Shown: piece after piece, positions 1-64,000 of the stretch
Numbering within the stretch: position 1 is the stretch's first letter
How the letters are laid out: the number at the start of each line of letters is the position of its first letter
Source: Eledone cirrhosa
Taxonomy: Eukaryota
Reading direction: 5' to 3'
Length of the DNA: 64,000 nt
Assembly: GCA_964016885.1 (NCBI GenBank)
Contig: OZ024740.1
Coordinates: 353,586,001-353,650,000, forward strand
Position numbers and translations under genes: made by a program
Notes under the pieces: generated by a model
Database searches by the model: none
Seen by the model: the letters and a program-made list of their open reading frames with translations, nothing else
Told to the model about the DNA's origin: nothing

Positions 1-59
<59 letters not shown>

Positions 60-174
60 GCAGAGTAATTCGTGGTAGCAGGGATGGTCAGTAAGAATGT
101 GTCTGAAAGCAATGGGTATTTTAGCATGTCAAAAGATATTTTTCAGCTTTTGTCTTATACGGAGAAGTGCGCGC

Positions 175-265
<91 letters not shown>

Positions 266-413
266 GGTGGACCAGTATTTTTTTCCCCCTGGTAAAATGG
301 TGTACATTATTCGATTTTTTCAGTAAAATCGGTTCTCTTAATAGAACATCAAAAATCTTAACAATAAAAGGTGTGAAATGATATTCACTATATATATATA
401 CACATACATATAT

Positions 414-500
<87 letters not shown>
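1..500. repeat. Microsatellite cluster: (GT)n at 1-56 and ~177-264, (TA)n at ~418-500
   Basis: Pure dinucleotide runs read directly from the sequence. Confidence 0.95.
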
Positions 501-501
<1 letters not shown>

Positions 502-509
<8 letters not shown>

Positions 510-1551
510 TTTTTTTGTGTTGCACCATAGAGCATGTGTGTTTACGTATGTCATTGTGTTTATATGTGGGTAGAGATGTGTGCTGATATAGGTATGTATG
601 TTGACGTGTGTATGTTGTGAGTTCGTCTTAGGGAGAAGTGTTTAGACGGGGTCCGTATTTGTTAATGAAGTAAGATTCCTTGCTGATGTGCTGGGTGTGG
701 GTGGCATTATCTTTAAATTTGTAGAGGTGAAAGATTCTGAAGTTGGGATGATTTTGGGCGGCACAGGTATCAATGTGTTCCCTCAGTGGTATTTTCCTGT
801 ATTCCCGTATTTTAATTTGGGATCTATGGACAGTCATACGTTGGCGGAGGCTGTCTTTGGTCTGGCCTATGTATTGTTCTCGACAACCTGAGCAAGTTAA
901 TACATATATTAGATTTTCCGATGCACATGTGAAATTGTGTTTTACTATAAAACGTTGTCCATCTTTGAAATAGAATTCCGAACCCTCTATTAGGTTGAGG
1001 CAAATGCCACAGTTGGGTCTATCGCATTTTTTTACTGTGGTTTTCGTTGTTGTGGTTGGCAGTACTTTGGCATGTGTTAGGATGTTTTTCATTGACTTGG
1101 ATTGTCTTTTGCTCTTTATGATATCGTGTGTTCGTAGAATTTGGTTCATTCTATGGTTCTTTTTCAACACAGGGATGTTCTGGAGGATGGTGTCAAAGGC
1201 CTCATTGTTGAGAGGGTTGTGTGTGGAGATGTATGGAAGAGATTTTAGTTTCGGTTGATTTACTTTAGGGTGTCTAAGGTCCTGGGTACTGAGTTTTAGG
1301 GCACGTTGGATTCCATTGTCAATTAGTGATGCAGGGTAGTCCCTGCCTATGAGTGTGTCCTTTAGTTCTTGTAGCCGTAAGTAGCAGATGTTTTTATTGG
1401 AGACTATAGTACAGATTCTCTTGGCTAAGTTGTAGGGAATATTAATTTTAACGTGTCTAGGGTGGCAAGAGTTGAAGGGGAGATATTGCTTGGAGTCTGT
1501 GGGCTTGTAGTATATGTCTGTTTCTATTTTTTTGTTATGGATCTTAATGAG
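502..1551 (-). mobile_element. 5'-truncated Penelope-like element (PLE): RT C-terminus, GIY-YIG endonuclease and 3' region ending in (TA)n
   Basis: The minus frame is open from ~1551 to the stop at 628. It reads IKIHNKKIETDIYYKPTDSKQYLPFNSCHP (PLE RT C-terminus), then the Cys motif KKCDRPNCGICL and the GIY-YIG motif NLIYVLTCSGCREQYIGQT..LRQRMTVHRS. The RT core is absent upstream. Confidence 0.9.
628..1551 (-). pseudogene. PLE RT-thumb + GIY-YIG coding fragment (no true start codon)
   Basis: Track ORF 628..1170 extends stop-free to ~1551 by manual translation. Confidence 0.85.
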
Positions 1552-1933
1552 GAGCCTTGGCGCAAAATCAATTTTTTACATTCACATGACCTCTACCGAC
1601 CAATCAAAATTGTTTTGACCACAAGAATTTTTGCAACACCAAAGTAACGCTGGAGCCACTTTTTTAACATAAAAACAGGTAGAATTCCCAAAACTAATCA
1701 GATCAGAGCAAACAACACGGACACTCTATCTCAAAATTATTTTTGAAAAGCATTTAGAAATGCGCAACCGGTAAAAACTTAAAAACTTAAAACCACAACT
1801 GAATACTAACCCATACAATCACTAATACTCTTTTATTCCTAATTAAACCATTTTTCGACTGTGAACAATTTGTCAGCATTTTCTATTCCGTTTACCAATA
1901 TATAATAACTTGTGTGTTACACCTCTATTCTTT

Positions 1934-2009
<76 letters not shown>

Positions 2010-2256
2010 CAAGGTTTAGCAAATAATGAAAAAGTTTCAAAATAAAATTTAAAAAATTAACTTTACTTACTATAGTTACCTTTACCGAATCGGTTTCGAA
2101 TCTCAAAAATAAACGGAGACCATACGGCCTTCGTTGCAAAGAAAGATTCTCGGCGATGAATTAGTTTTGCGAGGATTTTGATATGAAATCGTGTGTCGAT
2201 TGTTCTGTTATTAATTCTGGGAATATTATTACACAAATATGACCCTCCCTAAGTAT

Positions 2257-2292
<36 letters not shown>

Positions 2293-2296
<4 letters not shown>

Positions 2297-2389
2297 GGCT
2301 TCTACAGGACTAGAACTGTTTCATTCGGGAGAAATCACCAAGAAGCCCTTATCCCGAATGAAACAGTTCTAGTCCTGTAGAAGCCATTT
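2293..2389. repeat. Perfect 38-bp inverted repeat with a 21-nt loop, between (TA)n tracts
   Basis: 2293-2330 AAATGGCTTCTACAGGACTAGAACTGTTTCATTCGGGA is the exact reverse complement of 2352-2389. Confidence 0.9.
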
Positions 2390-2466
2390 CTATATTAAAT
2401 ATTTTACTCTGCTATGTATTGCGTACCTTAGTTACTGTGGTTACCCCCGATTGAACCCGGGATAAA

Positions 2467-2546
<80 letters not shown>

Positions 2547-2554
2547 ATATTTAT

Positions 2555-2707
2555 ATTAGATATAGAGAGGGGAATAATTTGATGTTAATTGCTATAGAGA
2601 TGGATATTGGAAGAGTGTTCCGTATAGTAGATATAGAGAAGGGGGAGAGTTTGGTGCTAATTGATATAGAGAGAGGGGTTGGGAGAGAGTGTTGTATGGT
2701 AGATATA
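2555..2707 (+). repeat. Left part of a degenerate GATATAGAGAG-containing minisatellite (~35/70-bp units), interrupted by the Tx1 element
   Basis: Recurrent GATATAGAGAGGGG...GAGAGTT motif; the same motif resumes at ~7505. Confidence 0.7.
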
Positions 2708-2948
2708 AATTTCTATTTATTTGCCACCAGGGCATCAAAGATTGGGACAAATACAAAGGGGGGAGTTTTCATACATTTAAAAAGACGTGTAAAAAACATA
2801 TAACAAATTAAATTTAACAATCGATGTCCTCAATAGGGAGGGGCATTGACATGGGTCGCACACACCCCCGAAAAAATGTGCAACCCTCCTCTTCAGGAGC
2901 ACAAAGAGCGGATGCTTCCTTCCTCTTCTCATTCTTCTCCTCTCTCAC

Positions 2949-5900
2949 CTACAGGCTGATATAGAGAGAAGGCCCATTCACTCGGGCCATTCTCGCTACT
3001 TTCACCCATCTTTCATAAAACTTGCTGGGGTAGAGCACCTCTCTCTCAATTCTGATCCTTCTTCTAAAGTGGTACTTGAAAAAAAAGACCAGTTGTTGGC
3101 CGGAGAGAAAGGTGTCTGACCTCAGCCCTTTCAACCTTGTCCACCATACAACTTCTTTCGCCATGGCTATCACACAGAGGAAAACCGCCTCTCCTTCGTT
3201 TTTGAAAGGGGGAGGCGGTTTGATCGTGACAATATTCTCGGTGGTCAACCGGATTGGTCCCACCGGCGACAGTAGTCGTTCTACATAGCTCCACAGGTCA
3301 GCAACGCCCGGGCAGTGTACGAATGCGTGTGTGACGGTTTCCTCGTCACGCACGCATCTTGGACAGATCTTCTTCGAGGGGTCCCTACCCGGGCGCCCGT
3401 GTCTGTAGAGCTTGTCCCGAACGGGTAGAGCTCCTCGGTAACATTGCCAAGCCAGGGACTTTTGGAAGTTGTCCATCGGTCCCGGGCCAAACGTCCTACC
3501 GAACAGACTGGCCAGCTGGTCTTCCTCCATGCCCAGAGCCTCTCCGAGAGCATCATCGCACTTACTGCGCACCAACCCTCTATAGAATGTTGAGGTTAAG
3601 TCTCCACTGATTGCCGGATCCGCTTGCCAGAGGGCCGTGAGCGCCTGGGCACATTCAATGTGCCAGTCGCCCACTTTTCTCGGTCTTTGCTTGACCCAGG
3701 ATTGCAGCTCGGTGAGTAAGATGAGTCTCGGAAAGGCTCGCCTCACAAACAGGGCCCACACCGGCTGACCGGTGAGGAATACCTGGAGGTGCCGTAGCCT
3801 TAATGCGTGTCTACGCATCGTCAGCCACGGCATCCCCAGCCCTCCGTTCGAAGGGTCTTGACAGCAGATGGATCTTCTCACCAAAGGAGCCCGCTTCTTC
3901 CAAAGAAATCGGAAGAGCGCGCGCTCCATTTTGGCGAGTGTTTTCTCTGGGCAAGGCACGACGGTCAAGCGGTAGTAGATGACGGACGCTATATAAGCGT
4001 TCGCCACCTCCGCTCGACCTTTCAGGGATAGTTTGCACTCGGCTCACTTATGGGCGAGTGCAAAGACCTTGCCCGTTACCTCGTCCCAGTTTTTCTCCAC
4101 CTGGAGGTCCGGTCCGAACCAGACCCCGAGAAGCTTCACCGGTCCCTCCGTCCAGCGTCCGACGATGCCGTCGGAGGGCATCGTTTTGCCCCTCTACGTC
4201 CCGAGTTGCAAACCGACGGACTTGTCCCGGTTCAGCTTGGCTCCTGTGAACCTTTCATATTCCTCCAGTAAGGTGTCGATCTGCCCGATTTCCGAGGCGC
4301 ACGACACCATTATTGTCACGTCATCGGCGTAGGCCGACACCGCTTTCCGCAATCCCGGTTCCAAGGGGATGCCCTGCAACAGCTCCAGCTTCCGCAGTAG
4401 TGGCTCGAGAGCCAGCACATACAGGAGGGAGGAGAGAGGGCATCCCTGTCGAATGGATCGCGTGATTTGGAACGGCTCCAAGAGGTAACCGTTCACCTTG
4501 ACCCTCGAGGAGGTGTTGCTGCTGTGCATTGCAGCAATCCAGCCCCTCAAAACGGGTCCGAAGCCTGCCGCTGCGGGCACCGCATCCAGGTACCGATGGT
4601 CAACCCTATCGAACGCCTTAGATTGATCCAAGTTGATCAGGGCCCCACCAAAGCCGGGTTCGTTCCCTACCCTCTCTACGATGTATCGCATGAGGTGGAG
4701 GTTGTCGTGTATAGACCTGGACGGGATTGCGCATGTCTGCGCTTCTCCCACCAGGTTCCCGACGACAAGCGCCAACCTCTTCGCTAACACCTTGGCCAAA
4801 ATCTTTAACTCGGTGTTTAGCAGAGTTATGGGCCTGAAGTTATCTATGTCATCCCCCTTGTTCTCGTCCTTCCTCACCAGCGTGACTACGCCCTTGGTCA
4901 CAGAACTGGGAATTCTCCCGTTCTGTTGCCAGTTGCAGTAGGCCGCCTCGAGGAGACTGGAGAACAAGCCCGGCATCGCTACATAAAGTTCGTATGGTAG
5001 ACCAACGAGACCCGGAGATTTGCCTTTGCCGCATTGGCTCAGCGCTTCCCCTATTTCAGCGGCTGAAATCGGCCTCTCGCACTACTTCGCCTCCCCGTCC
5101 GAGAGCCGCGCGAGACCGTCGAGGTATGGACCGAAATCCATGGCCCCACCCGGCCCGCCGCCCCTCCCGAACAGTCGTGCAAAGCGCCGTTGAAAGGCCG
5201 CGTTCATCCGCTCAGTTTCAAGGATCACGCGTCCATCCTGGTCCTTCAAAGACCGAATCGTGGACTTGTTTCCACTTTTTGCCTCTGTCACTCGGGCCCA
5301 GCTAACAGCTTTGGCTCCTTCGTTACCCAGAGCACGTATTTTACTCCTGACAACGCAGCCCTCGTGCTTCGCATCAAAGAACTGGTCTAGGGCCGTTCTT
5401 GACGCCAGCACGCCGGCCACGTTGCCACTCCTAATCGCCTTTTCTACTCTATTTGTTAATTCCCTTTCAGTTCTATTCCTATCTGATGCTAATTCCCGAC
5501 TAAAACCTATCGATTCTATTCTAATTTCTCTCTTGAGAGAGCCCCACCACCTGTTGTTGACAATTGCCGCCGTAAAACGCTGCTTAACTAGTGTGCTAAT
5601 CCGCTTACTGTAAGCTTTGTTTGTCGGTAAAGACAAGTTTAGCTTCCAGTAACCGGGTCCCTGTCTATGAGTTCTATCAAGGTTGACCACTCCGGTCACC
5701 AACTTGTGATCCGAATAGTCAACCATGAACATTCGTGGACAGCTTAATATGTCCCTATCCTTATTTCTAACTAGGAACCTATCTAGGTACGACCTAGATG
5801 TTCCGCTGCGATTACTCCACATCCACCGTGGCGCAGTCGGAAAATCTAGTCGATTTCTATAGGCCAGATCAAATCGGCCGATTAATCGTTTGAGGTTGTT

Positions 5901-6385
5901 ACACCCCCTCTATCGGGACATGCCTCTACATAATCCCAACGTGCATCCAGGATACCATTCCAGTCCCCCACTAAAAGCAAGGAGCGAGACGTTCCCAGGA
6001 AATTCTCTAGGCGTCGGAAGAAGTCCGGTCGCGGTGTCCCAGATGGGGCATACGCTGCCACCAGCCTGAAAGCTCCACCTTCACCACTGCCGACGTCTAA
6101 AACCACCAGTTGACCCTCCGGGTCCAGGTGTACCTTCTGTGTGGCAAGACCCAGGTATTTTCGTAGCAGAACGACAACCCCACCCCCACCCCTCGGCTGA
6201 CAGAGAGATGCGTAGATCTCAAAGTCGCCGAAGATGGGGGCCAGTTGGCGCTCGCTGCTGATCCCGGACTCGCAAATAACCATTACATCCACTCTGTGCG
6301 ACCTGAGGTCATTTAAGAGTTTGCCCTGTTTCCAGGACATCCCCAAGCCGCGTGCATTCACACATCCAACACTTATATTGGCCAT
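2949..6385 (-). pseudogene. Tx1 ORF2 (APE endonuclease + reverse transcriptase), broken by stops and frameshifts
   Basis: Colinear ORF pieces 5882..6385, 5082..5822, 4194..4976 and 2949..4007 in the expected domain order. Confidence 0.9.
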
Positions 6386-7310
6386 GTTGGTGCTGAAGAG
6401 TTAAAAAGGAAGAGGAAAGGAAGTTACTTACCTCTTCGCGTTGTGGGATATTCGCTATTCGTTCTGGGCTCATTTGCACCAGAACTTCTACGGTGGTCCC
6501 ACCAAATACACCTCCGGAGGACTTTCCTATTGAAATTATCTTGTCTTCGTCAAAGTCAATGATTCCACATAGTATCCACCAAATATTTACATTTGGTGTG
6601 ATACTCATTATTTTTATTCTTTGTGTCCTTTTTCCCTTGTATGTGGGGACAAAGGTGAAGCGGGGGGACACAATGGGTGATACCGAGTACTTTTGAACTG
6701 TTGACTGGTTGTTCATTAGCACCGAAATGCTACCAAACAGTTTACCTTCTTGTATGAAGGTTAAGTCCTTCATTGCATCTTTTAGAACCAGCTCAATTTC
6801 ATTTTGTGATAATTGAGCTGGTTTTCTTGTTTCGTTCGAAATTGTCCTGAAAACCACAGTTTTCAGGACAGCCTCTCTACGTAATTTCTGTGGAGAATTG
6901 ATGCTAAAAGCACCGTTTTCGCCAAAAGTCACGAATTGTTTTGCGTTTTGTAATAGTTGTTTAGCATTTGTTATGTCTATTGGCGTGTATAGTTCGTTTT
7001 TTTTTACAGTCTGTGCGAATGTTGTTTTGGTGTTGTTGTCTTTTTTGTTGCTGTCAGTGTTGGTAATATTGTTCATGTTTTCCTTGGTGTTGCTATTGTT
7101 GCATTTGTTGGTTGTGGTGTTATTGTCATTGTTCTTGTTGTTGGTGCTGGTATTATTTACCGGGTTTGGTTTCGTGGTTTCGATATTTTTCACGTTTTTC
7201 GATGATGCGAGGGGGGAAGGCTGCAAGCTTTGTACTCCTACCTTCCCTCCACCACTTTTTTTAGTGGGCGTGGCACTCACGACAGTGTGCGAGGTGGTAA
7301 TGGCATCCAT
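6309..7310 (-). CDS. Tx1 ORF1 (Asn/Thr-rich N-terminus; no zinc knuckle, probably internally deleted)
   Basis: Open frame upstream of ORF2. First ATG at 7310 (MDAITT...). Overlaps the ORF2 start at 6385 in a different frame. Confidence 0.65.
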   Translation of the reverse strand: MDAITTSHTVVSATPTKKSGGGKVGVQSLQPSPLASSKNVKNIETTKPNPVNNTSTNNKNNDNNTTTNKCNNSNTKENMNNITNTDSNKKDNNTKTTFAQTVKKNELYTPIDITNAKQLLQNAKQFVTFGENGAFSINSPQKLRREAVLKTVVFRTISNETRKPAQLSQNEIELVLKDAMKDLTFIQEGKLFGSISVLMNNQSTVQKYSVSPIVSPRFTFVPTYKGKRTQRIKIMSITPNVNIWWILCGIIDFDEDKIISIGKSSGGVFGGTTVEVLVQMSPERIANIPQREEVSNFLSSSFLTLQHQHGQYKCWMCECTRLGDVLETGQTLK

Positions 7311-7504
7311 TGGCACCAAGTCTACAGTTTTGAGATGAAAATTGAAAATTTCGCCCCAGAAAGGGGCGAAAATTATTTGACTCAACGTCTGACGGCACAG
7401 GCAAGGGGTTAAACTAAACAATGTTATTAAATTGAGCAATAAACTCAGTTTTTTTGACAATAATCCGTAAAAATCCGGAGCGAAGTAAATCACGTCTATA
7501 TCAA

Positions 7505-8000
7505 GTGGTAATTGATATAGAGAGGTGGATTGGAAGAGAGTTCCGTATAATAAATATAGAGAGGGGGAGAGTTTGGGGTTAACTTATATAGAGAGGGGTA
7601 TTGGAAGAGAGTTCCGTGAAGTAGATATAGAGAGGGGGAGAGTTTGGTGTTAATTGATATAAAGAGGGGGATTGGAAGACAGTACCGTGTAGTAAAACAG
7701 AGAGGAGAAGAGTTTGGTGGTTGTAGATATACAGAGAGGGACAATGGGAGAATGTCGTGTAGTAGATATAGAGAGAGTGAGAGTTTAGAGGTGATTAATA
7801 TACAGAGGGGCATTGGGAGATCTAAGTGTAGATATTTATTGAGACTGAGAAAATGTATTAGTCTTAGATATAGGGAGTGGGATAAGAGAGTCGGTGTCAT
7901 GGTAGATATAGAGAGGTATAGAGATATTGAGTTTGGTTTTAGCAGATACAGAGAGAGGTATTAAAAGAGAGTTTTGTGTGATGGACATAGAGAGGAAGAG
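7505..8000 (+). repeat. Right part of the GATATAGAGAG minisatellite
   Basis: Repeated GATATAGAGAGGGGGAGAGTTTGG / ATTGGAAGAGAGTTCCGT units that decay rightwards. Confidence 0.75.
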
Positions 8001-8214
8001 AGTTTGTTGGCACTCTCGGGTCCCAAATAATAGGAGGGATGTGCTCCAAATTTACCAATGATGGTCAACGCGTAATAAACTTTGCCAAAAAGTTCCCGCT
8101 TCTATGAAAAACATCGATAAAACTAAATACATGCTGTAACCCTCTCTCTTACACGATTAATCCCTCTCTCTACTACCCTCAAAAATCGATGAAAGTACAT
8201 ACATGTTGAAACTT

Positions 8215-8351
8215 TCTTTAAAAGGTTCATCTCTCCCTCTACTCACCTCTCAATCTCCTCTGCAACTCTCTTTAAAAGGTTCATCTCTCCCTCTACTCCC
8301 CTCTCAATCTCCTCTGCAACTCTCTTTAAAAGGTTAATCCCTCCCTCTACT
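8215..8351 (+). repeat. 54-bp tandem repeat, ~2.5 copies
   Basis: AAAGGT recurs at 8221, 8275 and 8329 with near-identical intervening sequence. Confidence 0.85.
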
Positions 8352-9090
8352 ACCATATCACCATTACAGTTTACAACAACGACAAAACTTCGTTCAGGAA
8401 CGCGACATAAACTTTGAAAACTAAGCAACACATCAAAATTTACAACAACAAACATAGCCATAACGACGCTCATACATCAAATAACAAAACTTAAAAAGCC
8501 GATAAAACTAAATACATGCTCCTCTCTCACAATTACATTTTACACCATTACATTTTACATCAAATAACAAATATTCAAAAGCAACAGATGAATTTATACA
8601 ACAACAAACGTAGTCATAACGACGCTTAAGCATTTATTTACTTGAATCTCAACAAAGACATTATATTTTATTGTTGTCCTTTTTGTAATTTGTTTCTTTG
8701 TTTTTAGCATATGAGACAAAAAAAATAATGAGAAAACTTTTTTCAGGAACGTCCGATTTTGATGATTTTTTTTTCTAGTGGGCTCTAAATTATCGCCCTT
8801 GTTTACGCTCTTTTGTGCTATAACTCAGAAGGGCTTGGCTTACAGGTTTGACCTACTATTTGACGTGCATTCTTCATACAACTTACTTAGTATCACTTTC
8901 CACTTATTCACTGCTCAATTGAAATTTTTCGCTACCACACATAATTTGACACTACGGTATCCCCCCCCCCCCCCCAAAAAAAAAGACCACGACTTAGTCG
9001 CCAAACTAAAGCTGCTTCTGTATTTACTTTCTTTGCCTCAATAATCATAATTGAGTGGAATCATTAAGAGTACTTTAAAGCAATTAAATT

Positions 9091-9117
9091 CCGAGCAACG
9101 CCGGGCACTTCTGCTAG
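9091..9117 (+). mobile_element. 3' terminus of a Helitron-like non-autonomous element (5' end not resolved)
   Basis: CCGAGCAACGCCGGG subterminal motif followed by CTAG|T. The same terminus occurs at ~42668-42696 and, inverted, at ~42815-42843. Confidence 0.6.
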
Positions 9118-9394
9118 TATATAATGTTTTTTTTTTAGATGTAAAATGAAATAATTATTAGATTCTCCAGCTTCTGTATCATTATGAATCACTTACAACA
9201 AAATTTCGCCGGAGGTAGATTAGCAAAATTTAATAAGCGGGTGGAATAAAATCCTGGGGTGGGGTGGGCGGTGGGGTGGAAAAAATCTGACAAATTAATA
9301 AGCGGGCGGTGGGGACGATTATTCAAAACCTGAGAGTGCGTGAATTATTGACAGACGTAAGAATGAAAACTCAATACCAAAGTAAACTTTAAAT

Positions 9395-9528
9395 ATTCAT
9401 TTATTATGGCTAAGCCTTGTTACTGTGGAGTTTCACCTGGGCACTCACCAGACAAGACTGGTGATCCTATGAGTGCGCAGGTGAAACTTTACAGTAACAA
9501 AGCTCACCAATAGCCATAATAAATGAAT
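9395..9528. repeat. Long imperfect inverted repeat containing a hammerhead-like motif
   Basis: Outer arms 9395-9412 / 9511-9528 are perfect. Inner arms 9413-9447 / 9470-9504 have 4 mismatches in 35 nt. Loop is 22 nt. Confidence 0.8.
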
Positions 9529-10834
9529 GTATATAGATATACATATATATGTAGGAGATGAATAAATTGGGGATGATACCAGTTTCTTACCAAATGCAAA
9601 GAAGCTCGATATATTAATCCCTTAGGAAAGGACACATAGCATGATTTAAAAAAAAATAATACATATACAGTGGCGGTGGAACTGGGGGGATGGGTGGGCA
9701 TACCTCCTTCCAATAATTTTATTTTCTTCCCAAACTACCAAAACACATATCTATTTGGATATGCGCTACAATTTATGTACCTTATGTTTATATCTTATCG
9801 AAGTCTTCCGACCATTTTAGAGTGCAAAAAGCTAAAGTAATCACAACTAAATTGTCCAAATTTGGTCCCACCAATTCAGAAATGCTTTCTCCGGATATAT
9901 TTTATTTGATATTTTATATTTTCTTCGTTACATAACCTAAATGTAATGATTTCCTGTGGATGTATTTACTAAATGTATAAATAAACCTGGACAAGGACGG
10001 GTATATTAGTGAAGATGATGGAATTCTTTGATGTTCAAGGGTTAGAGAAGGGAAATTGCTATTACGAGGGATCAAAATCAGATTGCAATATCGCCTTCAG
10101 ATTATTGGTTTCTTTTGAATAGTTAAGAGCAATTGAAAGATTATCAGTTTTATTAGTGACATGATTGTAATATAACAGTTTCAATTAACCGAAAAGTAGA
10201 TTTTTCTTTAATGCTCGTTTGAACAATCTAACTCTGCAAAATAATGTTTAATCCGATGTTTAACGTAGCTGCGTAATGAATGTAACCCATATGTTATTTA
10301 CGCAGTTCATGCTTCATTCACATCTTTAAATATTATCACATAATCCACAAGATAAATTTGTTGATCGTACAGGCAAGTTATGCTCCTACTTGTGATAATT
10401 CCAATATTATATGACAATCAAGAACAAGTCATAGGGCAGTTGCGTAGCATTCGTAGATTTAATATTTATTCATTGATCATTCATTGTCTTCATGTTTTTC
10501 TTTCTTCTTATTTTTCTCTTTGTTTCGAAACTCAGTGATGTGAGAATGTCAAGAATACAGGAACTGTGACAATGGAATATTTCTAGGGTTTCTATGTCAC
10601 ATAGATTTGGTGTTTAATATCGGCTTAGACATGTTTCCTCTGATATACTGGTTGCATGTTCATTCTGTCGTATCAGTTTATTTATGCCGTATTGTCCAAC
10701 TAAATGAATGAGGCACGTTATTGGTATTATGTCGTCATTGCTCTCTGAAGCACACAAACTCATTCCGGTCACTTGTTAACTAAAATACGCTCATGCTAGC
10801 AATCATGGACGTGTGCATGTGTGCATATATGAAT

Positions 10835-11002
10835 ATGTGTTTGTTTGTGTGTGCGTGTGCGTGTGTGTGTGTGTGTATGAATATGTGTTGTGTGTGTGTA
10901 TGAATACCTGTTTGTGTTGTTATTTCTGTTTAACTTTTACACACACACATATATATATATAAAAGCATATATATACAGTATGTATATATATATATATACA
11001 CA

Positions 11003-11059
<57 letters not shown>

Positions 11060-11084
11060 GCACACACATATATATAAGCATATA

Positions 11085-11173
<89 letters not shown>

Positions 11174-11339
11174 CATATATATATTGGTTTGTATACATGT
11201 GTTTACATAAGTGTTTCATATGCCCATTGTTTGTATGTGTGAACATATTTGCACAATGAATGATATACATAAATCTGTGTGGTTACATGTATATATGTAT
11301 CTCTCTCTCTTTACACACACACACACATATATATGCATG

Positions 11340-11406
<67 letters not shown>

Positions 11407-11412
11407 GTGTAA

Positions 11413-11455
<43 letters not shown>

Positions 11456-11540
11456 CGTGTGAGTGTGCGTGTATGTGAGTATACATATATGTGTGCGTGT
11501 GTGTGTGAGGAGGTTTATATGTATGTGTGTATGCGCGTAT
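10835..11540. repeat. Compound (GT)n/(TA)n/(TC)n/(CA)n microsatellite region
   Basis: Read directly from the sequence. Confidence 0.95.
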
Positions 11541-12014
11541 GCGGTGTTATCCACGCGGAGGCCGTTTAATCTACTGTAACAGCCAAATCTTGTTAAAATC
11601 GTAAGTTAAAGTTTAGAGGAGGTGGATGAGGGGGAGTAGGAGTAGTAGGAGGGAGGAGGAAACATTGACTAATGCAATCGTAGACACAAGATTGCTTAGA
11701 ACAAAATGGAGTAGTTACGGATGGAAATACTTTCATTATAGGTCAGCTTAATCAATGGTGAACTGTGGCCAAACTACACATAGAAATACATTGTATATGT
11801 GGGGCGTATGGCGTTGTGTGTGGTGTGTATGGCGTTGTGTATGTGTGTATGTGTGGTGTGTATGTGTGGTGTGTATGTGTTGTGTATGTGTTGTGTGTGT
11901 GTATGTGTTGTGAGTAGTGTATATGTGTTGTGTGCGTGGTGTGTATGTGTATGTGTGTGGTGTGTATGCGTATGCGTGGTGAGTATGTTGTATGCGTGTT
12001 GTGTATTAGTATGT

Positions 12015-15000
12015 GAAGAGTGTGTGATGTGGAGTATGTGTAGAGTGTGTAGTGTGAAGTATGTGTAGAGTGTGTGGTGTGTAGTATATGTAGAGTGTGT
12101 GGTGTGTAGTATATGTAGAGTGTGTGGTGTGTAGTATATGTAGAGTGTGTGGTGTTTAGTATATGTAGAGTGTGTGGTGTGTAGTATGTGTAGCGTGTGT
12201 GGTGTGTAGTATGTGTAGAGTGTGTGGCGTGTAGTATGTGTAGAGTGTGTGGTGTGTAGTATGTGTAGAGTGCGTGGTGTGTAGTATATGTAGAGTGTGT
12301 TATGTGTAGTATGTGTAGAGTGTGTGGTGTGTAGTATATGTAGAGTGTGTGGTGTGTAGTATATGTAGAGTGTGTGATGTTGAGTATGTGTAGAGTGTGT
12401 GGCGTGTAGTATATGTAAAGTGTGTAGTGTGTAGTATGTGTAGAGTGTGTGGTGTGTAGTATGTGTAGAGTGTGTGGTGTTTAGTATATGTAGAGTGTGT
12501 GGTGTGTAGTATGTGTAGCGTGTGTGGTGTGTAGTATGTGTAGAGTGTGTGGCGTGTAGTATGTGTAGAGTGTGTGGTGTGTAGTATGTGTAGAGTGCGT
12601 GGTGTGTAGTATATGTAGAGTGTGTGATGTGTAGTATGTGTAGAGTGTGTGATGTGTAGTATGTGTAGAGTGTGTGGTGTGTAGTATGTGTAGAGTGAGT
12701 GATGTGTAGTATGTGTAGAGTGTGTGATGTGTAGTATGTGTAGAGTGTGTAGTGTGTAGTATATGTAGAGTGTGTGGTGTGTAGTATGTGTAGAGTGTGT
12801 GGTGTGTAGTATATGTAGAGTGTGTGGTGTGTAGTATGTGTAGAGTGTGTGATGTGTAGTATGTGTAGAGTGTGTGGTGTGTAGTATGTGTAGAGTGTGT
12901 GATGTGTAGTATGTGTAGAGTGTGTGATGTGTAGAGTGTGTGATGTGTAGTATGTGTAGAGTGTGTGGTGTGTAGTATGTGTAGAGTGTGTGATGTGTAG
13001 TATGTGTAGAGTGTGTGATGTGTAGTATGTGTAGAGTGTGTGATGTGTAGTATGTGTAGAGTGTGTGATGTGTAGTATGTGTAGAGTGTGTGATGTGTAG
13101 TATGTGTAGAGTGTGTGGTGTGTAGTATGTGTAGAGTGTGTGGTGTGTAGTATGTGTAGAATGTGTGGTGTTTAGTATATGTGGAGTGGGTGGTGTGTAG
13201 TATGTGTAGAGTGTGTGATGTGTAATATGTGTAGAATGTGTGGTGTGTAGTATGTGTAGAGTGTGTGATGTGTAGTATGTGTAGTGTGTGTGGTGTGTAG
13301 TAAGTGTAGAGTGTGTGATGTGTAGTATGTGTAGAGTGTGTGATGTGTAGTATGTGTAGAGTGTGTGATGTGTAGTATATGTAGAGTGCGTGGTGTGTAG
13401 TATGTGTAGAGTGTGTGGTGTGTAGTATGTGTAGAGTGTGTGATGTGTAGTATGTGTAGAGTGTGTGGTGTGTAGTATGTGTAGAGTGTGTGATGTGTAG
13501 TATGTGTAGAGTGTGTGATGTGTAGAGTGTGTGATGTGTAGTATGTGTAGAGTGTGTGGTGTGTAGTATGTGTAGAGTGTGTGATGTGTAGTATGTGTAG
13601 AGTGTGTGATGTGTAGTATGTGTAGAGTGTGTGATGTGTAGTATGTGTAGAGTGTGTGATGTGTAGTATGTGTAGAGTGTGTGATGTGTAGTATGTGTAG
13701 AGTGTGTGGTGTGTAGTATGTGTAGAGTGTTTGGTGTGTAGTATGTGTAGAATGTGTGGTGTTTAGTATATGTGGAGTGGGTGGTGTGTAGTATGTGTAG
13801 AGTGTGTGATGTGTAGTATGTGTAGAATGTGTGGTGTGTAGTATGTGTAGAGTGTGTGATGTGTAGTATGTGTAGTGTGTGTGGTGTGTAGTAAGTGTAG
13901 AGTGTGTGATGTGTAGTATGTGTAGAGTGTGTGATGTGTAGTATGTGTAGAGTGTGTGATGTGTAGTATATGTAGAGTGCGTGGTGTGTAGTATGTGTAG
14001 AGTGTGTGGTGTGTAGTATGTGTAGAGTGTGTGATGTGTAGTATGTGTAGAGTGTGTGATGTGTAGTATGTGTAGAGTGTGTGATGTGTAGTATGTGTAG
14101 AGTGTGTGATGTGTAGTATGTGTAGAGTGTGTGATGTGTAGTATATGTGGAGTGGGTGGTGTGTAGTATGTGTAGAGTGTGTGATGTGTAGTATGTGTAG
14201 AATGTGTGGTGTGTAGTATGTGTAGAGTGTGTGATGTGTAGTATGTGTAGAGTGTTTGATGTGTAGTATGTGTAGAGTGTGTGGTGTGTAGTATGTGTAG
14301 AGTGTGTGGTGTGTAGTATGTGTAGAGTGTGATGTGTAGTATGTGTAGAGTGTGTGATGTTGAGTAAGTGTAGAGTGTGTGGTGTGTAGTATGTGTAGAG
14401 TGTGCGATGTGTAGTATATGTGGAGTGTGTGGTGTGTAGTATGTGTAGAGTGTGTGGTGTGTAGTATGTGTAGAGTTTGTGGTGTGTAGTATGTGTAGAG
14501 TGTGTGGTGTTTAGTATATGGAGAGTGTGTGGTGTGTAGTATGTTTAGAGTGTGTGGTGTGTAGAATGTGTGGTGTGTAGTATATGTAGAGTGTATGGTG
14601 TGTAGTATGTGTAGAGTGTGTGATGTGTAGTATATGTAGAGTGTGTGATGTGTAGTATATGTAGAGTGTGTGGTGTGTAGTATATGTAGAGTGTGTGGTG
14701 TGTAGTAAGTGTAGAGTGTGTGATGTGTAGTATGTGTAGAGAGTGTGGTGTGTAGTATGTGTAGAGTGTGTGGTGTGTAGTATATGTAGAGTGTGTGGTG
14801 TGTAGTATGTGTAGAGTATGCGATGTGTAGTATATGTAGAGTGTGTGGTGTGTAGTATGTGTAGAGTGTGTGGTATGTAGTATGTGTAGAGTGTGTGGTG
14901 TGTAGTATGTGTACAATGTGTGGTGTGTATTATATGTAGAGTGTGTGGTGTGTAGTATGTGTAGAGTGTGTGATGTGTAGTATGTGTAGAGAGTGTGGTG

Positions 15001-18000
15001 TGTAGTATGTGTACAATGTGTGGTGTGTAGTATATGTAGAGTGTGTGGTGTGTAGTATGTTTAGAGTGTGTGGTGTTTAGTATATGTAGAGTGTGTGGTG
15101 TGTAGTATGTGTAGAGTGTGTGGTGTGTAGTATGTGTACAATGTGTGGTGTGTAGTATATGTAGTGTGTGGTGTGTAGTATGTGTACAATGTGTGGTGTG
15201 TATTATGTGTAGAGTGTGTAGTGTGTAGTATATGTAGAGTGTGTGGTGTGTAGTATGTGTAGAGTGTGTGGTGTGTAGTATGTGTAGAGTGTGTGATGTG
15301 TAGTATGTGTAGAGTGTGTGGTGTGTAGTATGCGTAGAGTGTGTGGTGTGTAGTATGTGTAGAGTGTGTGATGTGTAGTATGTGTAGAGTGTGTGATGTG
15401 TAGTAAGTGTAGAGTGTCTGGTGTGTAGTATGTGTAGAGTGTGCAATGTGTAGTATATGTAGAGTGTGTGGTGTGTAGTATGTGTAGAGTGTGTGGTGTG
15501 TAGTATGTGTAGAGTGTGTGATGTGTAGTATGTGTAGAGTGTCTGGTGTGTAATATGTGTAGAGTGTGTGGTGTGTAGTATGTGTTGAGTGTGTGGTGTG
15601 TAGTATGTGTAGAGTGTGTGATGTGTAGTATATGTAGAGTGTGTGGTGTGTAGTATGTGTAGAGTGTGTGGTGTGTAGTATGTGTAGAGTATGCGATGTG
15701 TAGTATATGTAGAGTGTGTGGTGTGTAGTATGTGTAGAGTGTGTGGTGTGTAGTATGTGTAGAGTGTGTGGTGTTTAGTATGTGTAGAGTGTGTGGTGTG
15801 TAGTATGTGTAGAGTGTGTGGTGTGTAGTATGTGTAGAGTGTGTGGTGTTTAGTATATGTAGAGTGGGTGGTGTGTAGTATGTGTAGAGTGGGTGATGTG
15901 TAGTATGTGTAGAATGTGTGGTGTGTAGTATGTGTAGAGTGTGTGATGTGTAGTATGTGTAGTGTGTGTGGTGTGTAGTAAGTGTAGAGTGTGTGATGTG
16001 TAGTATGTGTAGAGTGTGTGATGTGTAGTATGTGTGGTGTGTAGTATGTGTAGAGTGTGTGATGTGTAGTATATGTAGAGTGCGTGGTGTGTAGTATGTG
16101 TAGAGTGTGTGGTGTGTAGTATGTGTAGAGTGTGTGATGTGTAGTATGTGTAGAGTGTGTGGTGTGTAGTGTGTGTAGAGTGTTTGATGTGTAGTATGTG
16201 TAGAGTGTGTGGTGTGTAGTATGTGTAGAGTGTGTGGTGTGTAGTATATGTAGAGTGTGATGTGTAGTATGTGTAGAGTGTGTGATGTTGAGTAAGTGTA
16301 GAGTGTGTGGTGTGTAGTATGTGTAGAGTGTGCGATGTGTAGTATATGTAGAGTGTGTGGTGTGTAGTATGTGTAGAGTATGTGGTGTGTAGTATGTGTA
16401 GAGTGTGTGGTGTGTAGTATGTGTAGAGTGTGTGGTGTTTAGTATATGGAGAGTGTGTGGTGTGTAGTATGTTTAGAGTGTGTGGTGTGTAGAGTGTGTG
16501 GTGTGTAGTATATGTAGAGTGTATGGTGTGTAGTATGTGTAGAGTGTGTGATGTGTAGTATATGTAGAGTGTGTGATGTGTAGTATATGTAGAGTGTGTG
16601 GTGTGTAGTATATGTAGAGTGTGTGGTGTGTAGTATGTGTAGAGTGTGTGATGTGTAGTATGTGTAGAGAGTGTGGTGTGTAGTATGTGTAGAGTGTGTG
16701 GTGTGTAGTATATGTAGAGTGTGTGGTGTGTAGTATGTGTAGAGTATGCGATGTGTAGTATATGTAGAGTGTGTGGTGTGTAGTATGTGTAGAGTGTGTG
16801 GTATGTAGTATGTGTAGAGTGTGTGGTGTGTAGTATGTGTACAATGTGTGGTGTGTATTATATGTAGAGTGTGTGGTGTGTAGTATGTGTAGAGTGTGTG
16901 ATGTGTAGTATGTGTAGAGAGTGTGGTGTGTAGTATGTGTAGAGTGTCTGGTGTGTAGTATGTGTACAATATGTGGTGTGTATTATGTGTAGAGTGTGTG
17001 GTGTGTAGTATATGTAGAGTGTGTGGTGTGTAGTATGTGTAGAGTGTGTGGTGTGTAGTATGTGTAGAGTGTGTGATGTGTAGTATGTGTAGAGTGTGTG
17101 GTGTGTAGTATGCGTAGAGTGTGTGGTGTGTAGTATGTGTAGAGGGTGTGATGTGTAGTATGTGTAGAGTGTGTGATGTGTAGTAAGTGTAGAGTGTCTG
17201 GTGTGTAGTATGTGTAGAGTGTGCAATGTGTAGTATATGTAGAGTGTGTGGTGTGTAGTATGTGTAGAGTGTGTGGTGTGTAGTATGTGTAGAGTGTGTG
17301 ATGTGTAGTATGTGTAGAGTGTCTGGTGTGTAATATGTGTAGAGTGTGTGGTGTGTAGTATGTGTCGAGTGTGTGGTGTGTAGTATGTGTAGAGTGTGTG
17401 ATGTGTAGTATATGTAGAGTGTGTGGTGTGTAGTATGTGTAGAGTGTGTGGTGTGTAGTATGTGTAGAGTATGCGATGTGTAGTATATGTAGAGTGTGTG
17501 GTGTGTAGTATGTGTAGAGTGTGTGGTGTGTAGTATGAGTAGAGTGTGTGGTGTGTATATGTGTACAATATGTGGTGTGTAGTATGTGTAGAGTGTGTGA
17601 TGTGTAGTATATGTAGAGTGTGTGGTGTGTAGTATGTGTAGAGTGTGTGGTGTGTAGTATGTGTAGAGTGTGTGATGTGTAGTATGTGTAGAGTGTGTGG
17701 TGTGTAGTATGTGTAGAGTGTTTGGTGTGTAGTATATGTAGAGTGTGTGGTGTGTAGTATGTGTAGAGTATGCGATGTGTAGTATGTGTAGAGTGTGTGG
17801 TGTGTAGTATGTGTAGAGTGTGTGGTGTGTAGTATGTGTAAAATGTGTGGTGTGTAGTATATGTAGAGTGTGTGGTGTGTAGTATGTGTAGAGTGTGTGA
17901 TGTGTAGTATGTGTAGAGAGTGTAGTGTGTAGTATATGTAGAGTGTGTGGTGTGTAGTATGTGTAGAGTGTGTGGTGTGTAGTATGTGTAGAGTGTGCGA

Positions 18001-21000
18001 TGTGTAGTATATGTAGAGTGTGTGGTGTGTAGTATGTGTAGAGTGTGTGGTGTGTAGTATGTGTAGAGTGTGTGGTGTGTAGTATGTGTAGAGTGTGTGA
18101 TGTGTAGTATATGTAGAGTGTGTGGTGTTTAGTATATGCAGAGTGTGTGGTGTGTAGTATGTGTAGAATGTGTGGTGTTTAGTATATGTAGAGTGTGTGG
18201 TGTGTAGTATGTTTAGACTGTGTGGTGTGTAGTATGTGTAGGGTGTGTGGTGTGTAGTATATGTAGAGTGTATGGTGTGTAGTATGTGTAGAGTGTGTGA
18301 TGTGTAGTATATGTAGAGTGTGTGATGTGTAGTATATGTAGAGTGTGTGGTGTGTAGTATATGTAGAGTGTGTGGTGTGTAGTATTTGTAGAGTGTGTGG
18401 TGTGTAGTATGTGTTGAGTGTGTGGTGTGTAGTATGTGTAGAGTGTGTGATGTGTAGTATATGTAGAGTGTGTGTGGTGTGTAGTATGTGTAGAGTGTGT
18501 GATGTGTAGTATGTGTAGAGTGTGTGGTGTGTGGTATGTGTAGAGTGTGTGGTGTGTAGTATGTGTAGAGTGTGTCATGTGTAGTATGTGTAGTAAGTGT
18601 AGAGTGTGTGGTGTGTAATATGTGTAGAGTGTGCGATGTGTAGTATATGTAGAGTGTGTGGTGTGTAGTATGTGTAGAGTGTGTGGTGTTTAGTATATGT
18701 AGAGTGTGTGGTGTGTAGTATGTTTAGAGTGTGTGGAGTGTAGTATGTGTAGAGTGTGTGGTGTGTAGTATATGTAGAGTGTGTGATGTGTAGTATATGT
18801 AGAGTGTGTGGTGTGTAGTATATGTAGAGTGTGTGGTGTGTAGTATGTGTAGAGTGTGTGATGTGTAGTATGTGTAGAGAGTGTGGTGTGTAGTATGTGT
18901 ACAATGTGTGGTGTGTAGTATATGTAGAGTGTGTGGTGTGTAGTATGTGTAGAGTATGCGATGTGTATTATATGTAGAGTGTGTGGTGTGTAGTATGTGT
19001 AGAGTGTGTGGTGTGTAGTATGTGTAGAGTGTGTGGTGTGTAGTATATGTGTACAATGTGTGGTGTGTATTATATGTAGAGTGTGTGGTGTGTAGTATGT
19101 GTAGAGTGTGTGATGTGTAGTATGTGTAGAGAGTGTGGTGTGTAGTATGTGTAGAGTGTGTGGTGTGTAGTATGTGTACAATGTGTGGTGTGTAGTATAT
19201 GTAGATTTTGTGGTGTGTAGTATGTGTAGAGTGTGTGGTGTGTAGTATATGTAGAGTGTGTGGTGTGTAGTATGTGTAGAGTGTGTGGTGTGTAGTATGT
19301 GTACAATGTGTGGTGTGTAGTATATGTAGAGAGTGTGGTGTGTAGTATGTGTAGAGTGTGTGATGTGTAGTATGTGTACAATGTGTGGTGTGTAGGATAT
19401 GTAGAGTGTGTGGTGTGTAGTATGTGTAGAGTGTGTGGTGTTTAGTATATGTAGAGTGTGTGGTGTGTAGTATGTGTAGAGTGTGTGGTGTGTAGTATGT
19501 GTAGAGTGTGTGATGTGTAGTATGTGTAGAGTGTCTGGTGTGTAATATGTGTAGAGTGTGTGGTGTGTAGTATGTGTGGCGTGTAGTATGTGTAGAGTGT
19601 GTGATCTGTAGTATATGTAGAGTGTGTGGTGTGTAGTATGTGTAGAGTGTGTGGTGTGTAGTATGTGTAGAGTATGCGATGTGTAGTATATGTAGAGTGT
19701 GTGGTGTGTAGTATGTGTAGAGTGTGTGGTGTGTAGTATGAGTAGAGTGTGTGGTGTGTATATGTGTACAATGTGTGGTGTGTAGTATGTGTAGAGTGTG
19801 TGATGTGTAGTATATGTAGAGTGTGTGGTGTGTAGTATGTGTAGAGTGTGTGGTGTGTAGTATGTGTAGAGTGTGTGATGTGTAGTATGTGTAGAGTGTG
19901 TCGTGTGTAGTATGTGTAGAGTGTGTGGTGTGGAATACATGTAGAGTGTGTGGTGTGTAGTATGTGTAGAGTGTGTGGTCTGTAGTATGTGTAGAGTGTG
20001 TGGTGTGTAGTATGTGTAGAGTGTGTGGTGTGTAGTATATGTAGAGTGTGTGGTGTGTAGTATGTGTAGAGTGTGTGATGTGTAGTATGTGTAGAGAGTG
20101 TAGTGTGTAGTATGTTTAGAGTGGGTGGTGTGTAGTATGTGTAGGGTGTGTGGTGTGTAGTATATGTAGAGTTTATGGTGTGTATTATGTGTAGAGTGTG
20201 TGGTGTGTAGTATGTGTAGAGTGTGTGATGTGTAGTATGTGTAGAGTGTCTGGTGTGTAGTATGTGTAGAATGTGTGGTGTTTAGTATATGTAGAGTGTG
20301 TGGTGTGTAGTATGTTTAGAGTGTGTGGTGTGTAGTATGTGTAGGGTGTGTGGTGTGTAGTATATGTAGAGTGTATGGTGTGTATTATGTGTAGAGTGTG
20401 TGATGTGTAGTATATGTAGAGTGTGTGATGTGTAGTATGTGTAGAGAGTGTAGTGTGTAGTATATGTAGAGTGTGTGGTGTGTAGTATGTGTAGACTGTG
20501 TGGTGTGTAGTATGTGTAGAATGTGCGATCTGTAGTATATGTAGAGTGTGTGGTGTGTAGTATGTGTAGAGTGTGTGGTGTGTAGTATGTGTAGAGTGTG
20601 TGGTGTGTAGTATGTTTAGAGTGTGTGATGTGTAGTATATGTAGAGTGTGTGGTGTTTAGTATATGCAGAGTGTGTGGTGTGTAGTATGTGTAGAATGTG
20701 TGGTGTTTAGTATATATAGAGTGTGTGGTGTGTAGTATGTTTAGAGTGTGTGTAGTATGTGTAGGGTGTGTGGTGTGTAGTATATGTAGAGTATATGGTG
20801 TGTATTATGTGTAGAGTGTGTGATGTGTAGTATATGTAGAGTGTGTGATGTGTAGTATATGTAGAGTGTGTGGTGTGTAGTATATGTAGAGTGTGTGGTG
20901 TGTAGTATGTGTAGAGTGTGTGATGTGTAGTACGTGTAGAGTGTGTGATGTGTAGTAAGTGTAGAGTGTCTGGTGTGTAGTATGTGTAGAGTGTGCAATG

Positions 21001-24000
21001 TGTAGTATATGTAGAGTGTGTGGTGTGTAGTATGTGTAGAGTGTGTGGTGTGTAGTATGTGTAGAGTGTGTGATGTGTAGTATGTGTAGAGTGTCTTGTG
21101 TGTAATATGTGTAGAGTGTGTGGTGTGTAGTATGTGTCGAGTGTGTGGTGTGTAGTATGTGTAGAGTGTGTGATGTGTAGTATATGTAGAGTGTGTGGTG
21201 TGTAGTATGTGTAGAGTGTGTGGTGTGTAGTATGTGTAGAGTATGCGATGTGTAGTATATGTAGAGTGTGTGGTGTGTAGTATGTGTAGAGTGTGTGGTG
21301 TGTAGTATGAGTAGAGTGTGTGGTGTGTATATGTGTACAATATGTGGTGTGTAGTATGTGTAGAGTGTGTGATGTGTAGTATATGTAGAGTGTGTGGTGT
21401 GTAGTATGTGTAGTGTGTGTGGTGTGTAGTATGTGTAGAGTGTGTGATGTGTAGTATGTGTAGAGTGTGTGGTGTGTAGTATGTGTAGAGTGTTTGGTGT
21501 GTAGTATATGTAGAGTGTGTGGTGTGTAGTATGTGTAGAGTATGCGATGTGTAGTATGTGTAGAGTGTGTGGTGTGTAGTATGTGTAGAGTGTGTGGTGT
21601 GTAGTATGTGTACAATGTGTGGTGTGTAGTATATGTAGAGTGTGTGGTGTGTAGTATGTGTAGAGTGTGTGATGTGTAGTATGTGTAGAGAGTGTAGTGT
21701 GTAGTATATGTAGAGTGTGTGGTGTGTAGTATGTGTAGAGTGTGTGGTGTGTAGTATGTGTAGAGTGTGCGATGTGTAGTATATGTAGAGTGTTTGGTGT
21801 GTAGTATGTGTAGAGTGTGTGGTGTGTAGTATGTGTAGAGTGTGTGGTGTGTAGTATGTGTAGAGTGTGTGATGTGTAGTATATGTAGAGTGTGTGGTGT
21901 TTAGTATATGCAGAGTGTGTGGTGTGTAGTATGTGTAGAATGTGTGGTGTTTAGTATATGTAGAGTGTGTGGTGTGTAGTATGTTTAGACTGTGTGGTGT
22001 GTAGTATGTGTAGGGTGTGTGGTGTGTAGTTTATGTAGAGTGTATGATGTGTAGTATGTGTAGAGTGTGTGATGTGTAGTATATGTAGAGTGTGTGGTGT
22101 GTAGTATATGTAGAGTGTGTGGTGTGTAGTATTTGTAGAGTGTGTGGTGTGTAGTATGTGTTGAGTGTGTGGTGTGTAGTATGTGTAGAGTGTGTGATGT
22201 GTAGTATATGTAGAGTGTGTGTGGTGTGTAGTATGTGTAGAGTGTGTGATGTGTAGTATGTGTAGAGTGTGTGGTGTGTAGTATGTGTAGAGTGTGTGGT
22301 GTGTAGTATGTGTAGAGTGTGTCATGTGTAGTATGTGTAGTAAGTGTAGAGTGTGTGGTGTGTAGTATGTGTAGAGTGTGCGATGTGTAGTATATGTAGA
22401 GTGTGTGGTGTGTAGTATGTGTAGAGTGTGTGGTGTTTAGTATATGTAGAGTGTGTGGTGTGTAGTATGTTTAGAGTGTGTGGAGTGTAGTATGTGTAGA
22501 GTGTGTGGTGTGTAGTATATGTAGAGTGTATGGTGTGTAGTATGTGTAGAGTGTGTGATGTGTAGTATATGTAGAGTGTGTGATGTGTAGTATATGTAGA
22601 GTGTGTGGTGTGTAGTATATGTAGAGTGTGTGGTGTGTAGTATGTGTAGAGTGTGTGATGTGTAGTATGTGTAGAGAGTGTGGTGTGTAGTATGTGTACA
22701 ATGTGTGGTGTGTAGTATATGTAGAGTGTGTGGTGTGTAGTATGTGTAGAGTATGCGATGTGTATTATATGTAGAGTGTGTGGTGTGTAGTATGTGTAGA
22801 GTGTGTGGTGTGTAGTATGTGTAGAGTGTGTGGTGTGTAGTATATGTGTACAATGTGTGGTGTGTATTATATGTAGAGTGTGTGGTGTGTAGTATGTGTA
22901 GAGTGTGTGATGTGTAGTATGTGTAGAGAGTGTGGTGTGTAGTATGTGTAGAGTGTGTGGTGTGTAGTATGTGTACAATGTGTGGTGTGTAGTATATGTA
23001 GAGTTTGTGGTGTGTAGTATGTGTAGAGTGTGTGGTGTGTAGTATATGTAGAGTGTGTGGTGTGTAGTATGTGTAGAGTGTGTGGTGTGTAGTATGTGTA
23101 CAATGTGTGGTGTGTAGTATATGTAGAGAGTGTGGTGTGTAGTATGTGTAGAGTGTGTGATGTGTAGTATGTGTACAATGTGTGGTGTGTAGTATATGTA
23201 GAGTGTGTGGTGTGTAGTATGTGTAGAGTGTGTGGTGTTTAGTATATGTAGAGTGTGTGGTGTGTAGTATGTGTAGAGTGTGTGGTGTGTAGTATGTGTA
23301 GAGTGTGTGATGTGTAGTATGTGTAGAGTGTCTGGTGTAATATGTGTAGAGTGTGTGGTGTGTAGTATGTGTGGCGTGTAGTATGTGTAGAGTGTGTGAT
23401 CTGTAGTATATGTAGAGTGTGTGGTGTGTAGTATGTGTAGAGTGTGTGGTGTGTAGTATGTGTAGAGTATGCGATGTGTAGTATATGTAGAGTGTGTGGT
23501 GTGTAGTATGTGTAGAGTGTGTGGTGTGTAGTATGAGTAGAGTGTGTGGTGTGTATATGTGTACAATGTGTGGTGTGTAGTATGTGTAGAGTGTGTGATG
23601 TGTAGTATATGTAGAGTGTGTGGTGTGTAGTATGTGTAGAGTGTGTGGTGTGTAGTATGTGTAGAGTGTGTGATGTGTAGTATGTGTAGAGTGTGTCGTG
23701 TGTAGTATGTGTAGAGTGTGTGGTGTGGAATACATGTAGAGTGTGTGGTGTGTAGTATGTGTAGAGTGTGTGGTGTGTAGTATGTGTAGAGTGTGTGGTG
23801 TGTAGTATGTGTAGAGTGTGTGGTGTGTAGTATGTGTACAATGTGTGGTGTGTAGTATATGTAGAGTGTGTGGTGTGTAGTATGTGTAGAGTGTGTGATG
23901 TGTAGTATGTGTAGAGAGTGTAGTGTGTAGTATATGTAGAGTGTGTGGTGTGTAGTATGTTTAGAGTGTGTGTGGTGTGTAGCATGTGTAGGGTGTGTGG

Positions 24001-27000
24001 TGTGTAGTATATGTAGAGTGTATGGTGTGTATTATGTGTAGAGTGTGTGGTGTGTAGTATGTGTAGAGTGTGTGATGTGTAGTATGTGTAGAGTGTCTGG
24101 TGTGTAGTATGTGTAGAATGTGTGGTGTTTAGTATATGTAGAGTGTGTGGTGTGTAGTATGTTTAGAGTGTGTGGTGTGTAGTATGTGTAGGGTGTGTGG
24201 TGTGTAGTATATGTAGAGTGTATGGTGTGTATTATGTGTAGAGTGTGTGATGTGTAGTATATGTAGAGTGTGTGATGTGTAGTATATGTAGAGTGTGTGG
24301 TGTGTAGTATATGTAGAGTGTGTGTTGTGTAGTATGTGTAGAGTGTGTGGTGTGTAGTATGTGTACAATGTGTGGTGTGTAGTATATGTAGAGTGTGTGG
24401 TGTGTAGTATGTGTAGAGTGTGTGATGTGTAGTATGTGTAGAGAGTGTAGTGTGTAGTATATGTAGAGTGTGTGGTGTGTAGTATGTGTAGACTGTGTGG
24501 TGTGTAGTATGTGTAGAGTGTGCGATGTGTAGTATATGTAGAGTGTGTGGTGTGTAGTATGTGTAGAGTGTGTGGTGTGTAGTATGTTTAGAGTGTGTGA
24601 TGTGTAGTATATGTAGAGTGTGTGGTGTTTAGTATATGCAGAGTGTGTGGTGTGTAGTATGTGTAGAATGTGTGGTGTTTAGTATATGTAGAGTGTGTGG
24701 TGTGTAGTATGTTTAGAGTGTGTGTAGTATGTGTAGGGTGTGTGGTGTGTAGTATATGTAGAGTGTATGGTGTGTATTATGTGTAGAGTGTGTGATGTGT
24801 AGTATATGTAGAGTGTGTGATGTGTAGTATATGTAGAGTGTGTGGTGTGTAGTATATGTAGAGTGTGTGATGTGTAGTAAGTGTAGAGTGTCTGGTGTGT
24901 AGTATGTGTAGAGTGTGCAATGTGTAGTATATGTAGAGTGTGTGGTGTGTAGTATGTGTAGAGTGTGTGGTGTGTAGTATGTGTAGAGTGTGTGATGTGT
25001 AGTATGTGTAGAGTGTCTTGTGTGTAATATGTGTAGAGTGTGTGGTGTGTAGTATGTGTCGAGTGTGTGGTGTGTAGTATGTGTAGAGTGTGTGATGTGT
25101 AGTATATGTAGAGTGTGTGGTGTGTAGTATGTGTAGAGTGTGTGGTGTGTAGTATGTGTAGAGTATGCGATGTGTAGTATATGTAGAGTGTGTGGTGTGT
25201 AGTATGTGTAGAGTGTGTGGTGTGTAGTATGAGTAGAGTGTGTGGTGTGTATATGTGTACAATATGTGGTGTGTAGTATGTGTAGAGTGTGTGATGTGTA
25301 GTATATGTAGAGTGTGTGGTGTGTAGTATGTGTAGAGTGTGTGGTGTGTAGTATGTGTAGAGTGTGTGATGTGTAGTATGTGTAGAGTGTGTGGTGTGTA
25401 GTATGTGTAGAGTGTTTGGTGTGTAGTATATGTAGAGTGTGTGGTGTGTAGTATGTGTAGAGTATGCGATGTGTAGTATGTGTAGAGTGTGTGGTGTGTA
25501 GTATGTGTAGAGTGTGTGGTGTGTAGTATGTGTACAATGTGTGGTGTGTAGTATATGTAGAGTGTGTGGTGTGTAGTATGTGTAGAGTGTGTGATGTGTA
25601 GTATGTGTAGAGAGTGTAGTGTGTAGTATATGTAGAGTGTGTGGTGTGTAGTATGTGTAGAGTGTGTGGTGTGTAGTATGTGTAGAGTGTGCGATGTGTA
25701 GTATATGTAGAGTGTTTGGTGTGTAGTATGTGTAGAGTGTGTGGTGTGTAGTATGTGTAGAGTGTGTGGTGTGTAGTATGTGTAGAGTGTGTGATGTGTA
25801 GTATATGTAGAGTGTGTGGTGTTTAGTATATGCAGAGTGTGTGGTGTGTAGTATGTGTAGAATGTGTGGTGTTTAGTATATGTAGAGTGTGTGGTGTGTA
25901 GTATGTTTAGACTGTGTGGTGTGTAGTATGTGTAGGGTGTGTGGTGTGTAGTATATGTAGAGTGTATGGTGTGTAGTATGTGTAGAGTGTGTGATGTGTA
26001 GTATATGTAGAGTGTGTGGTGTGTAGTATATGTAGAGTGTGTGGTGTGTAGTATTTGTAGAGTGTGTGGTGTGTAGTATGTGTTGAGTGTGTGGTGTGTA
26101 GTATGTGTAGAGTGTGTGATGTGTAGTATATGTAGAGTGTGTGTGGTGTGTAGTATGTGTAGAGTGTGTGATGTGTAGTATGTGTAGAGTGTGTGGTGTG
26201 TAGTATGTGTAGAGTGTGTGTTGTGTAGTATGTGTAGAGTGTGTCATGTGTAGTATGTGTAGTAAGTGTAGAGTGTGTGGTGTGTAGTATGTGTAGAGTG
26301 TGCGATGTGTAGTATATGTAGAGTGTGTGGTGTGTAGTATGTGTAGAGTGTGTGGTGTTTAGTATATGTAGAGTGTGTGGTGTGTAGTATGTTTAGAGTG
26401 TGTGGAGTGTAGTATGTGTAGAGTGTGTGGTGTGTAGTATATGTAGAGTGTATGGTGTGTAGTATGTGTAGAGTGTGTGATGTGTAGTATATGTAGAGTG
26501 TGTGATGTGTAGTATATGTAGAGTGTGTGGTGTGTAGTATATGTAGAGTGTGTGGTGTGTAGTATGTGTAGAGTGTGTGATGTGTAGTATGTGTAGAGAG
26601 TGTGGTGTGTAGTATGTGTACAATGTGTGGTGTGTAGTATATGTAGAGTGTGTGGTGTGTAGTATGTGTAGAGTATGCGATGTGTATTATATGTAGAGTG
26701 TGTGGTGTGTAGTATGTGTAGAGTGTGTGGTGTGTAGTATGTGTAGAGTGTGTGGTGTGTAGTATATGTGTACAATGTGTGGTGTGTATTATATGTAGAG
26801 TGTGTGGTGTGTAGTATGTGTAGAGTGTGTGATGTGTAGTATGTGTAGAGAGTGTGGTGTGTAGTATGTGTAGAGTGTGTGGTGTGTAGTATGTGTACAA
26901 TGTGTGGTGTGTAGTATATGTAGAGTTTGTGGTGTGTAGTATGTGTAGAGTGTGTGGTGTGTAGTATATGTAGAGTGTGTGGTGTGTAGTATGTGTAGAG

Positions 27001-29840
27001 TGTGTGGTGTGTAGTATGTGTACAATATGTGGTGTGTAGTATATGTAGAGAGTGTGGTGTGTAGTATGTGTAGAGTGTGTGATGTGTAGTATGTGTACAA
27101 TGTGTGGTGTGTAGTATATGTAGAGTGTGTGGTGTGTAGTATGTGTAGAGTGTGTGGTGTTTAGTATATGTAGAGTGTGTGGTGTGTAGTATGTGTAGAG
27201 TGTGTGGTGTGTAGTATGTGTAGAGTGTGTGATGTGTAGTATGTGTAGAGTGTCTGGTGTAATATGTGTAGAGTGTGTGGTGTGTAGTATGTGTGGCGTG
27301 TAGTATGTGTAGAGTGTGTGATCTGTAGTATATGTAGAGTGTGTGGTGTGTAGTATGTGTAGAGTGTGTGGTGTGTAGTATGTGTAGAGTATGCGATGTG
27401 TAGTATATGTAGAGTGTGTGGTGTGTAGTATGTGTAGAGTGTGTGGTGTGTAGTATGAGTAGAGTGTGTGGTGTGTATATGTGTACAATGTGTGGTGTGT
27501 AGTATGTGTAGAGTGTGTGATGTGTAGTATATGTAGAGTGTGTGGTGTGTAGTATGTGTAGAGTGTGTGGTGTGTAGTATGTGTAGAGTGTGTGATGTGT
27601 AGTATGTGTAGAGTGTGTCGTGTGTAGTATGTGTAGAGTGTGTGGTGTGGAATACATGTAGAGTGTGTGGTGTGTAGTATGTGTAGAGTGTGTGGTGTGT
27701 AGTATGTGTAGAGTGTGTGGTGTGTAGTATGTGTAGAGTGTGTGGTGTGTAGTATGTGTACAATATGTGGTGTGTAGTATATGTAGAGTGTGTGGTGTGT
27801 AGTATGTGTAGAGTGTGTGATGTGTAGTATGTGTAGAGAGTGTAGTGTGTAGTATATGTAGAGTGTGTGGTGTGTAGTATGTTTAGAGTGTGTGTGGTGT
27901 GTAGCATGTGTAGGGTGTGTGGTGTGTAGTATATGTAGAGTGTATGGTGTGTATTATGTGTAGAGTGTGTGGTGTGTAGTATGTGTAGAGTGTGTGATGT
28001 GTAGTATGTGTAGAGTGTCTGGTGTGTAGTATGTGTAGAATGTGTGGTGTTTAGTATATGTAGAGTGTGTGGTGTGTAGTATGTTTAGAGTGTGTGGTGT
28101 GTAGTATGTGTAGGGTGTGTGGTGTGTAGTATATGTAGAGTGTATGGTGTGTATTATGTGTAGAGTGTGTGATGTGTAGTATATGTAGAGTGTGATGTGT
28201 AGTATATGTAGAGTGTGTGGTGTGTAGTATATGTAGAGTGTGTGTTGTGTAGTATGTGTAGAGTGTGTGGTGTGTAGTATGTGTACAATGTGTGGTGTGT
28301 AGTATATGTAGAGTGTGTGGTGTGTAGTATGTGTAGAGTGTGTGATGTGTAGTATGTGTAGAGAGTGTAGTGTGTAGTATATGTAGAGTGTGTGGTGTGT
28401 AGTATGTGTAGACTGTGTGGTGTGTAGTATGTGTAGAGTGTGCGATGTGTAGTATATGTAGAGTGTGTGGTGTGTAGTATGTGTAGAGTGTGTGGTGTGT
28501 AGTATGTGTAGAGTGTGTGGTGTGTAGTATGTTTAGAGTGTGTGATGTGTAGTATATGTAGAGTGTGTGGTGTTTAGTATATGCAGAGTGTGTGGTGTGT
28601 AGTATGTGTAGAATGTGTGGTGTTTAGTATATGTAGAGTGTGTGGTGTGTAGTATGTTTAGAGTGTGTGTAGTATGTGTAGGGTGTGTGGTGTGTAGTAT
28701 ATGTAGAGTGTATGGTGTGTATTATGTGTAGAGTGTGTGATGTGTAGTATATGTAGAGTGTGTGATGTGTAGTATATGTAGAGTGTGTGGTGTGTAGTAT
28801 ATGTAGAGTGTGTGGTGTGTAGTATGTGTAGAGTGTGTGATGTGTAGTATGTGTAGAGAGTGTGGTGTGTAGTATGTGTACAATGTGTGGTGTATAGTAT
28901 ATGTAGAGTGTGTGGTGTGTAGTATGTGTAGATTATGCGATGTGTAGTATATGTAGAGTGTGTGGTGTGTAGTATGTGTAGAGTGTGTGGTGTGTAGTAT
29001 GTGTAGAGTGTGTGGTGTGTAGTATGTGTACAATGTGTGGTGTGTAATATATGTAGAGTGTGTGGTGTGTAGTATGTGTAGAGTGTGTGATGTGTAGTAT
29101 GTGTAGAGAGTGTGGTGTGTAGTATGTGTAGAGTGTGTGGTGTGTAGTATGTGTACAATGTGTGGTGTGTACTATATGTAGAGTGTGTGGTGTGTAGTAT
29201 GTGTAGAGTGTGTGGTGTGTAGTCTGTGTAGGGTGTGTGGTGTGTAGTATGTGTACAATGTGTGGTGTGTATTATATGTAGAGAGTGTGGTGTGTAGTAT
29301 GTGTAGAGTGTGTGGTGTGTAGTATGTGTACAATGTGTGGTGTGTAGTATATGTAGAGTGTGTGGTGTGTAGTATGTGTAGAGTGTGTGGTGTTTAGTAT
29401 ATGTAGAGTGTGTGGTGTGTAGTATGTGTAGAGTGTGTGGTGTGTAGTATGTGTACAATGTGTGGTGTGTATTATATGTAGAGTGTGTGGTGGTAGTATG
29501 TGTACAATGTGTGGTGTGTAGTATGTGTAGAGTGTGTGGTGTGTAGTATATGTAGAGTGTGTGGTGTGTAGTATGTGTAGAGTGTGTGGTGTGTAGTATG
29601 TGTACAATGTGTGGTGTGTAGTATATGTAGAGTGTGTGGTGTGTAGTATGTGTAGAGTGTGTGATGTTTAGTATATGTTGTGTGTGTGGTGTGTAGTATG
29701 TTTAGAGTGTGTGGTGTGTAGTATGTGTAGAGTGTGTGATGTGTAGTATGTGTAGAGTGTGTGGTGTGTAGTATGTGTAGAGTGTGTAATGTGTAGTATG
29801 TGTAGAGTGTGTGGTGTGTAGTATGTGTAGAGTGTGTGAT
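12015..29840 (+). repeat. ~17.8-kb satellite array, 25-bp unit GTAGTATGTGTAGAGTGTGTGGTGT, with higher-order structure
   Basis: The unit is read directly and gives a 25-aa periodicity in minus-strand translations. Matching ORF-track blocks are offset by exactly 3922 bp (22322 vs 26244) and 1928 bp (14511 vs 16439). Confidence 0.97.
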
Positions 29841-29919
29841 GTGCGTGGTGTGTATGTGTTTGTATGCTTGATGTGTATGTATTGTGTGTGGTGTATATGT
29901 TATGTATGTTGTGTGTATA

Positions 29920-30064
29920 TGTTGGGTGTGGTGTGTAACTGTATGTTGGGTGTGGTGTGTAACTGTATGTTGTGTGTGGTGTGTAACTGTATGTTGGGTG
30001 TGGTGTGTAACTGTATGTTGTGTGTGGTGTGTAACTGTATGTCGTGTGTGGTGTGTAACTGTAT
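29920..30064 (+). repeat. 24-bp minisatellite GTTG(G/T)GTGTGGTGTGTAACTGTAT, ~6 copies, in the degenerate GT-rich flank
   Basis: Direct tandem copies; the translation shows a repeated (MLGVVCNC). Confidence 0.9.
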
Positions 30065-30910
30065 GTATATGTGTATATGCATGAGAATGTGCGCGTTCGT
30101 GTATATGATGTGTGCGTGTTTTATATGTGCGTGTATGTGTTGTGAGTGTGCTATGTATGTTTGTGCGTGTTTATGCCCATGTGTGTGTATGCCTGTGTGT
30201 GCATGCATGCGTGTGTATGCATGCGTGTGCGTACGTGTGTGCATGTGTGTGTAGTTGGTGCTGAAGTAGGTTGTGTTCTATGTCAAACCTTATACTCCGG
30301 CTTCTACCCTGATTTCCCGTCTTTTGGTCATTCCTCAAGGTAAATGGCATGAGGGTTCTAAAAGTTATTAACTACAGAATCTGTGGACTAGATTCCTTCA
30401 CGAGCGTTGTCTGTTGTTGTTCTGATGCGACAGCAAGGCAAACATTACTAACCTATACAAATTTAGAGGAAACAAGTAATTTTATCGAACTCTTGGACAG
30501 AAAAGACAAAACTGTCTCCGGCGAGGTTTGAATTCAGAAAAGAAAGAGTCATAGCTAAAGCTGTGTCTGTGTGTATACGAGGTCTGTCGAAAGAGAATCC
30601 GGCTTTATTTCTTTTTATTCTCCCGTGGGAAATAATAAAGTTAGCGAGACAAAAGCGTGCAGTGGAGTAGCACATATTTATGCGCATGTGTGGTTTTTGG
30701 CGTGGAACTGTCAGGCAGCCAGCATATCGGCTGCAGACCTGCCAACTCTCCTCGTCTGACGGCGAGATCTCCCACTCACTTTGGGATGGGTGAGAGATGT
30801 CTCATCGGCGTGACAGACCTGTCAACTCTCCCAGTCTGACAGGGAGTTCTTCCACCCACTTTGAGGTGGGTGAAAAATGTCTTCTCTTGTGAAAATGGGT
30901 ATAGCTTTCG

Positions 30911-31101
30911 AGGGCGGTGGATTGGCAGTATCGGTGGAGGGTCGGACGCGATGCTTTCCAGCATAGTTACGTCCCTTTACGATCTGAGTTCAAATCCCGC
31001 CGAGGTTGACTTTGCCTTTCATCCTTACGGGGTCGATAAAATAAAGTACCAGTAATGCACTGGGGTAATTGCTGGCCTTGTGCCTAAAGTAGAAACAATT
31101 A
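30911..31101 (+). mobile_element. tRNA-derived SINE (cephalopod OR/Meta-MESC-like central domain), full length
   Basis: A-box-like TGGCAGTATCGG, B-box GAGTTCAAATCC, core GCCTTTCATCCTTACGGGGTCGATAAAATAAAGTACCAG. Several further copies lie in the window. Confidence 0.85.
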
Positions 31102-31244
31102 TGTAAAATATCCCCATTTTGCCTCATTTCTCCCCGTTTTGGGGTACTTTTTTTCATGGTACTCCCCGTTTGGGATTTTAGAAGTTGGTAGGTTTTGCTC
31201 TAAGAACCTCCCTGATGCAACATATGGTATTTCCGATCAGATTA

Positions 31245-32235
31245 TGACATTTAGGTTGCCGCTCCACTTAACCGCTTTATAACTTTGGTCTGTGTATACG
31301 CATCAACTCTTGTAAGTCCGCGAGAAGAAAGATAAACTTTACGCCTATCTGCGAATTGTCTTGTGAAAAATGTAAATAGGGTGACAAACTTCTCGTGCTG
31401 AGCGATTTGAATGATCGTACTGGATGTGTCTGTACTAGATGGAGCAGCACAGGTCGTCATGGACTGGGAAAGTGTAATAGCAAAGGAATTATTTTGCAGG
31501 GGTGCCAAGAATTCGACCTGGATGTACCCATGTTCACAGTATTGGCATATTATTGACTATGTAATTGTAAGACGTAACAATGTGCAGGGTATCAAATCTG
31601 CCCGTTGTATGAGAGGGGCAGAGTGTTGAACAGATCATCGTCTCCTAAGAGTAACTCTTCGTGTTTGTATTCGGAAGATGAAACATTGTTGGGTCAGGGT
31701 ACACAGACGTATAAATGTCTCAAAATTGGCCTGTTCAGAAAAATGAAAGCATTTTCAAGAAGCAGTTCAGCAAATTGAGTTCACCAACAGTGATGATGCA
31801 TGTCTGTCTTTCAGCAAACAACTTTATGAGTTAGTGGCCACGACTTTGGGTTATGCAGAGAAAAAACAGGACTGGTTTATTGCCAATGAACTATTAGTGG
31901 AAAGCCTTCTAAGGGGAAAAACATGTCTAGACAAAATTTTGTCATGCTCGAAAGAAGGTGCAAAAAATCTTAGCTTTCAAAGAAAGTAAGGCGCGGGTGC
32001 AGGGCAAATTTTGAGTAGCCAAAGATTCATGGTGGTGCGATAAAGCACATCACATACAAGCCTCAGCAGAAAGAAGAAATTCTAAATCATTATATAGCGA
32101 ACTGTGCACAATATATATCCCATGCACCACAGTCTTTCCCCCACTGCGGTCAAAGAATGGAAACGAAGTGTTTGTAAGCCTGATAAAATTAAGGCAAGAT
32201 GGCGCGAACACTTTAACGACCTTCTAATTTGTATC
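31245..32235 (+). mobile_element. Degenerate RTE-clade LINE fragment (APE endonuclease and linker)
   Basis: Translates to TLVCVYASTL and STWMYPCSQYWHIIDYVIVRR...MRGAEC*TDHRLL, typical of RTE/BovB-type APE. Many stops. Confidence 0.8.
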
Positions 32236-33319
32236 TACTATTAATAGCAGGCTTTAATCTGTTAATGAAAGTTGCCTCTTTGATTCTTTAACTGCCAATG
32301 TTTCGTGCAATGGATTTGATCGTGACTTCGTTATATTGGTTACGGCCTCTCACAAGACGTGCTTGTGTGGATGGGTTCTTTAATTCGGATGTGTTGTTGG
32401 TGGCTTGTGTCAAAGTCATCAAAGAGAGAAAATAAAATAAAAAAACATACACTAATCTAGCGTTACATCATTTAAGAGCTTCCTGGATGGCTTTGGTTAT
32501 ATATTCGTTGGTAAATTTATTTTGTCGTATAATTTCATTAAATCCGATTTTACTTGGTGCAGATAAAAGACATTTGGACTACTATTTGTATATCATTTTA
32601 TATTTAAAAAAAATGTTAAATTACATTGCATAAATCATTTTAGAAAATGGGGCACTTTTTTCCATGGTACTCCCGTTTGGGGTTTTAGAGGCTGGCAGGT
32701 CTGGTTCACGGTACTATAATATTTGAAAACATTTCCAGAGCAGCTTATTGTACTTTTGTGTCAACAATATCTAATGTTGTTACTGCGATTTAATAAGTTT
32801 TTCTTAAGTATTTTTATTGTCGAAACGTAATGGAGCATTCAGTCAGTGTCTCCACTTGACATTATTTTGTTTTTATCGAGGGCTCTGCCTTAAAATTTAG
32901 GACATTCAGTATGTAGTTCTCACTTAACGACTGGCGACCATTTTCTGTAGATTTCATTGCTACGTTGAGGAAGTAAATAAACTAAATAGACGATCCATTC
33001 GTATAAACGTTTGGGATATAATAAGCAACACTATCTAAAGTAGTTCATATATATTTTACTTTATTTCACAATTTTACTGTTATTATTTTAGAAAAATGAA
33101 CAAATTTTAAACTAAAAACTATCAAACACTAAAGCCCTTTTAACGTTAACCAATGCTAAAGATTAATCTTTTACTTAAGTAACAATCCATCATTGAATTC
33201 AAGAACAAGACACCTTAATTGCTCATTTCATTCCTAATTTCTGAAGGAATAGCCCGCACTCAATTCAATTTAAAAGCACTTTATTTATTTATCTATTTAT
33301 TCATTCTGTTCCCTCTGTA

Positions 33320-33350
<31 letters not shown>

Positions 33351-33481
33351 TGTACTTTATTTCACTTCTTTTCTTTTCCCTTTCTTTTTCTTTCTATCCG
33401 TTTTCTCGTTTTGTGTAATTGTATGCCTGTATGACTTTTCTTCTATGGATATATCACAAGTCTATATTTTTGTAGATTCTA

Positions 33482-33541
<60 letters not shown>

Positions 33542-33607
33542 TATTGTATGTAAACTTCCCCCTTTGTATTTGTCCCCTTCTTTTGTGCCCCTGTGGCTAA
33601 TAAAGAA

Positions 33608-33676
<69 letters not shown>

Positions 33677-33940
33677 ACGTTGAGGAAGACAAACAGAGGG
33701 AAGATGGTAACACCTTCAAAACGTGCTCTTGGTGGTGAGGGTTGTTCTATCTATGGGGTGTAAAACAACCACGCAGTAACGTTCCCCCTATTGGGGATTT
33801 CGATTGTTATTTTATTTTATATATAGTTTATTGTTATTCATTAATGTTATATGATTTTTATTTAAGACCCCCGCCGTCACGTCTTGTATTGTCCCAATTT
33901 TTGTACGCCCTTGTGCAAATAAAGAAAGCTATCTATCTAC
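33482..33940 (+). mobile_element. (TATC)n microsatellite containing two 5'-truncated Tx1 3'-UTR fragments (33541-33609 and ~33675-33929)
   Basis: Both fragments align by eye with the reverse complement of 2708-2950 (CCCCCTTTGTATTTGTCCC, CCCTATTG.GGA..TCGATTGTTA, GTGGC.AATAAA). Each ends in TATCTATC. Confidence 0.8.
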
Positions 33941-34024
33941 CTAGCTCTGCAAAGTAGTAAATTTTATTTTTTTAAAATTTGTATTAATTGTTATATTTTT
34001 TTAAAAAGTCATAAGACTTCCATC

Positions 34025-34225
34025 TTTGCCCTGTGAGAGGCTCTACACATCGATGGCCGGGATGGGCAGGCAATTTTCCTCTATCTGGTGGTGGTGGTAG
34101 CGAAAGAGGTTGTGTGGTGGACCAGGTTGAAAGGACTGAAGACAGACACCTTTCTTTTCGGCCAATCCCTCATCAACATTTTCAAATTTCACTTGGAAAG
34201 GAAGGTGAGGGTGGAGAGAGAATGT
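34025..34225 (+). mobile_element. Tx1 ORF2 C-terminal relic
   Basis: VVAKEVVWWTRLKGLKTDTFLFGQ matches MAKEVVWWTRLKGLRSDTFLSGQ in ORF 2949..4007. Confidence 0.85.
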
Positions 34226-34242
34226 AATTTGAGAATGCAATT

Positions 34243-34440
34243 GAGGGTCGGACGCCATGCTTTCCAGCATAGAGTTACGCCTCTTTACGGTCTGAGTTCA
34301 AATCCCGCCGAGGTTAACTTTGCCTTTCATCCTTACGGGGTCGATAAAATAAAGTACCAGTCACAGTCATGCACTGGAGTCGATTTAATCGACTTTCCCC
34401 TCCCCCAAAATTGCTGGCCTTGTGCCTATATAGGAAACCA
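34243..34440 (+). mobile_element. SINE copy (same family as 30911-31101)
   Basis: GAGTTCAAATCCCGCCGAGGTTAACTTTGCCTTTCATCCTTACGGGGTCGATAAAATAAAGTACCAG. Confidence 0.85.
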
Positions 34441-34517
34441 CTATTATACGATAGGGTAGTGAATTGGCAAAGCTAACTCGGCTAGATTGACGACGAACTA
34501 ACATGCTTTGTGGAATC

Positions 34518-34717
34518 NNNNNNNNNNNNNNNNNNNNNNNNNNNNNNNNNNNNNNNNNNNNNNNNNNNNNNNNNNNNNNNNNNNNNNNNNNNNNNNNNNN
34601 NNNNNNNNNNNNNNNNNNNNNNNNNNNNNNNNNNNNNNNNNNNNNNNNNNNNNNNNNNNNNNNNNNNNNNNNNNNNNNNNNNNNNNNNNNNNNNNNNNNN
34701 NNNNNNNNNNNNNNNNN
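34518..34717. other. Assembly gap (200 N)
   Basis: Run of N; the round length suggests an arbitrary scaffold join. Confidence 0.99.
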
Positions 34718-34789
34718 CTACCGATACTGCCAATCCAGAACATTATATAATGTTGTGTAGTTAAATAAGTTATCTTCTTAGGGAGGTGG

Positions 34790-36530
34790 TTAGTTTGCCT
34801 ATATCTGTAGCCTTTATCAAACATGTCTCTTTTATCAAACATTCCTGGAGACGGACGGTAAAGTTGGTGGTTCTGGATGTGAGAAATAGCAAAGGTGGTG
34901 CTTTTAGACTGGTGGCCATATACGCCTTGTCTGCGGCAGGATAACCGGATTTTCCCAGGTGACTGGAAGCCTTTTTTGGGAACGTCTCGCTCTTTTCTGG
35001 TAACGTGGGACCGGACCGGCACCTTAGATGCAGGCTGGGAGTGTTTGAATAGCTGATAGAAGTGTGTATGGGGGTTGCAAAAGGCCAAACTATCTGACCA
35101 AAACTATCGATTTACCAAGTGCACCAGTGTGGACCTGGACCAATCGCGTAGAGTCATCTAGATCGTAGAGGATCGATTTAAACAGAGCTCGTAGATAGGG
35201 AGCTGGTTATTGGAAGCTTAACGCGTCGTTGCCGGCGCGTAAAGTCTACAGTGACCGGATTAGCACATTAGTTAAACATCGGTTGACAGGAGCAATTTTC
35301 AATTACAGATGGTGTGGTGTTCTCAATAGCGCGATTAGGAGTGGCATTGCAACCGACGTGCTAGCTGCGAAAATGGCATTTCTTCAAGGCGAAACACGAA
35401 GGTTGCATTGTCAGAGCTGAGGCGAGTGCTATAAGAAAAGAGAGAACAAAAGCTATTCAATGGGCTCGAGTGGTAGAGTCGCAACGTGGCAACAAACCCA
35501 CAATTCCTTTTTGATGAACCGTGATGGACGCGTGATGCTCGATTCCAAGCAGATGTGTGCAGCTATTCAGCATCATTTTCCGCGACTGTTCGAGGCGAGC
35601 GGGGAATCGGAGACTGTAGCGGACTACAATTCCCACCTCGACGGCATGCTGCGATTTTCGGCGGCTGATGCAAAGTGCTGCGAAAAACCTATAACAGCAG
35701 CCGAGATAGAGGAGCTCTAGTCGGCTGTACGATGTGCAAATCACCCGGTTTGGATGGTCTGCCCTACGAGCTTTATGTAGACATGTCAGACATGTTCTCA
35801 AATCTCCTCGAAGCCGTCTACTAGCAGCAGAACGGGAGATTTCCTTCTTCTGTAAGCCAGCGCGTAGTATTACTGATGAGGAAAGGCGAGACTAAGGGAG
35901 ACATAATGAATAATTTCAGCCACATATCTCTGCTTAACACAAAGTTTGATATTTTAGCCAAGGTGCTAGCAACGAGGTTAGCACTAGTCGTCAAAAGTCA
36001 GGTGGGGAAGACGCAAACTCGTGCAATCTCGACCAGGTTCATATACTGCAACCCCGACTTCATGTCATACATCAAAGAAAGTGTAGGGTATTAACCTGGG
36101 TTCGGTGGGGTTCTGATCAAATTAGATCAATTGAAAGCTTTCGATAGCGTCGACCATCGATACCCAGAGGCTCTCCTCAAGATAGCTAGCTTCGGTCCCG
36201 TCTTCAGAGGCTGGATCGCTGCAATGTACAGCGGCACCTGCTCGATGGTCTAAATCGGCCTGTCACGCTCTCGGTTTGTCAAGGATGCTCTCTCGACTCC
36301 TTCTGGAGCTGTTGAAGGGTATACCGCTCGAACCGGGACGTGGGAGGGATGCGTCAGCATAATTCGACAACGGCACAGTGATGGTATCGAACACCTCGTA
36401 AATAGAGGTGGTCGGCAACTTCTTAGAGGAATATGAAAGATTGAGGGGAGCAAAGAGGGGAGCAAAGTGGATGGGTTTGCAGCTCAGCACCTGGAGAGGC
36501 AAATCCATGCCGTTCAACAGCATGAAAGTG
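34790..36530 (+). mobile_element. Degenerate, internally deleted Tx1 copy (APE to RT)
   Basis: Colinear similarity to ORF2 of 2708-7496, e.g. NNFSHISLLNTKFDILAKVLATRLALVV, DQLKAFDSVDH, GLQLSTWRGK. Confidence 0.85.
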
Positions 36531-38060
36531 GCCATCCTGCTCATTACCTCGTCTAGGTTCTTATCCACCAGGGACTGTGTGGAGTTTGTACACGGAGGAG
36601 GAGGATTTAAAATCTCACCAACCTGCACAGACATTTCCAATTGTTTGGCAGACACCGACTAGGTTTCCCGAATATACCAATGAAGACATGGACAAAGCTC
36701 ATCGGGTCATAAAGATCGTATCTAGATGGGAGTATTTTGTAGGGAAATAGATAAGGGACAGGGATCCGGTTATTGGAGGCTGAACGCGTCCTTTCCAGCG
36801 CACAAAGTCAACAACGACGTGATTAGTGAATTAGTTAAGCGGCGTTGACGAGAGCAATCGTCAACAACAAATGGTGGTTTACTTTGAAAAGGGCGATTCG
36901 GGTAGAATCAATAAGATTTAGTAAAGGAGTAGCGATAGAGAAAACTAGAATTGAGTGTGAGCTAGTTAGAAAGTTAGAAGAGGCCTTTTGAAAGGCAACG
37001 CAACTGACGTGCTTGCGGCGGAATTGGTTCTCGGTTAATTCTTCAAGCAAAGCACGAAGGCTATGGTGCCTTTTCTTAGAACGTGGAGACGAAAGTCGTT
37101 CGATGGGCCCTAATCTCGGCAAACGACAGGCGCATGTTACTGTATCACAAGAGGATATGTGCGATCTTTCAGCTGCAGTTCGCTCAACTGTTACGGAGAA
37201 ATGGTGGAGTGTTACGAAAAGCTGATAACAGCCACTGAAATACGGGAGGTGATGACTAGCTGCACTAGGGGAAAATTGCCTGGTTTGGATGGTCTGCCCT
37301 ACGAGTTTTACATTTATATGCCACATTTATTCAGCGACCTTTTGGCTGACATCTTCAGTAATTAACAGTAGAACGTGAGAATTCCCAGTTCTGAGTTGAG
37401 GAGCGGTGGTATTACCGAGAAAGGAACCGAATATGGGCGACTATATCGACAATTTTAAGCTCTTAACTCTGCTAAATGCAGAGTTTAGCATTTTGGACAA
37501 GGTGTTAGTGGCGAGATTGGCACTTGTTGCTGGTGGTCTGGTAGGTGAGCCGCAAAAATGCACCATCCAAAATAGATCCATCCACGACAACCTCCACCTC
37601 ATGCGATACAGCGTAGAGAGGGTGGCTAAGGAGCCTGGCACGGAGGTGGGTGATCAACTTAGATCACACTGGTCAGGCAGTCAGGCGGTCCATTTTCTGT
37701 CAATATCCTCTGTGTGGAGGACTGGGCATGATGTGCAAACATGAACTGAGGCTACATCTCCAATTCTTCCATGATTCGAGTGAATGGGCCTGCTCTGAAT
37801 ATGCGCCTGTAGATTAGAGGAGGAAAACTGGAAAGGGGAACTTGCCCTAGTGGTCAAGGTGACCGTGGATTTTGTGGGCTTTCTCCATATGTAACCCTCG
37901 GAGCTCCCCACTATTCATTTTATTTGAATTTTTACACGTTTTCTTGTTTTATCAAAAACATTTTTACACATCAAAACCTACACTGTACCGTCCTGTGCCA
38001 TCTTTACTGTTTTCTTAATGTGAGCCCTGCGTGGCTAATAAAGACATTATTATTATTATT
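36531..38060 (+). mobile_element. Second degenerate Tx1 copy, followed by a Tx1-like 3' end with an (ATT)n tail
   Basis: GKLPGLDGLPYEFY, DNFKLLTLLNAEF and SIHDNLHLMRY. Ends GCCCTGCGTGGCTAATAAAGAC(ATT)n. Confidence 0.8.
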
Positions 38061-38204
38061 AACTGCTCATCATTTGAGACGTTTTTAAATCGCTCTTATA
38101 TCTACCGGATTTTATCAAGAATAATTGCATGGCAAAATAATTTTGTTGAATTTATTTTCACATAGAAAGTCTTCGAAGAATTTGGAAGTCTGTCCTAAAC
38201 TGCT

Positions 38205-38342
38205 ACCAGAGAGAAGCAATGCATTCTCTATGAGAATTCCAGTCCACAGAGAAGCAATGCATTCTCTATGAGAATTCCACAGTCCACATTCTCAATGAGA
38301 ATTCCACAGTCCACATTCTCAATGAGAATTCCAGTCCACAAG
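38205..38342 (+). repeat. Short tandem repeat built on the near-palindrome ATTCTC(T/A)ATGAGAAT
   Basis: Four copies of CATTCTCWATGAGAATTCCA with variable linkers. Confidence 0.8.
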
Positions 38343-39227
38343 ACACTCGTAAAACAAAGGAAAAAATGATCAAGAACATTGTACTGCAAGATATATGTTT
38401 TAAAAGGAAGACTTAATGACATTTCTATTAACAATAGAACTAGTATAAACAATTTGAGCGACGTTTTTGGTAACGAGATCAACCAACAACAACACTGACA
38501 TGTACGCATTTCGTTAAATGTAAATATTAAAAACATTTTAATTTAATAGAAATGGAAATACTTTCGCAAACAGGCAGGTTTTAAAAATGGAACAATTTCA
38601 GTCAGAGATGAGGGCATGGCAGCGATGTGTTACAAAGATGTGTCTTGTGGACTGTAGAATTTCGTCTAAAATGACAAACTTCTACCTCATAAAAAGCAGA
38701 GTTTTCAGTGTACCCTCAAAAAAGCACTGTACTCTCAAAGAAACCCTAATCAATATGTGGGGTAATGTGCTAAACATCGATCTGCCCAAAACATATGGAA
38801 GTGTCAGTCAGGTCTTCAAGATAGAGAGTGATGTGAGGTAACACACACCTGTTCAGAAACCCATACAGCAACATATGTGCCACCGCAATACAAGTGTGAC
38901 CCTCAAAAGAATTATATGTGTAGCACAAGTACTGAGTGCAAGGGTCACGTAAAATTACATGTGGTCGAAAAGGGTTAGTGGGAACTTACAATAAAACTGG
39001 TGGGCTAAGGCAGAAACCCCAGCAATTGCACAAGCAGCAGTCTGAGCAACTTGAAGGATTTCTCTCACCGAGAAACTAGAGCACATAGATAGATAATAGA
39101 GATAATTTTAAGTGTGAATATCCGGTTAACTTAAGAAACGTTGGGAAAAATTTATAATGAAATGTAGTCGCCCCAAGGAAAACCAATCGGATTAAGTACT
39201 CCCGAATACAACCCCCGCTCCCAAACC

Positions 39228-39350
39228 CGGAGCGTAATGATTAACGCACCCACCTGGTAACTGAGAGATATGGAGTTCGATTTCTGGCAAGCACCTCTGT
39301 CCACTTTTTGTCGTATCCAGGGGGGCATTTTACCCGATATTCTGAACTTT
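39228..39350 (+). mobile_element. Possible second tRNA-derived SINE relic
   Basis: A-box-like AGCGTAATGATT and B-box-like GAGTTCGATTTC at tRNA-like spacing; only one copy in the window. Confidence 0.35.
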
Positions 39351-39997
39351 TATTTATAGTGATCGACTATCCTTTATGTTGGGAAGAAAATTTCAAAATT
39401 TCCCAATCTTTTTTTAAAGATGTTCACACTTAAGCTACAGGCTTAAAAATATTCTAAGAACAGCAATTCATGGTCAGGGACCCCTTAGAGTAACCGTTGT
39501 CACACACGATCTCGTTTAATTCCTCGCAGACGACTCTTTCGGTTTTTCCCCTCTGCACATGTAGTTTACCCGATTTGCTCAACTACTATTTATTGTGGTC
39601 GATTATTGTTATAGTCACTTAAGAAGACTACATTTCAAATTTCTAAATTTTCGCAGTTTTGTAAGGTTTCTTGATTTCGGTGTTATTTCAATGTTTAGTA
39701 TGTTGTGTAGCCTATGAACAATGCGAGGTGTGATATTTTACAGAGGGGTACTTGTCTTTCGTATATTTTCAGTACTTCAAGTTATATTATATTCCAGGCG
39801 ATGATTGTATAAAACACATTTTGCGTTTTATGAATTATGTAGAACATGTGTTGCGTGAGTTTTGTGTTTATTATATAAAGCATGTATTTTGTTTGTTCTG
39901 ATATGAGCTAAAGTGGATTTGCATATGATGTGGGGGGTAGGGGTGGGGTACACCTAGCAATGTTATATTTTGGACTGTGTATAATGTTTTCAGTCGC

Positions 39998-40570
<573 letters not shown>

Positions 40571-40571
40571 C

Positions 40572-41237
40572 GTTAGCTTAGCCGCAGCCTAAAGCTTCGT
40601 TAATGCTGTACTAAAATTTGTATTTTAACTCCTAGAATTAACGATTAACTGATTTATTTAATTAGACAATTATATTGATTGATTAATTGTTTATGTTTGT
40701 TTGATAACTTCTGGTTGAGTGCTTAATTCGGTTTGTCTAAGGGAATTTCATTCCTTTGTCTCAAATTTAGAATTCTCCGCCAAAACGGTGGTTACCAACC
40801 TTGGAGAAAACCACGTGTCTATAGCGAAATTTACTGCTAGAACACACCCACTGAGGTTATAGAACGCAAGACTTGTTGACGAAGTAAATCCTTTGTTCTG
40901 TCGTCAAGCGGAATTAGTCGATCTCGGATTTACAGAAACCTAGCGTGGATGTTGTATGTTATATGTGATGTATATCGTATGCTATACGATATGCATTATG
41001 TATTGCATTCGGTCTCCGCGTGATGGTCCAGGTCAGTCAAAAATCTTTTCCTGAGTCCAATCTTTTTCGTTGTTATAGCAATGTGGCTGGACTGCCGATC
41101 GCTATATTTGATTTGCAAAGCTGTCTAAAAGTATTGTTATTACTCTGGGGTATTATTCTCCATCGAGTGCTAAAGCTACATTCCGAATTTGCATTTGTTA
41201 GCTTAGCCGCAGCCTAAAGCTTCGTTAATGCTGTACT

Positions 41238-41242
<5 letters not shown>
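40572..41242. mobile_element. Unclassified 671-bp element with identical 46-bp terminal direct repeats, inserted in (TA)n
   Basis: GTTAGCTTAGCCGCAGCCTAAAGCTTCGTTAATGCTGTACTAAAAT at 40572-40617 and 41197-41242. Confidence 0.6.
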
Positions 41243-41278
<36 letters not shown>

Positions 41279-41537
41279 AAAAAAGATGAAATCGAAAATA
41301 CAACTGGAGTCTTTTTTAAGACACACACACATACACACACACATATATATATGTATGTATTTGTGTCAGGTTGCTCTCAAGTGCCACTGGTAACATGTAA
41401 CTCAGTACAACCTGCCACATGATCGGGCTGTCGACGACTAAACTGGTAAACCCAAGCTTGCTTGGCGAGGAAGGTGATTTTGGACAAAACCTGTCAAAGG
41501 GCGGGGAAACTCAGGAGAGTCAGCGGCCATTCAATAA

Positions 41538-41592
<55 letters not shown>

Positions 41593-41870
41593 ATTATATA
41601 TATATATATATATATATATTTTATGTGTGTTTTTAACTTTCTATATATGTATCTATGCCGGAGTGGTGAAACTCCAGGATAATAAAACATCTGGTTGCAG
41701 TTATAGCCAGTCATCTTGATTTATATCTTGTCACTGGGTTACTGTGGCTAATACTTAGAGCAGAAGTTCTCAAAGTGGGCGCTACCGCCCCCGGGGGGCA
41801 TTGAGAAGGTTCGGGGCGGGGGTGCTGGGGCCTAAAGGGCGGTGGAGGTACGCTAGGAATTTATTATTTA

Positions 41871-42696
41871 TCTCTATATATATAAAACAGAGGATGCCTG
41901 TCTGTGTAAATCCCTAAAACTCGAGAAGTACCCGATCGATTGCTTTCAAACTTTACACATGCGTTTCTTGAAGTGCAATGGGCTAAAAAAATATCCGATT
42001 CCATTAATGCTTTCTAGGAAATTTACAAATTAGTATTGGACATTACATGCCCTTTTCATTTTCAATTTAAACGCTACTTAAACATCGTAAGTAGCGTATA
42101 ATATTTCGTTAAAAATTTGGTTTATTTAACAGAGGACACAACACTTTTAAGCAGGACCATTTTCGGGGGATTGAGGAAATGAGGAGGACCTTAAAATTTT
42201 TGTCGGCGCCCTGTTGATGCTTCGTGCTTTCATCACGCACAAATCAGGGCCCTGTGTACGTTGCGGTGTTATTGACACCGTAAAACTCACATCTGTGCTA
42301 CTTTTACTAAGACTCCTTTTGTTGCACCTACACTGCAGTATGAACGCGTCCTGTGCAAGTACGCTGAACAGTGGTTGTGCTAATTCAGCATGACCTCTTT
42401 TGTCGTACCTTTGTTGCTGTGTAAACGCAGGGCAACCAGTGCCACGCAGCGTTTGTGCTAATTGCACTATGACACCTTCTGCTGCAGCTGCGTTGCCACG
42501 CTGATTTCGTCATCTAAATATCTCTACTTAAACGTACATCCCTACTTAGTTTTCACACAATTGACTACGTCGCTCCTCAATCATTCCCTGAGAATAAGGA
42601 AATTCAAAAATTACACAGCTATATTCCTCAATCTTTGTATATGCATGTTGCTATTTCACGTTTCCTACCCCGTGCAACGCCGGGTCCTGCTGCTGG
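41871..42696 (+). mobile_element. Non-autonomous Helitron-like element
   Basis: 5' end A|TCTCTATATATATAAAACAGAG...CTAAAACTCGAGAA. 3' end CCCGTGCAACGCCGGG...CTGG. Confidence 0.7.
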
Positions 42697-42814
42697 CATT
42701 ATTATATTATTGTATATATATGATATAATAGTATATTAAATATCAAATGATACATATTATATATAAATATAGTAAAAAGAAAAATATATCATATTTATTT
42801 ATAAATAGTATATA

Positions 42815-43546
42815 CTAGCAGAATGGCTCGGCGTTGCTCGGGATTTGCTCTAGGGTTCTTATATATTTGATATATATTTATCCTTATCGAGCCTCGTGAA
42901 ATAAATACGTTTGTTTATATTTTGTTATTGTGTATGCAAAAATATCTGTTTTGTTATTGTGTATGCAAAAATATCTGTACACGAATATATAATTATATAT
43001 ATATATTAAAATAACATATTAAAGTTTAAGCAAAGAATTGCTGCTTTCACCGTTAACGGGATCTTCTGAAACTAAAAAATTCAATCTGTGAACGCAGAAG
43101 TAAATATTTCGAAAAACGTTGCAACCGAAGGAAAACAGGAAGACGATACTTTGGTTCGTTAAGACGTTCCCTGGCATAAGAATATATATATATATACACA
43201 CACACTATATATACATATACACACACACACACACACTGATCGCATCATAATGACGTAATGCAGACAGTCAGACATACAGACCGATATTATAAGGGCGCAA
43301 CGTTATATCTATGTATCTATTTAAAAAGAAAGACTAAGAATTATAGAGAGAGATCACTAAATCGCCTAATGCGGTTCCTAGGGCATTGAAAATTTGAAAT
43401 TATTTTTGCTCAAAACACTCACAGGAGCATAAGTATTACATGTGTAAAATTTCGAAACAATCGGTTGGGTGGTTCTCGAGTTTTAGTGAGCTGACAGACA
43501 GACAGCCAGCCAGACAGACAGACATTCTCTGTTTTAGATATATAGA
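42815..43546 (-). mobile_element. Non-autonomous Helitron-like element, opposite orientation
   Basis: Minus strand 5' end A|TCTATATATCTAAAACAGAG..(TGTC)n..CTAAAACTCGAGAA and 3' end CCCGAGCAACGCCGAG...CTAG|T. Inserted between A and T with no TSD. Confidence 0.78.
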
Positions 43547-43849
43547 TTATTTACAATTTGTGTGTAGGCAGGTCTCTCTGGAAATAAGGGTGGGGAACGC
43601 AGAGGGTATTACGTGGCCGTGAGGGGGGCGGTGGTCTCAAAAGTTTGAGAACCTCTGACTTAAAGGATGGTGTGTGTTGCACAAGCGCATATCACTTAAA
43701 TCCAATGATGTGTAGGCGATTTTTTTGCTTACAAACTTCGTGTCTTATGCTCTATAGCGACGGGAGCAGACTTGACAAGTCGGAGGCTCTTATTCATAAC
43801 TTTGCACATATGGTGGCGGTGGGTCTATCCTACTATCGCTCTCAGTGAT

Positions 43850-45720
43850 CCGACAGTAGCTGAATTCAGTGGGATCCTCTGTGTCTGAGCAGCCCTGTTT
43901 AGGAGAACAATGCTCACTCCTTTTAAGGGGAAGAGACTAGAAGTGTCCTAAAAAAGGCCTGTCAATAGAAACTTGTCAGTACATCGCGACAGACGGTTTA
44001 AGTGGTGTAAAGAAGAAAAACAAGAAAATATATCAAAGTGGGTTGTTGAAATGTCCGTACATTACAAGACTCTGAGAATAGAACAGAGAGAAAGACAACT
44101 ACTGTGGAAACCAGGTTTCTTGTTGAAGGTCATTTGGACGAGTTGAAAGATTACATAATTTGTTAGTCTGGAAAACACGAGGAAAAAGTCGATAGTATGG
44201 ATTTGCTATGAAGAATGAGATATTCGACTCTCTTGGGGAGCTGCCTCGTATTGTAAATGAAAGGATCATGTTAATGAGGCTTCCACTCGTTGGAGGTCGT
44301 TATGCGTCTCTGGTGAGCGTTTACGCTCCGACGTTCAATGTTTCTGATAACGTTATGTCCAATGTTTATGAAACACTAATGGAAACTTTGTTAGTTATTC
44401 ATAGAGTTGTTTCTCATGGGAGATTTTAATGTACGTGTTGATAATGATTATCCGACATGGAGTGCTTTTGGTTCATTCGGTGTGGGATCAATATACTTAT
44501 ATTATGTACTGAACTCAGACTCAGACTCAGAAGCTCCCGCGTCTTGCGACGCATGAGGCAATCATAGTGTTCCACCGCGTTCGGTCAGCAGCCAGTTGCA
44601 CAGCGTCCCGCCATTGTCTGTTTGTCGCTCGCAGGTCCCTCTCAACTGTCTGGCGCCAGTTCATTTTGGGTCGCCCTCTCCGTCTGCTTCCCTGTGGGTT
44701 CCATTTAAGTACTTGGTTCGCCAGTCTCTCCGGGGTGAGTCTCAAAGCGTGCCCAAACCAGCCCAGGCGTCGCTTGCAGATGGCAGAAGAGACTAGCTGC
44801 TGGTCGGTGCGGTTCCTGACTTCCTGGTTTGTTACATGGTCACTCCATTTAATCCCCAGGATATTTCGCAGACACCTGGAATCGAATGCGTCCAACTTCT
44901 TCTCTTGGCTGGTCTTAAGGTGCCATGTTTCACTTCCGTACAAAAGTGTGGACAGCACGTTGCTGTTGTAGAATCTCATCTTTGTTTTGAGGGTGAACTT
45001 CCTGCTCTTCCAGATCTTGACAAGCTGGTTAAATGCTGCTGAAGTCTTTCCCATTCTACATTGCAATTCACTGTCCATGGCGCCCCCATTGTCAATGGAG
45101 CATCCTAGGTAGGTGAAGTTGTCCACTATCTCCACCTCCCCCCGTTCAATGAAAACACTAGTTGGTGATGGGTGTGTCCCAGATAACATGCTTTTGGTCT
45201 TCTTAGCACTGATATTGAGACCTAAGCTTCCTGCTTCGACACTGATATTGTTCATAATGATTTACAGGTCAGCTGTGCTCTCTGCAAGTGCAACAATATC
45301 GTCCGCAAAGTCCAGGTCAGACAACTTTTGCTCTCCCACCCAAGATATACCCTGGTCTTTAGACGCTCTTCTCAGTACCCAGTCAATGGCTATGGCAAAG
45401 AGAATTGGAGAGAGCGAGCAGCCCTGACGCACGCCAGTAACCACCTCAAACCAGTCACTGTAACCATCCTCTGTCCGTATGCAACACTTGGAGTTTGCAT
45501 AAATCTGTTTGATTGCCGAAATGACTTTCTGGGGCAGACCATACTCATGCATGATGCTCCAGAGTGACGGCCGATGAATGCTATCGAATGCTTTGGAGAA
45601 ATCGATGAAGCTGACGGCGAGGGGCCTCTGGAATTGTTGTACCTCTCAATGATGCGGCGTAACGTACTGAACTAGAACTTGCTATTATAAAATACATTTT
45701 CCGTAATAAGTTGATACATA
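43850..45720 (+). mobile_element. Old RTE-clade LINE 5' portion (5' UTR + APE), split by a younger insertion at 44516-45663
   Basis: Translates to NERIMLMRLPLVGGRYASLVSVYAPT and MGDFNVRV. Removing the insert rejoins LCTELELAII. Confidence 0.8.
44516..45663 (-). mobile_element. 5'-truncated RTE/RTE-X LINE (RT C-terminal half) with a 10-bp TSD and a (TCTGAG)n tail
   Basis: GVRQGCSLSP, LDFADD, FTYLG, LLYGSETW and GSRRRGRPK. TSD GTACTGAACT at 44506-44515 and 45664-45673. One frameshift near 45258. Confidence 0.92.
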
Positions 45721-46885
45721 ATTCTCCCCCTCCCAAATAAAAAGGGACATCTTTTATTTGTCGCAGGCATGATAGTCAAGATATAAGAAATAATGAGTTA
45801 ATAAATGTTTAAAAAAAACATGTTATTGTTTATAAATGACTATCCAGTTATTTTCAAACTGTATTTGGTTAAACGAACGAAATAATAATTAAGTGATAAA
45901 CATTGACATATATTTTTATATACGTATGTGAACTTAACGTATTTATTTAAACGGTTTACATCTATAAAAGCAAAATACACCCAAAATGTAGTCTTCTGTG
46001 TGTAAACCTGTACATACACAAACGTTTGTGTTCCTATGCTTATTTGTATATAGTTTAGCATAGACACATTTCTGGAACTGAAATTTACATGTAGCAATGA
46101 AAATGTTTACAATTTTATTTAATACTCCGAACAGGTGAGATAATGATGTCTGAAACGTTTATATAAGTGTACAGCATAACTCCACTCAGTCTACAGCATA
46201 ATTTCACACACACGACAACGTGTTTTATTTGCAGGTACGCTATATTCATTGTTTCGTGCTTAATGTATATGTGCAAGTATTTCTCCCTAACTACATAAAT
46301 TACATAGATTCAATACATCTACTGGGTCTGTTCAACGTGTATTGCTAATTCAACATGCAAAGCTATCAGTCAATATGATTTTACACGTTTTCCTTTTTTT
46401 TATCTATTTACAATACTGCTGTTCATTGACTGAATCAAAATGACAAATGTTTACGAAGACTAGAGATCATTACAATGTCAGTCATTACTTCCAAACTAAA
46501 CATTGATATATCTTTACTTTTTACTTTTTTATTTGTTATTTTTTGTTGTTTCTTTTTTTTTTACATTTAATTTTTCTATTTCAATTAGCTACCAATCGAA
46601 AGAAGCAAGATTGTTATTTTATGAAAAATACGAACTTGATGAAAAAGAGAACGGAAATGTACTCGTAGTATATGTCTATAAATTATTCAAGATTGAATGT
46701 GTAGAATTTAAATATGTTTTTAAATGAACTTTTTTTTTCTGTATCTACATCTAATATCTTTGCTGACTTAGCATTTTCTCCTCTTCGCGTTAAAGTCTTT
46801 TTTTTTCTGAGAAACATGTCTTCATATATTTTCCCCTTTGTTATTTGATAGAACGTTTTCATCTTATAGCTTTAGTAGTTGATCG

Positions 46886-47523
46886 TTAAACTTTGGCAGC
46901 TCCCTGATCATCTAATGGATAATAATTGTCTTTCATTTCTATACAATTTTCTTTCATTGAAATAGTTTTGTTTAGCTTGTACTGTCGCATAATTCTTGAC
47001 ACCTCTTCAAAAGGAGGTAGAAAAATAACTATGATAGCCATTACAATAACCCAAAGTTGCGTGAAACTTACCCAGATTTTAAACTGGGTTTCACTCATCA
47101 CCGAAAAGCTAGCCATAATACCCGGGATAATTACTGAAAAAAGAAAAATACAGGTAGTTCCACCAATATATGCTGTTAATTTGGCAGATCGGAAAGCTTG
47201 GTTCATTTGTTGAGATGTCGGTCTTTCGTCATATTCCATACCAGCAAGTTCTTCTCGGTAGTTTTGTTCCCAAGGATTCAAAGGATTATCAATGTTAAAC
47301 AACTTCTGCCATTCCTGCTCTTTGGCCTCTGCAGATACTATCTGGTGTGTCATTAATGATGTTACAACACAAAAGAACAAGCTGACGCCAAAACTGGTTA
47401 TTGTGCCAGCCAACAAAACATTGTCTTGGACTGTGTTAATCAAGAAATTTCCAAGACCTCCTGGATAAGTAGAAGCCACTCCTAACGTGACGATGATTCC
47501 ACATATTAACCCCAGAATGCATC
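46886..47523 (-). CDS. DUR3: DUR3-like Na+/solute symporter (urea transporter family), terminal coding exon
   Basis: Acceptor TTTTTTCTAATTCCAG at 47524 gives (G)GA TGC = GCILGLICGIIVTLGVASTYPGG; its phase matches the donor at 61995. Several TM helices, WQKLFNIDNPLNPW, stop TAA at 46886. Confidence 0.85.
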
Positions 47524-47744
47524 CTGGAATTAGAAAAAAAAAGAACTTAAATTAAAGCACAAAATTTAATGCATGTTATATGTAAAGTGGGTAACCGTAG
47601 ACAAAGTTTGTGAATATTATTTTTAAACAATGTAAAACTTAAGCACAGCATAGAGTGCTATTGTTATTTATATATTTTATCCACGTAACACACACATACA
47701 CACACACGTACGTATGTATGCATGTATGTACATTGTATATACAT

Positions 47745-48830
47745 ACATTTCAGAAATTTAACAGCTTGCGAGTACTTGTATCCATTTCGCTCAGCTTTTG
47801 CAATGACCAGTTCAGCAGGCCAAATGTTGGCGTTAGGATGAGCACAGCAAAAGTATTATGGGCAATGTGCTTGTTGTACGCTGAGAGTTCTGATGATCAT
47901 ATTCTCTTTACCCTCCTGAGGTATTCATTCCTGTTCTCTTCTAATTTATGGGTCCATCATATCTGATATTCCTATCCTGTCCACGATAATTGCCACCTGG
48001 TTATAGAAGTGTTATCGTCAAGCCGTTCATTTTTAGGTTTTCAGAGGAGGGCACAACTTTTCCACGTTTTATTGTAAAAAATACACACTTCTACTCACAA
48101 AATTTCATTCCAATGTCTGTATAAATTTAGGTTGGGTAATGAAGTCCAATTGTTTTTATGTGGTTGATATTTGGCAATACAATTTCAGGTCATCGACAAA
48201 GAAAAGATGGGAGATACTTCTGAATCCATTTCTATCGCCACTATATTTTGCTAGTAGGTATGATAGTGGGTTTAATGAAAGGACGAAGAGCAACACTGAC
48301 AAGCTACCAGCATGAAATATGCCTTTTCGATAGTAAATATTATCATACTAAATTTGCTTCTTATCCATAAGGAGCAAAGTGGTGTACCAAGTCTTGATCA
48401 GACGTTCAGTAGCTGCTACTAGTGGTTATAGGACTTTGGCTAACTGTACAGCCTTGATAATCCACCCATGTGGTATATTATTAAAAGCCTTCTGGTAGCC
48501 CAGTCACATTACAGGCAAGTTACTATTTTTTTTTCTTGCATCATTTTGTTAATTAGTAGCTGCTCTACAGCTCCAGACCTCCTCCTTCTCTCCAGCCAAC
48601 TCAGGTGTTATAATGTTGTTAGTGGCACAATAATTCATATGTGTTGCATGAACATGATTGGCAGTAGCCGAAAAAGGCTTAAAAAAAATTATTTAGTTAT
48701 TTTTATTTATTACCGCTGCATATGCATAGCAGAACTGAAAAAATTATGATCGTGTCACACATGTTTGAGGTAAGCGTCAAGTGATGGCAAATCTCGAAAT
48801 CGAAATGCAGTATGTACATGTGTATGTACC
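47745..48830 (-). mobile_element. Degenerate R4/Dong-like RT fragment flanked by (TATG)-type repeats
   Basis: Nucleotide similarity to 54310-55230, e.g. CAATGACCAGTTCAGCAGGCCAAATGTTGGCGTTA and TTCAGGTCATCGACAAAGAAAAGATGGGAGATACTTCTG, with deletions. Confidence 0.8.
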
Positions 48831-48880
48831 GAAATGTATGTATGTATGTATGTATGTATGTATGTATGTATGTATGTATG

Positions 48881-51800
48881 TTATCTCTTTCTCTTAATTT
48901 CGAGTATATTTTTTTGACCGGCCACCTTCCTGGTGGCAAGGTTGTAAAAGAAAAGAAATTGTCATCCCTTGAATCGCAAGAATGTTTTGCAAATTTTGAA
49001 GGTGCCGGCTATCGCAGCCATTTGTAGACTATGAATTAGGGAGCTGCGCTCTTTGTCCGCAAATCCAAGTTCAGTCATACTTTGGTCCAAACGGGTTGGT
49101 ATATAACCCGTAGCTCCAATAATGATGGGTATGAAGCTAAAGGTGTATCTTGGATACTGGATTTGCAAACTCCTCATCAATGGTCCGTAGATGTCCTCCT
49201 TCTCCTGTATTTTTCTGACAACGTTTACATCAAGTGGGCAGCTGATCTCCACAACAGAACACGTTTTCAATGTGTGGTCACAAACAACAATATCAGGCCG
49301 GTTGTGCTTTAATTTGGTGGCAGTTTTTATTTTCAGGTTCCACCAGTATTCCTTAGTGCCTCTGTCTCAATATATTCTTCCTAGTTTGTTGTTAATTTTG
49401 TTTTCCGAAGTGCATTCCAGATGGTTCTAGCTATCCCATCGTGTCTCATGGGAAGGTAGTAGCGAGATGACATTCTTTCGCAGCTGGCAACAATGTGGCT
49501 TACATCCTCGATCTTTGTTTTACATAGCCTACATTTATTGTCAGCTGCTGGCCCTCCCCTTTTGTGCAGCAGATATTTGGTAGGGAGTTCTTGTTCCTGT
49601 ATTGCATAGAGATATCCCTCAAGGTGTGATGTCATAAACTTGTCGGAACTCCATGCCAGGCTTTTTGAGTGGTTTATCCCCTCTATGGTCTGTGTTTTAC
49701 GTCTCAAGTATCCATGCACAACTTTTTCTGTAAATTGGTCAATTTTTTCATCTTGTTTGAACATTGAATAGGATCTTCCGATTTCTCTGGGTGAGAGATT
49801 TATATCAGGCTTTATTCCATATCTCTCCTCCAGATCAGTCGCTATTCTAATGATATCTTTTTTACATGCTCATAAACCTGGGCAAGATGGTTGCCAACCT
49901 TTTTCCTCTGTTGAAGGTGTTGCTTCAGTGTTACTATCCGGGTCTCATATGTTGTTAATATGGATTTTAGACCCCGTTAATATGGATTTTAGACCTTGCG
50001 TGAGAAGTATAGCCTATCCACATCACCATTGATGTTAAAGTTCCCAGTAACACTGAGAAGTTTGCGAGTTCTAACATCCATCTCACTTAGTTCTTGCAAT
50101 GACCAGTTCAGCAGGCCAAATGTTGGCGTTAGAATTGGCACAGCATAAGTATTGTGGGCAATGTATTTGTTGTACGCTGACAGTTCTGATGACCATATTT
50201 TCTTTACTCTTCTGAGGTATTCAGTTCTGGTTCTCTCCTTATTTATGGGTCCCTCATATCTGACATTCTCATCCTGTCCAAGATATCTGTAGTTGTCACC
50301 TGACTGTAGAGGTTGTATTGTCAGGCCGTTCATCTCTAGATTTCTAGAGGAGGACACAGCTCTTCCACGTTTTACTGCCAAATATGCACACTTGGACTCA
50401 CCAAATTTCATTTTGATGTCTGTTGAAAATTGTGTAATGAGGTCCAATTGTTTCTTGATGTCATTGATATTTGGCCCATACAACTTCAGGTCATCAACAA
50501 AGAAAAGATGGGAGATACTTCTGGACCCATTTCTTTGTCCACCTTGTTTCCTGAGTAGGTAAGATAGTGGATTTAGTGAGAGAACGAAGAGTAGCACTGA
50601 CAAGCTATCACCCTGAAAGATGCCCTTCTGGTAATGTATCTTATCAGTCTTAACTTGCTCCTTCTCACCTCTAAGGATCTAATTGGTGTACCAGTTCTTG
50701 GTCAGGCGTTCAACAGCAGCTACCAATAGTTGTGGGACTTTGGCTAACTGTAAAGCCTTAATAATCCACCCATGAGGTACACTATCAAATGCTTTTTGAT
50801 AGTCCAGCCACACCACAGTCATGTTTCTGCGATTCTTTGTTGGTTTTTCCTGAATCATTTTATTAGTTAGTAGGTGATCTATGCAACCCCGCACCTCCCT
50901 CTTTCCACCAGCTTGCTCAGGTGTTATGATGTTGTTGGTAGCACAGTGATCCTGTAAGAACAGGTTAAGGCACCCAGTATATAATTTATACATGATGTTT
51001 TGGCAGGCTATTGGGCGGTAATTTTTAGCAAGGGTGGTTTGGCTATTTTGGGGAATGAGGAGAGTAGTGGCAGTTGATAATCATCTGGGCAGTTCTTGTG
51101 TGCCTTTAATGGTTTCTGTAAACAGCCGTATGAGATCTTGCCGATAGAAAGTAAAATTCTTCAACCAGTATCCTGTAATGAGGTCTGGGCCTGGTGATTT
51201 CCTATTCGACATTTTCTGTAGAGCTGTTTCCAGTATTGACCCATCTATGTCATATTGTTTTGTCTGGACATGTTGGCAGTAGTCCTGTTCCAGTTCTTTT
51301 AGCCAATTAGTGTGTCTGTTGAATCCGTCATCCGTTTACCATACAGATCTCCAGTAGCTCTCAACCTGTTCTTTTGAAGGGGTGTCATTTACAGGGATTG
51401 TGCTTTTGCCACTGAAACTGATTTAGGATCTCTGGCAAACAATCTATTTAGCACTTGTCGTTTATGTGCTGTTGACTTATATTTTAGTCTTTCTGTTGTA
51501 GCTGTGAGTTGTTGTTTCAACTGGTGTAATTTGGAGTTCAAAGTTTTAAATTTTGTATCTCCAAATCGTCTCTCTAACTTTTTTTTAGGTCTTCCTGGTG
51601 TCGTGTGAAATTGCTCTCTATGTTGCATTTCATAACGACTGCAATGTGTGAGATACATCGTAACAGGGACAAAATTTTGCTTTTTAAATTTCGCATCCAC
51701 GCTGGTTAAGGCTTTTTGTTTATATCTTGATTGCGTGGTTTTAGATGTGTGTTATATGATAGCAATGTGACAGTTGAAACATATAACAAAATATTAAGCG

Positions 51801-53126
51801 TTTCAAATGTCGTTTCTACACCTTTAGATCGTATAGCCTTCAGATAATTGCCAGCTATTTCGTTCACAGCTTCCAATTCCAATTTAGTGGGTTCTTTACT
51901 GATTCTGGTGTTGTATGGTCTGTCACTCACATTAAGGCTGTGTATCTCTTGAAACATATCGTCCCATATCACTTGTAAGGTGTCCACAAGTTTTTGGTGT
52001 TCTGTTTGTACAGTAGAGTCATGAATTTCAGCCTCGTTGTTGATGCGGTGACAATTACTACTAGAGTTAGCTGACCTTTCTCGCTGTTCTTCAGTGGAAG
52101 TGGGATGGATTTCAGTAAAATAGTTGGTGAGCTGTTCACTGTTAGATTTAGCTGGCCCTTCTGTTTGTCTGTCAGTGGAGGTGGGGTGGTTGTCTACAAG
52201 GGCTGTATTTGTAGTATCACTCAATTCCGTTAGATGTATCCATTTACATATAATGATACGTTTTGTCTGGTCATTTAAATGCTTTGGAGAAAAGTCTAAT
52301 TCTGGGTGTTTGGAGTTCCATAAAGTTTTTAGCCTTTGCATAAAACCGAACTTTTGGGGTTCAGATTGTTTGTATGCTTCATATAATACTTTTTTAAGCT
52401 CGTAGCTCTATTGTATACAACGGTTGTAGTTGCGATTTGGTCGAAGGAGACTTGTACTTTTTGCCATGATGAGTTCGTCTATTCACTAATATTTCGTATT
52501 TATTTTTCAAAATAGTCGATGATCTTCTTTAAAAGTTTCGACAAAGTTCTGTGGGAATCAAATTTAAAGTTATTCACAGCTTGGGTAATATTCTTTTCAG
52601 TTAGTTTTTAATTCTACAACTGTGTTTTAAACGTTGTTCTTGAATCGTTTGAATCGAGAACAAAAAGAACCGTTACTTAGTATATTTCTTTATGAATGTA
52701 ATATAATATAACAACGCTGTATTTATATGTTAAAGTTTATGTATCATTCATATAAATAGGTGTTCTACAACTTATTCACAACATATTCACAGTTCAAACA
52801 CTTATGCTTTTGTTTCTGAATCGAAAACGTTACTTGTATATTTCTTTATAAATGTAATATAACAACGTTGCATTTATATGTTAAAGTATATATTTCGTTC
52901 ATATATTATAAGTGTATGTATCGTTCATATATCATAAGTGTATGTATCGTTCATATAAATAGGTGTTTTACAACACACTTACAGTTCAAACACTTATGTA
53001 GAATTATTGTATGTAATCTTACCGCGTAATGTAGCTCAACTTTTTCCAATATATGGTATGTTGCTTTCATGTAAGCCGTAATTACACACGTCCGATTATC
53101 GGACACTGACCACAACGGTCGCCATT
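48881..53126 (-). mobile_element. Full-length R4/Dong-clade retrotransposon, copy 1 (ORF disrupted)
   Basis: Colinear end to end with copy 2. The ORF is broken into track pieces (51706..52341, 50679..50993, 49989..50603, 49381..49764, 48962..49270). Flanked by (TATG)n. Confidence 0.93.
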
Positions 53127-53139
53127 GTATGTATGTATG

Positions 53140-56100
53140 TTTTCTCTTTCTCTTAATTTCGAGTATATTTTTTTGACCGGCCACCTTCCTGGTGGCAAGG
53201 TTGTAAAAGAAAAGAAATTGTCATCCCTTGAATCGCAATAATGTTTTGCATATTTTGAAGGTGCCAGCTATCGCAGCCATTTGTAGACTATGAATTAGGG
53301 AGCTGCGCTTTTTGTCCGCAAATCCAAGTTCGGTCATACTTTGGTCCAAGCGGGTTGGTATATAACCCGTAGCACCAATAATGATGGGTATGAAGCTAAA
53401 GGTGTATCTTGGATACTGGATTTGTAAGCTCCTCATCAATGGTCCGTAGATGTCCTCCTTCTCCTGTATTTTTCTGACAACGTTTACATCAAGTGGGCAG
53501 CTGATCTCCACAACAGAACACGTTTTCAATGTGTGGTCCCAAACTACAATATCAGGCCGGTTGTGCTTTAATTTGGTGGCAGTTTTTATTTTCAGGTTCC
53601 ACCAGTATTCCTTAGTGCCATCTGTCTCAATATATTCTTCCTCGTTTGTTGTTAATTTTGTTTTCCGAAGTGCGTTCCAGATAGTTCTAGCTATCCCATC
53701 GTGTCTCATGGGGAGGTAGTAGCGAGATGACATTCTTTCGCAGCTGGCAACAATGTGGCTTACATCCTCGATCTTTGTTTTACATAGCCTACATTTATTG
53801 TCAGCTGCTGGCCCTCCTCTTTTGTGCAGCAGATATTTGGTAGGGAGTTCTTGTTCCTGTATTGCATAGAGATATCCCTCAAGGTGTGATGTCATAAACC
53901 TGTCGGAACTCCATGCCAGGCTTTTTGAGTGGTTTATCCCCTCTATGGTCTGTGTTTTACGCCTCAAGTATCCATGCACAACTTTCTCTGTAAATTGGTC
54001 AATTTTTTTTTCTTGTTTGAACATTGAATAGGATCTTCCGATTTCTCTGGGTGAGAGATTTATATCAGGCTTTATTCCATATCTCTCCTCCAGATCAGTC
54101 GCTATTCTAATGATATTTCTTTTTTCATGCTCATAAACCTGAGCAAGATGGTCGCCAACCTTTTTCCTCTGTTGAAGGTGTTGCTTCAGTGTTACTATCC
54201 GGGTCTCATATGTTGTTAATATTGATTTTAGACCCCGGCCACCTTCCTTGCGTGAGAAGTATAGCCTATCCACATCACCATTGATGTTAAAGTTCCCAGT
54301 AACACTGAGAAGTTTACGAGTTCTAACATCCATCTCACTTAGTTCTTGCAATGACCAGTTCAGTAGGCCAAATGTTGGCGTTATAATTGGCACAGCATAG
54401 GTATTGTGGGCAATGTATTTGTTGTATGCTGACAGTTCTGATGACCATATTTTTTTTACTCTTCTGAGGTATTCAGTTCTGGTTCTCTCCTTATTTATGG
54501 GTCCATCATATCTGACATTCTCATCCTGTCCAAGATATCTGTAGTTGTCACCTGACTGCAGAGGTTGTATTGTCAGGCCGTTCATATCTAGATTTCTAGA
54601 GGAGGGCACAGCTCTTCCACGTTTTACTGCCAAATATGCACACTTGGACTCACCAAATTTCATTTTGATGTCGGTTGAAAATTGTGTAATGAGGTCCAAT
54701 TGTTTCTTGATGTCATTGATATTTGGCCCATACAACTTCAGGTCATCAACAAAGAAAAGATGGGAGATACTTCTGGGCCCACTTCTTTGTCCACCTTGTT
54801 TCCTGAGTAGGTAAGATAGTGGATTCAGTGAGAGAACGAAGAGTAGTACTGACAAGCTATCACCCTGAAAGATGCCCTTCTGGTAATGTATCCTATCAGT
54901 CTTAACCTGCTCCTTCTCACCTCTAAGGATCAAATTGGTGTACCAGTTCTTGGTCAGGCGTTCAACAGCAGCTACCAATGGTTGTGGGACTTTAGCTAAC
55001 TGTAAAGCCTTAATAATCCACCCATGAGGTACACTATCAAATGCTTTTTGATAGTCCAGCCACACGACAGTCATGTTTCTGCGATTCTTTGTTGTTTTTT
55101 CCTGAATCATTTTGTTAGTTAGTAGGTGATCTATGCAACCCCACACCTCCCTCTTTCCACCAGCTTGCTCAGGTGTTATGATGTTGTTGGTAGCACAGTG
55201 ATCCTGTAAGAACAGGTTAAGGCACCCAGTATATAATTTATACATGATGTTTTGGCAGGCAATTGGGCGGTAATTTTTAGCAAGGGTGGTTTGGCTATTT
55301 TTGGGAATGAGGAGAGTAGTGGCAGTTGATAACCATCTGGGCAGTTCTTGTGTGCCCTTAATGGTTTCTGTAAACAGCCGTATGAGATCTTGCCGATAGA
55401 AAGTGAAATTCTTCAACCAGTATCCTGTAATGAGGTCTGGGCCTGGCGATTTCCTATTCGACATTTTCTGTAGAGCTGTTTCCAGTATTGACCCATCTAT
55501 GTCATATTGTTTTGTCTGGACATGTTGGCAGTAGTCCTGTTCCAGTTGTTTTAGCCAATTAGCTTGTCTGTTGAATCCGTCATCCGTTTCCCATACAGAT
55601 CTCCAGTAGTTCTCAACCTGTTCTTTTGAAGGGGTGTCGTTTACAGGGATTGAGCTTTTGCCACCGAAGCTGCGATAAACTGATTTAGGATCTCTGGCAA
55701 ACAATCTATTTAGCACTTGTCGTTTATGGGCTGTTGACTTATATTTTAGTCTTTCTGTTGTAGCTGTGAGTTGTTGTTTCAACTGGTGTAATTTGGAGTT
55801 CAAAGTTTTAAATTTGGTATCTCCAAATCGTCTCTCTAACTTTTTCTTTAGGTCTTCCTGGTGTCGTGTGAAGTTTCTCTCTATGTTGCATTTCATAACG
55901 ACTGCGATGTGTGAGATACTTCGTCTCAGGGACAAAATTTTGGTTTTTAAATTTCGCATCCACGCTGGTTCAGGCTTTCTGTTTGTATCTTGATTGCGTG
56001 GTTTTAGATGTGTGTTATATGATAGCAATGTGACAGCTGAAACATATAACAAAACATTGAGCGTTTCAAATGTCGTTTCTACACCTTTAGATCGTATAGC

Positions 56101-57363
56101 CTTCAGATAATTGCCAGCTATTTCGTTCACCGCTTCCAATTCCAATTTAGTGGGTTCTTTACTGACTCTAGTGTTGTATGGTCTGTCACTCACATTAAGG
56201 CTGTGTATCTCTTGAAACATATCGTTCCATATCACTTGTAGGGTGCCCACAAGTTTTTGGTGCTCTGTTTGTTCAGTAGAGTCATGAATTGCAGCCTCGT
56301 TGTTGATGTGGTGACAATTACTACTAGAGTCAGCTGACCTTTCTCGTTGTTCTTCAGTGGAAGTGGGATGGATTTCAGCAAAATTGTTGGTGAGCTGTTC
56401 ACTGTTAGATTTAGCCGGCCATTCTCTTTGTCTGTCAGTGGAGGTGGGGTGGTTGTCTACAAGGGCTGTATTTGTAGTATCACTCGATTCCGTTAGATGT
56501 ATCAATTTACATCTAATGATACGTTTTGCCTGTTCATTTAGATGCTTTGGAGAAAAGTCTAATTCTGGGTGTTTGGAGTTCCATAAAGTTTTTAGCCTTT
56601 GCATAAAACCGAACTTTTGGGGTTCAGATTGTTTGTATGCTTCATATAATTCTTTGTTAAGCTCGTAGCTCCACTGTATACAACGGTTGTAATTGCGATT
56701 TGGTCGAAGGAGACTTGTACTTTTTGCCATGATGAGTTCGTCTATTCACTAATATTTTGTATTTATTTTTTTTAAATAGTCGATGATCTTCTTTAAAAGT
56801 TACGACAAAGTTCTGTCAGAATCAAATTTAAAGTTATTCACAGCTTGGGTAATATTTCTTTTCAGTTAGTTTTTAATTCTACAACTGTGTTTTAAACGTT
56901 GTTCTTGAATCGTTTGAATCGAGAACAAAAAGAACCGTTACTTAGTATATTCCTTTACGAATGTAATATAATATAACAATGCTGTATTTATATGTTAAAG
57001 TTTATGTATCATTCATATAAATAGGTGTTCTACAACATATTCACAACATTCACAGTTCAAACACTTATATTTTTGTTTCTGAATCGAAAACGTTACTTTT
57101 ATATTTCTTTATAAATGTAATATAACAACGTTGCATTTATATGTTAAAGTGTATGTATCGTTCATATATCATAAGTGTATGTATCGTTCATATAAATAGG
57201 TGTTTTACAACACACTTACAGTTCAAACACTTATGTAGAATTATTGTATGTAATCTTACCGCGTAATGTAGCTCAACTTTTTCCAATATATGGTATGTTG
57301 CCTTCATGTAAGCCGTAATTACACACGTCCAATTATCGGACACTGACCACAACGGTCGCCATT
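53140..57363 (-). mobile_element. Full-length R4/Dong-clade retrotransposon, copy 2 (intact ORF)
   Basis: ~630-bp 5' UTR, a single ORF, and an 81-bp 3' UTR with a GCCACC-AGGAA-GGTGGC hairpin. (TATG)n on both sides. Confidence 0.95.
53221..56730 (-). CDS. 1169-aa RT + CCHC knuckle + restriction-like (PD-D/E) endonuclease, R4/Dong type
   Basis: NYRPIAC, WLDYQKAFDSVPH, GIFQGDSLS, HLFFVDDLKLY, CRLCKTKIEDVSHIVASC, RHD and HNRPDIVV..VVEISCP. No APE domain and no stops. Confidence 0.95.
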   Translation of the reverse strand: MAKSTSLLRPNRNYNRCIQWSYELNKELYEAYKQSEPQKFGFMQRLKTLWNSKHPELDFSPKHLNEQAKRIIRCKLIHLTESSDTTNTALVDNHPTSTDRQREWPAKSNSEQLTNNFAEIHPTSTEEQRERSADSSSNCHHINNEAAIHDSTEQTEHQKLVGTLQVIWNDMFQEIHSLNVSDRPYNTRVSKEPTKLELEAVNEIAGNYLKAIRSKGVETTFETLNVLLYVSAVTLLSYNTHLKPRNQDTNRKPEPAWMRNLKTKILSLRRSISHIAVVMKCNIERNFTRHQEDLKKKLERRFGDTKFKTLNSKLHQLKQQLTATTERLKYKSTAHKRQVLNRLFARDPKSVYRSFGGKSSIPVNDTPSKEQVENYWRSVWETDDGFNRQANWLKQLEQDYCQHVQTKQYDIDGSILETALQKMSNRKSPGPDLITGYWLKNFTFYRQDLIRLFTETIKGTQELPRWLSTATTLLIPKNSQTTLAKNYRPIACQNIMYKLYTGCLNLFLQDHCATNNIITPEQAGGKREVWGCIDHLLTNKMIQEKTTKNRRNMTVVWLDYQKAFDSVPHGWIIKALQLAKVPQPLVAAVERLTKNWYTNLILRGEKEQVKTDRIHYQKGIFQGDSLSVLLFVLSLNPLSYLLRKQGGQRSGPRSISHLFFVDDLKLYGPNINDIKKQLDLITQFSTDIKMKFGESKCAYLAVKRGRAVPSSRNLDMNGLTIQPLQSGDNYRYLGQDENVRYDGPINKERTRTEYLRRVKKIWSSELSAYNKYIAHNTYAVPIITPTFGLLNWSLQELSEMDVRTRKLLSVTGNFNINGDVDRLYFSRKEGGRGLKSILTTYETRIVTLKQHLQQRKKVGDHLAQVYEHEKRNIIRIATDLEERYGIKPDINLSPREIGRSYSMFKQEKKIDQFTEKVVHGYLRRKTQTIEGINHSKSLAWSSDRFMTSHLEGYLYAIQEQELPTKYLLHKRGGPAADNKCRLCKTKIEDVSHIVASCERMSSRYYLPMRHDGIARTIWNALRKTKLTTNEEEYIETDGTKEYWWNLKIKTATKLKHNRPDIVVWDHTLKTCSVVEISCPLDVNVVRKIQEKEDIYGPLMRSLQIQYPRYTFSFIPIIIGATGYIPTRLDQSMTELGFADKKRSSLIHSLQMAAIAGTFKICKTLLRFKG

Positions 57364-57444
57364 GTATGTATGTATGTATGTATGTATGTATGTATGTATG
57401 TATGTATGTATGTATGTATGTATGTATGTATGTATGTATGTATG
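57364..57444. repeat. (GTAT)n microsatellite; further tracts at ~48835-48880, 53127-53139, 57851-57923 and 59488-59537
   Basis: Read directly from the sequence. Confidence 0.97.
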
Positions 57445-57850
57445 ACCGGGAGAGATGACCTCTTAGCCTTTGTCAAGGCAGAATTCTAGGAGAAGGAAAA
57501 CTCTGATATAACACCTGCAACCCTGATGGTATCCAATGATGTTGACTTGTTCTTCTTTTTGGTAAATATAATCTTGGTTAAGAGAGTGGGACTGGATTTG
57601 TGCAGTGCCTTTGCTCACTATAAAAGCTTCACGGAACAGGCATTGCTTTATATCTGGAGATCTCTCTGCACTTGTCGTCACATGGAACCATGGGCTCAGC
57701 ACTATATGTCAATAATTGTCACAAGTGTACTGTTTGTACCAGAGTTTTCAAGTCGCTGGCTGGACTAAAAAGTCACACTCGTTCAGCGCATTAGTAGGGG
57801 TTCTCCTATAAAGTAGTGGCCGTACTCGAAAACGAGTTGGCAGCCGCCAT
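57445..57850 (+). mobile_element. Short RTE-derived element (5'-UTR-like head, ORF C-terminal C2H2 finger, 3' stem-loop) with a (GTAT)n tail
   Basis: 57720-57794 encodes HKCTVCTRVFKSLAGLKSHTRSAH*, with WRSLC upstream in another frame. Hairpin ACTCG-AAAA-CGAGT lies before the tail. Confidence 0.7.
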
Positions 57851-57923
57851 GTATGTATGTATGTATGTATGTATGTATGTATGTATGTATGTATGTATGT
57901 ATGTATGTATGTATGTATGTATG

Positions 57924-59487
57924 TTCTTCTGGTTTTATAATTTCACAAAGTTTAACCAATAGAGAGAGAGTCGGTTTCTAAGATAGACACAAGACTCTCT
58001 CATTGGAATTTACACAACATCAACTACGTAGATATGTATGTATGCATGCATGTGTAGATATGGATGTTATTGTATGTGTGGATGTGTATGCTTTGAGTTG
58101 TATGTGTGCATGTGTATATGCTTTGTATCTGTACATGTGTATATGCAGTTATTAGATGCAAAATCTTTGGAATGTTTTACATATTTTTACTGTTCCATTA
58201 ATGGATTGTACTTGTAATTTCCTAACTAGTTGTGTTCTTTCTGTTCCTGTGAGGCCTAGCTTCTCAAGATTTGTATTGAGGCAGTTACTAACATATCCCA
58301 GTGCCCCAATAATCACAGGAATAAATCTGAAGGTGTAATCAGGGTGGAGTATCTGAATATTTCTCATCAGTTCTGCTTAAATATTCTCCTTTTCGCTAAT
58401 CTTTGATATTATATTGGCATCTGCTGGGCAGCTAATTTCCTCTACTGTGCATGTTTTCCTTTCCCTGTACCATATCATAATATCTGGTCTATTATGCCTG
58501 CATTTTATTGGGGCTTTTACTGGAACATTCCACCAGTACTCTTTCATATTATGCATATGGATGTCTTCCACATTGCTGTAGCTTTTAATGTGTTTATTAT
58601 CGGGGCTATCTTTTCTACGGATTGTATTGTACAGTGTTTTGGCCTCTACATTATGCCTCATAGGTAGATAGTACCTCGATGACATCTTTGTACAACTGCT
58701 GATGACATGGGTGATATCCTCGATGCTAGTTCTGCAGAGTCTGCACTTGTTATCACATCTAGGTGTTTTGCCTGCATCCCTATCTCTTTTGTGAAGCAGG
58801 TATTTCGTGCTAATCTCCTGTTCCTGGATTGCAAAAGCGTATCCTTCAAAGTGGGAGCCAATATAGCGGTTGTTGGTCCAAGATAGACTACTTTCCTTAT
58901 CTATATTACTCTTACTCTGGAGCTTCCTGGCAACATATCCATGCATGATTTTTTGCTGATAGGCATGCAGTTTTTCATCCATGGATTCACTGCGATACTG
59001 CTGAGTATTGTTTTGCTGTGAAATAATTTATCTCTGGGTGCATTTCGTCCCAGTGTAGCTTCATTCTATTCATATAGCCAATGGAGGGATTGTGTTTTGC
59101 CCTTTTATAACAATTAAATAAATCATTATTAAGTTCGCAACTCCAAGAGAAATGCGATTTATAATTTTGGTTTCTTCTGTAGCTACAACTGAATAAAGTT
59201 TGATTACCTTCCTTGTTATTTGTCTTCGGTACTTCCTTAATTTTTTTGTTGATGTTGTGTTCAGCCATGCTGTTTGTAGCAAATCCTTGTAAAATGAATT
59301 ATGTATTTAGTCGGATATCTCTACGAATTCGAATAAAAGGTGTCTTCAGAAGGGATAGTTAGAAGAATAACCAGTTATTCAACCTGACTGTAGTTGTGGC
59401 ATTACTGTCGGAGATAGTATTCATCTTAAATTTAATAAATAGTCTCCCACGCCAAAATATGCGACTGATCGCGTTGACTGATGGAAT
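57924..59487 (-). mobile_element. Internally deleted R4/Dong element of a distinct subfamily (both ends kept, RT removed)
   Basis: N-terminal piece 58987..59268 (RNQNYKSHFSWSCELNNDL..GYMNRMKLHWDEMHPE) abuts C-terminal pieces 58377..58982 and 58152..58367 (CRLCRTSIEDITHVISSC, HNRPDIMI). (TATG)n on both sides. Confidence 0.88.
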
Positions 59488-60685
59488 GTATGTATGTATG
59501 TATGTATGTACGTATGTATGTATGTATGTACGTATGTTTTAAAACTTTTATGATGTATGTGTATGTATAGCAAATTGTTTGCTAAAGTTTTTGACAATGG
59601 GAATAAATAGTAACTATAGTATCTCTAATGACAATACTTAATTGTTTGAATATAAAATGGTGATTTCTTGATAGAAGCCAGACTTCTGTCAGAAAAAAGT
59701 TTTTTCTTTTTATAAATTTTTCTTTTTAGACGAAACGAAAAAAACCGTAAAGATAACGGATGCAGAATTCTAAAGAATCGAATTTCTTGAGAAATTCAAT
59801 TCAAACTCCACTTGATTCTATGTTGTTGTTTTTTTCAAATATAAAACATCTTGGTACGGCGGTAATCGGCATTTAATACTTCAATTATTATTTTTAGTTT
59901 TTCGAAATTCTACCTCTTCAGAAAATAATGTCTAACTTAAGTCATCTTAAACATTCAAATATCTTTAATGTTTCATTTGTGAAAGAAAAACACGGACGGA
60001 CAACATTTTGATACAATATACAGTATAACGATGGCATGGATCTCCACCAGTTTCGATGATGAACTCTCCTGTTGTTTCATCAATGGAACAGCCTCTGCCC
60101 ATGTAATTAACGTGTAAATAGCTGAGCTTTCTACAGACTCGTTGACCTTTAACGTGAGTCTTAGGAAGATCCAGTGTGTCACAGGTTTGTAGCACGGATA
60201 AAACAAGAAACCACGTATTGAATCTAGCTCACAAAATTATAGACGCGACAGCAGAGACAACGGAGTAAGGAGAATTGGGAGTAAAGTATTTTTTTGTGTG
60301 GATAAGGTGTGAGCAGATGCAGCCGAGTTGGAAGTGTGAGTCATTAAGTTCTAGAAGATGGAGTTGGAGAGATTGTGAAGAGGATGGCTAATAGATACGG
60401 AGATATGAAGAAATTGGACGAAAGAATTAGAAAACAGGGAGGCGAATTCAAGAGCAAGGTAAAAAGAGAAAGATATACAAGATATACATATGTCTCGATG
60501 ATGTAAATACACACAATTTTTCGTCAGGCAAGAGACACACATATATGTGCCACCCTACGAGAAAATGTGTTGATAAATGAGATTTGAGTGCGATGCTGGA
60601 GACGGTGGGGCAGGAGTTGTAAATCTGTGAGGCATACATCCACAGTTACCTCCCCTCTATTGTGTTGGTCGACTCAAAGAAATTT

Positions 60686-61355
60686 TCGTATATACTTGAA
60701 TATAAGTCGACTCGAATATAAGTCGACTCAAATATAAGTCGACCCTATTTTATGTCTGAGAAATTGTTAAAAATCCAAACCCCATATATAAGTCAAAACA
60801 GCTAATCAACACATTATGTTTACGTGTTACGGTTTCGAAATTCTCATAAGTGGAGAATATATTTATGAAGTTTTAATATTTTGATATTTAAAATGTTTTA
60901 AGTGTCGTTTAGAGTATAGGCTTTGTTTCTCAACTCCATTACGAATGATTTTTTTACCTGTTTCCGACCGTTTTGAAGGTCATATTCATTTAAAACACAT
61001 TTAAAAAAATAGAAAAAAGAAATTTCGCTTCCAAAGTAAAACATTGTAATATCCTCCGCCAAAGTGAAACTGGTGTAATATTTTCCTCCAAAGTGAAACC
61101 GGTGTAATATTCACCTCCAAAGTGAAACAGGTGTAATATTCTCCGCCAAAGTGAAACAGGTGTAATATTCTCCTCCAAAGTGAAACCGGTGTAATATTCC
61201 CCCCCCCCCAAAGCGAAAATATTTTAGCACCTCATTTACGGAGAATTTGAAGTTGGTGAAAATCGGCAAAATATTGAACTCGAATATAAGCAGACTCTAT
61301 TCTACCATCGAATTTTTTGTCACATATTTCTCCAGCTTATATATGAGTATATACC
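60686..61355. mobile_element. Tc1/mariner (Tc2/pogo-like) MITE relic carrying an internal 29-bp minisatellite
   Basis: Imperfect TIRs CGTATATACTTGAATATAAGTCG / CTTATATATGAGTATATACC and subterminal CTCGAATATAAGTCGA repeats. Confidence 0.55.
61031..61215 (+). repeat. 29-bp minisatellite CCAAAGTGAAACCGGTGTAATATTCTCCT, ~6 copies
   Basis: CCAAAG recurs at 61059, 61088, 61117, 61146 and 61175. Confidence 0.9.
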
Positions 61356-61437
61356 TTGCGTCTTCATTCAGAAAGCGTTGATGTTTACCTATATGTGTTT
61401 TTTCGTGTATAATTATAATCATATATAATTATAATCA

Positions 61438-61793
61438 TTGCCTTTCATCCTTATGGGGTCGATAAAATAAAGTACCAGTAATGCACTGGGTAATTGCTGG
61501 CCTTGTGCCTAAAGTAGAAACAATTATAATCATACATAAATTATCTCTATAACATTTCTTCTTCTTCTTCTTCTTATTTTATTATTATTATTAGGCAGTA
61601 ATCGGTAGAGAGTCGGACGCCAGGCTTTCCAGCATAGAGTTACCTCCCTTTATGATCTGAGTTTAAATCCCGCCGAGGTTAACTTTACCTTTCATCCTTA
61701 CGGGGTCGATAAAATAAAGTACCAGTAATGCACTGTGTAATTTATGGCCTTGTGCCAAAAGTAGAAACAATTATTATTATTATTATTATTATT
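61438..61793 (+). mobile_element. Two tandem SINE copies (truncated 61438-61530; near full 61594-61793 with an (ATT)n tail)
   Basis: Same core as 30911-31101. Confidence 0.85.
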
Positions 61794-61995
61794 TGTGACA
61801 CCAGAAATGGTGGCCTTGCATTATTTAGTTTCGTACTTCTAAATCAATATATATTTGACACACTCAGTCTTTCGTCACACGTCACACATGAACTACTTGA
61901 GTCCATCCAATCAACCATCCATATCTCTTTATGTAAGAACTCATCATTATCAATCCCATCACCACTGTTATTGTTATAATTATGGTTATACATAC

Positions 61996-62453
61996 CAGTT
62001 ATGAGGCCTTTTCCAGTAGCTTTCACCCACAGGATTGACAAAAGTACTGGTGGAAAACACGGAATTGTAAGAATAGCGCCAACATAAAATATCCAGTTTA
62101 AGTTGATACCAGACATAAACACCATCAGCCCAAGAGGTATTATGCTTATTGTTACCCATACTATACACCAATTTTTGAAGGCTATCAAATCATCTTGATA
62201 TTCACGATAAGAGCCATGAGTAGGGCATTCGTAACGGAATCGAGTTGGTTCCTTCTTACTCCGTGCATTACGTGCTTCTAGATCATCTTTACAGCGAGGA
62301 CAGGCTGAAACTGTTAAGCATTTGCAAGTCAAGTGGTCACTTAACACTGTTGTGCCACTTCCGCTTACGTTTTGGTCACACAGATCACCGTTTGTTTCCA
62401 TTTTTACTTTGGTCTTCCCACACAAAACACATTGATTCCTCTTGAGGTTTCGC
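61996..62453 (-). CDS. DUR3: DUR3-like transporter internal exon (458 nt) including the Cys-rich loop
   Basis: Acceptor TTTTTTCGCAG at 62454, donor G|GTATGT at 61995. Encodes RNLKRNQCVLCGK...GINLNWIFYVGAILTIPCFPPVLLSILWVKATGKGLIT, which resembles the DUR3 'l.Wly...P..l.l.W.K' region. Phases 2 and 1 fit the neighbouring exons. Confidence 0.88.
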
Positions 62454-62654
62454 CTGCGAAAAAAGAAATTTATATTAATCAGTGAAGTGGAATACCATAT
62501 TAATAAGCGAAACCGCAGGGAAAAGCATAACCATCAAATGAAGGGAACTAATTCCAACGGGGAATCGAAACCGAGTATCGCATTTACTTTGTTGAGGACT
62601 TATTATCGCTCTACTATTGAGGAAGACAATTCTGGTAGTAGCGATGATAATAGG

Positions 62655-62846
62655 GATAATAATTGTTTCTACTTTTGGCACAAGGTCAGCAATTATCCCA
62701 GTGTATTACTAGTACTTTATTTTATCGACCCCGTAAGGATGAAAAGCAAAGTTAACCTCGGCGGGATTTGAACTCAGAATGGCAAGGGCCGTAACTCTAT
62801 GCGTCAAAGCATGGCGTCCGACTCTCTACCAATACTGCCAATCCAG
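62655..62846 (-). mobile_element. SINE copy, minus strand, intronic
   Basis: Reverse complement of the SINE core (GTACTTTATTTTATCGACCCCGTAAGGATGAAAAGC...GGGATTTGAACTC). Confidence 0.85.
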
Positions 62847-63710
62847 TAGGATAATAATGATGATGGCAGTGATATGACGATAATAAAAGACTTTTGAATA
62901 TTCTGAAGCATTATTGTGCTAATATTTCTCACAGATGCTCATTCAGGCTTTTTTTACATACTTACAAAGCTCTATCAGAAGACTAGATTATTCCAGTTGA
63001 GGGATATTTTAATATCTGTTGTGTTTAAAAGAATAGCTCTGCTATCTAAACCTACTGAAAGTAGCCGCTGCAACGCTACAAATGGAATAATGAATGATAT
63101 TTCGTTATCAGCCTAGAATATGTAAAATAGGCACTGTTATTGATATTTCTACTCTTCTGTGAGATACATGCAGAGGAACAGCAACTGCCATGCTTCTATT
63201 GAGCCCGCGTAATCAATTCCCATCTCAGACCAGAAATTAGACGTGCAAAAGAATAAACTTTCTTGTTCTGATAAAGTTCACCTTGATTGGCTCCATCGTG
63301 TTTTCTCGCCAGAACTTACTTGTACAGAGGAACAAACTAGATAGTGGAGAACATGCTATATACCAGAATTGACTACTGATCTCCATACTAGTGTTTATTT
63401 TCGTATTTGTTCATTGGATCAGGAAGGCACGTGGCTTTGTGGCTATGATCGGAAGGCCGCAGTGGATTCGTATACAGAAATGTAGATTTTCCGACACATT
63501 ACTGTTTCTGTGAAGTCGCTGATCAGTACAAACTCACCACGAGCAGAAGCACTCACCTTATCGAGACTTGAATTGTGTGAAGATCTCATATATGAGAATT
63601 GGCTTATAATGGAATTAAATAAATTACTTAACAATTCTGTGTAGAAAACATGAAACTGACGAAATCAAATAATGATACAACGGATAGTGAAATAGGTTAG
63701 AATAGCATAC

Positions 63711-63876
63711 CTGAATGGTTTTATGTAAGTTTGGTAAATATCATAAACAATAATGGAAGAGACCGCCATCACCTCCCCGGAACCTGTCGACATAAGAGCC
63801 ATCGAACCCATTGTTAGAATCATGATGCCTCCAGCTTCACCGAGGATTTTTTCTGCAATCATTGGTGTCACGAGGC
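63711..63876 (-). CDS. DUR3: DUR3-like transporter internal exon (166 nt); the gene continues beyond the window
   Basis: GLVTPMIAEKILGEAGGIMILTMGSMALMSTGSGEVMAVSSIIVYDIYQTYIKPF matches the SSF/DUR3 motif GLV.P..A..L.G..G....L...FMA..S.GS.E..AVSS...YDIY..YI.P. Acceptor AG at 63878-63877, donor AG|GTATGC at 63710. Confidence 0.9.
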
Positions 63877-64000
63877 CTATATGTAACACGGAAATAATAA
63901 TATAGTAAAATAATAGCAAAAGATATGTTGACAGTTCTGTGACATATATATATATATATGTGTGTGTGGGGGGGGGGGGGGGTGCGTGCGTGTGCGTGTG

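Follow-up and report, generated by a model that had tools for sequence, protein, structure and literature searches.

Three retrotransposons (E2, E3 and E4) in one intron of a symporter gene of Eledone cirrhosa represent two families encoding a reverse transcriptase (RT) and a restriction-like endonuclease (RLE), and all three lie inside (CATA)n in a single orientation. It is very probable that their endonuclease nicks the repeat and primes reverse transcription there. The domain anatomy, the sequence and strand at 156 junctions, the tracts on both sides and further landings in these tracts were observed directly. The data support target specificity well; the mechanism would follow from the analogy with R2 and Dong. 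The window is the whole stretch of 64,000 nucleotides that we analysed, and coordinates count from its first letter.

The host gene lies on the minus strand and encodes an SSS/DUR3-like sodium/solute symporter; four of its exons match TIGR00813 collinearly, and one exon matches DUR3 structures (E 7e-14). Its last coding exon (46886-47523, minus strand) was assigned from the open reading frame, the acceptor AG and the match of the upstream exons to TIGR00813. The intron before it (47524-61995, minus strand, 14,472 bp) is predicted from sequence alone, with GT/AG ends and phase continuity. A second intron of the gene, about 10 kb long, carries other RT-like frames. On the minus strand, the 14,472-bp intron reads E4, E3, E2 and E1 with ATGT tracts between them. 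The array extends over 47745-59485, i.e. 11.7 kb or 81% of the intron, as anticipated from an estimate of about 12 kb in 14.5 kb, and R4-like DNA accounts for about 10.9 kb of the 14.47 kb. The tracts are (ATGT)12 at 48834-48881, between an old plus-strand repeat and E2; a 14-bp tract at 53126-53139, from the 3' end of E3 to the 5' end of E2; (TGTA)20 at 57363-57444, between E3 and an RTE-like piece; (ATGT)19 at 57849-57924, between this piece and E4; and (ATGT)13 at 59486-59537, beyond E4. The original prediction described four RLE-type elements, each bounded by tracts and all on the minus strand. Four RT/RLE-related segments were indeed detected on the minus strand by tblastn near the predicted positions, but only E2, E3 and E4 are CATA-bounded elements, E1 being an old internal fragment. 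The minus-strand orientation holds for the R4-like segments, but two RTE-like pieces lie on the plus strand, one of them (57445-57848) inside the array.

E3 (53140-57362, minus strand) is a full-length young copy with an intact 1174-aa frame (53221-56745) comprising RT, CCHC and RLE. Its family is very young and has intact frames: the 30 5' matches show no difference over 120 bp and, across alignments of mostly 1.6 kb, share 98.2-100% identity with E3, and two of four further full-length copies retain the 1174-aa frame. E2 (48882-53125, minus strand) is an older full-length copy of the same family, frameshifted by 1- and 10-bp indels; it is 3.2% apart from E3, and its best match among the fetched loci is 97.0%. 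E4 (57925-59485, minus strand) has lost about 2.55 kb internally and kept both ends, as comparison with its 4105-bp family indicates, of which it retains the 5' 478 bp and the 3' 1081 bp. Since the E4 family shares 51% amino-acid identity with E3 over RT-RLE, at least two clearly diverged subfamilies are present, as had been proposed. E1 (47745-48630, 3' limit approximate, minus strand) matches residues 515-814 of E3 by tblastn, and its 5' end, endonuclease and 3' end are all absent. It is an older relative, 77-78% identical to E2 and E3 at the nucleotide level. No close E1 family was found, the best other copies (87-88% over 196 bp) being older members of the E2/E3 family. The sequence previously taken for the 5' end of E1 is actually the 3' end of the old plus-strand repeat at 48630-48828.

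The E3 protein has the Pfam domain RVT_1 at residues 480-731. Its RT (D667, D668), CCHC (C985, C988, H997, C1002), RH (R1014, H1015) and PD..E/D..K (P1064, D1065, E1080, K1096) residues are retained in 42-43 of 43 aligned relatives. It has the layout of RLE-type non-LTR retrotransposons, with an RT followed by CCHC and a PD..D/E..K endonuclease in one open reading frame and no APE. The top fold matches of its predicted model (pLDDT 85) were R2 TPRT structures. A diverged N-terminal Myb/SANT-like domain is a feature of the R4 clade. The N-terminus of E3 contains three confidently predicted helices at 27-79, in a region 30% identical to the Bombyx protein, and a Myb fold search with the N-terminal model (pLDDT 62) gave no clear match. 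We found neither a C/H pattern in the first 400 residues nor a Pfam finger, i.e. no N-terminal zinc finger, and R4-clade elements are described as having none in the accessible text of PMC7998251. No 5' ribozyme was detected, either as an Rfam ribozyme match or with our own HDV descriptor, which had no positive control; the Rfam miRNA matches proved to be microsatellite artefacts.

We examined the junctions of dispersed copies across the 3.0-Gb genome. Per search, the best 40 of 559, 756, 1420 and 181 candidates were scored and 30 loci kept, and taking the best 30 of 181-1420 candidates favours young copies. Strict assignment of a flank to (CATA)n required a match at 16 of its 20 bases, better than for TATG and no worse than for TA. 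The copy at this locus was dropped from the E3 3' and E4 5' sets and is not among the E3 5' loci; it stays in the sets of E4 3' ends and E4 5' breaks. Under this rule, (CATA)n adjoined 26/30 full-length 5' junctions of E3 (best 30 loci, with one place, L026/L027, counted twice), 17/18 of its 5'-truncated ends and 26/29 of its 3' ends. The corresponding numbers for E4 were 25/29 full-length 5' junctions, 23/30 3' ends and 11/20 5' alignment breaks. Several of the nine E4 breaks outside the tract are probably internal deletions or alignment ends. Pooling the full-length 5' junctions of both families with the truncated ends of E3, 68/77 lie in sense-strand (CATA)n and 0/77 in the opposite strand. 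Over all 156 junctions, the opposite (TATG) strand was found at none and (TA)n at two. The local background is 0.57% and 0.24% CATA-like and 6.5% and 6.1% TA-like DNA in stretches of 60 kb and 82 kb. The 5' junctions are thus mostly inside the repeat, and orientation is not random relative to the repeat strand, both in agreement with the (CATA)n-specific RLE lineage of the original prediction. Co-orientation with the host gene, which the original prediction noted, does not count as a signal: the strand of the tract fixes the orientation of the elements, so that this single case amounts to one coin toss.

The junctions also bear on whether the repeat is a target or a mere tail. The break points of truncated E3 copies are scattered, yet the tract still adjoins them, and we therefore regard the repeat as the target. 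Some 3' tracts measure only 4-8 nt (L059, L057), so that a long tail is not obligatory. The final five bases are the same in 29 of the 30 E3 5' flanks, and 3' flanks start with CATA in 28/29 and 25/30 cases. The 5' phase is fixed inside the E3 family (29/30) and different in E4, so the cut position is not readable from the junctions; the 3' phase may originate from the RNA tail. If the elements work like R2 and Dong, their protein would bind its own RNA, nick the TATG strand and prime cDNA synthesis, perhaps with help from CATA units at the 3' end of the RNA. The 5' end would then be joined through annealing to upstream CATA, which would explain why truncated copies adjoin the tract too. The degrees of divergence suggest that the old RTE-like piece and E1 inserted first, that E4 and E2 (about 3-4% from their families) followed, and that E3 arrived last, in the tract just upstream of E2.

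We weighed two other origins of the array against targeted insertion. One is insertion at a short CATA seed or a loose AT-rich site, with the tracts built by reiterative synthesis at both ends. The long tracts (median lengths of 112 and 69 nt at 5' ends and of 55 and 50 nt at 3' ends) and the fixed 3' phase, as expected from a templated tail, would fit such a process. It is nevertheless improbable, because 17/18 randomly truncated 5' ends adjoin CATA, many flanks are interrupted, aged tracts, 3' tracts of only 4-8 nt occur, and an unrelated element occupies the same tracts by both of its ends. The other, growth by unequal crossing-over or gene conversion between tracts, is extremely improbable: tract-anchored partial tandem duplications do occur (L026/L027, L046), but E3 shares 99.1-99.9% identity with young dispersed copies versus 96.4% with the adjacent E2 and hence was inserted separately, E4 belongs to another family, and 5'-truncated copies with intact 3' ends are a signature of retrotransposition.

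Under targeted insertion, the earlier proposal that a tract serves as a landing pad for further copies is borne out by about 22 of 116 junctions, which face another R4-like copy across the tract, all co-oriented; two of these are partial 5' duplications. As further proposed, insertions may also renew the tract and lengthen the intron; no empty allele was seen. A further 31 of the 116 face an RTE-like element across the tract, all antiparallel. In the intron, this element is represented by the piece at 57445-57848 (plus strand), a young copy, truncated at its 5' end, that belongs to a 607-bp non-autonomous family with a C2H2 remnant. The family is likely RTE-derived, judging from this remnant, the microsatellite 3' end and a motif that we take to be that of RTE 5' UTRs; the sequences retrieved did not include its autonomous partner. 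The young piece is related to the old repeat at 48630-48828 (plus strand), the 3' end of a likewise probably RTE-derived repeat with 65-79% identity to 16 other loci, ten of which also match the RTE-like element, three of them as a separate young copy. In a sample of its own, the 29 5' ends of the RTE-like element were adjoined by TATG (12), TA (9) or neither (8), which points to targeting besides tail-making. The element adjoins R4 tracts by its 5' end (19) and by its 3' end (12), and we therefore rejected the idea that RTE tails make the target. It uses these tracts from the other strand, as it does (TA)n.

One segment of the window (46808-48877, minus strand, 2,070 bp) recurs with 99.9% identity 191 Mb away (G000:C1:162540293-162542362), inside a CATA tract; its two differences both fall in the tract. 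The copied segment contains the tract, the old RTE-like end, E1, the end of the intron, the last exon and 78 bp beyond the stop. This exon is present at two places only, the host gene and the exon copy. CATA/TA tracts, together with a full-length RTE-like copy, border the exon copy. The inverted pair around it was considered as a MITE and rejected, as 0/15 other copies have a partner within 1.5 kb. The pair consists of separate (TA)n-associated repeats, so that no clean pre-insertion site can be reconstructed.

Three mechanisms all fit the exon copy, and we lean slightly towards R4 transduction. It is possible, as a tentative reading, that R4-like machinery copied sense read-through RNA or host pre-mRNA, leaving an orphan 3' transduction whose truncation fell in the tract. 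The sense strand reads CATA at both flanks, the 3' junction starts with CATA like the element junctions, and the source lies directly downstream of an intact young element. Against this, an element 3' UTR and a poly(A) are both absent from the copied 3' end, microhomology is only 2 nt, there are no A-to-G differences, and about 190 loci yielded no clear shared unique flank, an observation that led us to reject frequent transduction. Copying by RTE machinery is somewhat unlikely; here an antisense RNA would end in the old RTE-like 3' end and (ATGT)n and be truncated at 46808. The plus-strand end does consist of an ATGT tract preceded by the old RTE-like 3' end, the start shows a 2-nt microhomology resembling 5' truncation, and the copy stands in tandem to a full-length RTE-like copy, but antisense transcription is required, and the divergence between the old 3' end and its relatives amounts to 21-35%. 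DNA repair of a break in the CATA tract, with 2 kb copied and rejoined by microhomology without an RNA step, is likewise on the unlikely side. The copy is unspliced and without a tail, has zero differences outside the tract, and its two ends show homology and microhomology, respectively; in a single test, however, unique intron DNA beyond the array had no second copy. An artefact is very improbable. Short-read contigs from runs X2 and X3 begin exactly at the 46808 junction (X2 depth goes from 7.7 to 12.4) and those from runs X1 and X4 run through it, which argues against a mis-assembly, although X1-X3 come from one sample that may be the assembled one and are thus not independent. In run X5 (organism B), the exon is covered at about 2% divergence.

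For the RT comparison, none of the relatives returned bore the name R4, Dong or Rex6, and because no tree row bore these names, we filed the elements as R4-clade-like and not as Dong. A query with the Bombyx C-terminus revealed two other RLE families in the genome with ends in (TAA)n, one of them with intact 1216-aa frames. In quick trees with SH-aLRT support only, distant outgroups and no R2, NeSL or HERO rows, both TAA families group with Penaeus, Pediculus and Bombyx proteins (support 93). E3 and E4 form a separate branch with an Argonauta protein and many proteins at 41-59% identity (support 100 and 91 in two trees), and E3 is sister to the TAA Dong-like group. The "Dong group" label of the original prediction therefore does not apply, as the Dong-like TAA families in this genome occupy another branch. 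The nearest named relative of E3 is an Argonauta hians protein, and its bit scores are 454 to the Bombyx protein versus 104 to R2, obtained with different programs. Two metagenome relatives in the E3/E4 branch adjoin (CTTA)n, L222 with both of its ends and L224 with its 3' end, and a third, L221, has no repeat tract within its contig; a GTDB genome scan returned no relative. Our literature search, which extended to neither Repbase/Dfam, subscription papers nor bioRxiv supplements, found no CATA- or CTTA-targeting R4/Dong element, so an earlier description is possible, and it found no report of 3' transduction by RLE elements.

It is quite doubtful that all of this adds up to an undescribed, widespread and active sister lineage of Dong that reads C-W-T-A repeats, shares its pads with an opposite-strand RTE-like element and moves exons by 3' transduction. 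What the data offer are natural TAA-, CATA- and CTTA-specific versions of one enzyme family, and a single genome contains two of them in intact form. Target change of the RLE thereby becomes directly testable through domain comparison and cleavage assays. They also suggest that the octopod-type "Dong-R4" fraction comprises several lineages that differ in their targets, and that large insertions pile up at sites organised by microsatellite tracts, introns included. With the exon copy, CATA tracts receive host sequence too.

Among known systems, Dong of Bombyx mori, DongAg, DongBg and the ostracod Dong are alike in having one open reading frame with RT and RLE, a microsatellite target and tandem piling. 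Dong inserts into (TAA)n in insects, molluscs and cnidarians (accessible text of PMC3812793 and PMC7998251), whereas E3 and E4 sit in (CATA)n. E3 is 33% identical both to the Bombyx protein and to the TAA family of the same genome and falls on a different branch. Dong also carries a 5' HDV-like ribozyme according to the available part of PMC3774820, and none was found in E3 and E4. The Dong-R4 families of Octopus are, like E3, abundant and recently active (sections available of PMC13282606, PMC9115989 and PMC10294476): five families with 1129 recent insertions are described, with 51 families and 92.7 Mb in O. vulgaris (PMC13282606), and a full-ORF Dong in O. bimaculoides (PMC9115989). The accessible sections of these three papers contain no statement of their target, and the label likely lumps TAA and CATA families. 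Togen, which is NeSL-related and targets (TG)n, and some HERO families combine an RLE with microsatellite specificity as E3 and E4 do (PMC4640811, in the part available), although the clades and repeats differ. A 3' end in a microsatellite is described for RTE-2_OV and for lepidopteran RTEs in the accessible text of PMC9115989 and PMC2887409, respectively. The 607-bp element resembles RTE-2_OV in its C2H2 remnant and microsatellite 3' end and differs in having TATG or TA at the 5' end too, in 21/29 copies. Waldo, of the R1 clade, targets ACAY (PMC3812793, in the text available), which includes ACAT, the same repeat as CATA. Waldo uses an APE, whereas E3 and E4 use an RLE, and the target that they share is therefore convergent.

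The last exon of the host symporter gene, together with E1, an old internal fragment of an R4-like element, is present a second time in the genome as a 2,070-bp duplicate (G000:C1:162540293-162542362; loci L122, L141 and L159) surrounded by a CATA/TA tract. This duplicate is very recent, and the depth of the short-read run X2 suggests that it may be present on a single haplotype. We also observed a young repeat at L141:3072-3145 and L337-L351, the end of which adjoins (TA)n in most of the 15 copies examined (817 candidates), and which is likely another TA-targeting element.

The host intron that contains E1-E4 also carries a minisatellite of six copies of a 29-bp unit (61030-61199), and a cysteine-rich stretch in a symporter exon (~62240-62350) gave a weak zinc-ribbon match below the cut-off (PF23545, E 8e-5). 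Immediately downstream of the gene lies an RT fragment with DUF6451 (44527-45645). Elsewhere in the window, we found an 18-kb satellite with higher-order repeats (11863-30057; 25-bp unit, ~730 copies), and a Penelope-like GIY-YIG frame and a broken RT/zf-RVT element (628-1575 and 2949-7583).

The 5' UTRs of the full-length elements E3 and E2 are made up of diverged internal repeats (56933-57235 and 52668-52998, respectively), in which short CATA words occur. Two metagenome contigs with relatives of E3 and E4 (L222 and L224) have (CTTA)n flanks, CTTA being a putative second tetranucleotide target within the E3/E4 branch. The same genome also harbors two (TAA)n-associated Dong-like families (L301-L336), one of which retains intact 1216-aa frames; a genome search for the RLE region returned 42,480 first-look candidates.
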